This document shows, piece by piece, positions 1-64,000 of a stretch of 64,000 nucleotides of DNA (the stretch's first letter is position 1; each line of letters begins with the position of its first letter). The notes under the pieces were generated by a model. That model was not told the origin of the DNA. It saw only the letters and a list, made by a program, of their open reading frames with translations, and made no database searches. Location of the stretch: the NCBI GenBank assembly GCA_965204535.1, contig CBDBEV010000001.1, positions 320,001-384,000 on the forward strand, given 5' to 3'. This DNA comes from a bacterium (lineage in GTDB: Bacteria; UBA8248). The position numbers were made by a program, and so were the translations under genes.

Positions 1-1290
1 CTGCGCTACCGCCTGGCCCTCGACGACCGCTGGACGCTGAGTGGAAGGGCATTCCGCGAGACCGGCCGCGGCGGTTGGCGAGGCGAGGGCTCCGGCGCCG
101 GGAACGGCTGGCGGTTGGCGGTCGGCGCAGGCTACCGGCTCGGCTGCACGCGGCTCGGGCTCGACATCGACCATGACACCCGCCGCGGCGAGACCGCGGC
201 GCGTCTCGGCCTGACCTTCCGCCTCGGGGCGACGGCCGGGCGTTGCGCCGGGGAGGGGAAGCCCGACCTCCTCGCCCTCGTCGAGCGCGAGAAGATCGTC
301 GCGGTACGGCAGGCCGCCGTCCCGAGGCTCGTTCCGCTCACCTCGCTTCCCGAGGACGTGACGCGGCTCTACGAGACGGTGACGGGCGGCGACCCCGACG
401 CGGACACCGTCTGGCTGTTCTCGCAGGGAGGCCCCGTCACCGAGCTGGACGCCGGATCGGACCTGACGGAGTTCCCCGGCCACGAGAAGCGGATCCTCGT
501 CAACGTGCACCAGGTGCAGACCCTGAACCCCGGGCTGATCGACGACGCGAGGCTCGACAGCGTCGCGCGGGTCCAGGCGGAGATGGACGTGAGCGTCGAG
601 ATCCTCGACCGGGTGATCCGCCACTTCAAGGCCCGGGGCAAGCGGGTGGTGCTGTTCAGCCACTCCTTCGGCTCGTTCATCGTGCCGCGCTACCTGGCGC
701 TCAAGGGGCCGGGCGGGGCGGACCGCTACGTGATCATGGCGGGCCGGCTCGACATCGAGCGGAAGATGTACGAGAACCGGCTGAGCAAGCTCCGCGACGC
801 AAGCACCGTGGCCTACTTCTACGAGGGCGGCACCACGCTCACCCGGTTCGACCAGGCCGCCGGTCTGATCGATCCGGACCCGGCCGCGCCGCCCGCGGAC
901 AGTGTGCTGCCGCGGGCGGTCCGGATGCAGGCGGCGTTCCAGGGGGCGCTCGGGAAACACCGCTACACCCGCCTCCTCGCGGGAACGGACCTCTCGAAGG
1001 TGATCTACGCCTACGGCACGATGGATCAGGCGGTCGGCCGGCTGACCGGCGAGGAGGTCGCTTTCCTCGAATCCAGAGGCGCGGAGGTCCTCGCCGTGGA
1101 GGGCGGACACGGATCCATGTTCGCCGAGCCCGCCGCCGCCCGGATCGTGGAGTTACTGGAGGATTCGGGGCGAGGGCCGGCCCTGTTCGAAGGGCGCGGA
1201 GAAGCGTGCTCCCGCCCATGCCGGCGTGCCGCCCCGGAGCGGACCGCGGTCCGTGCCCGGGTTCCCCAAAAGACCCCGAGTGTTCGATGA
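1..1290 (+). CDS. 5'-truncated protein: beta-barrel (inverse-autotransporter/invasin-like) C-terminal strands followed by an alpha/beta hydrolase domain
   Basis: Frame open from base 1. Amphipathic strands end in DLLALVEREKIV, resembling the invasin barrel linker DLVERxxxIV. Hydrolase motifs: QGGP oxyanion, SHSFG nucleophile elbow, GTMD Asp, GGHG His. Confidence 0.65.
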   Translation: MRYRLALDDRWTLSGRAFRETGRGGWRGEGSGAGNGWRLAVGAGYRLGCTRLGLDIDHDTRRGETAARLGLTFRLGATAGRCAGEGKPDLLALVEREKIVAVRQAAVPRLVPLTSLPEDVTRLYETVTGGDPDADTVWLFSQGGPVTELDAGSDLTEFPGHEKRILVNVHQVQTLNPGLIDDARLDSVARVQAEMDVSVEILDRVIRHFKARGKRVVLFSHSFGSFIVPRYLALKGPGGADRYVIMAGRLDIERKMYENRLSKLRDASTVAYFYEGGTTLTRFDQAAGLIDPDPAAPPADSVLPRAVRMQAAFQGALGKHRYTRLLAGTDLSKVIYAYGTMDQAVGRLTGEEVAFLESRGAEVLAVEGGHGSMFAEPAAARIVELLEDSGRGPALFEGRGEACSRPCRRAAPERTAVRARVPQKTPSVR

Positions 1291-1920
1291 ATCGAAAGCA
1301 GGCATGCTCGCCCGGCCAGTTGCGCGGCAGCACCCCGGTCCCCCGGCTGGTCGCGAAGCGTCCCGAGCCCGACCGTATCGGCCGGCTTGTTGGTCGTCAC
1401 CGCGCGCAGATACGCCAGAACCTCATCGGCGGGCGCGCCGCCGCGCACCGTCCCCGTCGACAGGCTCACGCCTTTGCGCGCGCCCGCACTTGCGAATCCG
1501 CCGGCCGGAGGCGGAGGCTGGGCGCCCATGTTCGTGCGGCCGCCGCCTTCGCATCGGCCAGACGCGTGTCGTTGCGGGCCGGACTTTGGAGACGTATAAA
1601 ATAAATCGGACACGGGTAAACGTTGTCATCTCGCCATAGTGTGATGTTCCCGGAAGGGCGCGCCTCCACCACTGACCGCTGCGTCCATCTCGACGACGCG
1701 ATGCAGAGAGACGCAGCGGAGCGGGCGACAGGGGCCGTCAAACGCAAGCTGTCCGGTGCTGATTCCGAGGGATGCGCGAAGCAATCGCGAGTGCCCGCAT
1801 ACCACGACAGGGGTTCCCGATACCGCCGGATGTTTCCTTGCAGCGTTCGCGGCGGGATAGTAAGTTGGCGGCAAGACCTCAGGCGGCTTCTTCACGGCAA
1901 GTGCGAGGAGGGTTTCGGAA

Positions 1921-2931
1921 TTGCATTCCCGGCGGCCAGGCGTTTCTTCGCTCGCTATGGTGGCGGCGCTTGCGTTGGCGCTCTCCGGATGCGGCGGTGG
2001 CGGCACGGTCTCCATGGGCGGCCCCAACGGCGATGACAGCAAGATGTCGCTATCGGGCAAGTGGAAACGCTTCGCAGACGGCAACCCGACGCTTCGCATG
2101 ACAAGCGCACAAGTGTCCACGGCCTGGAGGGCGGCCGCGTGGAAGTCTACCCACAGAGTGATCCTGGGGCCTGTCAGTGTCGGCGCAAACCCCGCATCGG
2201 CCGTCCAGATAGAGACTGACCCATGCTCGCCCGGCGAGTGCGACCTGGAGCCGCCTCCGGACAACACTCGGCAATTCGCTCCAGTGCTGGGCCACAACGA
2301 TGTTCCTGTCGCTGAATACAAGGCCCGCACTACCCGAACCCTGCCGGTGCTCGAAGCCGGGGAGACAGCCCGGACAACCCTCTTGGATTTTCTAACCTAC
2401 GGCGGTTGGCTCGATCACACGGAATTCCGCGTTTCCGTCTCCCGCTGGTGTTCGGTCGGCGCGGCAGGGTGTTCGGGAACGGATCCGGACTACGAAAACG
2501 GAATTGCCTTCGGCTTCATGGCGGGCAGTTACTCCGGAACGACGCCCGCGGGCGTGGGGTCGGCCACATGGACGGGCGTCATGGTCGGGATGGAATCCCC
2601 GGAAGCCGGCTCCGACAGGGCCCTGGCTTTGTTACGGAACGGGCCGGATGTGTTTCTCGGCGACGCGCGGATCACGATAGACGATCTCGCGGCTCCCGAT
2701 GTCGATGTTTCATTCACCAATATCCATAACGTCACCGAGGGAGTCCCTCATGATGACATGAGTTGGGAGAACCTTCGCATACAGGACGACGGCTTGTTCG
2801 GCGGACTTGCTGGAGAGAGAGACGGGAACGAGTACATCGCCGGGATGTTCACCGGCCCCAGGCATCAGGAAGTGGGTGGCGAATTCCGGAGGAACGGTAT
2901 CGTGGGGGCCTTCGGCGCGAAACGCCAGTAG
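1921..2931 (+). CDS. Transferrin-binding-protein-B-like surface lipoprotein (true start possibly ATG 1957)
   Basis: Lipobox LALSGC followed by GGGG; SATWTGVMVG; C-terminal GMFTGPRHQEVGGEF...GAFGAKRQ typical of TbpB-type barrels. Confidence 0.75.
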   Translation: MHSRRPGVSSLAMVAALALALSGCGGGGTVSMGGPNGDDSKMSLSGKWKRFADGNPTLRMTSAQVSTAWRAAAWKSTHRVILGPVSVGANPASAVQIETDPCSPGECDLEPPPDNTRQFAPVLGHNDVPVAEYKARTTRTLPVLEAGETARTTLLDFLTYGGWLDHTEFRVSVSRWCSVGAAGCSGTDPDYENGIAFGFMAGSYSGTTPAGVGSATWTGVMVGMESPEAGSDRALALLRNGPDVFLGDARITIDDLAAPDVDVSFTNIHNVTEGVPHDDMSWENLRIQDDGLFGGLAGERDGNEYIAGMFTGPRHQEVGGEFRRNGIVGAFGAKRQ

Positions 2932-3023
2932 CCCGGGCACCGAACGCTTCGGAAAAGGGAATTATACTTAGGGAATTATATACCAAAGTTGCGGAATAAT
3001 TAGTGGTGCGGAGTATTTGAAAA

Positions 3024-3051
3024 TGGTACCCAAGGCGGGACTCGAACCCGC
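3024..3051 (-). other. tRNA (Leu-like) 3' fragment, probable att remnant
   Basis: Minus strand reads GCGGG-TTCGAGT-CCCGC-CTTGGGT-A-CCA (T arm, acceptor 3' strand, CCA). No matching 5' half visible. Confidence 0.7.
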
Positions 3052-3372
3052 GTCGCCCAACCTGTCCGCGCCCCATGACGGCGTCCGGCTCACGCCCTTG
3101 CGCAGCCTACCACGGCAATGACACTCTTCCGAACGGGGCGCAGCCTCATCGCTGCGCTTTCGTCTTGCGCCGTCGCCGCTGGCTGCGCCGGGACCACCAG
3201 TGCCGCCGTCACCGCGCTCTTCCCGTCGAACGCGTCGTCAGCGGCGGACCTCTGGTCCAGTATTCCAGGCGGACATCGATGAAGTATAATCGGAAGAGGA
3301 AGCTGGGGCGAACGTACAAAACGCATCAAGTCGCTGTTTCGGTGCCGCAGCCCGCAAGAGGAACCGGGCGGT

Positions 3373-3669
3373 ATGAAGAGCCGAATTTTTTGGATTTGGT
3401 TTGCTGTCGGCGCTATTCTTTTCTGGATTGCGTTTCCGGTAGGCGCAATTCTCGCCGCGCTGAATGCGCGTTTCCTTTTGGGTTTCGTTCAGTTTGCGCT
3501 GGAAATCTTTTCCACTCCCGGCGTCATCGTTTCCCTTCCGATTCTGAACCTCGTCGCAAGTCCGTGGTGGGCGGTCGGCGTCATCGGCATACTGAACGGC
3601 GCCGCCTACGGGTTTTCCGCGTGGCTGATTACGCGCCGGATGCGCAAACGTCGTTCCGCCCACAGGTAG
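3373..3669 (+). CDS. Small multi-pass membrane protein
   Basis: 98 aa with about 3 hydrophobic segments and a basic C-terminal tail. Confidence 0.6.
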   Translation: MKSRIFWIWFAVGAILFWIAFPVGAILAALNARFLLGFVQFALEIFSTPGVIVSLPILNLVASPWWAVGVIGILNGAAYGFSAWLITRRMRKRRSAHR

Positions 3670-3829
3670 CCCACCTCCGGGTCGGCACTGCGATGCGGGC
3701 GGTGGCTGCAAATGGCCCCCGTAAACAGGAACAACCAAATGAAGACAATGATTTCTTGACCCTCACGCCGCGCCGGGTTTCCCGATCAACGGCGCGTGCG
3801 TGTCTTTCCCGTACACCATCTTCTCTACG

Positions 3830-3990
3830 ACGATGAACAGGCCGCCGGTTTTCTTCTCCTGCAGCGCGCCGTGCGTATGTGGACGACCCAGCGTCCGCAG
3901 CGATGTTCTTGTGGGGATTGACGAATGGCTTAACGCGGGCCGGCGGCACGAGTTTCACCTCATGGCCGAACCTGCGCATTGCGCCCCGGC
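3830..3990 (-). pseudogene. IS110-family transposase remnant
   Basis: FGHEVKLVPPARVKPFVNPHKNIAADA matches the IS110 motif GHEVxLIPPxxVKPFVKxxKNDAADA; no intact ORF. Confidence 0.65.
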
Positions 3991-4235
3991 ATGACCGGCG
4001 GTCGCTGGCGGCCTGCGACCTGCATCCCGGCCAGGGAAGCCCCGGCGCTCGCCAGACTCCATGCGCTGCCAAGCCCAGATAGGCTCCACAACCGGTTTCC
4101 CCGGGAACTGCACCACGCCCCTGCCCTCCTGATCCGTCTTGCCGTAGCGGATTCACATCCTGTGCGTCACAGGCTGCGACTTCGGACACCCGGAACAGAG
4201 CGGGGCTGCCCGCCCTGGCCCGAAGCGCAGGGCTC

Positions 4236-6695
4236 TTAGGGGTTTTCGGGTGCGGCCATGCGGTAGCCGACCCCGCGCTCGGTCAGGATCCAGGTGGGCC
4301 GGGCCGCGTCATCGCCGAGCTTCCGGCGGAGCTGCTTCACGAATGTGCGCACCAGCTTTGGGTCGTCCGGGTCGTGTATGCCCCATATCTGGCGCAGCAA
4401 CGAATCGTAGGTCAACACCCGCCCCGCGCGGAGTGAGAGCAGGCGCAACAGTTCGTATTCGGTCGCCGTCAGTTCCAACCGGCGCCCAGCCATGGTCACC
4501 CGGCGCAGATCGTAGTGGATGGCCAGCTCCCCCATGAGGAAGGGTTCGGGCTCGACCCTGTGGCGCAGGGCTGCCCCGACCCTCGCCGTCAGCTCGGTCC
4601 CCGAGAAGGGCTTGACGATATAGTCGGCGGCTCCGCTCTTCAGGGCCTTGGCGATGGTCTCGTCCCGTCCGTAGCCCGAGATGAAGATCACCGGCAGGTC
4701 GGCGAGTTCCGGGACGCTTTCCATCAGTTCGATCCCGTCGACCCCTGGCAGCACCAGGTCCAGCAGTACCAGTTGGGGATTCTCGGCCCGGATGAGCCGG
4801 GAGAGCTCCCCCGCCTCGCCCGTGACGAGCGGGGCGTAACCCGCCTCCGTAAGCGTGTTGCGAACGAAACGCAGCGTCTGCGGGTCGTCGTCCACCACGA
4901 GAATGCGCGTCGGCTCACGCGCTTCCTGGGGCGGCCGCTCGTCAGCGCCCTCGCCCGCCTCCCCTGCCGTCGCGATGGTGAAGGTGAAGCAGGTTCCCTG
5001 GCCCGGACCGCCGCTCTCCGCCCGGATGCGGCCCCCGTGGGCCTCGACCAGACCCTTGCAGATGGCAAGGCCCAAGCCGCTCCGGCCAAACCCGCCTGCC
5101 TCGTCTGCGTTGGCGATGCCGGTGTGCTTCTCGAACAGGCGGGGCAGCAGTTCGGGCGCCACGCCCCGGCCTTCGTCGGAGACCGAGACCGCGACGTACT
5201 CTTCCTTGTGTTCCGCGGCGATCCGAATCGGGGAGGATTCCGTAGAATGCCTCGCCGCGTTGGACAAGAGGTTGTTCAGAACCTGGACTATGCGCTGGCG
5301 GTCCGCCATCACCCGGGGCAAATCCGGCGGAAGGTCGATGAGGAGGGGGTGCCGGCCGCCGCTGCTCAGGAACGTGTTTCTTGCCTGGTCCACCAGCGCC
5401 GCCACCTCCGAGGACTCGGGCGCGACCGACAACGTGCCCGCGTCGATGCGCCCCGCGTCCAGCAGGTTGCTGATCAGGTCCCGCATGTGGTCGGCCTGCT
5501 CGTTGATGATGCGGAAGAACTGGAGCATTTCTGCCGAATTCGGGAGCGGCGACGCATCCAGCACCGTAGTGGCGGAGCCCTTGATGGAAGTCAGCGGCGC
5601 GCGGAGCTCGTGGCTCACCATGCCCAGGAACTCCGCCCGCAGCCGCTCCAGTTCCTCGATCGGCGTCAGGTCCTGCATGGTTACCACAACCGAGTCGACC
5701 TCGCCGTCGACTGAGCGGATCGGCGTCGCGTTGATCAGCGTCCTCACCCTGCGCCCGTCGGGGACCGAGAGCACGATCTCCTCGGCGCGCACCCTCTCAG
5801 CCTTGCCGAGATGCTCGGCCAGAGGGAACTCGCTCAGCGAAATCTCGTGCCCGTCGGCGCGTCGGCAGGTTATCACCTTGCTCAGCTGCTCCAACGGGTG
5901 GCCCGGAATCCGCAGGTTATCGATCAGGGCTGTCGCCTCGTGGTTGAGCGACCGCGGATTGCCGCTCTTCGCATCGAAGACCACAACGCCCACGGGCGAG
6001 GTCTCGACCAGCGCCTCGAGGTCGGCATGCGCGCGCTGCTCATCGCGGTGCGCACGCGCGTTGACGAGCACGCTCGCCGCCTGCGCCGCGAACAGCAACA
6101 GGACCTCCTCGTCTTCGCCCGTGAACCCGCCCTCCCCCTCCTTGTCACCGAGGAAGAAGTTGCCGACGTTGACGCTCCCGTGGCGGACCGACACGGCCTG
6201 GAACGTATTCGAGGGTATCGGTTCCGCGGAGAATCCCAGCGAGCGGACGTAGGCCGGAAGGTCGTCCAGCCGGATCGCCCCCTTGAGGTTGTGCAAGTGC
6301 TCGAAGAACCTGAAACGATCCGGCCACTCCAGCATCCGGAGTTCCTCTTCCGGCGTGAAGCCGGAGGTGACGAAGTCCTCGGGGCTCCCCGCCTCATCGA
6401 CGACCGTGATCACCCCGTTGCGCGCGCCGGTGAGCGCGCGGGCGTTTTCCAGCACCTCGCGCAGGACGGTGTCCATATCGAGGCTCGCGCTGATGCGCAG
6501 GATCGCCGCGATCAGCCGCGAGGTGCGTTCGCGCAGCACCTCGATCTCCTCCCTCAGCCGTTCGGTTTCTTGCAACCCCTCATCCTCCCCGGAGAGCGGC
6601 GGCGAAATCCGGCTCGATCCCACCTGTCGATGGTCACACCCGGACTGGACCGGGCGGAGCGGGTCTCTGGACTGGGAAAACGCATCCAGCCGCAT
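4236..6695 (-). CDS. Fused cytoplasmic sensor kinase-response regulator (GAF-PAS-HisKA-HATPase-REC-OmpR wHTH)
   Basis: H-box VSHELRAPL; N-box NNLLSNAARH; G boxes DEGRG and GLGLAI; REC VVDDD...LLDL; C-terminal LTATEYELL...TERGVGYR. Confidence 0.9.
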   Translation of the reverse strand: MRLDAFSQSRDPLRPVQSGCDHRQVGSSRISPPLSGEDEGLQETERLREEIEVLRERTSRLIAAILRISASLDMDTVLREVLENARALTGARNGVITVVDEAGSPEDFVTSGFTPEEELRMLEWPDRFRFFEHLHNLKGAIRLDDLPAYVRSLGFSAEPIPSNTFQAVSVRHGSVNVGNFFLGDKEGEGGFTGEDEEVLLLFAAQAASVLVNARAHRDEQRAHADLEALVETSPVGVVVFDAKSGNPRSLNHEATALIDNLRIPGHPLEQLSKVITCRRADGHEISLSEFPLAEHLGKAERVRAEEIVLSVPDGRRVRTLINATPIRSVDGEVDSVVVTMQDLTPIEELERLRAEFLGMVSHELRAPLTSIKGSATTVLDASPLPNSAEMLQFFRIINEQADHMRDLISNLLDAGRIDAGTLSVAPESSEVAALVDQARNTFLSSGGRHPLLIDLPPDLPRVMADRQRIVQVLNNLLSNAARHSTESSPIRIAAEHKEEYVAVSVSDEGRGVAPELLPRLFEKHTGIANADEAGGFGRSGLGLAICKGLVEAHGGRIRAESGGPGQGTCFTFTIATAGEAGEGADERPPQEAREPTRILVVDDDPQTLRFVRNTLTEAGYAPLVTGEAGELSRLIRAENPQLVLLDLVLPGVDGIELMESVPELADLPVIFISGYGRDETIAKALKSGAADYIVKPFSGTELTARVGAALRHRVEPEPFLMGELAIHYDLRRVTMAGRRLELTATEYELLRLLSLRAGRVLTYDSLLRQIWGIHDPDDPKLVRTFVKQLRRKLGDDAARPTWILTERGVGYRMAAPENP

Positions 6696-6899
6696 TTTCT
6701 CATGAAAATAACACGACTGAAGCCCAAAACCTCACATTAAATACATATCATACTTATATAATTCTATGCAAGTGTAGGCAGATATATCGGGTGGTTATGG
6801 TGTCTGGGGGATGCTTTCCTTCCGAATTAAAGAAGTAAAAGCCGTAACTACGAAAGAAATTTCGTTCACCTGAACGCCTAATAATGAAGGGGTTATCAC

Positions 6900-7229
6900 A
6901 TGAAAAGTCTAATCATGACAGTGGTTCTGGCAACGGCGCTGGCAGGGTCTTTTGCCGTGGCGAATGCCGGGGGAGACAAACCGCCGGAGTCTAACAGATG
7001 TGAGTTCTACTTTAATGAGAACATTCCGCCCGCCCCCGCCCGGAAGAGTTGCCACGGTCTCATTTTCACCGAGCCTGGAAACAACCAGTATCGTGTGAGC
7101 GGTAACTGTAATCTTGATGCAGGTCCCGGGTCCAAGCTCACGACCATCACGGTCACTGACGCGCGCAACTGCGCCGTCCTGGCGAACTGCAATGGGGAGT
7201 TGGTCGTGGGGAGATGCGGCAATCAATGA
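6900..7229 (+). CDS. Small secreted Cys-rich protein, paralog 1 (CVNH-like C-terminal motif)
   Basis: Sec signal ending AVANA; 6 Cys; LANCNGELVVGRC; RBS GAAGGGG. Confidence 0.85.
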   Translation: MKSLIMTVVLATALAGSFAVANAGGDKPPESNRCEFYFNENIPPAPARKSCHGLIFTEPGNNQYRVSGNCNLDAGPGSKLTTITVTDARNCAVLANCNGELVVGRCGNQ

Positions 7230-7326
7230 CCGTGAACCCCGAGAATCGCTCCGACAACGGCGATTCAACTTGCTCGGTAGTCGCTCAAGTCCGACAGGCT
7301 ACCAACCTAAAAGAAGGAGATGTCAC

Positions 7327-7692
7327 ATGAAAAGTCTAATCATGATAGCGGTTTTGGTAATGACGATTGCAGGGTCTTTTGCCGTGGCGAATGCCGGGTC
7401 AGAAAAACCGGTTGATACCGACCCTACGTTCTTTTGTAGGAACACCTTTCAGAACAGCTCCGCAGCGAGACATACCTGCAAAAGCGTCTCAATCACCAAG
7501 ATCGGAGCCGACTCGTATAGGGTGAGCGGTCGATGTGAAATGGCGCATCGGCCAAACGAGTACAGGGATACGACCATCAATGTTGTTGACTCCCGCCGTT
7601 GCGGCGACCTGACGAACTGCGACGGGACGTTGGTCGTGGGTGCTTGCCTGGACTGTGTCGATAAAAGAACCATGCGAAAGATAGCGTGCTAG
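7327..7692 (+). CDS. Small secreted Cys-rich protein, paralog 2
   Basis: ATG 7327 after RBS GAAGGAG; signal near-identical to paralog 1; 8 Cys; LTNCDGTLVVGAC. Confidence 0.85.
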   Translation: MKSLIMIAVLVMTIAGSFAVANAGSEKPVDTDPTFFCRNTFQNSSAARHTCKSVSITKIGADSYRVSGRCEMAHRPNEYRDTTINVVDSRRCGDLTNCDGTLVVGACLDCVDKRTMRKIAC

Positions 7693-7918
7693 ATAAATTG
7701 AGCCGCTCCATGCGAGGTGGGTCCACCATCAACGTCAAGGTCAAGCGTTCAGTTCTTGCCGGATTCGCCGGCGCACCGCGCTCATCCTGCCCGTGAGCGC
7801 GGATGACTTTGAGTAAGCCGAAGGATGCCTCGAGGCTGAAAAACTGCGGCGGCGACCTTGGACTCGGTGCTTGCCGATGGCAAGGCTTCCGCACGCCCCA
7901 GACGAAAGGAGACCAGCA

Positions 7919-8233
7919 ATGTTCTTGACCCTTGCCACGATGGGACTCGCCGTCGCCCTCGTATCGCTCCCCGGTGCAGCGTACGCCCTGGAGGAGAAAC
8001 CCGTCGACGCCCCCCCGCCCGTGGCCGAGAATTGCCGCAACCACTGGGAGAAGAGTTCCGCAAGCCAGACCTGCTCCAACGAGAAAATCGTGAAAGTGAT
8101 GAATTACAGATGCCGCATCACGGCGACGTGCCGGGTGGGCGGCGGTACGAAACGCTCCTGGAAAGTGATGGACCCGGAGGATGCCGCGCGGCTGCTCAAC
8201 TGCAGCGGCTGGCTGAAGGTCGGTAGTTGCTGA
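7919..8233 (+). CDS. Small secreted Cys-rich protein, paralog 3
   Basis: RBS AAAGGAGA, ATG 7919; signal ending AAYA; 6 Cys; LLNCSGWLKVGSC. Confidence 0.85.
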   Translation: MFLTLATMGLAVALVSLPGAAYALEEKPVDAPPPVAENCRNHWEKSSASQTCSNEKIVKVMNYRCRITATCRVGGGTKRSWKVMDPEDAARLLNCSGWLKVGSC

Positions 8234-8413
8234 ACCGCGGGCCGGCGATCATATGGGCGGGGATGGCGGGCCGGGCGCGAAATCCCTGCGGGGCCGGGCA
8301 ACGAACCATGAGAGCCGTCCGGTGCAGGAAGGCGTTAGTTGGGGGTCCGCGAATCCTGCGTACAACTCCTGCGCATCCCGGCGAGTTGCTGTCGAATCCG
8401 GAGAAACACGGTC

Positions 8414-9913
8414 GTGACGACTTTCTCGGCAAAGGCGGCTTCCTGCATCGCCGCGGCCAGCCTGTTCTGCTGTGCGGCCCCGGGGTTCGGAAAAGAGCCC
8501 GAAGGCGATATGACGGAGCATCTCCACCTTTCCCTCGGGGAGGCCGTTTCCCTGGCCATGCGCAACAACCGCGAACTGATCAACGCGCGGCTCGATCGCG
8601 TCGCGGAACGCTTCTCTCTCCGGGTGGCGGAGAACAAGTTCCGTCCGCACGTGACCATCGGCCCCTATATCGAAAAAAGCCGCACCGCGCCGTCCACGGA
8701 CACCGGCGCGGCGGGCGTGTCGTCGAGGGCCACGGTGCGCCTGCCCGCCGGCGGGACATTCAGGGTCACCTGGAGCGGCGGCCGCAGGAGCGGAGGCGCT
8801 TCATCGCAGCCGCGGTATTCGAGCGCGCTGGAGTTCACGTTCACGCAGCCCCTGCTGCGCGGAGCGGGCGCCGGGGTCAACACGGCCTCGGTCAAAACCG
8901 CCCGGCTTGCGGAGGAGATCAATATTCTGGCCCTCAGGCAGACGATCATCGAAGTCGTTTCCTCGGTCGTCGAGAGCTATCGCGATTACATGCAGGCCGA
9001 GCGACGCGTGGAAATCCGGGCCAAGTCCCTCGAGCGCGCCCGTGATCTCCTGAGGGTGAACGAGCTGCTCGTGCAGACCGGCCGGATGGCCGAGCGCGAC
9101 ATCGTGGAGACGCAAGCCGATATCGCCAGCCGCGAGTTGCGTCTGCTCTCGGCGCGGAACAGCCTCGACGCCGCCCGCCTGGCGCTGGCGGACATCCTCG
9201 ACATCGACAGCCGGACCCGGCTCCGGCTTACGGACGCCCTCGCCGGCGCCCTTGAGGAGGAGCCGCCGCGAACCGACGCGGCGGACGGCATCGAGACGGC
9301 CCGTCTGCATCGCCCGGATTACCTGCGGGCGCTTGTGCTCGTCAGGATCGCCGAAATCCGGGCGAAGGTGGCCGCCAACGAACGCCTGTGGGATCTCTCG
9401 GTGGAGTTGTCGACGAAATTCTCCGGTACGGGCAGGACCCCGGGCGCCGCCGCGGGCCGTCTCGACGACACCGACTACGGCGCCCGGCTGTATCTCGGCG
9501 TCCCGATAGGCCGGGCGGCGACGGATCCCGGGAAATACGAACACGTGAAGGCGGCCGTCGCACTCGAGAAGTCCCGCAACGTCCTTGCGAACCTGCGCCA
9601 GCGAATCGACATCGAGGTGAGCAACGCCATCCGGGAAGTGGAACTGTCGGGCCGGCAGGTGGAACTGGCGCGCTCCGCCCGCGAACTCGTGGAGCAGAAG
9701 ACGGAGATCGAAAAGGAAAAGCTGCGCCTGGGGTTGTCGTCGAACTTCCGCCTGGTCGCCTTCGAGGACGATCTGGTGTCGGCCCAGAACAGCGAGCTGG
9801 ACTCGATCATAGCCCATCGGGCCGCCCTGACGGCGCTGGACCGCACCCTGGGCACCACGCTCAAGCGCTGGAACATCGAGGTCGGCGAGGTGGACCGGGA
9901 GGGCGCCCGGTGA
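8414..9913 (+). CDS. TolC-family outer membrane efflux protein (ORF open from 8339)
   Basis: LSLGEAVSLAMRNN, FTQPLLRGAG, and EKEKLRLGLSSNFRLV repeat pattern of outer-membrane efflux proteins. Confidence 0.88.
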   Translation: MTTFSAKAASCIAAASLFCCAAPGFGKEPEGDMTEHLHLSLGEAVSLAMRNNRELINARLDRVAERFSLRVAENKFRPHVTIGPYIEKSRTAPSTDTGAAGVSSRATVRLPAGGTFRVTWSGGRRSGGASSQPRYSSALEFTFTQPLLRGAGAGVNTASVKTARLAEEINILALRQTIIEVVSSVVESYRDYMQAERRVEIRAKSLERARDLLRVNELLVQTGRMAERDIVETQADIASRELRLLSARNSLDAARLALADILDIDSRTRLRLTDALAGALEEEPPRTDAADGIETARLHRPDYLRALVLVRIAEIRAKVAANERLWDLSVELSTKFSGTGRTPGAAAGRLDDTDYGARLYLGVPIGRAATDPGKYEHVKAAVALEKSRNVLANLRQRIDIEVSNAIREVELSGRQVELARSARELVEQKTEIEKEKLRLGLSSNFRLVAFEDDLVSAQNSELDSIIAHRAALTALDRTLGTTLKRWNIEVGEVDREGAR

Positions 9914-11754
9914 GCGGCGAGGAGGACAGGAGGCGAGCGCCCGGGAGCGGCGACCGGTCGTCGTCCGCCGGTCTCATCTACAAGAATGTCCTGGACAACG
10001 TGGCGAGCGGGGTCATATCGCTCGGCGCCGACGGAGTCATCACGAGTTTCAACGCGGCGGCCGCTGAGATCTGCAACATGACGGGCGAGGCGGTGATCGG
10101 CCGCAAGTTCTTCGAGGTCTTCTCCCAGGAAGAAGGCCTGGACGAATTCACCGACGTGATCTTCGACGCCGTCTACGACTCGTCCATGGTCCATCAGCGC
10201 CTGGTGGAGGCGACCCTCGGCGGCAGGACACGCTCCCTGTCCATGGCGACGACGTATCTGAAGCAGGAGCGCGACGGCGAGACCGCCAGGATTGGCGTGG
10301 TCGTGTTGTTCAGCGACATCACCGAGATCAGGGAGTTGCGGGAAACCGAACTTCGTCTGGCCAGGGAGATGGAGGCGAAGCACGCCGAACTCCGGGAAGC
10401 ATATCTGAAACTGGAGGAAACGAGCCGGAAACTGGGCGCGGCCTCGAAGAATATCCGTGTCGTCAGGGCGGGCGCGGTGCTGGCGTTGGTGATGCTGTTC
10501 GCCGCGGTCGGCCTGTACTTCTGGGACGCCGGCATGGACGCCGGCCCGCCGGCCGGAAGCGGAGCCGCCGTCCCGGCTCCGCCCGCCCCGGAAGATCTCC
10601 GGCTTCTGGTGGTCGAGCCGCGGCGCATTTCCTCGACCGTCACCATTCTCGGGCGGCTCGCGCCGAGACGGGAGGTCGAGGTCGTCAGCCCGATGCAGGG
10701 CAAGGTGGGTGCGGTGCACGTCCGGCCGGGCCAACGAGTGGCCAAGGGCCAGCGACTGCTGGACATGGACGTTGCCGAGGTTCGGATCAGCCATCGCGAG
10801 GCGCAGGTCGCCCATATCAAGGCGCGCGACCGGGTCGAGGAGCTGAAGGACTGGTCCAATCACGCCGAAGTATCACGCGCCCGGAGGGCCGTGAGCAAGA
10901 GGAGGATCGCGCTGGAGTCTCTGAAGAGCCGGCTCTCGGAAACCGCCTTCCTGCTGAAGCGGGGCATCATCCCGGCGTCGGAGCACGAGGCGGCCGAGCG
11001 GGAGCACCGCAACCAGTTGCTGGACCTCCAGGCGGCGGAGATGGACCTCGAGGCGGTCCTGGCAAGGGGCGCCGCCGAACTCGACGTGGCGCGGCTGGAA
11101 CTGGACAACGCGCGCGCCCGGCTGAAGCGCCTGGAGGAAATCCTGGGCAAGGCGAGGGTGACCGCACCGGCGACCGGGGTAATCCTGCATTCGAAGGGAG
11201 GAAAAGCCGGGGATGGGGGCGAGGAGAACGACAAGCTGGCGAGAGGCGCGTTCGTCGAGCGGGGAGACCTGGTGCTGACGATCGGCGACCTCGAGGGCCT
11301 GACGGTCATCGGCCATGTGGACGAGGTGGACGTAACGCGCATCCGCCCGGGCCAACCGGCCAGGGTCGTGGGCGACGCCTTTCCCGGCGTCGTGCTGCGC
11401 GGCGAGGTCAACCGCGTTTCTTCGCAAGCCATCCTCCCCGCCGCCGGCCGCAGGGGACTGCCGACTTTCGAGGTCGCCGCCGTCGTGGAGTCCCTGACGG
11501 AGGAGGTGCGCCGGCTGCTGCGCCTGGGCATGTCCGCCAGGGCCGAGGTGGTCGTCTACGAAAAGGAGAACGCATTGCTGATTCCCGTCGGGGCGGTGGA
11601 GTTGCAGGACGGCCGGCCCTGGCTGTGGGTCAGGGACCGCGGCTCCGGCGAGGCCAGGGCGGTCGAGGTGGTCACCGGCATGACCACCGTGGACTCGGTC
11701 GAGATCATCGACGGGATATCTCCCGGCGATGAAATCCTGATCGGAGGTCGATAA
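9910..11754 (+). CDS. MacA-like membrane fusion protein with an N-terminal PAS domain
   Basis: GTG overlaps the tolC TGA. PAS (VLDNVASGVISLGADGVITSFNAAA...VLFSDITEIR), coiled coil, TM helix, lipoyl halves (VVSPMQGKV...VRPGQRVAKGQRL; VTAPATGVI), VDEVDVTRIRPGQ. Confidence 0.88.
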   Translation: MSGEEDRRRAPGSGDRSSSAGLIYKNVLDNVASGVISLGADGVITSFNAAAAEICNMTGEAVIGRKFFEVFSQEEGLDEFTDVIFDAVYDSSMVHQRLVEATLGGRTRSLSMATTYLKQERDGETARIGVVVLFSDITEIRELRETELRLAREMEAKHAELREAYLKLEETSRKLGAASKNIRVVRAGAVLALVMLFAAVGLYFWDAGMDAGPPAGSGAAVPAPPAPEDLRLLVVEPRRISSTVTILGRLAPRREVEVVSPMQGKVGAVHVRPGQRVAKGQRLLDMDVAEVRISHREAQVAHIKARDRVEELKDWSNHAEVSRARRAVSKRRIALESLKSRLSETAFLLKRGIIPASEHEAAEREHRNQLLDLQAAEMDLEAVLARGAAELDVARLELDNARARLKRLEEILGKARVTAPATGVILHSKGGKAGDGGEENDKLARGAFVERGDLVLTIGDLEGLTVIGHVDEVDVTRIRPGQPARVVGDAFPGVVLRGEVNRVSSQAILPAAGRRGLPTFEVAAVVESLTEEVRRLLRLGMSARAEVVVYEKENALLIPVGAVELQDGRPWLWVRDRGSGEARAVEVVTGMTTVDSVEIIDGISPGDEILIGGR

Positions 11755-11757
11755 GCG

Positions 11758-12501
11758 ATGAACGAAGGAAACGGCGAAGCGCACCCGGAGATCATGCTGA
11801 GCCTGGTCGATATCCGCAAGAGCTATGCCACGGGGCCAATCGAGACGGAGATACTCCGGGAAATCAGGCTTGACGTGTACAAGGGCGATCTTTTGTCGAT
11901 CATGGGGCCGTCGGGCTGCGGCAAATCAACGCTGATGAACATCATCGGCCTTCTCGACCGGCCGACCTCCGGCTCCTACTTCCTCAAGGGGCGCGAGATC
12001 GGCGCGATGAGCGACGCCGAACTGTCCGCCCTGCGCAACGCCAGCATCGGCTTCGTTTTCCAGTCGTTCCATCTGCTTCCGCGCCTGACGGCCTGGGAGA
12101 ACGTCGCCGTTCCGCTGGTGTATCGGGGCGCAGGCGCGGCAATCATGCGGCGCCGGGCCCGCGAAATGCTCGAGAAGGTGGGCATGGGGGACCGCGCAGG
12201 CCATCGGCCCGCCGAGCTTTCCGGAGGCCAGCGGCAGCGCGTCGCCATCGCGCGGGCGCTGGTGGGCGAACCGGATATCCTGTTGGCCGACGAACCCACC
12301 GGCGCCCTGGACGCGGATACAGGCGGCGAGATCATGGGGCTGTTCGCCGGATTGAACGCCGATGAGGGGCTCACCGCCATTATCATCACCCATGACCGGG
12401 ATGTTGCCCGCCGGTGCGCGAGGCGCACCCGGATTCTCGACGGCGTACTGAGCGAAGCGGCGCTTCCGGCGGAGCGGGCCTCCGCCCCCGGCGCGCCGTG
12501 A
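11758..12501 (+). CDS. ABC transporter ATP-binding protein (MacB/LolD type)
   Basis: GPSGCGKS, LSGGQRQRVAIARAL, LLADEPTGALD. Confidence 0.95.
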   Translation: MNEGNGEAHPEIMLSLVDIRKSYATGPIETEILREIRLDVYKGDLLSIMGPSGCGKSTLMNIIGLLDRPTSGSYFLKGREIGAMSDAELSALRNASIGFVFQSFHLLPRLTAWENVAVPLVYRGAGAAIMRRRAREMLEKVGMGDRAGHRPAELSGGQRQRVAIARALVGEPDILLADEPTGALDADTGGEIMGLFAGLNADEGLTAIIITHDRDVARRCARRTRILDGVLSEAALPAERASAPGAP

Positions 12502-12504
12502 TCG

Positions 12505-13701
12505 GTGAGCTGGATGATTGTTCTCCTCAAGGCCAATCTGAAAGAAGCGGCGAGCAGCCTGGCCACCGCCCGCCAGCGCAGCCTGCTCGCACTGCTCGGC
12601 ATCGTGATCGGCGTCGGTTCGGTGATCGCGATGGTTTCGGTGGGGGTAATCGTCAGGGGCGAGGCTCTCAAGCAGTTCCAGGAACTGGGCACGGACATTC
12701 TGACCATCCGCCTCCGGCGCGGGAGCCCCGGGACAGGCCCTCTCCGCCTTGCCCCGCGCGACGCCCTCGGGGTTGCGGCGCTTCCCGCCATCGCAGCGGC
12801 GGCGCCCTACGCGCTCTCGTACGGACAGGCCTCCCTCGCCGGCAAGTCGGTGAAGGATGTAATGCTCATCGGCGCCACCGCCGCCCTCGCCGACCTCAAC
12901 AAGCTTCGGGTCGAGGCGGGCAGGTACATTTCCGATCTCGACCACCACCGGTATTTCTGCGTGGTCGGGGCGCAGGTCGCCTCGGACATGCGCGAAGCCG
13001 GCTTCAAACGCATCGTCGGCGAGACCATCAAGGTGGACGGCGCCGTTTATACCGTCGTGGGCATGCTGCGGCGAGCCTCGCGGGGTATGCGTCGCTTCGA
13101 TGCGAACCGCTCGATCATCATCCCCGTCTCGACGGCGCAGCGGGTGTTTCGCCAGCCCGAAATCAGCAACGTCACGGCGCGCATGAGTCCCGGAGCGCAC
13201 CATGTGGCGGCGACGAGGGAGGTCGAAGGATATTTCCGGCGCAAAGCGCCCGGTTTCGAGGTCCACGTGCGAAGCGCCGAGCAATTGATCGAGCAGATGC
13301 ACAAGCAGATGCGGCTGTTCGCGCTGCTGCTGGGATCTGTGGGGGGCATCTCGCTTCTCACCGGCGGGATAGGGGTCATGAACGTCATGCTCGTGTCGGT
13401 GAGCGAGCGGCGTCTGGAGATCGGCATCCGGCGCGCTCTCGGTGCGCGCCGCACGGACATCCAGAGCCAGTTCCTGATCGAATCGCTCATGCTGTCACTG
13501 GCCGGCGGCATGGTCGGTACCGCCGCGGGGATCGGGGCGACCTGGGCGATCTGCCAGTTCACGGGCTGGACGTTCCTGATCTCGGCGGCGGCCATGGGCC
13601 TCGGGGTGGGCGTGGCCGGCGCCGCCGGCGTGTTCTTCGGGTTCTATCCCGCATTGCAGGCGGCCAGGCTCGATCCTGTAGCGGCGTTGCGCGGGACATA
13701 G
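12505..13701 (+). CDS. MacB-type ABC permease (MacB periplasmic core + FtsX)
   Basis: RSLLALLGIVIGVGSV; GGIGVMNVMLVSVSERRLEIGIRRALGA; YPALQAARLDPVAALR. Confidence 0.95.
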   Translation: MSWMIVLLKANLKEAASSLATARQRSLLALLGIVIGVGSVIAMVSVGVIVRGEALKQFQELGTDILTIRLRRGSPGTGPLRLAPRDALGVAALPAIAAAAPYALSYGQASLAGKSVKDVMLIGATAALADLNKLRVEAGRYISDLDHHRYFCVVGAQVASDMREAGFKRIVGETIKVDGAVYTVVGMLRRASRGMRRFDANRSIIIPVSTAQRVFRQPEISNVTARMSPGAHHVAATREVEGYFRRKAPGFEVHVRSAEQLIEQMHKQMRLFALLLGSVGGISLLTGGIGVMNVMLVSVSERRLEIGIRRALGARRTDIQSQFLIESLMLSLAGGMVGTAAGIGATWAICQFTGWTFLISAAAMGLGVGVAGAAGVFFGFYPALQAARLDPVAALRGT

Positions 13702-13915
13702 CCGGACGGGACACCGGGCGACGGGCTTCGCCCTATCCGGCGGACGCGGTTGGCCACGTTCCGGGAAACTTCCCCGAGTGGCGCTTTGCGTTACGGCGGT
13801 GTTGCCGTCGCATAAATTTGTTGACCACCCAGGACCTGACGCCTGGTTTTTATAGCCGAAGGCCCATACTGCTCACGTACATTCAGTACAAGTCCCATGG
13901 AGAAGGGGAAATCAC

Positions 13916-14251
13916 ATGTCTTTTACCAACCCTGGCGTAAAAACCTTTTTGCTTTGCATTTGCGTTGTATCGTTCATCGTCGTTGCCTATGCGGTTCCCG
14001 TCTCTGCCGGGAGCGAAAAGCCCAAACCTTCCGTAGTCGACAGATGCCGCGAAAACTATTCCAAAAGTCCGGCATCGAAGGTTTGCGTCAGAGAAAAATT
14101 CGAGAAGGTGAACGAACGGTGTCGGGTGACTGCCCATTGTCCGACTCGCCTGGGCGATTGGTGGCCGTTCAATACGCGGATAGTGGTAGTTCCGGAAGAT
14201 GCTTCCAACCTGCGCAATTGCAACACCAAGCTCAAGGCGACGGCTTGCTGA
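13916..14251 (+). CDS. Small secreted Cys-rich protein, paralog 4
   Basis: Signal then GSEKP as in paralog 2; 6 mature Cys; LRNCNTKLKATAC; upstream GAAGGGGAAATCACATG like paralogs 1 and 2. Confidence 0.85.
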   Translation: MSFTNPGVKTFLLCICVVSFIVVAYAVPVSAGSEKPKPSVVDRCRENYSKSPASKVCVREKFEKVNERCRVTAHCPTRLGDWWPFNTRIVVVPEDASNLRNCNTKLKATAC

Positions 14252-14320
14252 TGCCAGGTTATGGTGAAAGCAAAATGCTCCAGATGAAACTGCACCCTAT
14301 CGTAACGCGCGGAACGGGGG

Positions 14321-15925
14321 TTGGGGAGCGGCGCGGCCGGGGCCCTCACTCTTGTCCATCTCGCCGACAGGGTGGCAGGGGCGGACGTGCCGATTCGCTT
14401 TGACGAGCCGGCGCGTGGTTCACGTGCGCTCGCCGCCGCCCTCGGCGCCCTGGCTGCGGCGGCGTTGCCGCCGGTCCATGCCGTGCCGTTGCTGCTTGTC
14501 TCCTTCACCGGCCTCGTCCGGCTGATCCACACGAGCCCCTCGCCGTGGCGCGCCGCAGCCGTGGCCTGGTGGTTCGGCCTCGCCCATTTCATCGCGGGCC
14601 TCTACTGGATCGGCCCGGCCCTGCTCACCGGCCCCGCGCGCTTCGGCTGGCTGTCCGCACCCGCGGCGATCGGCCTCGCGGTGGTCCTCGCCGTATATCC
14701 GGCGCTCGCCGCTTTCACGGCGCGGTTGCTTCCGCTGGCCATCGCCGGCCGCGTGCTCGCTTTCGCCATCGCCTGGACGGCTGCGGAGTGGCTGCGCGGC
14801 AACGTCCTGACGGGCTTCCCGATGAACCTCATGGGCACGGTCTGGGCGCCCTCGATCGCCATGCTCCAGTTCACCGCGCTTGCCGGGGCCTATGGCTTGG
14901 GGTTCGTGACCGTTCTCGCCGCAGCCGCCCCCGCGGCGCTGTCCCTCCCTCCCCGGAGCGGACGTTCCTGGGCGCTGCCTGCGGCGGCGTTCGGACTGCT
15001 GGCTGCGGTCTGGGCGGGCGGAGAGCTCCGCCTCGCGCTCGCCCCCGATTCGCCGCCCACCGGCACAAGCCTGCGCCTCGTATCGGTCAATATCGATCAG
15101 AGGATCAAATGGCGGGACGACATGCGCATGGCGGCGCTGACGCGCTACGTCGAACTCTCGCGCCGGCCGGGGTTCGAGGCAACCGACCTGGTGATCTGGC
15201 CGGAGACGACGGTGACCTTCTACCTGGCCGAGCGAGCGCCGCTTCGCGCCCGCCTCTCCCGTGCCGCACCGCCGGGCGGCCACCTCGTGACCGGGTCGCT
15301 GCGGCGCATCCGCTCAAAGGAGCTCCCTACCGTCTTCTGGAACAGCCTCCACGCACTGACGCCTGCGGGCGACATCGCTGCGACGTATGACAAGCACCAT
15401 CTGGTGCCTTTCGCGGAGTACAACCCGCTGAGCGCGATCCTCCCCCTGCCAATCCTCGTCGGCGGGGCGAACGACTACTCCGCCGGGCCGGGGCCGCGCA
15501 CCCTGCGCCTGCCCGGCCTGCCGCCCTTCAGCCCGCTGATCTGCTACGAGGCGATCTTCCCCGGCGCGGCGGTGGCCGCCGGTGGGCCGGCGCAGGAGCG
15601 GCCGAGATGGCTGCTCAACATCACCAACGATGCCTGGTTCAGGCGCACGTCCGGGATCTGGCAGCACTTCGAGGCGGTCCGCCTGCGGGCGGTCGAGGAG
15701 GGCTTGCCGATGGTGCGTGTGGCGAACGCCGGCATCTCCGCCGTCGTCGACGCCTACGGCCGCGTGAGGGGCCGGCTCGGGCCGGACGAGGCCGGCGTGT
15801 TCGACTCCCCCTTGCCGCCGGCGCTCGCAGCGCCGCCGCCGCAGGCCAGGCTCGGCGGCTGGTCTCTCGTAATCCTTCTGCTTCTCGCCACGGCGGCCCT
15901 GCCCGCGCTCGGCCCGCAGCGATGA
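14321..15925 (+). CDS. lnt: Apolipoprotein N-acyltransferase (start may be GTG 14387)
   Basis: TM N-half with AEWLRG..LTGFP; nitrilase triad IWPET, YDKHHLVPF, ICYEAIF; NITNDAWF. Confidence 0.93.
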   Translation: MGSGAAGALTLVHLADRVAGADVPIRFDEPARGSRALAAALGALAAAALPPVHAVPLLLVSFTGLVRLIHTSPSPWRAAAVAWWFGLAHFIAGLYWIGPALLTGPARFGWLSAPAAIGLAVVLAVYPALAAFTARLLPLAIAGRVLAFAIAWTAAEWLRGNVLTGFPMNLMGTVWAPSIAMLQFTALAGAYGLGFVTVLAAAAPAALSLPPRSGRSWALPAAAFGLLAAVWAGGELRLALAPDSPPTGTSLRLVSVNIDQRIKWRDDMRMAALTRYVELSRRPGFEATDLVIWPETTVTFYLAERAPLRARLSRAAPPGGHLVTGSLRRIRSKELPTVFWNSLHALTPAGDIAATYDKHHLVPFAEYNPLSAILPLPILVGGANDYSAGPGPRTLRLPGLPPFSPLICYEAIFPGAAVAAGGPAQERPRWLLNITNDAWFRRTSGIWQHFEAVRLRAVEEGLPMVRVANAGISAVVDAYGRVRGRLGPDEAGVFDSPLPPALAAPPPQARLGGWSLVILLLLATAALPALGPQR

Positions 15926-16264
15926 CCGCCGCCCTGGGCGTGCAATACGACCTGGCCGGGTTCCGCCCCGCTCCTTCCCGGCGCCGGCGGACCGGCTTCA
16001 AGGAAGCCGGACGCTGAATGGATGCCCGGATTTGCCTGTCCGTCTGGCCTGAGAGTTTCATCGGGAGATGAAGGGTGGCATTGCCGGCCATGACGGCTGC
16101 CGCCCCGGTCAATAGAAAAAATCGTCTGTATGCGCAGGCGGATTGCGGAGCTTGAGCCCTCCGGCGAACCGGAATATCATCGCCATGCTCACCCGGGCGC
16201 AGACATGCAATGCCGTGCTCGCGATCGAGTCGTCGCGTTGCGATAGTGTCGACAACCACTCTTC

Positions 16265-16326
16265 ATTGAATTCTTGAATAGAATAAATATACTCCGTAGT
16301 TTATATGGTTATTGAATTCTTGAATA
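16265..16326 (+). promoter_or_regulatory. Two exact 16-bp direct repeats ATTGAATTCTTGAATA upstream of mipA
   Basis: Copies at 16265-16280 and 16311-16326 in an AT-rich intergenic region. Confidence 0.5.
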
Positions 16327-16395
16327 CATATTATCGAAACAACCGGCGCCCATGTTTATCGGCGCCGGATACCTGTAGCTTTTTGGAGTCGAAAC

Positions 16396-17220
16396 TTGAG
16401 AAGAAATGACACGGCGAAGAAATTTTCGCCAATCCTGTGCCTGATCTTCTTGTTCGCCTGGTTTATTTGCGCCGAAACCGGAGAAGGAAGCGATTGGGAT
16501 ATCCGCATCGGTCTGGGCGCAATATACGATGCGAAGTATGAAGGTTCCGATGAGATGAAAGCGCGGGCTCTTCCCCTGATAGATGTTACCTGGAAAGACC
16601 TGGTTTTTCTCAACTCGCGCGAGGGTTTGGGCGTGCGCGTTTTCGACGACCACAACCTCACGGTCAGCGTCGGGGTGGGGTATGTGTTCGGCAGGGATGA
16701 ATCGGACAGCAACGACCTGAGAGGCATGGGTGATATCGATGACGCCGCTGCCGCCAACCTCAAAATAAAATATGTCATCGGACCGGTTGCGCCCTACATC
16801 GGCGCTTCCAGACATTTGGGAGATGTCGACGGGACTTTGGTGGAGGCAGGCGTCGGGGGCATCGTGCCGCTGGCTCTGATAACCGGAGGGATGGATTCGC
16901 CGGGCATGGGTGCCGGCGGGCTGAAAGGACCGGCGCTGCAACTCGGCGTATCCGCAACCTGGGCGGACGGCGACTATATGGAAGGCTACTTTGGCGTGAA
17001 TCCGGTTCAGTCTTCGCGTTCGGGTTATGCCCGATATCACCCCGAGTCCGGATTCAAATCGGTGGACTTCAGGTTCGGCGTCATCTATCTGTTTGCGGAA
17101 AACTGGGCGGTGAACGCCCGGGGCGGGTACTCACGATTGCTCGGCGATGCCGCCGACAGTCCAATCGTCAAAGACGATGACCGGTTTTCCGGCGGTTTGT
17201 TTCTGTCTTACCGTTTCTGA
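16396..17220 (+). CDS. MipA/OmpV-family outer membrane protein
   Basis: Signal; YEGSD; YMEGYFGVNPVQSSRSG; RLLGDAADSPIV; C-terminal YRF. Confidence 0.9.
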   Translation: MRRNDTAKKFSPILCLIFLFAWFICAETGEGSDWDIRIGLGAIYDAKYEGSDEMKARALPLIDVTWKDLVFLNSREGLGVRVFDDHNLTVSVGVGYVFGRDESDSNDLRGMGDIDDAAAANLKIKYVIGPVAPYIGASRHLGDVDGTLVEAGVGGIVPLALITGGMDSPGMGAGGLKGPALQLGVSATWADGDYMEGYFGVNPVQSSRSGYARYHPESGFKSVDFRFGVIYLFAENWAVNARGGYSRLLGDAADSPIVKDDDRFSGGLFLSYRF

Positions 17221-17369
17221 CGCTTCGGGGATTTTTCCTGCAGAACCTTCATTTCATCGCGCCGGGCGCTCGTCCTTTCCTTATGTTCGCGCGCCTCCAT
17301 ACGTTATCGAGTCGCGGACGGATTACCCCCGTTTCGGCCTCCGTTCAAGTTTTTGCCGTGGCGCCGCTA

Positions 17370-18240
17370 CCCGCAGGGACAGGTCGCGGCCTGTCCCTGC
17401 AGGTGCGATTCGGCTTTGTTCGTCATTCCGGCGGCGGTCAATGTCAACCGGGAAGAGGTATCCGTAGGGACAGGCCCCCGTGCCTGTCCTGATGCGGGGC
17501 GGCCACGGGCGCAGACATCTTCGATACGGGCGGCCACGGGGTCAGACATATATGTCTGACCCCTACGGGAGCCTTGTCGTTCGGGAATCACTCCCCCCTT
17601 GAGGGGGCCGTTGAAAAAGCCCGTTTTCTCAGGAGATAAAGGCAACCCCCCCTACCCCCCCTTGTCAGGGGGGTCTTTTTATTGTTCCCCCCTGTCGGGG
17701 GGAGGCCTTCTTTTTTTATACCCTCCTACTTGCCGGGGCATTGCTTTTTTATACCCCCCTGACAAGGGGGGGTAGGGGGGGTTACTCCCTCCACCGAGGA
17801 GAATTTGATATTCACTCCCCCCTTGAGGGGGCTGTTGAAGAACCCTCCAGTGTCAGGATTGCCGTCATTCCGGCTACCGACCCTGTAGGGACAGGCCCCT
17901 GTGCCTGTCCAAGGCCCCCATGCTTGTCCCTGCGAAGCACAGCCACGGAGATGGACATATCCGATACGGGCGGCCACGGGGGGTCAGGGCGGCCTCTGGG
18001 GACCGCCCTGCTACGGGTGAATGCGGTTTTGTTCGTCATTCCGGCAATCAATGCCGACCGAGGAGGGAGGGATTGCCGGAATGACGAAGGATAACCATGC
18101 ACGTCCGTAGTCCGCAGGGACAGGTCGCGACCTGTCCCTGCAGGATCGGCGGACAGGCGCCGGGGGCCACGGACAGGCACGGGGGCCTGTCCCTACGGCG
18201 AACAATCTCGAAGGTCGGATAGGGTTTTCCAACAACCCGC
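17370..18240. repeat. Mosaic repeat field (GTAGGG-REP-like palindromes, CGTCATTCCG elements, CCCCCCT/AGGGGGG palindromes, MITE-like TIRs)
   Basis: Examples: GTAGGGACAGGCCCCCGTGCCTGTCC, GGGGTCAGACATATATGTCTGACCCCTAC, CGTCATTCCGGCAATC...GATTGCCGGAATGACG. Confidence 0.85.
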
Positions 18241-18457
18241 CTCGTCGCTTCCCTTCATCGCCCGCGCCTCCCGGGAACGGCGGCAGGGAAAACGTGAAAA
18301 TACACGAAAAAAGCATGAAACCCCAAAAAAAGGATATAAAATTACGGTCGGCCATGATATAATTGATCGATCAAATAATAAATAGACGTTCCACCTGAAG
18401 GGGAGGCGGACGGCCCGTCGCGAAAAATCGCAATACCGGGAAGGGGGGATCAGGAAA

Positions 18458-21400
18458 ATGAGACATCGCTCGAGAGAAGACCGACGGGGCTTGCAGGCGG
18501 AGGCGGCTGCGGTCCGTCATCCGTCATCCGAAGAAGAGGGCGGCATGAGCGCCGGACGGCTGTCCGGGCGCCGCAAGCCGGCTTCCCGGACCCCGGCGGA
18601 GCCCGTCCCGGGTTTATCGGGGGGCTCCCTCCCGCCTGAGCCGGCCGCCGCCCCCCGCGGGCGCGCACGCAAGCTCCTCTCCCCTTCATCCGGACTGACC
18701 GGCGGCCACGGCGCCGCTCCGGCAGGCTCGCGCCGGGCCGCGTCCGCGTGGCGCCGCCTCGCGCTGCTGCCCGTCCTCGCGCTGGTGCTCGGCGCGCTGT
18801 GCCTGCTCGACGCCGCCCCGGTCGGGGCCACTCATGAGACCGCACCTACCGGCGTCTCCGTGTCAGCATCGCAGTCGGGACAGTTGGCGGTCACCTGGAC
18901 CAAGCCCGCCAGCACCCTCGGCTCAAGGGTACGATGGCGTGTGAAGTCCCCGCAAGGCAGCTGGCAAGGAGGCGGTGAGGGCGAAAGAGTATTCAATCAA
19001 AGCTGCGCCGCTACTACATGCTCATTCACGATAACGGGCTTGACCAACGGGACCACATATGAGGTCCAGGTAGGTATAAGGAATTTTCACGATCATTGGT
19101 CCGCCAGCGCGGACGGCACCCCCCAGGGCGCCGCGCTGTCCACCAACGCGAACCTGAGCGGTCTGACGGCGAAGAGCGCGGCGAGCGCGACGGGCACGTT
19201 CTCGGCGCTCGCGTTGACCCCGGCGACCTTCTCGGCGGCGACGACCGCCTACACCGCCTCGGTGGCGAACGGCGTCACGCACGTGAAGCTGACGCCGACG
19301 AAGGCGCACACCGGCGCCTCGATCAAGGTCGGCAAGGGGACGAGCCTCTCGGCGGTGACCAGCGGCTCGGAGAGTTCGGCCATCGCGCTCTCGGTGGGTT
19401 CGAACGCCATCAAGGTCGAGGTCACGGCCCAGGACGGCACGACGAAGCGGACCTACACCGTCACCGTGACGCGGGCGGCCGCCACCCTGTCCACCAACGC
19501 GAACCTGAGCGGTCTGACGGCGGCGGGCGCGACGAGCGCGACGGGCGCGTACTCTTCGCTTTCGCTGACGCCTGCGTTCTCGGCGACCCGGACCTCGGCC
19601 ACCTACGAGGTCTCGGTGCCCGTCAACATCACGCATGTGAAGCTGACGCCGACGAAGGCGCACACCGGCGCTTCCATCAAGGTCGGCAAGTTTGCCACGG
19701 TCCTGAGCCCGGTGAACAGCGGCTCGGAGAGTTCGGCCATCGCGCTCTCGGCGGGCTCGACCCTGCTCGTGGTCGAGGTGACGGCCCAGGACGGCACGAC
19801 GAAGAAGACCTACAACCTCACCATGCGGTGGGACGCCTCGACCCCATCCCCCCTCTGGTCGGCGACGCTGACGGCGAAGGCCACAACCGGCACTGGCAGA
19901 GGGTGCGACAACTCGGTAACGGGCAGCAAGTGCAGTTCGACCTCGGTGCTGACGGACGACGACTTCACGCACGCAAGCCACACCTACGAGATTTCAGCAG
20001 TGGAGGGCGTCGATGGCGGCGACCGCCTGACGGTCGAATTCAACCGCGATGCGACCGTCACGCTGGACGGCTACAAGCTGTGCGTCGGCGCGACGGCGTT
20101 GGCGTTCTCATCCGCCACTCATACCGCGGGCAATCGTTTCGCCGCGTGGACCCCCTCTCCGGCCCTGCCGATTCGCACCGGCGACACGGTCTCGCTGAGC
20201 ATCGTGCCCTCCGGCTCGTCCTGCCCGACCGCGGCCCCGACCGCCCGGACGCCGACCGCGGCCGGCCCGAGCGCGGGCCTGGCGCTGTCGGTGGCGCCGG
20301 GCGACGGGTCGCTGGCGCTGACGTGGAACAAGCCGTGGGGGCCGAACTATATCTATGAGGTGCAGTGGAAGGCGTCCTCGGCGCCGGACGCGGACGCGAG
20401 CACGCCGGGCGACCCGTCGACCGGCTGGGTGGCGCCCGGGCGCGCGCGGATTGTCAATGGCGTGCCCCAGACCCGCTACACCTCCCGCACGGAGTACACG
20501 ATTCGGGGGCTGGCCAACGGCACGGCCTACGACGTGCGGGTGCGCCCGTACGCCTATCCCGGTGAGGCCGAATGGCCCTGGTCCGCCGGCACGGGCACGC
20601 CGGCGGCGCCGGCCCCGCCCGCGTCGCTGACGCTGAGCGTGGACGCCGAGGCCATCGAGCACGAAGGCTCGGTGACGGTGACGGCGCGGCTGGACGCGCC
20701 GGCGATGAAGGCGATGGAGGTGTGGTTCGACACCGCGGGCGACGGCGGCGCGGCGCGCTGGGGCCCGGACTGCGCCTGGGAGCACGGCGCGAGCGACATG
20801 TTTGCCGCCGGCCAGCGGGAGGCGACGGTGAAGCTGTGCGCGACCGCGGCGGGCGCGGGGCGGACGATGACGGTCACGGCGGGGACCCACGATCCGGCGC
20901 TGACGGCGGCGGCCGTCAGGGTGCGGGTGCAGGGGCCGAACCCGCCGACGGCGCTGTCGGTGCACGCGGACCCGCAGGCCGTGGCGGCGGGCGGCACGGT
21001 GACGGTGACCGTGCGCCTCGACCGGCCGAGCGCGCCGGGCATGACGGTGCACCTCCACCTTAATGGCGTCGGGGCGGCGTCGTGGGGCGCGTGCGGCGGG
21101 ACCGCCGCCGCCCGGACCCTGCCCTCGCCCCTCTCCGGGTACCGGAGGGTGGAGATACCGCCCGGCGGGCGGGAGGCGGCGGCGGAGCTGTGCGTACTGT
21201 GGGAGGCCGGGCCGCGCCTGGAGCTCGGCGCGTATTCCTACGCGCCGCGGCTGGACGCGCCGGACCTGGCGCTGCCGGGGCCGGGGGGCCTGGGCCTGCG
21301 CGCGCTGACGGTGACCTCGCCGGACCCGTCGCAGCGGGTGGCGCAGGGCGAGGTGGCGCTTGAGGCGCAGAGCAGCAGCTACGAGGTGCGGGTGCCGCTC

Positions 21401-24361
21401 GCGGTGGACCGGGTGACGGTGAAGCCGGCGGCGAAGTACGCGTCGGCGGCGGTGAAGGTGAACGGCCAGGCGGTGGACGCCGGCGCGCCGGCGGTCGACG
21501 TGCCGCTCGAGGAGGGCGAGAACCCGGTCGTCATCGAGGTGTCCGTGCCGAAGGTGCCGGCGGTGCGGAAGTACACCCTGACGGTGGTGCGGGGCGGCGA
21601 GGCGGAGGGCGGGGAGCGGCAGGGCGACCTGCTGACGGCCTCGTTCGAGGCGGCGCCGGAGACGCACGACGGCGGGACGTTCACGTTCCTGGTGCGCCTG
21701 AGCGAGGTGCTGGGGACGAGCTACAGCCGCACGCTGCGGGCGGCGGCGTTCGCGGTCGCGCATGGCCGGGTGGAGAGCGTGGAGCAGGTCGAGGCCGGGC
21801 TGTGGCGCGTGCGGGTCGCGCCGTCTTCGGCGGCGAAGGCGGTGACGGTGACGCTTGCGGGCGGGCGCGGCTGCGACGCGGACGGGGCGGTGTGCACGCC
21901 CGACGGGCGGGCGCTGTCGAACACGTCGGTCGCGGCGGTGGCGGCGGCGCCGGCGTGCGAGGCCGGGGCGGGACCGCTGTGCGGGCTCGCGCTCACGGCC
22001 GGTTCGGGGGCGGTGGCGCTGAGCCCGGCGTTCGCGCCGGGGGTGACGTTCTACCGGGCGTCGGTGCCGGCGGGGACGGCGGGCGTGACGCTGGCGCCGC
22101 ACTGGGGCGGCGAGGCGAGCGTGTTCGCGGGCTCGCGCTGGGGCGCGACGACCTTCACGCGCCCGGCGCGGGTGCGGCCCTCGGGCACGGCGGTCGCGCT
22201 GGCCCTCGCGCCGGACGGCGGCGCGACCGAGCTGTGGGTGATGGCGAGCGGTCCGGGCGGCCGGAAGACCTACCGCATCGACGTGACCGAGGCGCAGGCG
22301 CGCGCGGAGCCGCTGACGGCGGCGTTCGAGGCGGTGCCCCCGGAGCACGACGGCCGTGAGGCGTTCTGGCTGAAGGTGCGCTTCAGCGAGGCGCTGGGCG
22401 CGGGCGGCGGCGTTCCGAGCCCGGCGTCGTTCCGGGTGCGCGCCGGCAAGGCGAGGAAGGTGGAGCGGGTCGAGGCGGGGCTGTGGCGGGTGAAGGTGAG
22501 GCCCGATGCGTGGCGCGACGTGACGGTGACGCTGGCGGACGGCCGCGGCTGCGCGGAGGAGGGCGCGGTGTGCGCGTCCGGCGGGCGGGCGCTCGCGAAC
22601 GCGCCGGTCGCGACGGTCGGCGGCCCGGTGCGGATCCGGATCGAGGGCGGCAAGGCGCGCGAGGGCAAGGACGCATCGCTCGACTTCGCGGTGACGCTGA
22701 ACCGCGCGGCGGCGCACGAGGTGTCGGTGGACTACGCGACGGCGGACGGCGCGGCGAAGGCGGGGGCGGACTACACGGCCGCGTCCGGCACGCTCGTCTT
22801 CGCGCCGGGCGAGACGGCGAAGACGGTGAGCGTGGCGATCCTCGACGACGCGGTGGACGAGGGCAAGGAGACGTTCGTGCTCCGGCTGTCGAACCCGCGG
22901 GGGGCGTATCTGCGGGGCATCCACCGCGAGGCGAAGGGGGTGATCCGGAACGAGGACCCGATGCCGGGGGTGTGGCTCGCGCGCTTCGGGCGCACGGCGG
23001 CGGAGAACGTGGTGGAGGCGGTGGGCGCGCGCATCGAGGGTGACGCCGGGGCGGCGAGGATGGTGCTGGGCGGGCAGGAACTGGGCCTGGACGGCTCCGC
23101 CGGCCGCGAGGCGCTCCTCGCGCGCCTGGCGGAACGCTACCGGCGCGAGGCCGGCGCCCGGCGCGAGCGCGGGGAAGACGCGCCGCCCCCGGTGCGCGAG
23201 GTCTCGATGAGCGAACTCCTGCTCGCGAGCTCGTTTCACATGGCCTCGGCGGGTGACGCGGGCGCCTCCCCGGGGCGCTGGTCGGTGTGGGGCCGCGGGG
23301 CGCGCTCCTCGTTCAGCGGCAAGGAGGGCGTCCTCACGCTCGAGGGCGACGTGACGACGGCGGCGCTGGGCGCGGACTACGAGCGCGCGCGCTGGCTGGT
23401 GGGCGTGGCGCTCGCGCGGAGTTCGGGCGACGGTTCCTACAGGGCGGACGGCGCGGGCGGCGCGGGCGAGGTGGAGAGCGCGCTGACGGGCGTCTACCCC
23501 TACGCGCGCTACCGGGTGAGCGGGTCGTTCTCGCTCTGGGGCGTGGTGGGCCTGGGCTCGGGCGGGATGACGCTCACGCCCGGGGGCGCGCCGCCGGTGG
23601 ACGCCGACGTCGATATGGGAATGGCGGCGGGGGGCGCGCGCGGCGTCCTCCTGCCCGCGCGGGCGCCGGGCGGGTTCGAGCTCGCCCTTCGCGCGGACGT
23701 CCTCGTGACGGACACGCGCTCGGACGCCGCGGCGGATCTCGCGGAGACCGAAGCGGGGACGAGCCGGGTGCGGCTCTTGCTGGAGGGTTCGCGCTCGCTC
23801 CGGTTCGGCGATGCGGTGCTGACGCCCTCGGTGGAGATAGGGTTCCGGAACGATTCGGGCGACGCGGAAACAGGCGGGGGCGTCGAGGCGGGCGGCGGCC
23901 TCCGCTGGTCCTCGGGCGCCCTGACGGCGGAGGTGCGCGCGCGCGGCCTCATCTCCCACAATGAGGGCGGTTATGAGGAATGGGGCGTGAGCGCCTCGGT
24001 GGGGTACGCGCCGGGCCCGGACGGGCGCGGTCTCTCGCTCCGCGCGGGTTCGTCCTGGGGCGCGGCCGCGGGCGGCGCCGAGCGGCTCTGGTCGCAGGCG
24101 GCGGGCCTCTCGCCGGGCGGTGCGTTCGAGCCGGGCGCCGCGGGCTTCGACGCCGAGGCGGGCTGGGGCCTCGACGCCTGGGGCGGACTCCTGACGCCCT
24201 ACACCGGCTTCACGCTCACCGGGAGCGGGGAGACGTACCGCGCGGGCGGGCGCTTCCGGCTCGCCGAATCCCTCACCATGAGCCTCGAGGGCGACCTGCG
24301 CGAGAGGGACGGGGGCGCTTCCGTCCACGGCGTGGCGCTCAAGGGCTCGATGCGGTGGTAG
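18458..24361 (+). CDS. Giant autotransporter adhesin (Fn3, cadherin-like beta sandwiches, Calx-beta, C-terminal beta-barrel)
   Basis: Fn3 GLTNGTTYEVQV and GLANGTAYDVRV; tandem LSTNANLSGLT...VEVTAQDGTT repeats; Calx-beta VDYATADG..AGADY...ILDDAVDEGKETF; barrel from WLARFGR to a terminal W. Confidence 0.88.
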   Translation: MRHRSREDRRGLQAEAAAVRHPSSEEEGGMSAGRLSGRRKPASRTPAEPVPGLSGGSLPPEPAAAPRGRARKLLSPSSGLTGGHGAAPAGSRRAASAWRRLALLPVLALVLGALCLLDAAPVGATHETAPTGVSVSASQSGQLAVTWTKPASTLGSRVRWRVKSPQGSWQGGGEGERVFNQSCAATTCSFTITGLTNGTTYEVQVGIRNFHDHWSASADGTPQGAALSTNANLSGLTAKSAASATGTFSALALTPATFSAATTAYTASVANGVTHVKLTPTKAHTGASIKVGKGTSLSAVTSGSESSAIALSVGSNAIKVEVTAQDGTTKRTYTVTVTRAAATLSTNANLSGLTAAGATSATGAYSSLSLTPAFSATRTSATYEVSVPVNITHVKLTPTKAHTGASIKVGKFATVLSPVNSGSESSAIALSAGSTLLVVEVTAQDGTTKKTYNLTMRWDASTPSPLWSATLTAKATTGTGRGCDNSVTGSKCSSTSVLTDDDFTHASHTYEISAVEGVDGGDRLTVEFNRDATVTLDGYKLCVGATALAFSSATHTAGNRFAAWTPSPALPIRTGDTVSLSIVPSGSSCPTAAPTARTPTAAGPSAGLALSVAPGDGSLALTWNKPWGPNYIYEVQWKASSAPDADASTPGDPSTGWVAPGRARIVNGVPQTRYTSRTEYTIRGLANGTAYDVRVRPYAYPGEAEWPWSAGTGTPAAPAPPASLTLSVDAEAIEHEGSVTVTARLDAPAMKAMEVWFDTAGDGGAARWGPDCAWEHGASDMFAAGQREATVKLCATAAGAGRTMTVTAGTHDPALTAAAVRVRVQGPNPPTALSVHADPQAVAAGGTVTVTVRLDRPSAPGMTVHLHLNGVGAASWGACGGTAAARTLPSPLSGYRRVEIPPGGREAAAELCVLWEAGPRLELGAYSYAPRLDAPDLALPGPGGLGLRALTVTSPDPSQRVAQGEVALEAQSSSYEVRVPLAVDRVTVKPAAKYASAAVKVNGQAVDAGAPAVDVPLEEGENPVVIEVSVPKVPAVRKYTLTVVRGGEAEGGERQGDLLTASFEAAPETHDGGTFTFLVRLSEVLGTSYSRTLRAAAFAVAHGRVESVEQVEAGLWRVRVAPSSAAKAVTVTLAGGRGCDADGAVCTPDGRALSNTSVAAVAAAPACEAGAGPLCGLALTAGSGAVALSPAFAPGVTFYRASVPAGTAGVTLAPHWGGEASVFAGSRWGATTFTRPARVRPSGTAVALALAPDGGATELWVMASGPGGRKTYRIDVTEAQARAEPLTAAFEAVPPEHDGREAFWLKVRFSEALGAGGGVPSPASFRVRAGKARKVERVEAGLWRVKVRPDAWRDVTVTLADGRGCAEEGAVCASGGRALANAPVATVGGPVRIRIEGGKAREGKDASLDFAVTLNRAAAHEVSVDYATADGAAKAGADYTAASGTLVFAPGETAKTVSVAILDDAVDEGKETFVLRLSNPRGAYLRGIHREAKGVIRNEDPMPGVWLARFGRTAAENVVEAVGARIEGDAGAARMVLGGQELGLDGSAGREALLARLAERYRREAGARRERGEDAPPPVREVSMSELLLASSFHMASAGDAGASPGRWSVWGRGARSSFSGKEGVLTLEGDVTTAALGADYERARWLVGVALARSSGDGSYRADGAGGAGEVESALTGVYPYARYRVSGSFSLWGVVGLGSGGMTLTPGGAPPVDADVDMGMAAGGARGVLLPARAPGGFELALRADVLVTDTRSDAAADLAETEAGTSRVRLLLEGSRSLRFGDAVLTPSVEIGFRNDSGDAETGGGVEAGGGLRWSSGALTAEVRARGLISHNEGGYEEWGVSASVGYAPGPDGRGLSLRAGSSWGAAAGGAERLWSQAAGLSPGGAFEPGAAGFDAEAGWGLDAWGGLLTPYTGFTLTGSGETYRAGGRFRLAESLTMSLEGDLRERDGGASVHGVALKGSMRW

Positions 24362-25500
24362 GGGCGGACCCGGGGGAAGCGCAGGCCGTTCCTCCCTGCC
24401 CGGATGAACGACCCGTTTTTCCATACGGACGATGCGAACCGATGCGGGCGGACGGGACATGCCCGTCGGAACGTCCTCACCGGCCGGGTCGCATATATGC
24501 GACCCCTACGAAAGAACATCCCCCCGTGGTTGTCCTTCACCCGTAGGGACAGGCCCCCGTGCCTGTCCTGATGTGGGACGGCCACGGGCGTAGACATCTT
24601 CGATACGGGCGGCCACAGGGGGCCGCCCCTACGGGAGCCATTCGAGGGGGCGCACAGGGCTCTTTCATACCCCCCTGACAAGGGGGGGTAGGGGGGGTTG
24701 GTTTCAAACCGGGGGAAGGGCGGACACATCGGTCCGCCCTGCGGATTCGTTACGTTCGGTTTTGTAGGGGCCGCATACATGCGGCCCGTCGCCGGGAGGC
24801 GAAAAAACCAGGGTCGCATGTATGTCGGACATATATGTCCGACATACACGAGAATCCTCCGTTCACAGAGGAGGCCTTTGGTCGTCATTCTGGCCACCGA
24901 CCCCGTAGGGACAGGTCGCGACCTCGGACAGGCACAGGGGCCCGTCCGCTACAGGTGCGATTCGGCTTTGTTCGTCATTCTGGCGGCGGTCAATGTCAAC
25001 CGGGAAGAGGTATCCGTAGGGACAGGCCCCCGTGCCTGTCCTGATGTGGGGCGGCCACAGGGTCAGACATATATGTCTGACCCCTACGGGAGCCTTGTCG
25101 TTCGGGAATCACTCCCCCCTTGACAGCGAACAAAGGCAACCCCCCCTACCCCCCCTTGTCAGGGGGGTATGAAAAAGCAAGACCCCAAAAAAGGATCAAC
25201 TCCCCCCTTGAGGGTCATCCCTTCACGCGCGAGATATGCAATCAACTCCCCCCTTGTCGGGGTTGTTGAAAAGGCCCCTGCGCACCCCTCGAACGGCGAC
25301 TGTAGGGGTCAGACATATATGTCTGACCCCGTGGCCGCCCGTCGGTCGTATTCACCCGGATACAGCAAGGGCGCGAGGGCCACGGACAGGCACGGGGGCC
25401 TGTCCTTGCTACGGTGAACAATTCGATGATCGGGATTCCTTCCCCACCGGAGGGTTTTTCAACAACCCCACAAGGGAGGCAGGGGGGGTGGTTTTCGGGC
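24358..25500. repeat. Second mosaic repeat field, sharing a ~220-270 bp block with 17400-17675
   Basis: Same palindrome families; 24952-25168 nearly identical to 17400-17675 apart from indels. Confidence 0.85.
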
Positions 25501-25910
25501 CGGGGCGCATTTGCCCGCATTTGCCGTCATCCCCAAAACCGCAGACTGCGCTATCGTGCGCGCGACGCGGGGAAGGTGTTTTTCCCCGGCGGATTGAGGC
25601 GCAGGCGGAGGAGGCTTTCTCATGGGATGGGGTGATGGAGCGGGGAAGCGTGACGGGAATGGGTTCAGGGACGGCATGAAAATAAAAATAATGATATTTC
25701 CCGTAAAATGCGATTAATCATTGTCATGAACCCGGTGTCGGCGCGATAGTATGATTGACTACGTATGTCTACGATAACTGATTGTTTATAATACCATATT
25801 TCTGTTATTTCGTACCCAGCTACCCCTTGCATTTTCGCCATACATATGCTTAGATAGCCTCCAGTTTGATGTCGCACGTATGCGTTTTGATTACAGATTC
25901 AGGAGGGAAG

Positions 25911-27086
25911 ATGCCGAAGCGAAGCGAACTGAAACTCACGAAGCGCACCGTCGACGCGCTCGAGGCCGACGGGAAGGACGCTCTCTTCTGGGACCGGGAG
26001 CTGGCGGGCTTCGGGGTGCGCGTCCACGCCACGGGCAGGAAGACCTGGGTGGTGCAGTCCCGGGGACCCGGGGGTCCCAAGCGCGTGACGCTCGGCCGTC
26101 ACGGGGAGCTGGCCGTCGATGAGGCCAGGAAACAGGCCGCCCTCATTATCGACCGCATCAAGCGCGGCGAGGATTTCAGCGCCGCGGCGCCCGAGGCGGA
26201 GACCACCGTGGCCGGACTCGCCGAACGCTTCATGCGCACCCACGTGGAGAAACACCTGAAGCCCGCCAGCGTTGCCGCATACCGCACCACGCTCGACAAA
26301 CACATCCTGCCGGCCCTGGGCGGGATGGGCATGGAGGAGATCGGCGGGGCGGAAGTCACGGCGCTCCATCACGGCCTTCGCGATACGCCGGTCCTGGCGA
26401 ACCAGGCGGTCCATCTGCTTTCGCGCATGTTCGTACTTGCCGAAGCGTGGGAGCTGGTACCGCCCGGGCGGAACCCCTGCCTCGCCGTGCGCCGCTACAG
26501 GACGCAGGCGCGCGAGCGGTTCCTGGCGCCTGAGGAATACCGGAGGCTGGGCCTTGCGCTCAGGCAAACCGAGGCGGAGGGCGGGATATGGCCGCCCGCT
26601 ATAGCGGCCATCCGGCTGCTCGTACTTACCGGATGCCGCAGGGGCGAGATACTGAACTTGCGCTGGGACGACGTGGACCGCACGGCGGGGGACCTGAGAC
26701 TCAGGGACGCCAAGGCGGGTCCCCGGATGGTGCCCCTGACGAAGCCCGTGCTCAGGGTGCTGGACGGGGTTCCCCATCAGCCGGAGGTTCCCTGGGTGAT
26801 CGCGGGCCAAAGGCCGGGGAGGCGCCTCACGGGCCTGCAATACTACTGGCGGTCCGTCCGGGCGCGGGCGGGGCTTCATGATGTCCGCATCCATGACCTC
26901 AGACATTCGTACGCCAGCCGGGCGCTGGCGCTGGGCGAGAGCCTCTACACGATCGGGAAACTCCTCGGGCACACGAGCGTGGCGACGAGCGCGCGCTACG
27001 CGCACCTGATGCACGAGGCCGAGAGGGAGGCGGCGGTGCGGGTGGGCGGGAGCATCGGCGCGCACGTCACGAGCCGAGGGAGGTAG
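25911..27086 (+). CDS. Tyrosine integrase with an N-terminal arm-binding domain
   Basis: WDRELAGFGVRV arm domain; TGCRRGEI, HDLRHS, LLGH, ARYAH; RBS GGAGGG. Confidence 0.92.
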   Translation: MPKRSELKLTKRTVDALEADGKDALFWDRELAGFGVRVHATGRKTWVVQSRGPGGPKRVTLGRHGELAVDEARKQAALIIDRIKRGEDFSAAAPEAETTVAGLAERFMRTHVEKHLKPASVAAYRTTLDKHILPALGGMGMEEIGGAEVTALHHGLRDTPVLANQAVHLLSRMFVLAEAWELVPPGRNPCLAVRRYRTQARERFLAPEEYRRLGLALRQTEAEGGIWPPAIAAIRLLVLTGCRRGEILNLRWDDVDRTAGDLRLRDAKAGPRMVPLTKPVLRVLDGVPHQPEVPWVIAGQRPGRRLTGLQYYWRSVRARAGLHDVRIHDLRHSYASRALALGESLYTIGKLLGHTSVATSARYAHLMHEAEREAAVRVGGSIGAHVTSRGR

Positions 27087-27093
27087 AGTGAAG

Positions 27094-28263
27094 ATGACGC
27101 AGCCCAAAATCAAAACGCTGTCGAACCGCGCGGTCGGGAAGCTCGCGGTGGAGAAGGACACCGTCTTCTGGGACCGGGAGCTCACGGGTTTCGGCGTGAG
27201 GGTCTATCCCACCGGGAGCAAGGTCTACGTCGCCCAGGCGCGGGGGCCGGAAGGGCCCAAACGCGTGGCCGTGGGCCGCCACGGCGTGATCAACGCCGAT
27301 GAGGCCAGGAAGCGCGCCGCCCACATCATCGCGAGGGTCAAGGCGGGCGAGGAGGCGGTGCCCGAACCGATGAAGCCGGCGGGAGGCCCCACGGTGGCCG
27401 AACTTTGCGCGCGCTACCTCTCCGAATACGTCTCGGTGCGGTGCAAGCCGGGCACCGCCGCGCTCTATCGCTCGGTGATCGACCGCCACGTCCTGCCCGC
27501 CCTGGGCAAGCTGCCGATCGCTGCGCTCTCGCGCGCGCAGGTGGCGGAATTCCACGAGAGCCTCTACGAGACGCCCGCGGTGGCGAACACGGCGCTCCGC
27601 ATCCTCTCCTCGATGTACCGCCTGGCCGCGGGCTGGGGAATGGTCCCCGAGGGATTATCAAACCCCTGCAAGGCCCTGGTGAAATACCCCGAGCGCAGGC
27701 GCGAGCGGTTCCTGACGGATTCGGAGTTCACCCGCCTGGGAGAAGCGCTCGAGGAGGCGGAGGCCCGGAGCGGCGCCTCCGCGTCCACTGTGGCGGCGAT
27801 ACGCCTTCTCGCGCTTACCGGGTGCCGCAGGAGCGAGGTGCTCGGGCTGCGCCGCGAGGACGTGGCGCTCGAAGCGGCCGAGCTCAGGCTGCCCGATTCC
27901 AAGACGGGCGCGCGGGCGGTCCCGCTCCCGCCCCAGGCGGTCGAACTCCTCTCGGGTCTCCTCGGCGCCCACGACGGCCCCTGGGTCATACCGGGCAGGA
28001 AGCCCGGGACGCCCTTGAGGAACATCGACGAGGCCTGGCGAACGATAAGGGAGCGCGCGGGTCTCGAAGGCGTGCGCCTCCATGACCTGCGCCACTCCTG
28101 GGCCTCGCGGGCGCTTGCGCTCGGCGAGGCGCTCCCCGTGATCGGGAAGCTCCTGGGCCACAGCAAGATGGAGACGACGGCACGCTACGCGCACCTCGCG
28201 CGCGACTCGGCGCAGGAGGCGGCCGAGCGGGTCGCCGAGAGCATCGCCGAAGACATGCTGTAG
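27094..28263 (+). CDS. Second paralogous tyrosine integrase
   Basis: WDRELTGFGVRV; TGCRRSEV, HDLRHS, LLGH, ARYAH. Confidence 0.92.
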   Translation: MTQPKIKTLSNRAVGKLAVEKDTVFWDRELTGFGVRVYPTGSKVYVAQARGPEGPKRVAVGRHGVINADEARKRAAHIIARVKAGEEAVPEPMKPAGGPTVAELCARYLSEYVSVRCKPGTAALYRSVIDRHVLPALGKLPIAALSRAQVAEFHESLYETPAVANTALRILSSMYRLAAGWGMVPEGLSNPCKALVKYPERRRERFLTDSEFTRLGEALEEAEARSGASASTVAAIRLLALTGCRRSEVLGLRREDVALEAAELRLPDSKTGARAVPLPPQAVELLSGLLGAHDGPWVIPGRKPGTPLRNIDEAWRTIRERAGLEGVRLHDLRHSWASRALALGEALPVIGKLLGHSKMETTARYAHLARDSAQEAAERVAESIAEDML

Positions 28264-28489
28264 GGTCACAGCAGGCGCGCGCCGGCCAAGTGTTTGCCCG
28301 CGCCCGGAGCCGGTGATAAATTTGGGAGTGCCTGAAACTATTTCGTTTCCATAATATTTGACAAATATTTCAAAAAATATTTATTCTCATCCTGCGAAAC
28401 CTTCCTGGAAAAAATCAAGCAACAGACTACCCAGGCCACAACCGCCCATGTGTCCAAAAATCTTTTTGGGGTTTAATAAGGAATTGGCA

Positions 28490-28939
28490 ATGAAAAAAGT
28501 AATGAGCTTGATCCTTTCTGCATTCCTGACATTCGGTTGTGTTCCTTCCCCCGATGGTATTTCGGCTGCTTATGTATCTCCCTTGCAATACCGGTCCTTA
28601 AAATGTTCTCAACTACTTGAAGAATATAGAAGAGTAAACTACAGGGCCATTGAGGTAACAAAATTCCAAAGGGCCGAATCAGAACAAAGTACTGGTGCAA
28701 TGGCAGTCGGCTTGATTCTGTTTTGGCCGGCGCTTTTCTTTGTTAGTGGAACGGACAGGTCTCCGGAATTGGCGAGGTTACGGGGAGAGGTTGAAGCAAT
28801 AGAAAAAACCGCTATCAGGAAAGAGTGTTACGAACTTACCGAAACGATTAGAGAAGAACGTTCACGCGCAAAAGTGGAAGCGGAACAAGCCGCAAAGAAA
28901 CAAAAACAACAGGAAGAAAAAGAGAAGGAATTGCCATAG
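28490..28939 (+). CDS. Low-GC lipoprotein of unknown function
   Basis: MKK signal, LTFGC lipobox, YVSPLQY..C, hydrophobic GLILFWPALFF, ELARLRGE. Confidence 0.7.
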   Translation: MKKVMSLILSAFLTFGCVPSPDGISAAYVSPLQYRSLKCSQLLEEYRRVNYRAIEVTKFQRAESEQSTGAMAVGLILFWPALFFVSGTDRSPELARLRGEVEAIEKTAIRKECYELTETIREERSRAKVEAEQAAKKQKQQEEKEKELP

Positions 28940-29089
28940 TAAAATCGATTGATTTAATTATATAGAAAAACCTTGAAATAAAGTTTCGGCACTATTGTAT
29001 ATAATTCCCATAAATTTCATTCTATTCAACAGGTTATCCGAATCGTTCATCTCAGGTTTTTCACCCGGACGGGGTGCGGGAGGAGTCCT

Positions 29090-29383
29090 TTGCGGAAGAT
29101 CGACATCATCAGCCTCGTGTCCGACGATACGGGCCTCGGCAAGATCAAGGCCGAAGAGGCCGTCGATGCCATCATCGACGCCGTCAGGGAATCCCTCGCG
29201 AGGGGCGAGTCCGTCACCTTGAGGCGCTTCGGCTCCTTCAGTGTGAGGGAGAAGAACGCCCGGATGGGGCGCAACCCGAAGACGGGCCTGGAAGCGCCCA
29301 TCAGCGCCCGCAGGGTCGTGAGGTTCAAGGCGGGACAAAACTTCAAGGATGCGGTGAACGGGGCCGGGGTGAATTTCCATTGA
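29090..29383 (+). CDS. IHF/HU-family DNA-binding protein
   Basis: LRRFGSF, ARMGRNPKTG, VVRFKAG. Confidence 0.9.
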   Translation: MRKIDIISLVSDDTGLGKIKAEEAVDAIIDAVRESLARGESVTLRRFGSFSVREKNARMGRNPKTGLEAPISARRVVRFKAGQNFKDAVNGAGVNFH

Positions 29384-29592
29384 TTGGCCGGTTCCGGGGT
29401 CGAGAAGGACCGGGCCGGCAACGTCCGCATCGGCGCAAGGCCCCGCGCCGCAAGACGGCGGGAAAAACCAGGACACGGCCTTCGTGACGACCGGTGGATT
29501 CGCGGGCGGAACCCGGAGAGGACCGTTCCGCCTGAGCCCGAGCAGCGGCGAAGCCGCGTATCGAAGGAGCCTGTCCCGGGCCCCATCCTTCG

Positions 29593-30225
29593 TTACGGCG
29601 CTGACGGGTTTGTTGAAGAACGCTTTTCCGAATCCCGGGCAGGCGAAGGCAAAAGAGCTTCGGCCTGCCCCACGACGGATTCCGGAAAGCTCTCATCGGG
29701 AGAAACGCACGCCAGCACCCTGAGGCCGAGAAGCAGACCGAGCAGAGACTTCGCCGTCTGCTCCGGATCGACTTCGGGGGAAATCTCCCCGCAAGCCTGG
29801 CCCCGCTCGATGGAAGCGCAAAAGAACTCCGCCACGCCGGCGAAGGCGTCGGCAACCAGGGAAGCCACCTCCTCATCGTGCGCCCCGAGCTCTAGGGCGG
29901 CATTGACTTCGAGACAGCCCTCTCGCGAACCACCTCCCGGCGCGGCGGAGGCGGCAGCGCCGAAAACGGCCAGCACCGCCCCGCGCGGCGAGTCGCCCTT
30001 TTCGAGTTCCGCGATCGGCTCCGCGCGATGAATGCGGCCATAATGGCGGAGCGCCCGGAAGAACATCTCACGCTTGTCGCCGAACGCGTGGTACAAACTG
30101 CCTCGAAAGAGACCCGTCGCCTCCTCGAGATCCCGAATCGTCGTCGCCGAATAGCCGTGACGCCGGAACTGGCTCATGATTTTCGTCAGAACCTCGTCCA
30201 TCCCGTACTTCGGCATTTTCCCCAC
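29593..30225 (-). CDS. TetR-family regulator
   Basis: GYSATTIRDLEEATGLFRGSLYHAFGDK; GCL..N C-terminal domain. Confidence 0.9.
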   Translation of the reverse strand: MGKMPKYGMDEVLTKIMSQFRRHGYSATTIRDLEEATGLFRGSLYHAFGDKREMFFRALRHYGRIHRAEPIAELEKGDSPRGAVLAVFGAAASAAPGGGSREGCLEVNAALELGAHDEEVASLVADAFAGVAEFFCASIERGQACGEISPEVDPEQTAKSLLGLLLGLRVLACVSPDESFPESVVGQAEALLPSPARDSEKRSSTNPSAP

Positions 30226-30441
30226 GGGTCCTCTCCTCGTCCGCCCGGTGAAGCATGGAATTCATCATGGCGGTCAGGCGGTTCCAGTCATCACCACGAG
30301 TCGAAACTTATCACACGGAAATTCCGCTTTCACGAAGAATTGCACCCCATCGGCGCTGTTGCCCCCCTGTCCCCCCCTTTTTCAGGGGGGGATGCTTTTC
30401 CAGTCGGGAAGGGCGCCGAGCGCCACTCCCGGGGAATCGGC

Positions 30442-33279
30442 CTATAGCTCCAACCCCCGATCCGATCGGGTCTTCTCCATCGCCGGCGCCCGCCTCTCCA
30501 TTGCCTGGGTCGCCTCGTTCGACTTCTCCGCCCCGATGCTCTCCGCCTTGCCCGCTCCTATCGCCTCGAGCGCCGCGACCCGCTCCCCCGTCGCGGCTTC
30601 GAGCCGCTCGCGCAGCGCTCTTGCGTCGTCGGTCACGAGTTCCGCCCGGTCCCGGGCGCGGCTGATCTCGACGTATAGCGTCTTCTGGTTGGTGAGCTCG
30701 GGGTGGTTCGCCTCCATCGCGGCGATGACGGTGTCGACCGTCCGGCCCTGGAAGGCGTGGACGGTCGAGGCCCATGCGCGGTCGATATGGCGCAGCTGCG
30801 GAACGCCGGCGGTCATGCCGATCGTGCGCCCGTCCTCGACCCGGAAGGTGACGCGGCCGTTCCTGACGCTCGTCACCTCGGCGGCCTGGCTGTTGACCAG
30901 GCCGAGTTCCTTGTCGTTCCGGGTCCAGCGGACCTTGTCGCCGATGCGCAGTTCCATCCGCTCGACGCGGTATACCTCTACACCGCCGCTTCGCGCCGCG
31001 AGGCGGCGGGGCTCCCAGCGGACTTGCCCTCCGTCCTTCCCTTGCAGGATGACCGCACGGCCTTCATGGTCGACGCCCGTCACGCGAAGCTCGTCCCCCT
31101 TCTCGACGCCGAGGCGCTTGTAGGGGCGGTGGAAGGCGACGACGTCGCCGGGTGAATAGTTCGCGGCGAGCGATTTCTCGGGGTTCGTGTAGCCGCGCGA
31201 GACGAGGCGATTCGTGAGGAAGGCCGGGCCGCAGACGACCCCCTCCCTGACCAGGCGCTCTCTGACGATGGCGTTGATCTTCTCGCGAATCTTATGGCTC
31301 GGCGCCATGAGGCCCGCGTTTGCGCGCGCCTCGGGCGATAACGCCAGCCAGCGCGCGGCGGCGGCGCCCGCGAGATTGTCCGGTTTGACCTCGGCCACGT
31401 TCGAGCCCAGCTTCTCGAAGGCGCTTTTCACGTCGCCCGCGAGCGTGGACTCGACGGCGGCCTTCAGGTCCTGGTCGCGCTGGCGCATGATCTCTTCCAT
31501 CACGGCCGTCTTCATGCCCGCGGCCTGCAGCTGCGCGAAGGGTTTCCCGGCGTCGACGGCGTCCAGCTGTTTCGCGTCGCCCACGAGAACGACCCGCGGC
31601 AGGCGCAGGACCTCCGAGATGCGGAGCAGTTCGCGCATCTCGCGCGTGGAAGCCAGGGAACCCTCGTCCACGACGAGGGCGGTCTTCGCGTAGCCCGCGC
31701 GCAAGTGTTTTTGGGCGCTTCTCTTGAGGCGGCCCTGTGCGACGTCCGCGTATCGCGTGAGGAAGCGCTGGAGCGTCTCGCTCTCGATCCCGGCCTCCGC
31801 TTCCAGGGTCCGCGCGGCCGAGGCCGAGGGCGCCAGGCCCCGGACCTCGTAGCCGCGTTTCTCGAAGAGCGCGCGGGCGCGCTTCAGCATCTTCGTCTTG
31901 CCTGTCCCGGCATAGCCCTGCACCCCCACCACGCGGTCCTTTTCCGAGAGGATCAGCTTGACCGCCTCCCTTTGGCCATGCGTCAGCGGTCCCTTGCGCA
32001 GGTGCGCGCTCACCATCCAGCCCCGCATGGCGGGCGCGCCCCGCCCGCGTCCTGCCTCCACCAGGGCGATGGTCTCGCGCTCCGCCGCCGCGGCCATCTC
32101 CGTCGTGAGCATGTCCCTGTTTCCCGGCAAATCCGCCGCGTGCAGGACGCCGGTTTTTTCGAGTCTCGCCACCTCGCGCTCCGCACCCGCCATCGACACG
32201 GCGCCGGGCCGCCAGGCGAGCGCGCCCGCGAGCAGGGCGGCGCGGTCGAAGACGGCCTCCCGCTCCGCCAGGTGCGCCACGGCCCATTCCACGGCCTCGC
32301 GGGCGGGTTCGACGACAGCAGCACTTCGGCCGGCGTCGCGGGATACGGCGCTCCTCGCCTTCGCCCGGTCCTTGAGGCCGGCGGCGTCGAAGCCGAGATC
32401 GGCGGCCTGCTTCTCCCATACGGCCATGAGGGTCCCCTTGTCGGCCTCCCGCTTGGGGTCCCGCGTCATGAGCGTGACCCGCTGGGCGGCGCGCTGGTTC
32501 TCCGCCGTCGTGCCAAGGCCCCGCTCTTCCATCGCGGCCTCGATCTCGGCGCGCCTGCTCGAGAACGCCTCGATCACCTCTCTCGATACGCCCGCGATCT
32601 CGAAGCGCCCGTCGGCGTGGGTCTTCTCGACCCGGTAGCCGAACCCTTCGAGGCCGCGGGCGAGTTCGGCCCGGTAGAAGGCGCCGATCAGCATCTTGTT
32701 CGCATAGAGCTTCTCATTCGACATGGTGCGCCATTTATCGTCGGCGCCACGGACCATGTTGGCGATGACCGCGTGCGTGTGGAGCAGGGGGTCGAGGTTG
32801 CGCGACGTGTCGTGCCGGAAGGTCGCGACCACGCTCTTCTGGTCCCCTGCGCGGACCATCTGTCCGGTCGCAGGGTCGCTCATCCTGGTCTCGGCGACGT
32901 TTCGCTCGACCCAGGCCAGGGTGCGCGCCACGGCCACCTCGTGGGCCCAGATCGCGCGCGCATCGCCGCCGACGTAGGCGAGCAGGGAGACGGACTTGGG
33001 CGCCGAGAGGGTGAGGTCGCGTCCCGGGCGGTGGTGGAACGACCCGTCCTTGCCCGGGCGCCCGAGCCTGCGGCCCGAACCGTCCGGCACATGGCCTTCG
33101 AGCACCGCGCGGAGGGTATCGGGGTTGACCGGACCCGATAATCCCAGGTCCTCGGCGCCCCTGCCGCGCCAGGCGCTCGCCGACCGGTGGTTCGGGTCGT
33201 CCTTCGCGTAGTAGTCGTCGCGCTCGAAGTAGGACGCGCACTGCGCGGGGGAGACTACGGCGCCTATCGACGCGACCAT
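30442..33279 (-). CDS. MOBF (TrwC/TraI-like) relaxase-helicase
   Basis: YFERDDYY, DLTLSAPKSVS, HDTSRNLDPLLHTH, Walker A GYAGTGKT, VVDE, YVEISRAR. Confidence 0.95.
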   Translation of the reverse strand: MVASIGAVVSPAQCASYFERDDYYAKDDPNHRSASAWRGRGAEDLGLSGPVNPDTLRAVLEGHVPDGSGRRLGRPGKDGSFHHRPGRDLTLSAPKSVSLLAYVGGDARAIWAHEVAVARTLAWVERNVAETRMSDPATGQMVRAGDQKSVVATFRHDTSRNLDPLLHTHAVIANMVRGADDKWRTMSNEKLYANKMLIGAFYRAELARGLEGFGYRVEKTHADGRFEIAGVSREVIEAFSSRRAEIEAAMEERGLGTTAENQRAAQRVTLMTRDPKREADKGTLMAVWEKQAADLGFDAAGLKDRAKARSAVSRDAGRSAAVVEPAREAVEWAVAHLAEREAVFDRAALLAGALAWRPGAVSMAGAEREVARLEKTGVLHAADLPGNRDMLTTEMAAAAERETIALVEAGRGRGAPAMRGWMVSAHLRKGPLTHGQREAVKLILSEKDRVVGVQGYAGTGKTKMLKRARALFEKRGYEVRGLAPSASAARTLEAEAGIESETLQRFLTRYADVAQGRLKRSAQKHLRAGYAKTALVVDEGSLASTREMRELLRISEVLRLPRVVLVGDAKQLDAVDAGKPFAQLQAAGMKTAVMEEIMRQRDQDLKAAVESTLAGDVKSAFEKLGSNVAEVKPDNLAGAAAARWLALSPEARANAGLMAPSHKIREKINAIVRERLVREGVVCGPAFLTNRLVSRGYTNPEKSLAANYSPGDVVAFHRPYKRLGVEKGDELRVTGVDHEGRAVILQGKDGGQVRWEPRRLAARSGGVEVYRVERMELRIGDKVRWTRNDKELGLVNSQAAEVTSVRNGRVTFRVEDGRTIGMTAGVPQLRHIDRAWASTVHAFQGRTVDTVIAAMEANHPELTNQKTLYVEISRARDRAELVTDDARALRERLEAATGERVAALEAIGAGKAESIGAEKSNEATQAMERRAPAMEKTRSDRGLEL

Positions 33280-33741
33280 ATCAGCAGCTCCTCGGGCGGT
33301 TGACTTGCGGACCCGCCTGTCCGGGCGCTTCTGTTTCCACGCCTTCTCCCGCCTCGCCGCTCACGCGGCGGCGCTCCCGTGCGACCTGATCGTTCGCGCC
33401 GTTCCCGTTCATATGCGTCTCTCCTTCGCGTTCGAACCTTTCGCCCCGATCGATCCTCCGGCGTCATGCGGGCGGGGGCGTCCATCGCCCGCATGCAGAG
33501 CGTAAATAAAGCAAAAACAACTCGTCTGCAAGAGTTTTCGATAGCGTATTTCCAACGCCCGCGCGCCATGCGCGGTCACGCATGCGACCGGCTGCGCAGG
33601 AGTGCGATATTTTTTTTCGGCCGGGCCCCGCCCTGCGCCGGCGAGAGGCCGAGCCGGGCCAGGAGGCGGGCGCGGGAGCCGGGGCCGGAGAGGCCGGGCG
33701 GCGCCCGCGACCCCTTCACCCGCAATCCCGGAGGCACGGCC

Positions 33742-34083
33742 ATGACGAAGAACAATCCATCGTGCGGCGCGAGGCTCCTCGTGCTGGCGGGACCCGCTCT
33801 GGCGCTCCTCGCCACAATCCTCTCTCTCGCGGCCGGTAGCGGCCTCCGCCCGTTGGGATTCATCTGGGCCTGCGCGGTTCTCTGGAGCCTCCTCACGGCT
33901 CTCTCCTGCGTCCTGTGGCGGGGGTTCCGCCACGGGGACTGGACGGCCTTTCATCGCTACGAACTGCCCGACGGGAAAGAAGAGGACTTCGAGTGGTCCG
34001 CCCGGACGGGACGCTACGCCTGGCGCCGCGATGCCGAGGAGGAGGAACTGTTCGGCCAGGACCCGGACGCACACTTCCCGTAG
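33742..34083 (+). CDS. Small two-TM hypothetical protein
   Basis: RBS GGAGG; two hydrophobic helices; acidic tail. Confidence 0.6.
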   Translation: MTKNNPSCGARLLVLAGPALALLATILSLAAGSGLRPLGFIWACAVLWSLLTALSCVLWRGFRHGDWTAFHRYELPDGKEEDFEWSARTGRYAWRRDAEEEELFGQDPDAHFP

Positions 34084-34254
34084 AAGGCCCCGGGCCGAAC
34101 GAAGACCACCCTGAACAACCGGACCGCCATCTTTCCCGCCGGCGGCGGCTCTGCGCCCCCGGGAGGCGGAGTCCGGCCGGGAGGGGGCGTCGGCGGGGCG
34201 TCCGGGAGAGGACGTTCTTCGCCGCCATCATCCACCCACCCAAGGAGGCGCGCG

Positions 34255-34551
34255 ATGCGAAAACCCGGACCCGAAGCGGACACCTTCCTCACCCATCTCT
34301 TCACCCGCGGCCTGGCGGATGAGCGCTACGAAGTGAAACGCTACAAGTCCGCCGATGGCGACATCAGGCCCGTGCCCGACAGGGAGAGCGGGAGGCGCAA
34401 GAAGAAGAGAGCGACGGCCTCGCGGAAAGCCGTACGCGAGATGCGTCCCGCGCGCGACGAACTCATCGTCTGCACGGGGCTCCGCGTCCCCGGCAGCGGG
34501 CTGCAGCTCTGGGGCGAGCACCTCGTCTGGGCACGGATGCTGTGCCGGTGA
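34255..34551 (+). CDS. Hypothetical protein
   Basis: RBS AAGGAGG before ATG; 98 aa. Confidence 0.5.
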   Translation: MRKPGPEADTFLTHLFTRGLADERYEVKRYKSADGDIRPVPDRESGRRKKKRATASRKAVREMRPARDELIVCTGLRVPGSGLQLWGEHLVWARMLCR

Positions 34552-34642
34552 GGAAGTCCCCCCCGGGAGGACTTCCGCCCGCAAGACGTCTCGCCGGCCC
34601 GGCGCCGTCTGTACGACTTCTCCAACGCATGAGGAAAATCCC

Positions 34643-35452
34643 ATGCCTCACAAGAACCCGGAAAGACGACGCGCTTATGAGCGCGAGCGCCACCGCAAAC
34701 GCACCGCCGACCGACTCGCGCGGGGCATGTGTCCCCGGTGCGGAAAGATTCCTCCTGCGCCCGGGCGCAGTCTGTGCGAGCCCTGCCTCGAGAGGGACCG
34801 GGAGACCCGACGCGCCCGATACGCCGAAGCCCGAGCGGGGGGAGCCCCATATGGCGGACGCGACCCCGAGAGCCGCCGCCGCATGGCGCGCGAGAGGGCG
34901 AGGAAGCGCAGGCGCGAGCGGGTGGAGGCCGGCTTGTGCCCGCGCTGCGGACGCGAGCCCGTCGAGGCTGGCGCCGTCTGCGAACCCTGCCGGGAATCGC
35001 GGCGGGCGGTGGAGAGGAAACTCTACGCCGAAAGACGCGCCGGGGGGCGATGCGGTCGGTGCGGTGCGGAAGTCGTCGATGAGGCTTCGACGTGCGCTTC
35101 GTGCGCCGCAAGGGACGTAAAGCGCCGTCCGCGCAAGAACACCGCCAGCAGGAAGCGCTATCACGACAGGCGGGCACGGTCGCTTTGCGTCGACTGCGGC
35201 GCCCATGCGGACGCAGGGGTGAGATGTACTCCCTGCGCGCGCCGATCGTATCACTCATCGGGAGAGCACAAGGGGATGCCCGTCTATCCGCCGCGCTTCA
35301 CCGTGGTCGAACTAGCCACGGGCGAGGAGCACGGCCCCCTCGACTCCTGGGAGGAGGTCGCCATGTGCCTCGCCTTCGCCAAGCTCTCTCGGGATCAGGT
35401 CGAGGTCGTGGTGGATGAGCCCATCATGTCCAGCCTTGCTGCCTGGGAGTGA
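34643..35452 (+). CDS. Arg-rich protein with eight CxxC motifs (four putative zinc ribbons)
   Basis: CPRC/CEPC, CPRC/CEPC, CGRC/CASC, CVDC/CTPC; RBS GAGG. Confidence 0.75.
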   Translation: MPHKNPERRRAYERERHRKRTADRLARGMCPRCGKIPPAPGRSLCEPCLERDRETRRARYAEARAGGAPYGGRDPESRRRMARERARKRRRERVEAGLCPRCGREPVEAGAVCEPCRESRRAVERKLYAERRAGGRCGRCGAEVVDEASTCASCAARDVKRRPRKNTASRKRYHDRRARSLCVDCGAHADAGVRCTPCARRSYHSSGEHKGMPVYPPRFTVVELATGEEHGPLDSWEEVAMCLAFAKLSRDQVEVVVDEPIMSSLAAWE

Positions 35453-36213
35453 GTCTCGGCGGCCGCGCCTGCACGTGCCGCCGGCCTGTATACGTCTGGC
35501 GGGGGGGCGGCGCAGGAATAGCGTCGCCCTGCTGCGCAGCCGGCCTGCCGCCGGGGGGTCGCCGCCCAGCCTCGCCGCCGCCGCCCGTCGGATACGTATC
35601 GCCGTCCCGAAACCCTCCGGGTTCCTTCTCGCCCTCGCCGGAAGCGGGGGGAAGGCCACCCCGCTGTGCCGCCAACCGGACCCGGGCGCGCCGCGCAGGA
35701 CGGCGGGCGGGGGGTCTGGCCGCGAGTCCGGATACGACCACACGGGGCGGGCGCAACCCGGCAGAGCAGTCCCGCCATCGGTGACGAAGGCGCCGAGCAC
35801 AATCCCGACCCGCCAGGCGGCGCGGAGCTAACCCGGCAACCCTGCCCCGGCAGCATCAACGCCGACACCCCGGTCTGCGGCGCGAGATCACCGACGATAA
35901 ACCTCACCGGCGGTGACAGGAACGTCGCCGCCCCGAATCCCACCCCACTCGATACGTCTCCGTTCGCCCATCCCTCATCTCATCCGAACCCCGTACCGCG
36001 CGCCGGCCCAGGTGGGCTTTCGCTTCCGTCTCTCTCCGGAGCTACCCGGTCGGGACGGAGGCCGCTCACGCTCCGTGGGCGGTCCTCACCGGACGTGAAC
36101 CTTCCCGGGGGAGAGGTGGAGGGAAGCGGGGAGCCGGGCAAAGGCCCGGCAGGGGAGAGGGAGACGGTCTCCCGCTCCCGCCGCCGGGGACAACCCCGAC
36201 AGGAGGCTTGGCC

Positions 36214-36345
36214 ATGTACGAGAACGACTTCGACGTCGATGTTCCCACCACGGACGAACTGCTCGCAGAACTCGGACTCGACGCGTACACGATCCGCAAG
36301 ATCCGCGACGAGGCGGGGGGCGAGGAGGAGTTCAGGAGGGAATAG
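36214..36345 (+). CDS. 43-aa acidic mini-protein (not in the ORF track)
   Basis: RBS AGGAGG; MYENDFDVDVPTTDELLAELGLDAYTIRKIRDEAGGEEEFRRE. Confidence 0.6.
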   Translation: MYENDFDVDVPTTDELLAELGLDAYTIRKIRDEAGGEEEFRRE

Positions 36346-36421
36346 GGCAGATCGGGGGATCGGGGAGAGAGGCTTCCCGGCCCCTTCCACTTCATCACTC
36401 ACACCACGAAGGAGAATCACC

Positions 36422-36868
36422 ATGGCATTCGGACTCAACAGAGCGGAACTGATCGGGCGTCTCGGCGCCGACGTCACCGTCAACCACCTCGCGAGCGGCG
36501 GGCGCGTCGCGAACCTCTCGATCGCCACCGACGAGGGCTACGTCGACAAGCAGTCCGGCGAGCGGGTGGACAAGACCGAGTGGCACCGGGTCGTGACCTT
36601 CCAGCCCGGCCTGGTGGATATGTTCGAGAAGCACGCGAAGAAGGGCCGCCTGATCTACGTCGCGGGCAAGCTGCAGACCAGGCGCTGGAAGAAGGACGGG
36701 GAAGACTCGGACCGGTTCTCGACCGAGATCCTCATCGCGCCGGGCGGGCGCGTGCAGTTCCTCGACAAGGTGAACGGGAACGGCAATGGCAACGGCAACG
36801 GCGCGCACGCCGAGACGGCGGACGTGGCGGTGCCCGCCGGCGTTGTGGGCGAAGAAATTCCATTTTGA
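36422..36868 (+). CDS. ssb: Single-stranded DNA-binding protein
   Basis: LNRAELIGRLG, TEWHRVV, GKLQTRRW, C-terminal EEIPF; RBS AAGGAG. Confidence 0.93.
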   Translation: MAFGLNRAELIGRLGADVTVNHLASGGRVANLSIATDEGYVDKQSGERVDKTEWHRVVTFQPGLVDMFEKHAKKGRLIYVAGKLQTRRWKKDGEDSDRFSTEILIAPGGRVQFLDKVNGNGNGNGNGAHAETADVAVPAGVVGEEIPF

Positions 36869-36875
36869 GCGCTTC

Positions 36876-36906
36876 AAGGGGCTGGCGCTTCGGCGTCAGC
36901 CCTTTT
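36876..36906 (+). terminator. Intrinsic terminator after ssb
   Basis: GGGCTGGCGC-TTCG-GCGTCAGCCC followed by TTTT. Confidence 0.7.
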
Positions 36907-37208
36907 CTTATGCTCCTTATCCAGAGGAAGTCCGCCCTGCCTGCTCTCTCGTCTACCGGGAACACCCGGTAAATCCTCCGGTTCCGTGAACGATGAACCG
37001 TGTTCCCGGAAAACCGGCATGCACCTGCACTCATTCCATGTTCTGGATAGTGGCTCAGTCCACCCCCCGCTGCGGGAATTTCGGGCCGGAAAAAGACGGC
37101 CCGAAATGACCCTTTCCGCAGCATGAGAGATTGTTTCCCGATGAGCTTCGCCTTCATCGTGAAACACCAAAGGCTCTTGTGTCCCGGTGGCGGTACTACC
37201 CTCTCTCT

Positions 37209-37397
37209 CTTAGCGCTCCCATTTTAGCACGCACGGCGCGGGGTCAAGGGTGCTTTTGCAAAATACGCAAAAGCATCTTTTTTCAGAAAAAATCGGTGAA
37301 GCGTGGATTTTTTCCGCTACGCGCCCTCCGGGTGAAAAAAGACTGAAAACCGCCCCTGACGCCCACGCCTACCACGTGCTGAAAATGGGGCGCTAAG
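37209..37397 (+). promoter_or_regulatory. Large imperfect hairpin, candidate single-strand (Frpo/ssi-like) promoter
   Basis: CTTAGCGCTCCCATTTTAGCACG pairs with CGTGCTGAAAATGGGGCGCTAAG; inner GGGTCAAGGG pairs with CCCCTGACGCC. Confidence 0.6.
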
Positions 37398-37433
37398 AAG
37401 CGCATCCGTTAACTCTCTGGAAAGGAGAAAGGC

Positions 37434-37808
37434 ATGGAAACCACCGTGGTGAACCTGAACGACTATGTTGCGCCTCAATTCGGCGGCGGATTGCTGGTCA
37501 GGATCGACCGCAGGACCAAGTGGGGAAACCCCTTCCGTATCGGCCAGGACGGCGAGCGCGACGAGGTCATCGAGAAATACCGGCGATGGCTGTGGGAAAA
37601 AATCCGGCGCGAAGAGCAGGACCTCTACGAACTCGCCGACCTGCAAGGCTGCGAACTCGGCTGCCACTGCCATCCCCTCCCGTGCCACGGCGACGTACTC
37701 GCGCGCGCCGCCGAGTGGGCCGCCGGGTATCTCGACGAGATGCCGAAAGAAGTGGGGCGCAACGAGCGTGGCTACGCTCTTCCCGAATTCAACCATCCCC
37801 TCGCTTGA
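37434..37808 (+). CDS. DUF4326-family protein
   Basis: IDRRTKWGNPF...LGCHCHPLPCHGDVL. Confidence 0.85.
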   Translation: METTVVNLNDYVAPQFGGGLLVRIDRRTKWGNPFRIGQDGERDEVIEKYRRWLWEKIRREEQDLYELADLQGCELGCHCHPLPCHGDVLARAAEWAAGYLDEMPKEVGRNERGYALPEFNHPLA

Positions 37809-37829
37809 GGACAACCAAAGGAGTGAACG

Positions 37830-38789
37830 ATGACTGCCACCGCGACACACGACCACAAGGAGAGCATCATGCACGAGGTTGACAACATCGAAGCGCAGAA
37901 CGAATCCTTCACCGCCATGGTCTGCGAACAGGCCGCCCTCTTCGGCGCGACCCCCGGACCGGACGAGTTCGACAACCGCCCCGTGTGGGGCGAAGCGGAG
38001 TCCACCGCCGCCGTCCTCAAGGCATTCCACCTGCTCGCCGAGGCCGCGCCCGACGGCACGCAACTGGCCGACGAGCGGGCGAGTCTCCTCTGGGGCTTCG
38101 TCAACACCCTGGACGCACAGACCCAGCGCCTCGACCGCGCCGCCGACAAGCTCATCCCCGGCATCCGTGAACTCCAGCGCGAGCAGGACGGCTCCGAGAT
38201 CAGGTCCCGCGAACTCGAACTCGCGACCGACCGGGCCGAGAATCTCACCGCCCGCCGCGACGCCTTCGAAGGACTGCGCGACACGGCCGCCGAGGCCTAC
38301 CGCGTCGAGACCGGCGAGGTATGGCGGCCCAGGCGAGGCTCGCACGTCAGCCAGACCGGCAAGCTCACATCGGCGGTCATCGAGGCGCGTGACTTCCAGC
38401 GCGCGAAAAAGGACCGCGAGAACACGGCCCACCTCCCCCAGGGAACCCTCGTCGCCGTCGCGGGCGGCAAGGAAGCCACCGACGCGGGCAAAATCATCGG
38501 CCAGCTCGACAAGCTGAAAGCCAAGTACGCCGACGTCGTCCTCGTCCACGGCGGCGGCCCCGGCGCCGAGAAGGTCGCGGCGGGCTGGGCCGAGCGGAAC
38601 GGCGTCCACCAGATCGTCTGCAAGCCCGACTGGGACGCCCACGGCAGGGCCGCTCCCTTCAGGCGCAACGACGAACTGCTCTCCCTCCTCCCCAAGGGCG
38701 TGATCGCGTTCCCGGGTTCGGGCATCACCGACAACCTCGTCGACAAGGCTCGAAGCCTCGGCATCCCCGTGCAACGCGTGGCCGCCTGA
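37830..38789 (+). CDS. DUF2493/YspA SLOG-family protein
   Basis: VAVAGG, VLVHGG..GAE, AAPFRRND, VIAFPGSGITDNLVDKAR. Confidence 0.85.
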   Translation: MTATATHDHKESIMHEVDNIEAQNESFTAMVCEQAALFGATPGPDEFDNRPVWGEAESTAAVLKAFHLLAEAAPDGTQLADERASLLWGFVNTLDAQTQRLDRAADKLIPGIRELQREQDGSEIRSRELELATDRAENLTARRDAFEGLRDTAAEAYRVETGEVWRPRRGSHVSQTGKLTSAVIEARDFQRAKKDRENTAHLPQGTLVAVAGGKEATDAGKIIGQLDKLKAKYADVVLVHGGGPGAEKVAAGWAERNGVHQIVCKPDWDAHGRAAPFRRNDELLSLLPKGVIAFPGSGITDNLVDKARSLGIPVQRVAA

Positions 38790-38821
38790 TGTGAACACTC
38801 CTCGGGTCGCGTCGCCACGGC

Positions 38822-40605
38822 GGAGACTGTGAGAGTATTGGATTTCACAGTCTCCGGAACAGGGCTCGCTTACGCTTGCAGCCCGATGGCCGGACACTGT
38901 CTTCAACTTCGGGAGCAACAACACCGCAGAGCCGGGAGAGAAACGTCTCGGCGGCCGGTCAGCTCGGGGTCGCGGTCAAGTCCTCGAAGAATCGGCTTCA
39001 AGTTCACACGCCATTCGTCCCCAACCGCTGTTTTTGCAGACAATGCTCCACAAATGCAGCTCCGCCCAGCACACGCATGACCCGCTTGAAGTTGTAACCC
39101 AGCGTCATCAGGCTGAATTCGCCGCGGCATTTGCCGAGTCCGCGCATCACAAAATGATCCATCCCCGCCCAGCGCTTGATCGTACCGAATGGATGTTCGA
39201 CGAGTGTGCTTCGCCCGCGCATCAATGGCACACGGGCGTTCATCTTCTTGCGATGCCGGTCCACCACGTCCTCATGCTCCCAGCGTTGTATCCTGCGCGT
39301 CGATCTCGACTTTGTCAGGCATCGGCCCGACAACGAACAGTCCCGGCAAACCGCCGCCGTCCCGCGATAAAAGTAATACAGCCTGCCCCTGACGGTGGTC
39401 GTGCCGCCTCGAACCAGACGCTCTCCGGCCGGACAGACATACGTGTCATCCTGCGCATCGTAACGGAATTCATCGCTGCCGAATCGTCCGTCCTTGCCCT
39501 TGCGGGCCGTCTGGTTCGGTATCGGAACATACACCTCCATTCCCTTGTCTTCGCAACTCTTCAACTGTGCGCCGTTGAAGTAGCCCGAATCCGCCAGGCC
39601 GACCAGGCGTTCGCTGCCCATGGCTTCGCCGGCTTTCGTCATCATCGGCTCCAACTGAGCGGAGTCATTGCCGTCCTGCACCACATCCTCCGCGACAATC
39701 AGCTTGTGCTTGTCGTCCACCGCGATCTGGCAGTTGTATCCGCCCACCATTATATCGCCGTTCCTCAGAAGTCGAGCATCTGCATCGACCCCCGATACCT
39801 GACGCTCTCCGCTTTCCTGCAAATGCTCTTGCAGTGCCTTCTTCTTTTGTTGCCTCTCGATCAAGGCCTTGAGCTTCACCGGCAGGTCCGGATCCTCCGA
39901 ACCGTCCCCACACTCCTCCCCGCGCGCATCCGCCTCGTCCAACTGCCGGTGATACGCCGCAATCCTCTTCTCCAAACGCCTCAGGTCCCTTGCCAGGGAC
40001 CGCTTGGTTTGGAAGCTGTCCAGGTTCGCATCGGCCTTCAAAAAAGTCCCGTCGACCGCCACCCGGCTGCCGCCCAGCAGCGAGAGTTCGCGGCACAGCA
40101 GCACGAACTCCCGGTTGGCCTCCTGCAGCGCAGCCACATTGTTCTTGCGAAAATCCGCAATCGTCTTGTAGCTCGGCGTCGCACCCTGGCACAGCCAGAT
40201 CACTTCCAGATTGCGCCGCGTCTCCGCTTCGAGACGGCGCGAACTCCGTACCCGGTGCTGGTAGCCGTACAGATACAGCTTCAGCAGCAGCGCCGGGTCG
40301 AAAGCCGGCTGACCGGCGCCGCAGTTCGCTTCGGCATGCGCGAACCCCAGCGCCTCCAGGTCCAGCGTGCCGACGAACGCATCGATCGCGCGCACCGCAT
40401 TGTGCTCGGACACGTAGTCGTCCAGACACGGCGGAAGCAGCATCATCTGGCTTCGGGACTGCACCTCCTGATAACGTCTCTCGGACATGGTGGTGACCCT
40501 TTATGTGGTTATCTCACTCACCGGTAAAGATAGCATGTACAGACAACCCGGGCATCGCTCGCCAGCGTCACCCACCAGAATCGTGGGAATACTTTCACAG
40601 TCTCC
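38822..40605 (-). mobile_element. IS1182-family insertion sequence
   Basis: Terminal IRs GGAGACTGTGAGAGTATT (38822) and AATACTTTCACAGTCTCC (40588-40605) around the transposase. Confidence 0.8.
39004..40488 (-). CDS. IS1182-family transposase
   Basis: LLKLYLYGY..RVRSSRRLE, PSYKTIADFRK, VAVDGT, LADSGYF, VEHPFGTIK. Confidence 0.93.
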   Translation of the reverse strand: MSERRYQEVQSRSQMMLLPPCLDDYVSEHNAVRAIDAFVGTLDLEALGFAHAEANCGAGQPAFDPALLLKLYLYGYQHRVRSSRRLEAETRRNLEVIWLCQGATPSYKTIADFRKNNVAALQEANREFVLLCRELSLLGGSRVAVDGTFLKADANLDSFQTKRSLARDLRRLEKRIAAYHRQLDEADARGEECGDGSEDPDLPVKLKALIERQQKKKALQEHLQESGERQVSGVDADARLLRNGDIMVGGYNCQIAVDDKHKLIVAEDVVQDGNDSAQLEPMMTKAGEAMGSERLVGLADSGYFNGAQLKSCEDKGMEVYVPIPNQTARKGKDGRFGSDEFRYDAQDDTYVCPAGERLVRGGTTTVRGRLYYFYRGTAAVCRDCSLSGRCLTKSRSTRRIQRWEHEDVVDRHRKKMNARVPLMRGRSTLVEHPFGTIKRWAGMDHFVMRGLGKCRGEFSLMTLGYNFKRVMRVLGGAAFVEHCLQKQRLGTNGV

Positions 40606-40972
40606 ACCCCGGCGGCGCGGCCCGTCGCTTCCCGTGTCGTTCGTCTGCTTGTGATGAAAAGCGCAAGTTGCAGCGCCCCGTGCGTCCGCCGCTTGTGAAT
40701 CCAGGCACAAGATTCAGCACCCCCACACCCTTTTGCCCCTCGCTCTGTCCGCTCAATCGCCGCGGCGGCTCCCGCTCGCCATTCTCTCCGGCGAAAATTC
40801 CCCTGTCGTTCGTTCCCAGGAATCCGCCGCTAGCCGCCCTTAGGCGCTTCGGGTTGTACACCGGACGCATCGCTGATGCACTTATTGCGAAAGCTGCGAA
40901 TGACCACGACCCCCTGCGCCCTGCTTTTATGGTTCATCCCCCAGCGGGCTTCTGTCGTGCCGAAACAAGCAA

Positions 40973-41127
40973 TACCAATATGGTGTCACGTTATCTCTTT
41001 GAAATCCCTGCACTTAAAAGATGGCGCATGTCATATGCAATCCGGCGTAATGCGGAGATTTCCGGCGGGATACCAGATTGGTAGTACTTGGACGCGTGCT
41101 GCGTTATGATGGCTACCAATATGGTAG
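40973..41127. promoter_or_regulatory. Three palindromic TACCA-N3-TGGT(A) boxes upstream of the RHH gene
   Basis: TACCAATATGGT (40973), TACCAGATTGGTA (41071), CTACCAATATGGTAG (41113). Confidence 0.5.
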
Positions 41128-41257
41128 TTCATGAAACGGCGTCACGGGCATCGTTTTTGGGCCCGAGGCGGGTGTGTTTGGCGCAAGAAATGAGAATTTT
41201 GCGGTCGCTTTGCGACCGGAACGGATGAAAATCTTCACGACAGGAGCGGCGAAACGG

Positions 41258-41581
41258 ATGGTTCAGACGATACAGAAGAATATCAGAGTCACGCCCGAAC
41301 AGTGGAAACGTATCGAAAATGAGGCCGGAAAACGCGAAATGTCGCCCAACCGACTCGTGGTAGAGTTCGTTATGGAAGCCCTGGGGCGCCACGAATGGCC
41401 CCGCACGGAGGCGGAAATCCACTTGTTGCGCTCTGCGATGTTCGTCGCACAGGCCATCATTCGCGACATGGAGAGGGACGGGCGAGAGGAAGAAATCGAA
41501 CAAATCAGCAGAAATATCTCAGAAGTCGCTCCGGAATTGCCGATGAAACCGGTGGAGGATAAGCGGGATATGGCGGATTAG
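41258..41581 (+). CDS. Ribbon-helix-helix-like protein (possible relaxosome accessory)
   Basis: QKNIRVTPEQWKRIENEAGKREMSPNRLV has a strand-helix-helix pattern. Confidence 0.6.
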   Translation: MVQTIQKNIRVTPEQWKRIENEAGKREMSPNRLVVEFVMEALGRHEWPRTEAEIHLLRSAMFVAQAIIRDMERDGREEEIEQISRNISEVAPELPMKPVEDKRDMAD

Positions 41582-41637
41582 GGGAGCTAGAAGGCGTGAG
41601 GAGTTACGGCCAAATCTGGTGTATGGCCGTCTTGAAT

Positions 41638-42175
41638 TCAGCGGCTTCCCTTCCCGTTTCTTTTTCGTTCACTCCATCGATGAACCTCACGTCGGTGATC
41701 ACATCTGCCAGATGACGCAAGCAGCGTGGACTCGTAGTCCCTGGCGAGTCCCTCGGCCAATTCCCAGGCGAGGGCGCGTGAGGGGGCCTGGTAAGCTGCC
41801 GCGGCCCGCTCTCTGAACTCCGGCCAGAGGTCCTCGGTCACCTTCGCCGCGAGGTTCCGCATCCGGTGCGCCAGGCAGCGCTGCCGCTCCGAACGCGGGA
41901 AACACGTTTCGACCGCCTTGATGATGCCCGGCGCCCCGTCGCTCACCACCACCAGCGGGTCCCCCAGGCCGCGAGCACCGGCTCGCGCTTGCTTCCGGGG
42001 TGGGTCCGCTCGGCTATCCCGTCGATGAACAGGTAGGCGACCTCCTACTCGTCCAGCTCCCGTGTGCAAAACGCCTGGTAGTCTTCCCAGAGACGTTCTC
42101 CGAGTTCGGAGACTGCCGTGCGCGAGAGCAGAAGACGGCCGTTCTCGTCAGTGAAGACGTCCTCGATGTCACGTA
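41638..42175 (-). pseudogene. IS256-family transposase fragments
   Basis: [20 protein letters not shown], stop, YLFIDG; VVSDGAPGIIKAV...QRCLAHRMRN; stops and deletions. Confidence 0.75.
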
Positions 42176-42344
42176 CTCGACGAACCCTTCCGCCATCTTG
42201 AGACGACCCGGACGATGGCCGTTGCGGCAGCCTTGGCCGGGCTTCGCTCCATGCTCCTAATACGCCTAGCCCAGCGCGTCGCGGTCGCCGTGGCCCAACC
42301 TCAACCGTTCCTCGGCGGCCAGCCGCTGAAACAGTGTCGTCGCC

Positions 42345-42473
42345 GCGGCGCGGTTCCTCCACCTTGCCCACGTCGGCGCCGAGGTCGGCGAGGACCATCG
42401 TGAGGAAGGGGCCGGGGAGGAGCCGGGAAAGGTCGAGCACTCTGATGCCCTGAAGGGCACGGGCAAGGGACAT
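42345..42473 (-). pseudogene. CoA-transferase family III (CaiB/BaiF) N-terminal fragment
   Basis: [32 protein letters not shown], then truncated. Confidence 0.75.
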
Positions 42474-42543
42474 GATGGTGACTCTGGGTCAGGTGTGGGA
42501 AGGAGTAAGCGAGAATAGTAATCTGAACATTACAAAATGTCTT

Positions 42544-43275
42544 CTATACTTTACATTTTTCGTGCCTTTGCGCCGTTCCGGGTACGGTGCCCGACTCTCC
42601 ACGCACTGCCCGTCCGGCGACCAGATCGCAGAAGACGAAACCCTCCCGCTCCACCACCTCGCCGCGGACGACCGGAACGGGACGTGAAAAGATGGAGCCG
42701 GCGCTGACGAAGGTGTGGAATTCGCCGTTTTCGCCGCACGGATCGGCGTCCCCGGGCAGGTCCGCGAGAAACTCCATGTCGAAGGGGCGCCCCGCGAAAG
42801 ACGCGTCCAGCACGGACAGGCTGACGCAGACCGTCACCGCCTCGAAGCCGTCGCGAATGAACGAGCGTGCCAGCCTGTCCGTCGGCTGTCCCCAGATGGG
42901 GAACACGGCCTCGAGCCCGCACTCCGCCAGCTGCCGCTCACGGGACTCGCGGAGGTCCTCCAGGAAGATGTCCCCAAAGGCGACCCGACGGACCCCTGCG
43001 GCGTACAGCCGGTCGAACTCCCGCCCTATCGCGCGCTCGTACACCTCGTTCGAGGACTTCGGGGGCACCACCACCTCGGCCAGCCCGATGCCGAGCGACG
43101 CGGCCTGCCCGCGCAGCAGTGAACGCCGTACCCCGTGCATGCTCACGCGGTCGTAGGCGTCGGTCACGGTGGTGATCAGCGTCTCGACACGGTACTTCCC
43201 GTCCCGCTGCAACGCGCGCAGCGCGAGACAGCTGTCCTTGCCCCCGCTGAAGCACATCGCGATCGGTTCCGGCAC
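42544..43275 (-). CDS. Diphthine-ammonia ligase (Dph6/MJ0570)-like PP-loop ATPase
   Basis: FSGGKDS, RVSMHGV, FGDIFLEDLR, DPCGENGEFHTFV; probable GTG start 43275. Confidence 0.88.
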   Translation of the reverse strand: MPEPIAMCFSGGKDSCLALRALQRDGKYRVETLITTVTDAYDRVSMHGVRRSLLRGQAASLGIGLAEVVVPPKSSNEVYERAIGREFDRLYAAGVRRVAFGDIFLEDLRESRERQLAECGLEAVFPIWGQPTDRLARSFIRDGFEAVTVCVSLSVLDASFAGRPFDMEFLADLPGDADPCGENGEFHTFVSAGSIFSRPVPVVRGEVVEREGFVFCDLVAGRAVRGESGTVPGTAQRHEKCKV

Positions 43276-44020
43276 GATTGGGTGTCCTCTCCGGTTCGGT
43301 GATCCGCGGCGGGCCCCGCCATGGCGCCAGCCACGCCAACGACCAACATTAACGCCATCATGTTCTTCGCGACCCCGGCCCGTTCTCGGCTCGTCCGCCG
43401 CCGCCCTCATTCTGGCCACCTGCTCGCCCGGCCCCGGCATCTATTTCTGACAATTTTTGTGACGATTACTTTTCCTGCAATTCTGGGAAAAATGTTGCGC
43501 CTTTTGCTGCCGGCGCTGTTTACAGCTACGATCTGGGTGCTATGCAGATTCGCATTCCTTAGCAAAAAAATGACTTATATCAAAAGACCCGCTTCTTTAC
43601 CTAAATTATTTGATCTTCCTCACGTTTGTGGTGCTCTATATACATATAGCAATTTATTTCTGGGCCGAGTCAACTCCCCACGGACGGGGGGTCAATGTCA
43701 TTACAAGCATCATCGGTGTCGTTCCCGGCATTTTGTCATTCTTTGACGTAATTGGCGTCAAAATTAACGGTAAATTAGAGCCAACCATTCTTGTCGATCC
43801 GTTCGGAACTGGAAGTTCCATTTTGAATTACATCGGAATCGTTGTGTTCCTTGCTGTTGTTTTCTTCCCACATATTCTCCGTTGCTTACAAGATGGCTAA
43901 AAGAGCAGAATATAGAAAAGACGAATCGGTGGACAAATACTAATAAAATCCCTCCTATCTCGACCGTTTATCATATGCATATTGATAAATATCTTAAATA
44001 CAGTTAAATTTATTGCTATT

Positions 44021-44857
44021 ATGTCGACCTATAATCAAAGAAACAAATCCGTGAGACTCAATGAATTCCTGGATCGGCGCGCCGTGTTCACGATGGACGA
44101 ACTGGATCGTTTCCTGTCCGAGCGTGGATCCGGAAACACCCACACCCGCAAGTCGCTGCTGGCCTACCACCGCAGGCAAGGCCGGATCGTCCATGTGCGC
44201 CGCGGCCTGTATGCGACGCTTCCCCGGGGTATGGACCCGGAAACCACACCGGTCGATCCATTCCTGGTGGCGGCCAAGATGACCGGGGACGCGGTGCTGG
44301 GCTACCACACGGCCCTGGAGTTCCACGGGAGGGCATACTCGGTCCACTGGAGGCTGGTCTACGTCTCGGCGACCAAGTCGCTTCCGCTTACCTTCCAATC
44401 CCACGAGTTCCGGCGCGCGCCCGTGCCACCGCCACTGCTGGCGAAAGGAGAGGAGATGTTCGGGGTCAACCGCCATGAGCGCTCCGGCGTGAAACTCCGG
44501 GTGACCGGCCACGAAAGAACCCTGGTCGATGCGCTGGACCGGCCGGACCTGACCGGAACCTGGGAGGAGATATGGCGGTCCCTGGAATCGGTGGAGTTCT
44601 TCGATCTGGAACAGGTCATCGAGTACACCCGCCTGCTGGAGAACGCGACCACGGCGGCGAAGGTGGGGTTTTTCCTGGAACAGCACAGGGAGCCCTTGAT
44701 GGTGGAGGAGACCCACCTTGATGCCTTGCGCAAGCTGCGCCCGAGGCAGCCCCACCATATGACGCGAGGCAGGCCGAGGGGTTGCCTGTTGGTGAAAGAC
44801 TGGAACCTGATGGTTCCGGATGAAATCCTGAATCGGTCCTGGGAAGAGGTATCGTGA
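44021..44857 (+). CDS. AbiEi-like type IV antitoxin / transcriptional regulator
   Basis: N-terminal wHTH IVHVRRGLY; GYHTALEFHG; VTGHERTLVD; overlaps the next gene. Confidence 0.82.
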   Translation: MSTYNQRNKSVRLNEFLDRRAVFTMDELDRFLSERGSGNTHTRKSLLAYHRRQGRIVHVRRGLYATLPRGMDPETTPVDPFLVAAKMTGDAVLGYHTALEFHGRAYSVHWRLVYVSATKSLPLTFQSHEFRRAPVPPPLLAKGEEMFGVNRHERSGVKLRVTGHERTLVDALDRPDLTGTWEEIWRSLESVEFFDLEQVIEYTRLLENATTAAKVGFFLEQHREPLMVEETHLDALRKLRPRQPHHMTRGRPRGCLLVKDWNLMVPDEILNRSWEEVS

Positions 44858-45825
44858 GATTCTCCGCCTCGGAAATCCTGCCCGTGGCCCGAGCCAACGG
44901 ATTCAACGCGGAGGTGGTCGAGAAGGTTTTCTGCCTGGTGCATCTCCTGAACGCCCTGAACACGCACCCCTCGCTCAAGGGAAGATGGGTCCTGAAGGGC
45001 GGCACGGCCCTGAACCTGTTCGTCCTCCGCCATCCCCGGTTGTCCGTGGATATCGATCTCAACTACATCGGCGCACTGGAGCGCGAGGAAATGCTGGAGG
45101 AGCGGCCGAGGATCGAGCGGGCGGCCCAGGCGGTCTTCTCCCGCGAGGGGTTCACGGTCCGGAGGACGCCGAGCGAACACGCCGGAGGCAAGTGGCGGTT
45201 GAGCTATTCGAGCTATACCGGGCAGTCCGGGAGCCTCGAAGTCGATTTGAATTTCATGTTCAGGCAACCGCTTTGGGAGATCTACCAGGCCGATTCACAT
45301 CCACTCGGGAACTACCAGGCCAAAGACGTTCCCGTGCTCGATCTGCATGAACTCGTGGCCGGCAAGCTCTCGGCGCTTTTTTCTCGCAGACAGGCGAGAG
45401 ATCTGTTCGATTGTCACCGCATACTCGATACGGACACTCTTCAGCGCGAGCGGCTCCGCATCGCCTTCGTCGTCTACGGGGCGATGAACCGCAAGGACTG
45501 GCGAACCATCTCCGTCGCAGACGTGGACTACGATGAATCGGAGTTGGCGAGACAACTCGATCCCACTCTTCGAGTCCGTCAGCCGGGAGAACAGGCGTCA
45601 CTCGCTGAATACGGGGCGCAACTGCTGGGGGAGACCAGGAGGAGCCTGTCCGCTTTGCTTCCGTTTACCGATGCCGAGCAGGCGTTTCTCGATCTCCTGT
45701 TGGACAAAGGCGAAATCGACGCGACGATCCTGACCTCCGATACATCCTTGCAAAAACGCATCCAGGTCCAACCGCTTCTGGAATGGAAGGCCCTCAACGT
45801 GCGTCGACACAAGGGATTGTCCTGA
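44854..45825 (+). CDS. AbiEii-family nucleotidyltransferase toxin
   Basis: VEK; LKGGTALN...RLSVDIDL; K...R..ARDLFD. Confidence 0.88.
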   Translation: MRFSASEILPVARANGFNAEVVEKVFCLVHLLNALNTHPSLKGRWVLKGGTALNLFVLRHPRLSVDIDLNYIGALEREEMLEERPRIERAAQAVFSREGFTVRRTPSEHAGGKWRLSYSSYTGQSGSLEVDLNFMFRQPLWEIYQADSHPLGNYQAKDVPVLDLHELVAGKLSALFSRRQARDLFDCHRILDTDTLQRERLRIAFVVYGAMNRKDWRTISVADVDYDESELARQLDPTLRVRQPGEQASLAEYGAQLLGETRRSLSALLPFTDAEQAFLDLLLDKGEIDATILTSDTSLQKRIQVQPLLEWKALNVRRHKGLS

Positions 45826-46336
45826 CACGAAATCGCGCATGTTGACCATCAACGCGCTACACGGCCACTTCGAGGAGTTTGGGGTATCGCTCCGCAAGGA
45901 CCGGCTAATGTCGGCCAGTCGGCGAGTATCCGGGTTCGGGGCTGCCTGAAGTGGTTCTCGATCCAAGAGAGGTTCTCCGAGGTCGGCTTAAGGCATACAG
46001 AACATTATTCGCACGTCACAGCGAACATGCGGCCCCACAAGTACCCGACAAGTCCCCTTCAAGTCAGAAATCTCATCCGTTCCCCGGAAGGCGAACGGAC
46101 ACGAGCGAAAACTCTTCAGAATCGGGGGCTCAAGGATCGGACGAATCTGGCCAAGGAATACGTGCAACCGCCTCTTTCGCGGGCCCTATCGAGATGATCG
46201 TCCCGGACAAGCCCCGAAGCAACAAATAGAAGTAGCGGGGCGGACTTTGGAAGACGCCCCGACAGGTGTAAGCGTTCGGGCGGGCCGTGATGGTAGTGCC
46301 TTGAAGCAGTAGTTCGGGCCGGAATGGGGGATGATT

Positions 46337-47209
46337 TTACCGGTTGAGGACTTGCTTCCAGTTTCTGCGCAACGGTCGTAGCCAGATGTCCTTTTTCGGT
46401 TGGTCTCGTTTCGTGTATCTGTCGTAGCGTCCACGCCCCTGGGTCATACCGACGTGAATCCACCCCGATGCCCTGTAGACGGCGCCGGTGTAGCGCGGCG
46501 TCTCGACGAAGGTCTCGACGAGGACGGGTGTCGTGCCATAGCGCTCGGTCCAGTCCTCGGGCAGGCGCCTGCGGATGATGGCGAGGAGGTGTGAGCCGAG
46601 GTTGAGGATCCTGATCCATGGCAGGATGAGGAACCTCGGGTTGTCGACCACGAGGGGGAGGTTCTTCTCGCGCAGCTGCGGCGTCCAGCCGATGAAGCTG
46701 TCGCGCGGGGCGAGCTTCCACGCGGCGGTGGAGAAGCCGAGCATGGCGAGGGGCCTGCCGCCCCGGTCGTGGACGGCGTAGCGCATCTGCGCGCCGACGA
46801 GGGTCTTGTAGCCGAGGTAGTGGTAGCGGGCGACGAACTCGTTCCAGAGCCTGCCCTCGCGGGTTCCGCGCACGGCGACGCGCATATCGAGGGGGCGGAC
46901 TTCGTCGAGGGTCTCAGGCGCCGGGATGAGGGGAGGTTCGGTGTCGGGTCCGAAGACGATCGGCCCGGGCCGGTTCTGGCGCCACTTCGGTGGGGGCAGC
47001 GTGATCAGGCCGTCCTTGTGCATGGCCAGCATAGTCACCCGGGCCATCATGTCCTTGAGTCCGCCGTCGGGCTTGTACCAGCCGATTCGGCGGCAGAACT
47101 CCTTCGATAGCGCATGGCGGTTGAGCGCAGGTGGACCTGCGATCAGTTCGCGCAGCAGCGCCATCTCTTCCGTCGTGAAGTCGCGTCCGTGGTAGCGGCA
47201 CTCGGTCAC
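46337..47209 (-). CDS. DUF4338 (DruA-like) protein, copy 1
   Basis: YHYLGY, WKLAPRD.FIGW, NPRFLILPW, ETFVE..RYTGAVYRASGW..VG.TQGRGR. Confidence 0.85.
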   Translation of the reverse strand: MTECRYHGRDFTTEEMALLRELIAGPPALNRHALSKEFCRRIGWYKPDGGLKDMMARVTMLAMHKDGLITLPPPKWRQNRPGPIVFGPDTEPPLIPAPETLDEVRPLDMRVAVRGTREGRLWNEFVARYHYLGYKTLVGAQMRYAVHDRGGRPLAMLGFSTAAWKLAPRDSFIGWTPQLREKNLPLVVDNPRFLILPWIRILNLGSHLLAIIRRRLPEDWTERYGTTPVLVETFVETPRYTGAVYRASGWIHVGMTQGRGRYDRYTKRDQPKKDIWLRPLRRNWKQVLNR

Positions 47210-47213
47210 GGCG

Positions 47214-49568
47214 TCATCCCGGCGCCGTGAGGGCGCGCCTGCGCTCCGTGCTCATCGACCAGGGCAGCCACGCGGAGAGGTCCCCGGGCGCCCGGCCGCC
47301 GTTCTCCGCGCAGGCCGTGAGCCATGCCTCCAGCCAGCGGAGCGGGTCGACCCCGTTCGACGCGAGGGTTCCGAGGACCGAGTACATCATCGCCGTAAAC
47401 CTGGCGCCGGCCTCGCTGTCGGAGCCGAACGAGAGCCGCCTGCCGATCACAGGGCCCCGAAGCGCACGTTCGCTGGCGTTGTTATCCATCGGCACCGAGG
47501 GGCGTTCGATGAAGACGCTCAGCCCCTCGCGGTGGTTCAGCAGCGAGCGAAGCGCCTTGCCCTCGCGCGCCTGCGCGGGCAGAGCGGCCATCTCCCGTCG
47601 GGCCTGCGCGAACAGGTCCTTGAGCGCCTTCTTCAATTCGTCGTGCGCCGCGTCGAACGCCGCATCCTGGCGTTCGACGCCCGGGTCGTAACTGGCCAGG
47701 CGCGCCTCGTTCAGGCGGTAAAGCAAGGCAATCCGCTCGATCCATCTCTCGCACCACGGCGTCAGCCGCTCATCGCCGGCGGCGCAGTGGATATAATCGC
47801 GCCGGACGTGACTCCAGCACCATGCGAGAGTCACCAGACCCCCGGGAATGCGCGCCAGCTTCTTGTAGGCGCTGTAGCGGTCGCAGACGATGACCGTATG
47901 GGAGCCGGCCGCGCCGAACAGCTTCATCGCGACCTCAGCACTCCGCGAGGGGTCGACGTGGAAGTAGACGGAGTCTGCGCTGACCGAGGTCCACAGCCAG
48001 GCGCGGCTCGAGCGTCCTTGTTCGCGAAGCGACTGAACGCGCCACGTCGTCTCGTCCCCGTGACGCACCGCCGCTTCGTTCTGGCGGTCGAGGATCGCCG
48101 CAGCCAGCGGCTCGAAGAGCGGCGTGAAGCGGTGCGTGCTGTCGCCCAGTGTGCCTGCAGAGACCGGAAGCCCCTGGTCGGAGAGCCACGCGGCGACCCG
48201 GCGCAGCGGGCGGAAGCAGGCGTAGCGCTCGAACAGGAAGCGCGCCCACACGCTCGTCCCGTAAGGCGTGCCCGCGAACAGGCGCGGCGCGGCGGGCGCC
48301 GACACTTCCACCGGAGACGACGCGCACGCGCATCTCCTGCGCCATCTCGGACGGCGGATGACGCGCTTGTGGGCCGAGACTTCGATCTCGAAGATGGAGG
48401 AGACCTCGGCGCCATTGGCCACGTAGGGCTTCCCGCAACCGGCGCAGACGCGCGCACCGGCCGGCGGGTTGCGAACTTCGGTCCTCTCATCGAGCGCGGG
48501 CCGCGGGGTGCGGCCATGACCGGCGGCGCCGGGTTGCCGGCCGCGCCTGCGCTCCGAGCGCGGCCTCTCCTGCCGTTCGCTCTTGCGCCCGAACAGTCTT
48601 CTCGCCAGCACCGCTCCGGTGGCGCGAAGCTTCGCGAGATCGGCCTCCAGCCGCGCCCGGATGGTCTCTGACTTGCGGAGCGCCCTGCGAAGACGCCCGT
48701 TCTCCCTCGACAGCGACCTGAGCGCCGTCTTCTGGCGCCGCGACCTCCCCAGGGCCTTGCGCAGTTCCTCATCTGCACGAGACGGCGACTTCGAGCGCGC
48801 CGCCTCGAGAGCGCGCAGCAACCGCGCCTTCAGCCGTTCGGTCGCAATGCCTACGGCCCCCAGGGAGACTTCAAGACGGTAGACCTCCGCAGACAGCGAC
48901 TCGACCACCTCCGCCTGGTCGCGCAATCGCCTCAACTTCCTGTAGAGCCCGATGGCCTCCTCGTCCAGGCTCCGAATGGTCTCCTTGTCGGTCGCCGACT
49001 TCTGCTTCTCCAGGGCCAGACGATCTTCGAGCCGGGCAACTTCCTTCTCCCGCCGGCCGACCTCCTTGCGCAGGGCATGAATCGTCTCCTTGCGCTCCTC
49101 CAGGGCCTTGCGCAGCCGCCCCGCCTCCCCCGGCGACGGCACGCCCGAGAGCTCCTTGCGAAGCCGGACGACCTCCATGCGCAGCGACATGAGCGGGCTG
49201 CGCTTGCGCGGATCGACCCCCGCCTCCGCAAGCAGCTTCTCCAGCCGCGCCACTTCCGCCTTGAGCGACAGCGCGTCCTTCGCCGCGCGGCGGGCTTCCT
49301 TCGCCTCCCCGGCGGCCGCCTCGAGCTTCTTCCGGCTGGCGTCGAGATGCCGCTTCAGCTTGCCCGCACGGGAGCGGGAATCCACTTCCGCCCAACGCAA
49401 CTCCTCGCAGCGCGCCTCCGCCGCCTCCGCGCGCGCACGCTCGCGCTCGTACAGCGAACGCCAGTACGCCTCTGCGGTTGTGGACAACCCGGGGGAATGA
49501 GGCCATGGCTCATCCGGCCTCTCGGCCAACGCCAACTCCGTCTCGACAGCTTCTGCGCGAATCTTCAT
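47214..49568 (-). CDS. IS66 TnpC transposase with a long N-terminal coiled coil, copy 1
   Basis: LFGRKSE, C..C zinc finger, HGDETTW, CDRYSAY, CWSHVRR, DNNASERALR. Confidence 0.92.
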   Translation of the reverse strand: MKIRAEAVETELALAERPDEPWPHSPGLSTTAEAYWRSLYERERARAEAAEARCEELRWAEVDSRSRAGKLKRHLDASRKKLEAAAGEAKEARRAAKDALSLKAEVARLEKLLAEAGVDPRKRSPLMSLRMEVVRLRKELSGVPSPGEAGRLRKALEERKETIHALRKEVGRREKEVARLEDRLALEKQKSATDKETIRSLDEEAIGLYRKLRRLRDQAEVVESLSAEVYRLEVSLGAVGIATERLKARLLRALEAARSKSPSRADEELRKALGRSRRQKTALRSLSRENGRLRRALRKSETIRARLEADLAKLRATGAVLARRLFGRKSERQERPRSERRRGRQPGAAGHGRTPRPALDERTEVRNPPAGARVCAGCGKPYVANGAEVSSIFEIEVSAHKRVIRRPRWRRRCACASSPVEVSAPAAPRLFAGTPYGTSVWARFLFERYACFRPLRRVAAWLSDQGLPVSAGTLGDSTHRFTPLFEPLAAAILDRQNEAAVRHGDETTWRVQSLREQGRSSRAWLWTSVSADSVYFHVDPSRSAEVAMKLFGAAGSHTVIVCDRYSAYKKLARIPGGLVTLAWCWSHVRRDYIHCAAGDERLTPWCERWIERIALLYRLNEARLASYDPGVERQDAAFDAAHDELKKALKDLFAQARREMAALPAQAREGKALRSLLNHREGLSVFIERPSVPMDNNASERALRGPVIGRRLSFGSDSEAGARFTAMMYSVLGTLASNGVDPLRWLEAWLTACAENGGRAPGDLSAWLPWSMSTERRRALTAPG

Positions 49569-49757
49569 GCCGACATCATTAGCACATGTCGAATCGCGTT
49601 ACCAGTCGCCCGGGAAAATTCTATCCGATGGAGGCGATGCGCCCGGCGCCGGGTCCATCACGGCCCGCCCGAACGCTTACACCGACAGGTAAGCGTTCGG
49701 GCGGGCCGTGATGGTAGTGCCTTGAAGCAGTAGTTCGGGCCGGAATGGGGGATGATT

Positions 49758-50630
49758 TTACCGGTTGAGGACTTGCTTCCAGTTTCTGCGCAACGGTCGT
49801 AGCCAGATGTCCTTTTTCGGTTGGTCTCGTTTCGTGTATCTGTCGTAGCGTCCACGCCCCTGGGTCATACCGACGTGAATCCACCCCGATGCCCTGTAGA
49901 CGGCGCCGGTGTAGCGCGGCGTCTCGACGAAGGTCTCGACGAGGACGGGTGTCGTGCCATAGCGCTCGGTCCAGTCCTCGGGCAGGCGCCTGCGGATGAT
50001 GGCGAGGAGGTGTGAGCCGAGGTTGAGGATCCTGATCCATGGCAGGATGAGGAACCTCGGGTTGTCGACCACGAGGGGGAGGTTCTTCTCGCGCAGCTGC
50101 GGCGTCCAGCCGATGAAGCTGTCGCGCGGGGCGAGCTTCCACGCGGCGGTGGAGAAGCCGAGCATGGCGAGGGGCCTGCCGCCCCGGTCGTGGACGGCGT
50201 AGCGCATCTGCGCGCCGACGAGGGTCTTGTAGCCGAGGTAGTGGTAGCGGGCGACGAACTCGTTCCAGAGCCTGCCCTCGCGGGTTCCGCGCACGGCGAC
50301 GCGCATATCGAGGGGGCGGACTTCGTCGAGGGTCTCAGGCGCCGGGATGAGGGGAGGTTCGGTGTCGGGTCCGAAGACGATCGGCCCGGGCCGGTTCTGG
50401 CGCCACTTCGGTGGGGGCAGCGTGATCAGGCCGTCCTTGTGCATGGCCAGCATAGTCACCCGGGCCATCATGTCCTTGAGTCCGCCGTCGGGCTTGTACC
50501 AGCCGATTCGGCGGCAGAACTCCTTCGATAGCGCATGGCGGTTGAGCGCAGGTGGACCTGCGATCAGTTCGCGCAGCAGCGCCATCTCTTCCGTCGTGAA
50601 GTCGCGTCCGTGGTAGCGGCACTCGGTCAC
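49758..50630 (-). CDS. DUF4338 (DruA-like) protein, copy 2
   Basis: Translation identical to 46337-47209. Confidence 0.85.
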   Translation of the reverse strand: MTECRYHGRDFTTEEMALLRELIAGPPALNRHALSKEFCRRIGWYKPDGGLKDMMARVTMLAMHKDGLITLPPPKWRQNRPGPIVFGPDTEPPLIPAPETLDEVRPLDMRVAVRGTREGRLWNEFVARYHYLGYKTLVGAQMRYAVHDRGGRPLAMLGFSTAAWKLAPRDSFIGWTPQLREKNLPLVVDNPRFLILPWIRILNLGSHLLAIIRRRLPEDWTERYGTTPVLVETFVETPRYTGAVYRASGWIHVGMTQGRGRYDRYTKRDQPKKDIWLRPLRRNWKQVLNR

Positions 50631-50634
50631 GGCG

Positions 50635-52989
50635 TCATCCCGGCGCCGTGAGGGCGCGCCTGCGCTCCGTGCTCATCGACCAGGGCAGCCACGCGGAGAG
50701 GTCCCCGGGCGCCCGGCCGCCGTTCTCCGCGCAGGCCGTGAGCCATGCCTCCAGCCAGCGGAGCGGGTCGACCCCGTTCGACGCGAGGGTTCCGAGGACC
50801 GAGTACATCATCGCCGTAAACCTGGCGCCGGCCTCGCTGTCGGAGCCGAACGAGAGCCGCCTGCCGATCACAGGGCCCCGAAGCGCACGTTCGCTGGCGT
50901 TGTTATCCATCGGCACCGAGGGGCGTTCGATGAAGACGCTCAGCCCCTCGCGGTGGTTCAGCAGCGAGCGAAGCGCCTTGCCCTCGCGCGCCTGCGCGGG
51001 CAGAGCGGCCATCTCCCGTCGGGCCTGCGCGAACAGGTCCTTGAGCGCCTTCTTCAATTCGTCGTGCGCCGCGTCGAACGCCGCATCCTGGCGTTCGACG
51101 CCCGGGTCGTAACTGGCCAGGCGCGCCTCGTTCAGGCGGTAAAGCAAGGCAATCCGCTCGATCCATCTCTCGCACCACGGCGTCAGCCGCTCATCGCCGG
51201 CGGCGCAGTGGATATAATCGCGCCGGACGTGACTCCAGCACCATGCGAGAGTCACCAGACCCCCGGGAATGCGCGCCAGCTTCTTGTAGGCGCTGTAGCG
51301 GTCGCAGACGATGACCGTATGGGAGCCGGCCGCGCCGAACAGCTTCATCGCGACCTCAGCACTCCGCGAGGGGTCGACGTGGAAGTAGACGGAGTCTGCG
51401 CTGACCGAGGTCCACAGCCAGGCGCGGCTCGAGCGTCCTTGTTCGCGAAGCGACTGAACGCGCCACGTCGTCTCGTCCCCGTGACGCACCGCCGCTTCGT
51501 TCTGGCGGTCGAGGATCGCCGCAGCCAGCGGCTCGAAGAGCGGCGTGAAGCGGTGCGTGCTGTCGCCCAGTGTGCCTGCAGAGACCGGAAGCCCCTGGTC
51601 GGAGAGCCACGCGGCGACCCGGCGCAGCGGGCGGAAGCAGGCGTAGCGCTCGAACAGGAAGCGCGCCCACACGCTCGTCCCGTAAGGCGTGCCCGCGAAC
51701 AGGCGCGGCGCGGCGGGCGCCGACACTTCCACCGGAGACGACGCGCACGCGCATCTCCTGCGCCATCTCGGACGGCGGATGACGCGCTTGTGGGCCGAGA
51801 CTTCGATCTCGAAGATGGAGGAGACCTCGGCGCCATTGGCCACGTAGGGCTTCCCGCAACCGGCGCAGACGCGCGCACCGGCCGGCGGGTTGCGAACTTC
51901 GGTCCTCTCATCGAGCGCGGGCCGCGGGGTGCGGCCATGACCGGCGGCGCCGGGTTGCCGGCCGCGCCTGCGCTCCGAGCGCGGCCTCTCCTGCCGTTCG
52001 CTCTTGCGCCCGAACAGTCTTCTCGCCAGCACCGCTCCGGTGGCGCGAAGCTTCGCGAGATCGGCCTCCAGCCGCGCCCGGATGGTCTCTGACTTGCGGA
52101 GCGCCCTGCGAAGACGCCCGTTCTCCCTCGACAGCGACCTGAGCGCCGTCTTCTGGCGCCGCGACCTCCCCAGGGCCTTGCGCAGTTCCTCATCTGCACG
52201 AGACGGCGACTTCGAGCGCGCCGCCTCGAGAGCGCGCAGCAACCGCGCCTTCAGCCGTTCGGTCGCAATGCCTACGGCCCCCAGGGAGACTTCAAGACGG
52301 TAGACCTCCGCAGACAGCGACTCGACCACCTCCGCCTGGTCGCGCAATCGCCTCAACTTCCTGTAGAGCCCGATGGCCTCCTCGTCCAGGCTCCGAATGG
52401 TCTCCTTGTCGGTCGCCGACTTCTGCTTCTCCAGGGCCAGACGATCTTCGAGCCGGGCAACTTCCTTCTCCCGCCGGCCGACCTCCTTGCGCAGGGCATG
52501 AATCGTCTCCTTGCGCTCCTCCAGGGCCTTGCGCAGCCGCCCCGCCTCCCCCGGCGACGGCACGCCCGAGAGCTCCTTGCGAAGCCGGACGACCTCCATG
52601 CGCAGCGACATGAGCGGGCTGCGCTTGCGCGGATCGACCCCCGCCTCCGCAAGCAGCTTCTCCAGCCGCGCCACTTCCGCCTTGAGCGACAGCGCGTCCT
52701 TCGCCGCGCGGCGGGCTTCCTTCGCCTCCCCGGCGGCCGCCTCGAGCTTCTTCCGGCTGGCGTCGAGATGCCGCTTCAGCTTGCCCGCACGGGAGCGGGA
52801 ATCCACTTCCGCCCAACGCAACTCCTCGCAGCGCGCCTCCGCCGCCTCCGCGCGCGCACGCTCGCGCTCGTACAGCGAACGCCAGTACGCCTCTGCGGTT
52901 GTGGACAACCCGGGGGAATGAGGCCATGGCTCATCCGGCCTCTCGGCCAACGCCAACTCCGTCTCGACAGCTTCTGCGCGAATCTTCAT
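50635..52989 (-). CDS. IS66 transposase, copy 2
   Basis: Translation identical to 47214-49568. Confidence 0.92.
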   Translation of the reverse strand: MKIRAEAVETELALAERPDEPWPHSPGLSTTAEAYWRSLYERERARAEAAEARCEELRWAEVDSRSRAGKLKRHLDASRKKLEAAAGEAKEARRAAKDALSLKAEVARLEKLLAEAGVDPRKRSPLMSLRMEVVRLRKELSGVPSPGEAGRLRKALEERKETIHALRKEVGRREKEVARLEDRLALEKQKSATDKETIRSLDEEAIGLYRKLRRLRDQAEVVESLSAEVYRLEVSLGAVGIATERLKARLLRALEAARSKSPSRADEELRKALGRSRRQKTALRSLSRENGRLRRALRKSETIRARLEADLAKLRATGAVLARRLFGRKSERQERPRSERRRGRQPGAAGHGRTPRPALDERTEVRNPPAGARVCAGCGKPYVANGAEVSSIFEIEVSAHKRVIRRPRWRRRCACASSPVEVSAPAAPRLFAGTPYGTSVWARFLFERYACFRPLRRVAAWLSDQGLPVSAGTLGDSTHRFTPLFEPLAAAILDRQNEAAVRHGDETTWRVQSLREQGRSSRAWLWTSVSADSVYFHVDPSRSAEVAMKLFGAAGSHTVIVCDRYSAYKKLARIPGGLVTLAWCWSHVRRDYIHCAAGDERLTPWCERWIERIALLYRLNEARLASYDPGVERQDAAFDAAHDELKKALKDLFAQARREMAALPAQAREGKALRSLLNHREGLSVFIERPSVPMDNNASERALRGPVIGRRLSFGSDSEAGARFTAMMYSVLGTLASNGVDPLRWLEAWLTACAENGGRAPGDLSAWLPWSMSTERRRALTAPG

Positions 52990-53439
52990 GCCGACATCAT
53001 TAGCACATGTCGAATCGCGTTACCAGTCGCCCGGGAAAATTCTATCCGATGGAGGCGATGCGCCCGGCGCCGGGTCCATCACGGCCCGCCCGAACGCTTA
53101 CCCGACAGGTACGCTCCGAAATGCGCAGGAGTTTGAATCAATCTGCTTTCGATTTGCTTACTTATTACTGAAACCGAGTCCCTAACAAAACTCCTAGAAA
53201 ACAAATACCTGCAATAATTTCAACAAACTAAAAAGATTCCACCCCTGCTGAAACTCCCCACCGTCTCTAAACACGCGGAAGAGCGGGATGTCGCCCCCTC
53301 CCGCCAGGAGTCCGTGGCACTGACTACGCAACTGCCGGGCGGTCGGGCAGGCCCCGGGTTCGAGCGGCTTCGCCGGAAAGGCGGACTCAAACCGCCCCGC
53401 TGCCGCCTCCCCGCGCGTCGTTCGCATATTCCATGATGA

Positions 53440-53665
53440 TGGACGGCCCCTGCATGGCCCAGGAGCCGTCGCCCTAACTCCAGGCGAACGCGACGCCCGC
53501 GAGGACCCCCCCGACTCGTAATCGGCGCCCATCACGCCCGCCGTCACGTCGCCATCGAGAGAGAGCGCCCTCTGTGTCGCTGAACGAAGAGCGCCACTTC
53601 ATGGTCCCCGAGCGTCGGCCGCGTCGGGGCGGCGCTCCCCTCGATGCGCGCGCCCACGGCTTCGG
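53440..53665 (-). pseudogene. Degenerate autotransporter beta-domain fragment
   Basis: EAVGARIEG...SFS..EG.L.LDGDVTAGVMGADYE...GVAFAWS*GDGS parallels the 18458 gene; frameshifts and a stop. Confidence 0.7.
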
Positions 53666-53680
53666 GCGCCTGCTTCGCCG

Positions 53681-53890
53681 CTACTGCCTGTTCACGCCGA
53701 AGCCGCCGACCATCCGGCCGTCCGTGCTGAACATCGAGTGGAACGTTCCGGTCGCGACCTTCGGAACACCGTCGTCGCCATTTTCGTAAAGCCGGCCGGA
53801 CCACTCGCCGGAGGAGGCGGCGGCCGTGCCGTCGATGGGCCACACCGTATCGTTATCTGCGGTGCGGCTAATGCCACCCGTAGCGGCGAA
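53681..53890 (-). pseudogene. 3' fragment of a TbpB-like lipoprotein paralog
   Basis: NDTVWPIDGTAAASSGEWSGRLYENGDDGVPKVATGTFHSMFSTDGRMVGGFGVNRQ* aligns to the C-terminus of the 54847 gene. Confidence 0.75.
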
Positions 53891-54846
53891 TTCAGATCCA
53901 GTTTCATGAAGTGTGTCACGGTGATGTTTGACTTCAGGTCGGCGGACCAGATGATCCGCGCCGCCGCCGGGGCGGCGGCTTCGGTGAGGGATACGAGCGG
54001 GCGCCCACCATGCGGCGGGATGCCGCCTGCAGGTTGCAAGTCCCGGCGGGCTCTCTCCACGCGGTTTCTCACTTCCCGGCCCTGCCCTTCCCTGTATTTC
54101 GATTTCCCGAGAAAGAGCCGGACGGCGCGCTCGGCCCGGCTTTCCTCACGACGGGACATCTGTTCCGGTTTATCGTCCCATTCTACCAAAAGTTGCATGT
54201 CTTGTTCGCATTCGGACTCTTTGATTTCATGTCTGTATCGCGCATGCATTTTCCCCCGTGTTTTCCGGCCCCGGGAAGGGGAGAGATGAACGGAAGCGAC
54301 GAGGCGGGGCGCATCCCGCGGCTGCGCGCGGCGCCCTACGAAGCGGGTTCGCTGTCGGTCCACCCCCGCTGCGCCGGTGACGGTGCGAGGGCGCAGGAAA
54401 GATTGCTCCGCTTCGTTCCCCGATCCCGTCGCGAAGGGAAGCGAGACCCCCGTGGAGCATCACCTGCAGCCAAGGGCGGAACAGGTCCGGCAAAATCAAG
54501 GAAGGAGAATTTGACCTGGGCCAACCCGATTGGAGAAGGGCCGACACCCCTCAAAGGACTGACTCAAGGGGTTGTTGAAAAAACCCCTGAAGGCGGGAAC
54601 TGCTGCGACACAATCCCTGAGGTGCACAGGCCAAATCGGGGTGTCGGCCTGCTTGCATGGAGCGAAAACAGGGGCTGCCCGTTGTTCCCCCTCCCGGCTC
54701 GAGGACTCAAACTCACAACCGGGAGCGGTACAGTTTGCTCCATCACGAGGGAAGCAACCAACGGGCAACCCCCTTTTCGCTCTACTTGATTCGCCCGGGC
54801 CCCGGGGCGGTGAAGCCCCGAGGCAAAGGCGTCCTGCTCTTCGCTG

Positions 54847-56594
54847 CTACTGCTTGTTCACGCCGAAGGCGCCGACCATTTTGCCGGCCGTGCTGAACTC
54901 GGAATAGAACGTGCCGGTCCCGACCTTCGGAATGCCGCCGTCGTCATTGTCGTAGAGCGTTCCGGCCCACTCGCCGGAGGCGGTGGCGGCCGTCCCGCCC
55001 ATGGTCCAGACCGTATCGTTGCCGTCCTGGCCTGTGCCTGTCCGAGTAATACCCCCGGTGGCAGCAACGACAGCCTCCTTCAACTCGACCGACCAGTCAC
55101 GCGACATGCCGTCCGCGCCCATGAAGTTGTCGATGGTGCCCGTGATCGAATTGTCGGTGAAATCGGCTTTAAGCGTCGCCTTCGCGGTGAAGTGGCCTGC
55201 GTCGTTCGTTCCCCCGGTCGCGCTGTAGAGCGCGTACTTGCCGGCGGCGCCGCCCATGTAGGTCGCCGTTCCATTCAAGGTATCGAGGGCAGCGGCAGCC
55301 GGGACGGCGCCCTTCACATCCGCGAACGCGCTCGCGGTGAACTTGCTGCCGTCCTCGGACTTGTGGATCCACCAGCCGTAGGAAGCGTAGATGGCGTCCG
55401 GCGTGCTCACGACCCTGGCGTTCGGGTCGGCGGGCTTGAAGTGCCAAGCGCTCGCCGTAAACGTGTTGTCGGTCGCCGAAGCCACGGTGCCAAGCTGGAA
55501 GGAGTTCTTACCCGCTACGCGGGAGGCGCATATGGTCGTGCCGGTGGGCGTGCAATACCAGGTGCCCGACACGCCGTGGAAACTGCCGGCGATCATCACA
55601 CGCCGAAGACTTTCCGTCTTCTCGAAGGTCTTGACCCCGGCACCCTGGTCGAAGCTCGGACTGGCGATCCGCTTCTGGGTGGTCTCGTCGGTCGTCGAGT
55701 TGACCTCCAGTTCTCCTTCGTCATTCAACGAGTACTGGAATTTCGCGATTTCTGCCGGACTGCGAGTGCCGAACGGCTTGCCCTGCGTCGGCTCGTCCAC
55801 GTTCGAGTAGACGACCGCTTCGTACATGCCGTCGTCGTCGGGCTCGGCCGTATACTTCTTGCCCTCCCAGCCGTGGTTGTCGGGGACCGTCGCATCCTTC
55901 TTTTCCGAAAGAGCGACGGGCTCGGCGGTGCCGATGCCCACCATGATGCGCGTGTCGACGGCAACGCCGGTGTCGGGAACGTCGACGTTGTTGTACGCGG
56001 CGCCCCGCTGGTCCGCGGTCAAGGCGGTGTTAGCGGCCGTCGTTGTGGTGGCATCGCCACTCGGCGCAGCGATTCCCATGTGCAGCTTCAGGGCATCCGC
56101 CATCATGGCCGCATCCGCGGCCTTCTGCGCAGCGTCCATCGCCGCCGTGCGGGCCGTCTTGGCGGCGGCAAGCTGGGTTTCCAGCGCGGTGACGGTTCCG
56201 GTGTTCGCGGTTTTCTCCGCCGCCGGTACATTTTCGGCCGCCGCTATCGCCGCCTTCGCGGCCATGATCGCCGCATCGGCGGCGCTCACCTCGGCAGCGG
56301 TCGAGGCGTTGTCGACGGCTAAGACCTTCGTCTGGGCGTCCGCCAGTTTCATCTTGATGTCTTCACGCTCCATAGCCAATTTCTCTGCCGCCAAATCTGC
56401 GGCTGAAGTGCATGTCTCATCGGCATTCCATCGGCCCCCCGCGTCCTCGCACGCCATCCGCGAGTCATCAGGCATCTCGGCCGGCGCTTGCGTAGAGCCC
56501 CGCCGCCACCGCCGCAGCCCGCCAGCGTCAGCGCGAACACGGCCGCCAGCGCGAAAGCGTAGAACTTGTGAACATACTTGTCTTTGAACATCAT
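54847..56594 (-). pseudogene. TbpB-like surface lipoprotein with a frameshift just after the lipobox (or a sequencing error)
   Basis: Signal MMFKDK...LTLAGCGGGG lies in a different frame from the body (Ala-rich helix, ATYMGGAAGKY, GKMVGAFGVNKQ). The shift is at a G4 run, 56498-56501. Confidence 0.78.
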
Positions 56595-56850
56595 TTAGTG
56601 AGTCCTCCTGAATACACAATAGAAAAAGGGATCTTCCGTGAATTTCCGGCTTTCTCCGATTAACCTCCTTTCGTCAGCTTTTTTTCGGGCCTTCACAAAC
56701 TGGTGATTCGTATTCTGGGCCGCCTGAAATACGGCAGGCTCAAACCCTTTCATGCTCCGGGCCGGTGGTTCCGCGAGAGACATGTTCCTGCGGCATGCGC
56801 CCGCCTTTCACTGCCTCCAGAGGCGAGCCGCCTGCCACCCGGCCTGCCCG

Positions 56851-57038
56851 CCGATAATCGCTATTATCGGATGTGAGAAGCCCCGCTTTCCGCCGGGAGA
56901 GGCGTTTCGGGGCGCATCCGGGCCGTAAATGAGCGCGAAAAGACGCAAAACGGCGCCCGAAACCCCTCCGGGGACCCCGGAATTGCGCTTGACATGGCCT
57001 TGAGAGGTGTTATATTTTCTGATAATAGCGATTATCGG
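56851..57038. promoter_or_regulatory. Two palindromic recombinase-type sites flanking a sigma70-like promoter
   Basis: CCGATAAT-CGCT-ATTATCGG (56851) and CTGATAAT-AGCG-ATTATCGG (57019); TTGACA at 56989 and TGn-TATATT at 57011. Confidence 0.65.
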
Positions 57039-57154
57039 ACTCCAGAAACCCGCCGTTTCGCCGGTATTCCCCTGCGAAACGGCTTTTTTTATTGGAAATT
57101 CCCCGCCGTCGTCTATACTCGGCAATCGACGAGGCCCGGGAGCGGCCTCAGGGA

Positions 57155-58135
57155 ATGGAAACGGCCGCTGACCCGGAAGGTTGGCTTCTCGGCATGACGA
57201 CGGGGGCAACACCGCCCGACCCGGAACAGGACATCGCTTTGACGAGGAGGCCGGCCCGACCGGCCCGTGCGGCCGCCGACCTGGCGAAGGCGTCGATGTC
57301 TGAGAACACGCGGCGAGTGTACGAGACGGCCCTGCGGAGGTTCGAGCGCTCGGGAAACCCCGAGACCGACGCCGGGATAGCGGCGTACCTGGGGGATCTC
57401 TACGAGGGGGGGCACTCGGCGGCCGTGGCCGCGATGGCGGTCGCGGCGCTTCGCTTCCGGGCGAAGCTGAACGGCCGGCCCTCCCCGGCGGGACCTGCGA
57501 CGGAGCGGGTGCTGGCCGGCTTCCGGCGCCTGGCCGCAGAGCGCGGCCGCGGCCAGGTGGCGGGGGTGCGCTGGGAGCAGGCGGACCGGGCGGCGGCGCT
57601 GGCCGAGGGGACGGGGACCCTGGGCGGTCTGCGCGACGCCGCGATCGTGGCGGTGGCGAGCGACGCCCTGCTCCGGGTGTCGGAGGTCGAGGCGCTCGAC
57701 ATCGAGGACGTGGACCTGGGCGAGCAGACGGTGCTGATCCGCCGCTCGAAGACCGACCAGGAGGGCGAGGGCGTCGTGCAGTTTCTGGGCGAGCCGACGG
57801 TGGCGCGCGTCGGGGCCTGGCTTCTGGAGGCGGGCCTGACGAAGGGGCCGCTCTTCCGGCCGCTGTTCAAGTCGGGCCGGCTACGGGAAGGCCGCCTGAC
57901 GGAGAGGAGCATCCGGCGCATCATCATCCGGCGCGCCCGGGACGCGGGCGTGGAGGGGCGCATCAGCGGGCACAGCCTGCGCGTGGGCAGCGCCCAGAGC
58001 CTGGCCACGGCGGGGGCGTCGCTGGTCGAGATGCAAATCGCCGGGCGCTGGCAGTCGCCGGCCATGCCGGGGCGCTACGCGCAGGGCCAACTCGCGAAAC
58101 AGGGCGCGATGGCGAGGCTTCGCTACGGGCGGTGA
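57155..58135 (+). CDS. Cre-like tyrosine recombinase (start 57155 or 57194)
   Basis: LRDAA, LLRVSE, RRSKTDQEGEG, SGHSLRVGSA, AGRW, RY. Confidence 0.9.
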   Translation: METAADPEGWLLGMTTGATPPDPEQDIALTRRPARPARAAADLAKASMSENTRRVYETALRRFERSGNPETDAGIAAYLGDLYEGGHSAAVAAMAVAALRFRAKLNGRPSPAGPATERVLAGFRRLAAERGRGQVAGVRWEQADRAAALAEGTGTLGGLRDAAIVAVASDALLRVSEVEALDIEDVDLGEQTVLIRRSKTDQEGEGVVQFLGEPTVARVGAWLLEAGLTKGPLFRPLFKSGRLREGRLTERSIRRIIIRRARDAGVEGRISGHSLRVGSAQSLATAGASLVEMQIAGRWQSPAMPGRYAQGQLAKQGAMARLRYGR

Positions 58136-58220
58136 GGTCCGCCCGGCGTTTCGTCGAACACGGGACAGGCACGAAGAGAATTCGCGGCGGGAGCGCCCCG
58201 CCCGCGTCCGGAATTCAGGA

Positions 58221-58318
58221 GGGCGATGGTCTCACGCTCTGCCGCCGCGGCCTCCTCCGTCGTGAGCATGTCCTTCGCTCCGGGCAGGTCCGCCGCGTGC
58301 AGGACGCCCGTCTTCTCC
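58221..58318 (-). pseudogene. Short relaxase fragment
   Basis: Close nucleotide match to 32064-32160 (EKTGVLHAADLPG..DMLTTE.AAAAERETIA). Confidence 0.7.
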
Positions 58319-58329
58319 CGAATATCTCC

Positions 58330-59028
58330 CTACCGCCTCTTCCGCCGGGCGGCTCTCTCCTCGGACGTGGAAGTCCACCTCCGGGCGGAGGCCCACTTCT
58401 CGAGGTCTTCGAGCAGGTAGCGCACCCGGTATCCGATGCGAAGAAAATCCGGCCCCTCTCCGCTCACGCGGTAGCGCTCCAGCGTCTTGGGCGAGAGGCC
58501 GAGCCAGGCGGCCGCCTCCCGCGTGTTCAGGTGGTTCTCCTCCGTGCGCTCATCGGCGTCTCCCGCGGCGTCCCACGTCCCGTCGAACGGGTCGGGCAAG
58601 TCCGCGAGCCTCCTGCGTATGGCGCGGATCTCCTCTCCCGTCGCGTTGGCCGCCATCCAGGCGCGCACCCGGTCGAAGGTCTTGAGATACGGCGAGGCGC
58701 CCCGGCGCAGCCTCCCCACGAAAGAGGGATTCCCCACGGTCTCCTCGCCCAGGATCGAGACCTTGGTCCCGCTCACCGCGAGAAACGCCTCGACCTCGGC
58801 CCGCAGGAGCGGTCCCAGCGGCGGGTACCCCATGAACGCGAGCACCCGGTCCGCCGTGTCGACCCGCAGGGGCCGCCCCCGGGCGTGCAGACCCACGAAG
58901 CCGGGAATCCCCAGCGCGCCCACCCCGAAGCGCCTCGCGCTCATCCCGCGGCGCGCGCGCCAGAGCGCAATGCTCCGGCGCAGCCGCTCGTCCAGCGGGG
59001 CGCCGGTATCGTCGTCGAACGCGGTCAT
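58330..59028 (-). CDS. Protein with two Cro-like repeats plus a C-terminal excisionase-type HTH_17
   Basis: FG..ALG.PGFV...RG...R..TADRV.AFM twice; LNTREAAAWLGLSPKTLERYRVSGEGP.F. Confidence 0.75.
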   Translation of the reverse strand: MTAFDDDTGAPLDERLRRSIALWRARRGMSARRFGVGALGIPGFVGLHARGRPLRVDTADRVLAFMGYPPLGPLLRAEVEAFLAVSGTKVSILGEETVGNPSFVGRLRRGASPYLKTFDRVRAWMAANATGEEIRAIRRRLADLPDPFDGTWDAAGDADERTEENHLNTREAAAWLGLSPKTLERYRVSGEGPDFLRIGYRVRYLLEDLEKWASARRWTSTSEERAARRKRR

Positions 59029-59269
59029 GGCGCGCGAACATAAGGAAAGAACGAGCGCCCGTTCAATCGTTGTTTCTAGCGCGAAAGGTACACCCGTGAA
59101 GAATCCGCGCCCGCGTCCGTGCGCGGATCGCTCATCGGTTCAGCCTGAAATCAAGGGGGTTTCCCGGAAAACGAGGGTCGCCGGAGAACGTGCAGCGAGG
59201 CGCTGCGGAAAAAAAGGAACAATGTCGCCCCCCGGCCGAGAGTTCGAAAACCTCTTTCGTTCACACCGC

Positions 59270-59350
59270 GGCGCCCGGCGAGTTGCATCCCGACCGGAGA
59301 AGCCCCTGTCGCGGCAAGACGCTGCGCGCTGCCCGTGCGCAGGTCGAAAC
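59270..59350 (-). pseudogene. Inverted fragment of a Cre-like recombinase
   Basis: LRTGSAQRLAATGASPVGMQLAGR matches LRVGSAQSLATAGASLVEMQIAGR. Confidence 0.6.
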
Positions 59351-60032
59351 GGCGCCTATTCCCTTGTTTCATTCGTTTTTATCGCATCGTATGCTGATGT
59401 TCCGGGTCGTCCGCCAAATACAATACGGCCAAGCCGAAACAGGCGGACATTCCTTCGTGGATTGTATGCCAACGGCCCGGATTCTGGAGGACATATAAAA
59501 TATTCGGCCGGGCAGGCGGGGGGCAGCAATGCCTCCGCCTACCCGGCCTGCCCCCCCAGTAATCATTCTCTCATGGGGTGATGAGCATCAAAAATTCGCC
59601 GACCCAAATCGGATACGCCGTGCCATACTAACAACTGCCTCTGAGCCTTGTGGTATTATCACCCTGCCAACGAACGATTACCCGGTCTTCGACGACTCGC
59701 GCCCCCTGGGATGCTCTGGGGTTGTAATGAGTCCGCTTGCGTTTTGATTACATTTATTTCAAGGAATTTATAACCAGCTTGAAAACAATAATTTAATTTT
59801 TATATTCTGGATATATCGATAAATTCACGGGGTTATTCGATAAATTCCTGAAAATTACCGGCCATGCAAGTGGTTGTAATAAAAAGAGTTGCCATAGAAA
59901 CCTGAGCGTCCCGCACTCAGATATAGCGGCAAAAAAAGTTTTTCGCCGACCCCCGCATTTGCCCGCAACAGCCCGCATTTCCTCCCGCACCGCATCACGC
60001 CGGCAAAGCCTCATTCATCAATCGGAATCGAC

Positions 60033-61013
60033 CTACACACTCACTCCCAGCGCCTTCTTCGCGGCGTCGACGACGTTGGCGGTGTTGGGGAGCACGAAGT
60101 CCTCGAGGCGGGGCTCGAAGGGGATGGGCGCGTCGAGGGCGGCCACGCGGCCGATGGGGGCGTCGAGGTAGTCGAAGGCCTCTTCCTGAACCGCGGCGGA
60201 AATCTCCGAACCCACGCCGCTCCTCAGGTGCCCTTCCTCGACGATGATGCAGCGGTTCGTCTTGCGGACCGATTCGGCGAGCGTGGCGGTGTCGAGCGGG
60301 GCCAGGGTTCTCGGGTCGACCACTTCCGCGCTGATGCCTTCCCCGGCGAGTTCATCCGCCGCCGCCAGGCAGTTGTGCACCTGATAGCCCACGCCGATGA
60401 GGGTGATGTCGCCGCCTTCGCGCTTCACGGCCGCCTGGCCGAAGGGGGTGACGTGCTCTCCCTCGGGAACGGGGCCCTTCATCTTGTAGAGCATCTTGTG
60501 CTCCACCATGAGCACGGGGTTGTCGTCGCGAATCGCCGCGCACATGAGGCCCTTGGCGTCCGCAGGGTCGCTCGGCGCGGCCACCCTGATGCCCGGTATC
60601 TGCATGAACCAGGCCTCCAGACACTGGCTGTGCGTGGGGCCGTACTGCACGCCGCCGCCGCCGGGCGTGCGCACGACGAGGGGCACGCTCAACTGCCCGC
60701 CCAGCATGTAGCGCAGCTTGGCCGCCTGGTTGATGAGCGGGTCCATCGCCAGCATGATGAAGTCCATGAACATGATCTCGACGATGGGCCGGTAGCCCGC
60801 CATGGCGGCGCCCACGCCCGCGCCCACGATGCCGAGTTCGCTGATGGGCGTGTCGCGCACGCGGTCGCGCCCGAATTTCTCCGCGAGGCCCTTCGTCACG
60901 CCGAACACGTAGGCCAGTTCCACGTCCTCGCCCATGACGATCACGCGCTCATCTCTTTCCATCTCCTCGTGATGGGCTTCGGTCAACGCATCCACAAATG
61001 TGATCTCTCGCAT
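60033..61013 (-). CDS. 2-oxoacid/acetoin dehydrogenase E1 beta subunit
   Basis: MGEDV, RVRDTPISE, HSQCLE, DAPIGRV. Confidence 0.95.
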   Translation of the reverse strand: MREITFVDALTEAHHEEMERDERVIVMGEDVELAYVFGVTKGLAEKFGRDRVRDTPISELGIVGAGVGAAMAGYRPIVEIMFMDFIMLAMDPLINQAAKLRYMLGGQLSVPLVVRTPGGGGVQYGPTHSQCLEAWFMQIPGIRVAAPSDPADAKGLMCAAIRDDNPVLMVEHKMLYKMKGPVPEGEHVTPFGQAAVKREGGDITLIGVGYQVHNCLAAADELAGEGISAEVVDPRTLAPLDTATLAESVRKTNRCIIVEEGHLRSGVGSEISAAVQEEAFDYLDAPIGRVAALDAPIPFEPRLEDFVLPNTANVVDAAKKALGVSV

Positions 61014-61067
61014 CTCATTTCTCTCCAGTGTTTTCACCGGGCGCACAGCACCGGGGGATTGGAATTT

Positions 61068-62060
61068 TTACGCGTATACGTCCTCGAGTGCGGATTCGAG
61101 CGTGGCTTCGGGGCTTCCCTCCGCGAAGTCGATGGCGTCGTTGAGCTCCTTGTCCACGGCTTTCAGGTGCGCCTTTTTCTGCGCTTCGGTGAGTTTCAGC
61201 ATGTCGGCCGCGATCGTGAGCGGATCGCGCTTTCGCCACTCGTCCACCTCTTCTTTCGTGCGGTAGGGGCCGAACTGGGGGTCGCCGCGCGAGTGGCCGA
61301 AGAAGCGATACGTCTTCGCCTCGATGAGGCTCGGGCCGCCGCCCTCACGCGCACGGCGCACGGCCTCGGCCGTCGCCTCGTAGACGGCCACGACGTCCAT
61401 GCCGTCCACCGTGAGGCCCGGCGAGTCGTAGCCCTGCGCGCGCACGCTGATGTCCTTGACGGCGGTGGAACGCTCCACGTGGTAGCTCACCGCGTAGTGG
61501 TTGTTCTCGCAGAAGAAGATGACGGGCAGCTTCCAGATGGCGCACAGGTTCATCGACTCGTGAAAACTGCCCTGGTTCGACGCGCCGTCCCCGAAGAAGA
61601 CCACCGCCACGCGGCCCGCGCCTTCGAGCTGATAGGCGAGGCCCATGCCCGTGGCCATCGGCATGTTCGCCCCCACGATGGAGTGCGCGCCGTAGTGGCC
61701 CTTGGAAATATCGGCGATGTGCATGGAGCCGCCGCGCGCCTTGCAGAGCCCCGTGGACTTGCCGAGAAGCTCGGCCATCATCTCGGGCATCCGGGTACCC
61801 TTGGCGATGGAGTGCCCATGGCCCCGGTGGGTGGTGAGGATGGCGTCTTCATCCTCGAGCGCGGTGCAGACGCCGACCGAGCACGCCTCCTGTCCGATGC
61901 TCACGTGGACCGCCCCCTTCACCCGGCCCGCCATGAAGAACTCGTCCGTCTTCTCCTCGAAGCGGCGGATGCGCAGCATGTTGCGGTACATCGCGTTCAG
62001 GTCTTTTTTCGTCAACCTCTTCGGCTTCGCCGATCTGCTCTTCTTCGCCCTGGTGGCCAC
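61068..62060 (-). CDS. 2-oxoacid/acetoin dehydrogenase E1 alpha subunit
   Basis: GQEA, HRGHGH, GGSMH, TPP motif GDGA...ENN, TYRFFGHS. Confidence 0.95.
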   Translation of the reverse strand: MATRAKKSRSAKPKRLTKKDLNAMYRNMLRIRRFEEKTDEFFMAGRVKGAVHVSIGQEACSVGVCTALEDEDAILTTHRGHGHSIAKGTRMPEMMAELLGKSTGLCKARGGSMHIADISKGHYGAHSIVGANMPMATGMGLAYQLEGAGRVAVVFFGDGASNQGSFHESMNLCAIWKLPVIFFCENNHYAVSYHVERSTAVKDISVRAQGYDSPGLTVDGMDVVAVYEATAEAVRRAREGGGPSLIEAKTYRFFGHSRGDPQFGPYRTKEEVDEWRKRDPLTIAADMLKLTEAQKKAHLKAVDKELNDAIDFAEGSPEATLESALEDVYA

Positions 62061-62176
62061 GGCCTCCCCCTCCCGGCGATGACAACGGAATACGCCTTTT
62101 GAAGTATTGCGAGAAAGTGAATTCTAGACTCCCATCACTACCACACGGGGCGGTGGTGGTTCAATCGGCGCAGTGG

Positions 62177-62380
62177 GGGGTTGGTGAAAAAGCCTTTGCC
62201 AAAGGAGCAACCCCCCCTACCCCCCCTTGTCAGGGGGGTATAAAAAGGCGACGCCCGTCGCCGGTAGCTGGGCTTTTGTTTTTTCTTGCCCCCCTGTTAA
62301 GGGGGGGTAGGGGGGGTTGGTTTTCCAGTCGAGAGGATCGTCCCCCCTGCCTCCTGAAAAGGGAACTTTTTCAATACCCC
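62177..62380. repeat. MITE-like element carrying a CCCCCCT/AGGGGGG palindrome
   Basis: TIRs GGGGTTGGTGAAAAAG and CTTTTTCAATACCCC; internal CCCCCCCTACCCCCCCTTGTCAGGGGGG as at 17645 and 25140. Confidence 0.7.
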
Positions 62381-62393
62381 GGTGCGTGATGCC

Positions 62394-63068
62394 TCACGCG
62401 CGCTTCGCCTTGTAGCGCAGGAACAGCTCATCCCCCTCTTGCCGGACCTCGACGAGCGCGAGCCCCAGAAATTCGCCCGAGGGGAACCCCGGCCCGTCCA
62501 TGAGCGTAGGAGCGTCGGAGCCGCCAGCCAGCCAGGGGGTGAGCGTCACGTGAAATTCGTCGATATGACGGGCGAACTCCCATACCAGGGAACCGCCGCC
62601 CTCTATCAGCACGCGCTTCATCCCCCGCTCCCCGAGATGGGCCAGCACCTGTGGCGCGAGGGGTTCCGCCTCATCCAGAACGACGATTTGCGCGCCTCCG
62701 GCCCTGTCTTCTGTGAGGCGGCGCGCGCCCTCAGGCGCCGCGAATATGAGCCGCTTGATCTCATCGGCTTCGAACCAGGGCAGTTTATCGGAAAATTCGC
62801 CGCTTTTCGTAACAAGAGCGTTCGCCGGATGCGGCGGGAGGCCGCGCTCGACGCGTTCGCGGGCAAGGGATTCCTCGCGCACCCTTGCGGGATGCCGCGC
62901 CGTCCTCAGCGTCTCGCCGCCCCATATCACGGCGTCTGCTTTGGCTCTTAAGCGATCCATCTCGAGACGGTCCGCTTTCGAGCCCAGGGAGAAATCCTCG
63001 CGGTCGAAACTTGCGATTTTCCCGTCGAGCGTCACCGCCAGATTCACGTATACGAAGGGTTTGTCCAT
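62394..63068 (-). CDS. RibD C-terminal reductase (DHFR-fold) protein
   Basis: PFVYVNLAVTLDGKI, LRAKADAV.WGGET, VLIEGGG.L. Confidence 0.88.
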   Translation of the reverse strand: MDKPFVYVNLAVTLDGKIASFDREDFSLGSKADRLEMDRLRAKADAVIWGGETLRTARHPARVREESLARERVERGLPPHPANALVTKSGEFSDKLPWFEADEIKRLIFAAPEGARRLTEDRAGGAQIVVLDEAEPLAPQVLAHLGERGMKRVLIEGGGSLVWEFARHIDEFHVTLTPWLAGGSDAPTLMDGPGFPSGEFLGLALVEVRQEGDELFLRYKAKRA

Positions 63069-63176
63069 GAAAATTCTCAACTCAAGGTTGTGGTCTGCCC
63101 GGTTAAGGCAGTAAAGTTTCCTGTCACCTCGTCTTCATGAACGCCGGCATTCATCAGACAAAGGAGAGAAAACACC

Positions 63177-63824
63177 ATGGGTGAATTCGACCAGAGAGTG
63201 GACCTTCCCGCACTCGATTTCCAGAAGCTCAACATCGGCCCCTACAGCAACAACGTGTACGTACTCACATGCAAGGCGACGAAGGAGTGCGTCATCATCG
63301 ACACCTCCCATTCCGCCGAGCCGATTCTCGCCGCGTGCGAAGGCGCCACGCCCAAGTACATTCTACAGACCCATTGCCACGGCGACCACATCGACGCGCT
63401 GGACGAGGTGCGCAGCCGGACGGGCGCGCCCCTGGGCCAGCACGCCGAGGACGCCAAGGAGTTCGGCATCAACCCGGATTTCACCATCGCGGACGGCGAG
63501 GAGATCACTTTCGGCGAGATTACCCTCAAGGCCATCCACACGCCCGGGCATTGCAAGGGCATGCTGATGTTCTACTACCCGGGCCACTGCGTCTGTGGAG
63601 ACACGATTTTCCCCGGCGGCCCCGGCAAGACCTGGAATCACGGGCAACTGCTGACCTCGCTCGATTCCATCGAGAACAAGGTCTTCGCCCTGCCGGATGA
63701 GACGGTGCTCTACCCCGGCCACGGAGCGAACAGCACCGTCGCGCAGAGCAAGGCGGAAGTCGCCGGGTTCCGCGCCGCAGGCCGGCCGGGGCCGGATGAA
63801 TTCGGGGACGTGACCTGGGACTGA
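63177..63824 (+). CDS. MBL-fold metallo-hydrolase (glyoxalase II-like)
   Basis: THCHGDH, HTPGH, GDTIF, YPGHG. Confidence 0.92.
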   Translation: MGEFDQRVDLPALDFQKLNIGPYSNNVYVLTCKATKECVIIDTSHSAEPILAACEGATPKYILQTHCHGDHIDALDEVRSRTGAPLGQHAEDAKEFGINPDFTIADGEEITFGEITLKAIHTPGHCKGMLMFYYPGHCVCGDTIFPGGPGKTWNHGQLLTSLDSIENKVFALPDETVLYPGHGANSTVAQSKAEVAGFRAAGRPGPDEFGDVTWD

Positions 63825-63906
63825 TGGGCGAAAAAGCTACCTGAAATCGGGGCGCGCGATTCCCGTCGCGCGGCTTGGGATGGTTAATTGAAATAGGAGC
63901 CTAGAA

Positions 63907-64000
63907 ATGAGTTCAGCCAGCATCGTATTCGATCACGTGCACGTCATCAGCAAAGACCCCGAGGCGAGCGTGAACTGGTTCGTCGAGAATCTCGGCGGCG
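63907..64000 (+). CDS. VOC/glyoxalase-family protein, 3'-truncated by the window edge
   Basis: RBS AGGAG; FDHVHVISKDPEASVNWFVENLGG. Confidence 0.7.
   Translation, partial: MSSASIVFDHVHVISKDPEASVNWFVENLGG

Follow-up and report, generated by a model that had tools for sequence, protein, structure and literature searches.

Insertion sequences are regarded as having hardly any cargo apart from the genes for their own transposition. In the IS66 family, whose terminal inverted repeats (IRs) start with GTAA, the classical IS66/IS679 organisation is tnpA-tnpB-tnpC. Phage Mu carries Mom (PF25680, PDB 8BV8), a Gly-tRNA-dependent adenine N6 modifier of double-stranded DNA. Within the ISBst12 group of IS66, ISDge4 has an 8-bp direct repeat and a single 449-aa ORF, and a single-ORF element of the group has been observed to transpose (PMC12898284). 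Druantia type I, the defense system that contains DruA, consists of five genes (PMC7251935). Here we describe a recently mobile IS66 element that combines a TnpC transposase with a gene of the DruA Pfam family, DUF4338, whose product is predicted to resemble Mom.

The analysed window, a 64,000-nt stretch of a bacterial contig, contains two identical 3,413-bp copies of this element, both on the minus strand, at 46268..49680 (copy 1) and 49689..53101 (copy 2). The earlier note had taken 46268..53101 for a single element, but an 8-bp spacer (49681..49688) divides it. Its reading of the ends and of the gene content held. Each copy is bounded by perfect 26-bp IRs that start with GTAAGCG, DUF4338-proximal at 46268..46293 and 49689..49714 and tnpC-proximal at 49655..49680 and 53076..53101. 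Inside lie a 784-aa tnpC (47214..49568 and 50635..52989, both minus strand) and, starting exactly 4 nt past its stop codon, a 290-aa DUF4338 (PF14236) ORF (46337..47209 and 49758..50630, both minus strand). tnpC begins 112 nt from the element end, which leaves no space for tnpA or tnpB, and PF05717 (TnpB_IS66) had no match in the 95.7%-complete genome (control genomes matched in 3/14). No other dru genes accompany DUF4338: tnpC is its only companion inside the ends, and PF09369, a DruE marker, likewise had no match in the 95.7%-complete genome. An Rfam search of 45800-60100 returned no match. An AbiE pair adjoins the element, within mobile DNA.

The element has moved recently, without tnpA or tnpB, generating 8-bp target duplications. 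The genome holds 13 copies at 10 sites: besides the pair at this locus there are 10 more copies, identical except for one terminal mismatch in one of them, and a further copy at 95.6% identity. Exact 8-bp duplications flank seven of the 10 sites, with 9, 7 and 0 bp at the remaining three, and 27 of 48 related IR-bounded elements also have an 8-bp duplication. The empty site is represented by public contigs from two runs, in which the flanks are joined across it. Tandem arrangements occur at three of the 10 sites, with spacers of 8, 8 and 9 bp that match the local target sequence, and another element end lies 7-17 bp away in 6 of 48 relatives. At the present locus, a 9-bp direct repeat flanks the pair (46259..46267 and 53102..53110), and seven of the eight spacer bases equal it, the first base differing. 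No contig bridging the junction of the two copies was among the matches listed, so the evidence for this tandem is the assembly itself; spacers that vary among three tandem sites and match the local target nevertheless argue against a simple assembly artefact.

Insertion shows a sharp target preference in this genome. Six of the 10 sites lie at one spot of a 60-bp repeat that has 31 genomic copies, one of them at 53103..53162 (plus strand), where its first bases form the preferred insertion spot. The same repeat is abutted by 11 of 12 IR-bounded loci in the subset drawn from records titled only 'bacterium', but by just 2 of 36 other IR-bounded loci, even though their DUF4338 proteins are 81-86% identical. 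The repeat may be a recombination site. The ISAba32 subgroup of the IS1202 family, which targets Xer sites (10.1101/2022.12.17.520857), similarly keeps a constant distance between its insertions and a recurring site associated with tyrosine recombinases, although its transposase belongs to a different family and the recombination-site role of the 60-bp repeat is our own reading.

The transposase is an IS66 TnpC with an enlarged N terminus. It matches NF033517 at 286 bits (cut-off 180) and PF03050 at residues 435-723 (E 1.6e-56), with Cys motifs at 375 and 413 and DDE motifs at 505, 562 and 696. The long N-terminal coiled coil noted earlier is present, spanning about residues 40-324 (48597..49451 in copy 1, minus strand), but it is the ordinary N-terminal leucine-zipper segment in expanded form, variable and weakly conserved: its length is 158-429 aa across 21 relatives, and sister elements have about 80 aa of it. 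In a plasmid database the best TnpC match was just 34% identical. With the classical IS66/IS679 elements this one shares TnpC family, ends and duplication length, but not tnpA or tnpB. Set against the published account of the ISBst12 group, it has the same GTAA-type ends, 8-bp duplication and IS66 DDE transposase and likewise lacks tnpA and tnpB, and its nearest sisters have that group's single-ORF organisation; it departs from the group in its fixed second gene, its marked target preference and a 700-890-aa TnpC that carries the expanded coil.

DUF4338 is a constant feature of a distinct IS66 subgroup, as the earlier note had proposed. Among 77 close-relative loci found by DUF4338, tnpC sequence lies directly upstream in every one, and the enclosure scoring of homologs suggested there as a check placed DUF4338 within IRs at 48; in the host phylum, DUF4338 follows all 32 TnpC matches above cut-off. 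Of 80 loci found by TnpC, 75 are without any DUF4338. It is missing from 46 sister elements that have TnpC between IRs, and 43 IR-bounded sisters of 1.80-1.97 kb consist of a single 552-580-aa ORF and nothing more. The nearest are 1.86-kb IS66s with tnpC alone, so DUF4338 is probably no replacement for tnpA/tnpB. The suggestion that it is a transposition accessory is plausible, but not as an obligatory one or a tnpA/tnpB stand-in. In a TnpC tree of unnamed elements, a single branch sets the two-gene elements, one fusion among them, apart from the remainder; the tree was built by a quick method, is unrooted and has long branches, such that one loss of DUF4338 and several gains look alike.

DUF4338 is under strong purifying selection. 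Across 189 pairs, in a set chosen by DUF4338 similarity and biased accordingly, median dN/dS rose from 0.215 in DUF4338 through 0.384 in the TnpC core to 0.741 in the coil. At three loci found by TnpC instead, DUF4338 identity was 89, 83 and 72% against 88, 74 and 54% for TnpC.

Association with transposases extends well beyond IS66. DUF4338 domains are fused to IS66, IS4/Tn5, IS630-type, DDE_Tnp_1 and ISAs1 transposases, and distant relatives accompany or are fused to IS4/Tn5, ISAs1, IS630 and other transposases. Of 26 DUF4338 places in a sample of 400 Pseudomonadota genomes, 16 adjoined a transposase or were fused to one. Full-length DUF4338 turned up almost only beside transposases; lone copies are mostly fragments, and this genome holds two remnants. 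Just 2 of 72,556 plasmid records contain relatives, one annotated as a stand-alone gene with other IS genes nearby, and a screen of 50,697 phage records with E 1e-3 as threshold yielded none.

The DUF4338 protein is a predicted GNAT whose nearest structural likeness is Mom, and it appears to be neither a canonical DruA nor a member of the Mom family. It matches PF14236 at 132.6 bits (cut-off 27). Its model (pLDDT 93.6) begins with a helical domain that takes up about 75 aa at the N terminus and continues with a GNAT domain at about 100-290, and its top structural matches are GNATs, the fold to which PMC10853773 also assigns DUF4338. An earlier fold from a shallow alignment (pLDDT 59.6) was discarded as poor. 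The N-terminal domain looks winged-helix-like from its secondary structure; an Atlas search with residues 1-95 returned unnamed clusters only. A structure search over 48,161 chains ranked Mom (8BV8) first (Z 14.5, rmsd 3.5, 165 aligned residues), with the runner-up at Z 12.5, whereas Foldseek placed Mom sixth, amid generic GNATs. Searching the sequences of solved structures with DUF4338 gave nothing significant. Of 60 family members, 57 matched PHROG 1384, 'Mom-like', with E<=0.1 (1e-8 at best) and 26 matched Pfam Mom with E<=1 (1e-4 at best), while this element's protein had no PF25680 match; profile comparison with Mom by hhalign gave a probability of 6-8% (E about 0.005).

The resemblance to Mom extends to candidate active-site residues. 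In the GNAT domain these are H130, Y131, R192, S206, E236 and Y245, with H130 and R192 conserved in 90/90 and S206 in 89/90. Under three aligner settings alike, Mom H58, Y59, N121, S124, D149, G156 and Y159 map to H130, Y131, N203, S206, E236, G242 and Y245. Of the Mom active-site set (H58, Y59, R111, S124, D149, R151, Y159), five map consistently, D149 as E/D; R151 falls one residue off, and R192 would correspond to the essential R111 only by motif spacing and by hand, no aligner pairing the two. Both proteins would share a GNAT fold and aligned HY, N-x-x-S, D/E and G-x-x-Y residues, and both are borne by transposing elements. They differ in that DUF4338 is only 13% identical to Mom, scores below the Pfam Mom family and possesses, unlike Mom, an N-terminal domain plus an insertion of DruA type (165-186). 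It also lacks the HTH-like insertion of Mom (175-209): here each of the three alignments leaves a gap of some 23 residues, and the model shows a short loop. That insertion is essential in Mom, whose substrates are not predictable from its fold (PMC13219725).

Kinship with DruA is distant. Sequence places both in PF14236 with a homologous core, and hhalign against DruA-like controls (two full-length, one distant) gave 98% probability (E 4e-14), a profile similarity far exceeding that to Mom. On the PADLOC DruA model, however, the element's protein reached 21.8 bits, covering 93 of 407 positions, against 361-371 bits over about 367 positions for the two full-length controls. The protein is 290 rather than about 380-400 aa long, has no druB-E alongside, and carries HY and S206-type residues that the controls lack in the alignment. 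A mobilised Druantia defense gene is not supported, given the short length, weak score, different active-site residues and missing partners.

The account we favor, though we hold it tentatively and at close to an even chance, is that this is a recently mobile two-gene IS66 tandem whose predicted GNAT acylates nucleic acid to the element's benefit, the likeliest substrate being DNA adenine, as for Mom. DUF4338, presumably co-expressed behind tnpC, would be made only alongside the transposase. Its additional N-terminal domain and the recurrent fusion to unrelated transposases suggest that the enzyme would work near its element. Marked element or vehicle DNA might survive restriction in a new host, or the mark might tune reuse of the ends. 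The sister TnpCs without DUF4338 suggest that it would offer an optional advantage outside core transposition chemistry. A bolder version, which we think possible with less assurance, is that many insertion sequences of unrelated families repeatedly recruited one Mom-like enzyme, mislabelled in databases as DruA, to hypermodify DNA in or near the element for anti-restriction or self-marking; in this lineage the element would also home to a single spot beside integrative-element junctions, and so onto DNA travelling between cells.

Acylation of a protein is an unlikely alternative substrate choice, in which the GNAT would act on the transposase or on a host nucleoid or replication factor and switch transposition up or down as a regulator. 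With Z scores of 11-12.5, small-molecule or protein N-acetyltransferases do make up most structural neighbors, action in cis would agree with the fusions to several transposases, and the IS accessory regulators Arc and Orf121 are known (10.64898/2026.09.24.754181). Yet Mom stands 2 Z units above generic GNATs and shares the HY, N-x-x-S and T-F-x-D/E...G-x-x-Y motifs with DUF4338, and a single enzyme would need to suit unrelated transposases. We give somewhat less credence to the stand-alone defense gene of the earlier note, in the form of a GNAT that acylates tRNA or protein as a toxic or anti-phage effector and would make the element addictive or useful to its host. Homology to DruA, the neighboring AbiE pair and the fusions of DUF4338 to DndF in some defense loci, for which a role as suicidal co-effector has been proposed (PMC10853773), speak for it; the genome nonetheless tolerates 13 copies, no antitoxin or partner lies inside the ends, the length, score and partners of DruA are all missing, and transposase-less copies are mostly broken, unlike what a host-beneficial gene would lead one to expect.

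Two further readings assign DUF4338 to transposition itself, and we consider both improbable. As a DNA-binding or targeting subunit with the GNAT core as scaffold, it would steer insertion to the 60-bp repeat or to resident ends, in keeping with the target bias (6/10 sites here, 11/12 'bacterium' loci), the tandems (3/10 sites), the nearby ends in relatives (6/48) and the additional N-terminal helical domain. But its catalytic-type residues are invariant, only 2/36 other loci with DUF4338 proteins at 81-86% identity abut the repeat, ISAs1 fusions lack the N-terminal domain, and targeting could be ascribed just as well to the variable coil. If it were an obligatory subunit that took the place of TnpA/TnpB here, this would explain why DUF4338 was never found missing within the clade and why its conservation exceeds that of the TnpC core; the 43 single-ORF sisters and the observed transposition of a single-ORF ISBst12-group element (PMC12898284) argue otherwise.

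Our literature search found no paper describing a DUF4338/DruA or Mom-like gene in an insertion sequence, ISfinder and the Mom surveys being outside its scope, and DUF4338 itself was mentioned in just 4 papers; Iyer 2009 and Iyer 2013, which reportedly survey Mom gene neighborhoods, may already note a transposon link. If the modification reading is true, a conserved DNA-modifying enzyme common to five or more IS families would give insertion sequences a new accessory function and possibly reveal a new base modification. For annotation, many 'DruA' calls would be transposon genes. Active without tnpA/tnpB, tandem-forming and sharp in its target preference, the element offers a handle on the poorly known mechanism of IS66.

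The window carries two identical copies of an IS66 element, at 46268-49680 and 49689-53101 (3,413 bp each). Both have perfect 26-bp ends and encode an IS66 TnpC of 784 aa followed 4 nt on by a 290-aa protein of PF14236 (DUF4338), the family that includes DruA of Druantia. An 8-bp spacer parts the copies, and the outer flanks carry a 9-bp direct repeat. The earlier note had the ends and both genes right but took 46268-53101 for one element. In alphaproteobacterial relatives the tnpC stop and DUF4338 start overlap as ATGA, suggesting translational coupling.

The element moved recently, without tnpA or tnpB; the host genome (95.7% complete) has no match to TnpB_IS66. Ten sites in it hold 13 full copies, of which 11 are identical, one has a single terminal mismatch and one is at 95.6%. 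Seven of the 10 sites show an exact 8-bp duplication. Two of three runs, all of one study and perhaps the source samples themselves, supply contigs in which 46257 is joined to 53101 (9 letters there fit both sides); an allele without the insertion therefore exists. Tandems occur at three of the 10 sites; since none of the contigs listed bridges the junction between the window copies, that tandem rests on the assembly.

Spacers of 7-9 bp separate tandem copies or abutting ends at 49681-49688 in the window, at G000:C1:904264-904271 and G000:C2:596193-596201 (contigs C1 and C2 of the host genome, G000), and at loci L026, L033, L037, L047 and L054 of other records. One base of the window spacer is unexplained by the target sequence, and the G000 C2:592780 pair is compatible with two insertions 1 bp apart. 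Differences in the 95.6% copy (G000:C2:546750-550162) are confined to ~2.6 kb, with ~830 bp at the tnpC start identical, a pattern suggestive of recombination, or of gene conversion, between variants.

Insertion is biased towards a 60-bp repeat that ends in TTGATTAC and has internal inverted arms, present in the window at 53103-53162 and 59693-59752. Six of the 10 element sites begin within one base of its start, in either orientation, and a seventh has the repeat's far half at an equal distance. The host genome has 31 copies, 25 of them beyond the six insertion sites on which the first matrix was trained, and a shuffled contig has none; chance cannot place six of ten insertions at 31 short targets within 4.6 Mb. 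Among loci bounded by inverted repeats (IRs), it abuts 11 of the 12 whose records have just 'bacterium' as title, and 2 of the other 36. Solo relics of IS66-like ends, such as that at G000:C1:758488-758513, precede several unoccupied copies. Within 3.5 kb of 9/31 copies, on one side, there is an integrase or excisionase-like gene, and five of eight long matches to the window integrase are 1.1-2.6 kb from a copy. The window repeats at 53103 and 59693 enclose a lipoprotein-like ORF (54847-56619), an integrase (57092-58132) and an HTH_17 gene (58333-59028). The repeat is possibly an attachment-site-like junction; the IS1202 subgroup, described in 10.1101/2022.12.17.520857 as targeting Xer sites, offers a parallel. 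Repeat copies and flanks are the same in G000:C2:7356-34410 and G000:C1:208069-221183, suggesting a duplicated segment or assembly overlap.

That integrase is the third in a mobile region (25866-59700) that also contains tandem Arm-type tyrosine integrases (25866-27083 and 27088-28260; about 26 matching occurrences in the host genome), a TrwC relaxase (30445-33279), SSB, DUF4326 and SLOG proteins, a DUF772/DDE transposase (39007-40488) and an AbiEi/AbiEii pair (43982-45825). The lipoprotein-like ORF (minus strand, 590 aa, Ala/Thr-rich, no Pfam match) has 15 long genomic matches, several adjoining the integrase module, and by eye only resembles TbpB-like surface proteins. An adhesin-like protein of 1,967 aa (18458-24358, plus strand), which has cadherin-like, fn3 and Calx-beta domains, overlaps the very GC-rich, skewed 20001-24000 stretch.

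DUF4338 and this TnpC are tightly linked. TnpC sequence ends 8-39 nt ahead of the DUF4338 match in all of the best 77 of at least 527 candidate loci (in one, an internal fragment only), which carry about 34 isolate names and so are not independent. Scored for enclosure within IS ends, as the earlier note proposed, 48 of the 77 lie inside IRs of at least 20/24, 27 of these with 8-bp duplications. Across 51 genomes of the host phylum, coordinates place PF14236 directly downstream of 32/32 TnpC matches over the cut-off, 13 of them in the host genome. Searching metagenomes with TnpC gave 80 loci: three (54-88% identity) have a separate DUF4338 gene, two an in-frame fusion, and 75 (about 35-42%) lack DUF4338. 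IRs bound 46 of the 75, and 43 such elements are 1.80-1.97 kb with a single ORF of 552-580 aa. Because these sisters also lack tnpA and tnpB, DUF4338 is unlikely to replace them. A quick, unrooted tree of 44 TnpC cores, which gives no order of DUF4338 gain and loss, sets a two-gene clade (one fusion inside) apart from the single-gene clade, bearing out the distinct subgroup proposed earlier; four further fusions branch outside the single-gene clade.

DUF4338 also accompanies other transposases. A profile search returned 9,839 representatives at E<=0.001, and 34 longer matches scanned included fusions to IS66 TnpC (two full-length), IS4/Tn5 domains (five), DDE_Tnp_1, IS630-type DDE_3 and DUF6788 (one each). 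Twenty of 400 sampled Pseudomonadota genomes had matches, in 26 distinct places: 16 adjoin or are fused to IS66, IS4/Tn5, ISAs1, DDE_Tnp_1 or UPF0236 (presumably the ISLre2 transposase) proteins, three are truncated at contig ends, and seven, all partial matches, lack a transposase. One plasmid copy is annotated as stand-alone, upstream of integrase and IS91/IS4 genes. DUF4338 lies upstream of TnpC in IS66 loci L214, L217 and L218, adjoins UPF0236 proteins in L219 and L220, and in L243-L246 is shorter, lacks the N-terminal domain and is fused to ISAs1 transposases, with up to 10 copies per genome.

Selection acts unevenly along the element. DUF4338 has a median dN/dS of 0.215, against 0.38 in the TnpC core and 0.74 in the N-terminal coil (189 pairs, 20 elements selected on DUF4338 similarity), and three loci found via TnpC point the same way; by this measure DUF4338 is the best-conserved part. 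Ahead of the LFGRKSE motif, 21 two-gene elements have a segment of 158-429 aa, against about 80 aa in sisters. At both ends the coil resembles the leucine-zipper segment of these sisters; its middle varies through large indels. The long coil reported earlier is real but, judged by dN/dS, weakly constrained.

The DUF4338 protein has a predicted GNAT fold nearest Mom, the DNA-modifying GNAT of phage Mu (PDB 8BV8). A model built from 90 sequences (pLDDT 93.6) makes residues 100-290 a GNAT, as PMC10853773 already states for DUF4338. Mu Mom came top among 48,161 chains (Z 14.5; runner-up 12.5); Foldseek ranked it sixth, yet with the highest query TM-score (0.43), and one protein named Mom is among the viral neighbours. 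PHROG 'Mom-like' matched 57/60 DUF4338 members and Pfam Mom, weakly, 26/60. Of Mom's putative active-site residues (H58, Y59, R111, S124, D149, R151, Y159; PMC13219725), H58, Y59, S124, D149 and Y159 align with conserved H130, Y131, S206, E/D236 and Y245; invariant R192 agrees with R111 by motif spacing only, and R151 is one residue off. We infer that the protein works most like Mom.

The protein is a DruA relative outside both Mom and Druantia systems. Profile comparison gave 98% for full-length DruA-like controls versus 6-8% for Mom. However, it is short (290 aa against about 380 aa in controls), scores 21.8 with a DruA model (controls 361-371) and lacks Mom's essential HTH-like insertion, and the controls lack HY or S206-type residues and belong to operons that also encode a HerA-like ATPase; these contrasts place it in neither system. 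The mobilised defence gene suggested earlier is, as a Druantia component, not supported by the same score and residues, and the 95.7%-complete host genome has no match to the DruE marker. In two genomes of the same genus (L108:2565-6714 and L109:7142-11272), a full-length DruA-like gene comes first, then an unknown gene, then a HerA-like ATPase, in place of recognised druB-E; this is possibly an undescribed defence operon.

The literature searched, ISfinder aside, yielded no description of this tnpC-DUF4338 architecture, and the available portions of PMC7824862, PMC4738411, PMC3971601, PMC8565338 and 10.64898/2026.09.24.754181 do not link Mom or DruA to IS elements. This analysis contributes a sister clade free of DUF4338, an empty allele, a contrast against DruA controls and a defined target repeat. 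Several roles can be weighed against this record. Given a GNAT fold, a protein-acylating regulator is unlikely though credible; a toxin or defence effector, set beside the poor DruA score, is improbable. Alongside the biased insertion, a targeting subunit has a slim chance, and so, next to IR-bounded sisters that carry TnpC alone, has an obligatory transposition subunit. We favour, tentatively and at a little under even chance, a joint reading in which DUF4338 expression would be coupled to tnpC, the enzyme would act near the element with DNA as its substrate, and the benefit would be anti-restriction or self-marking.
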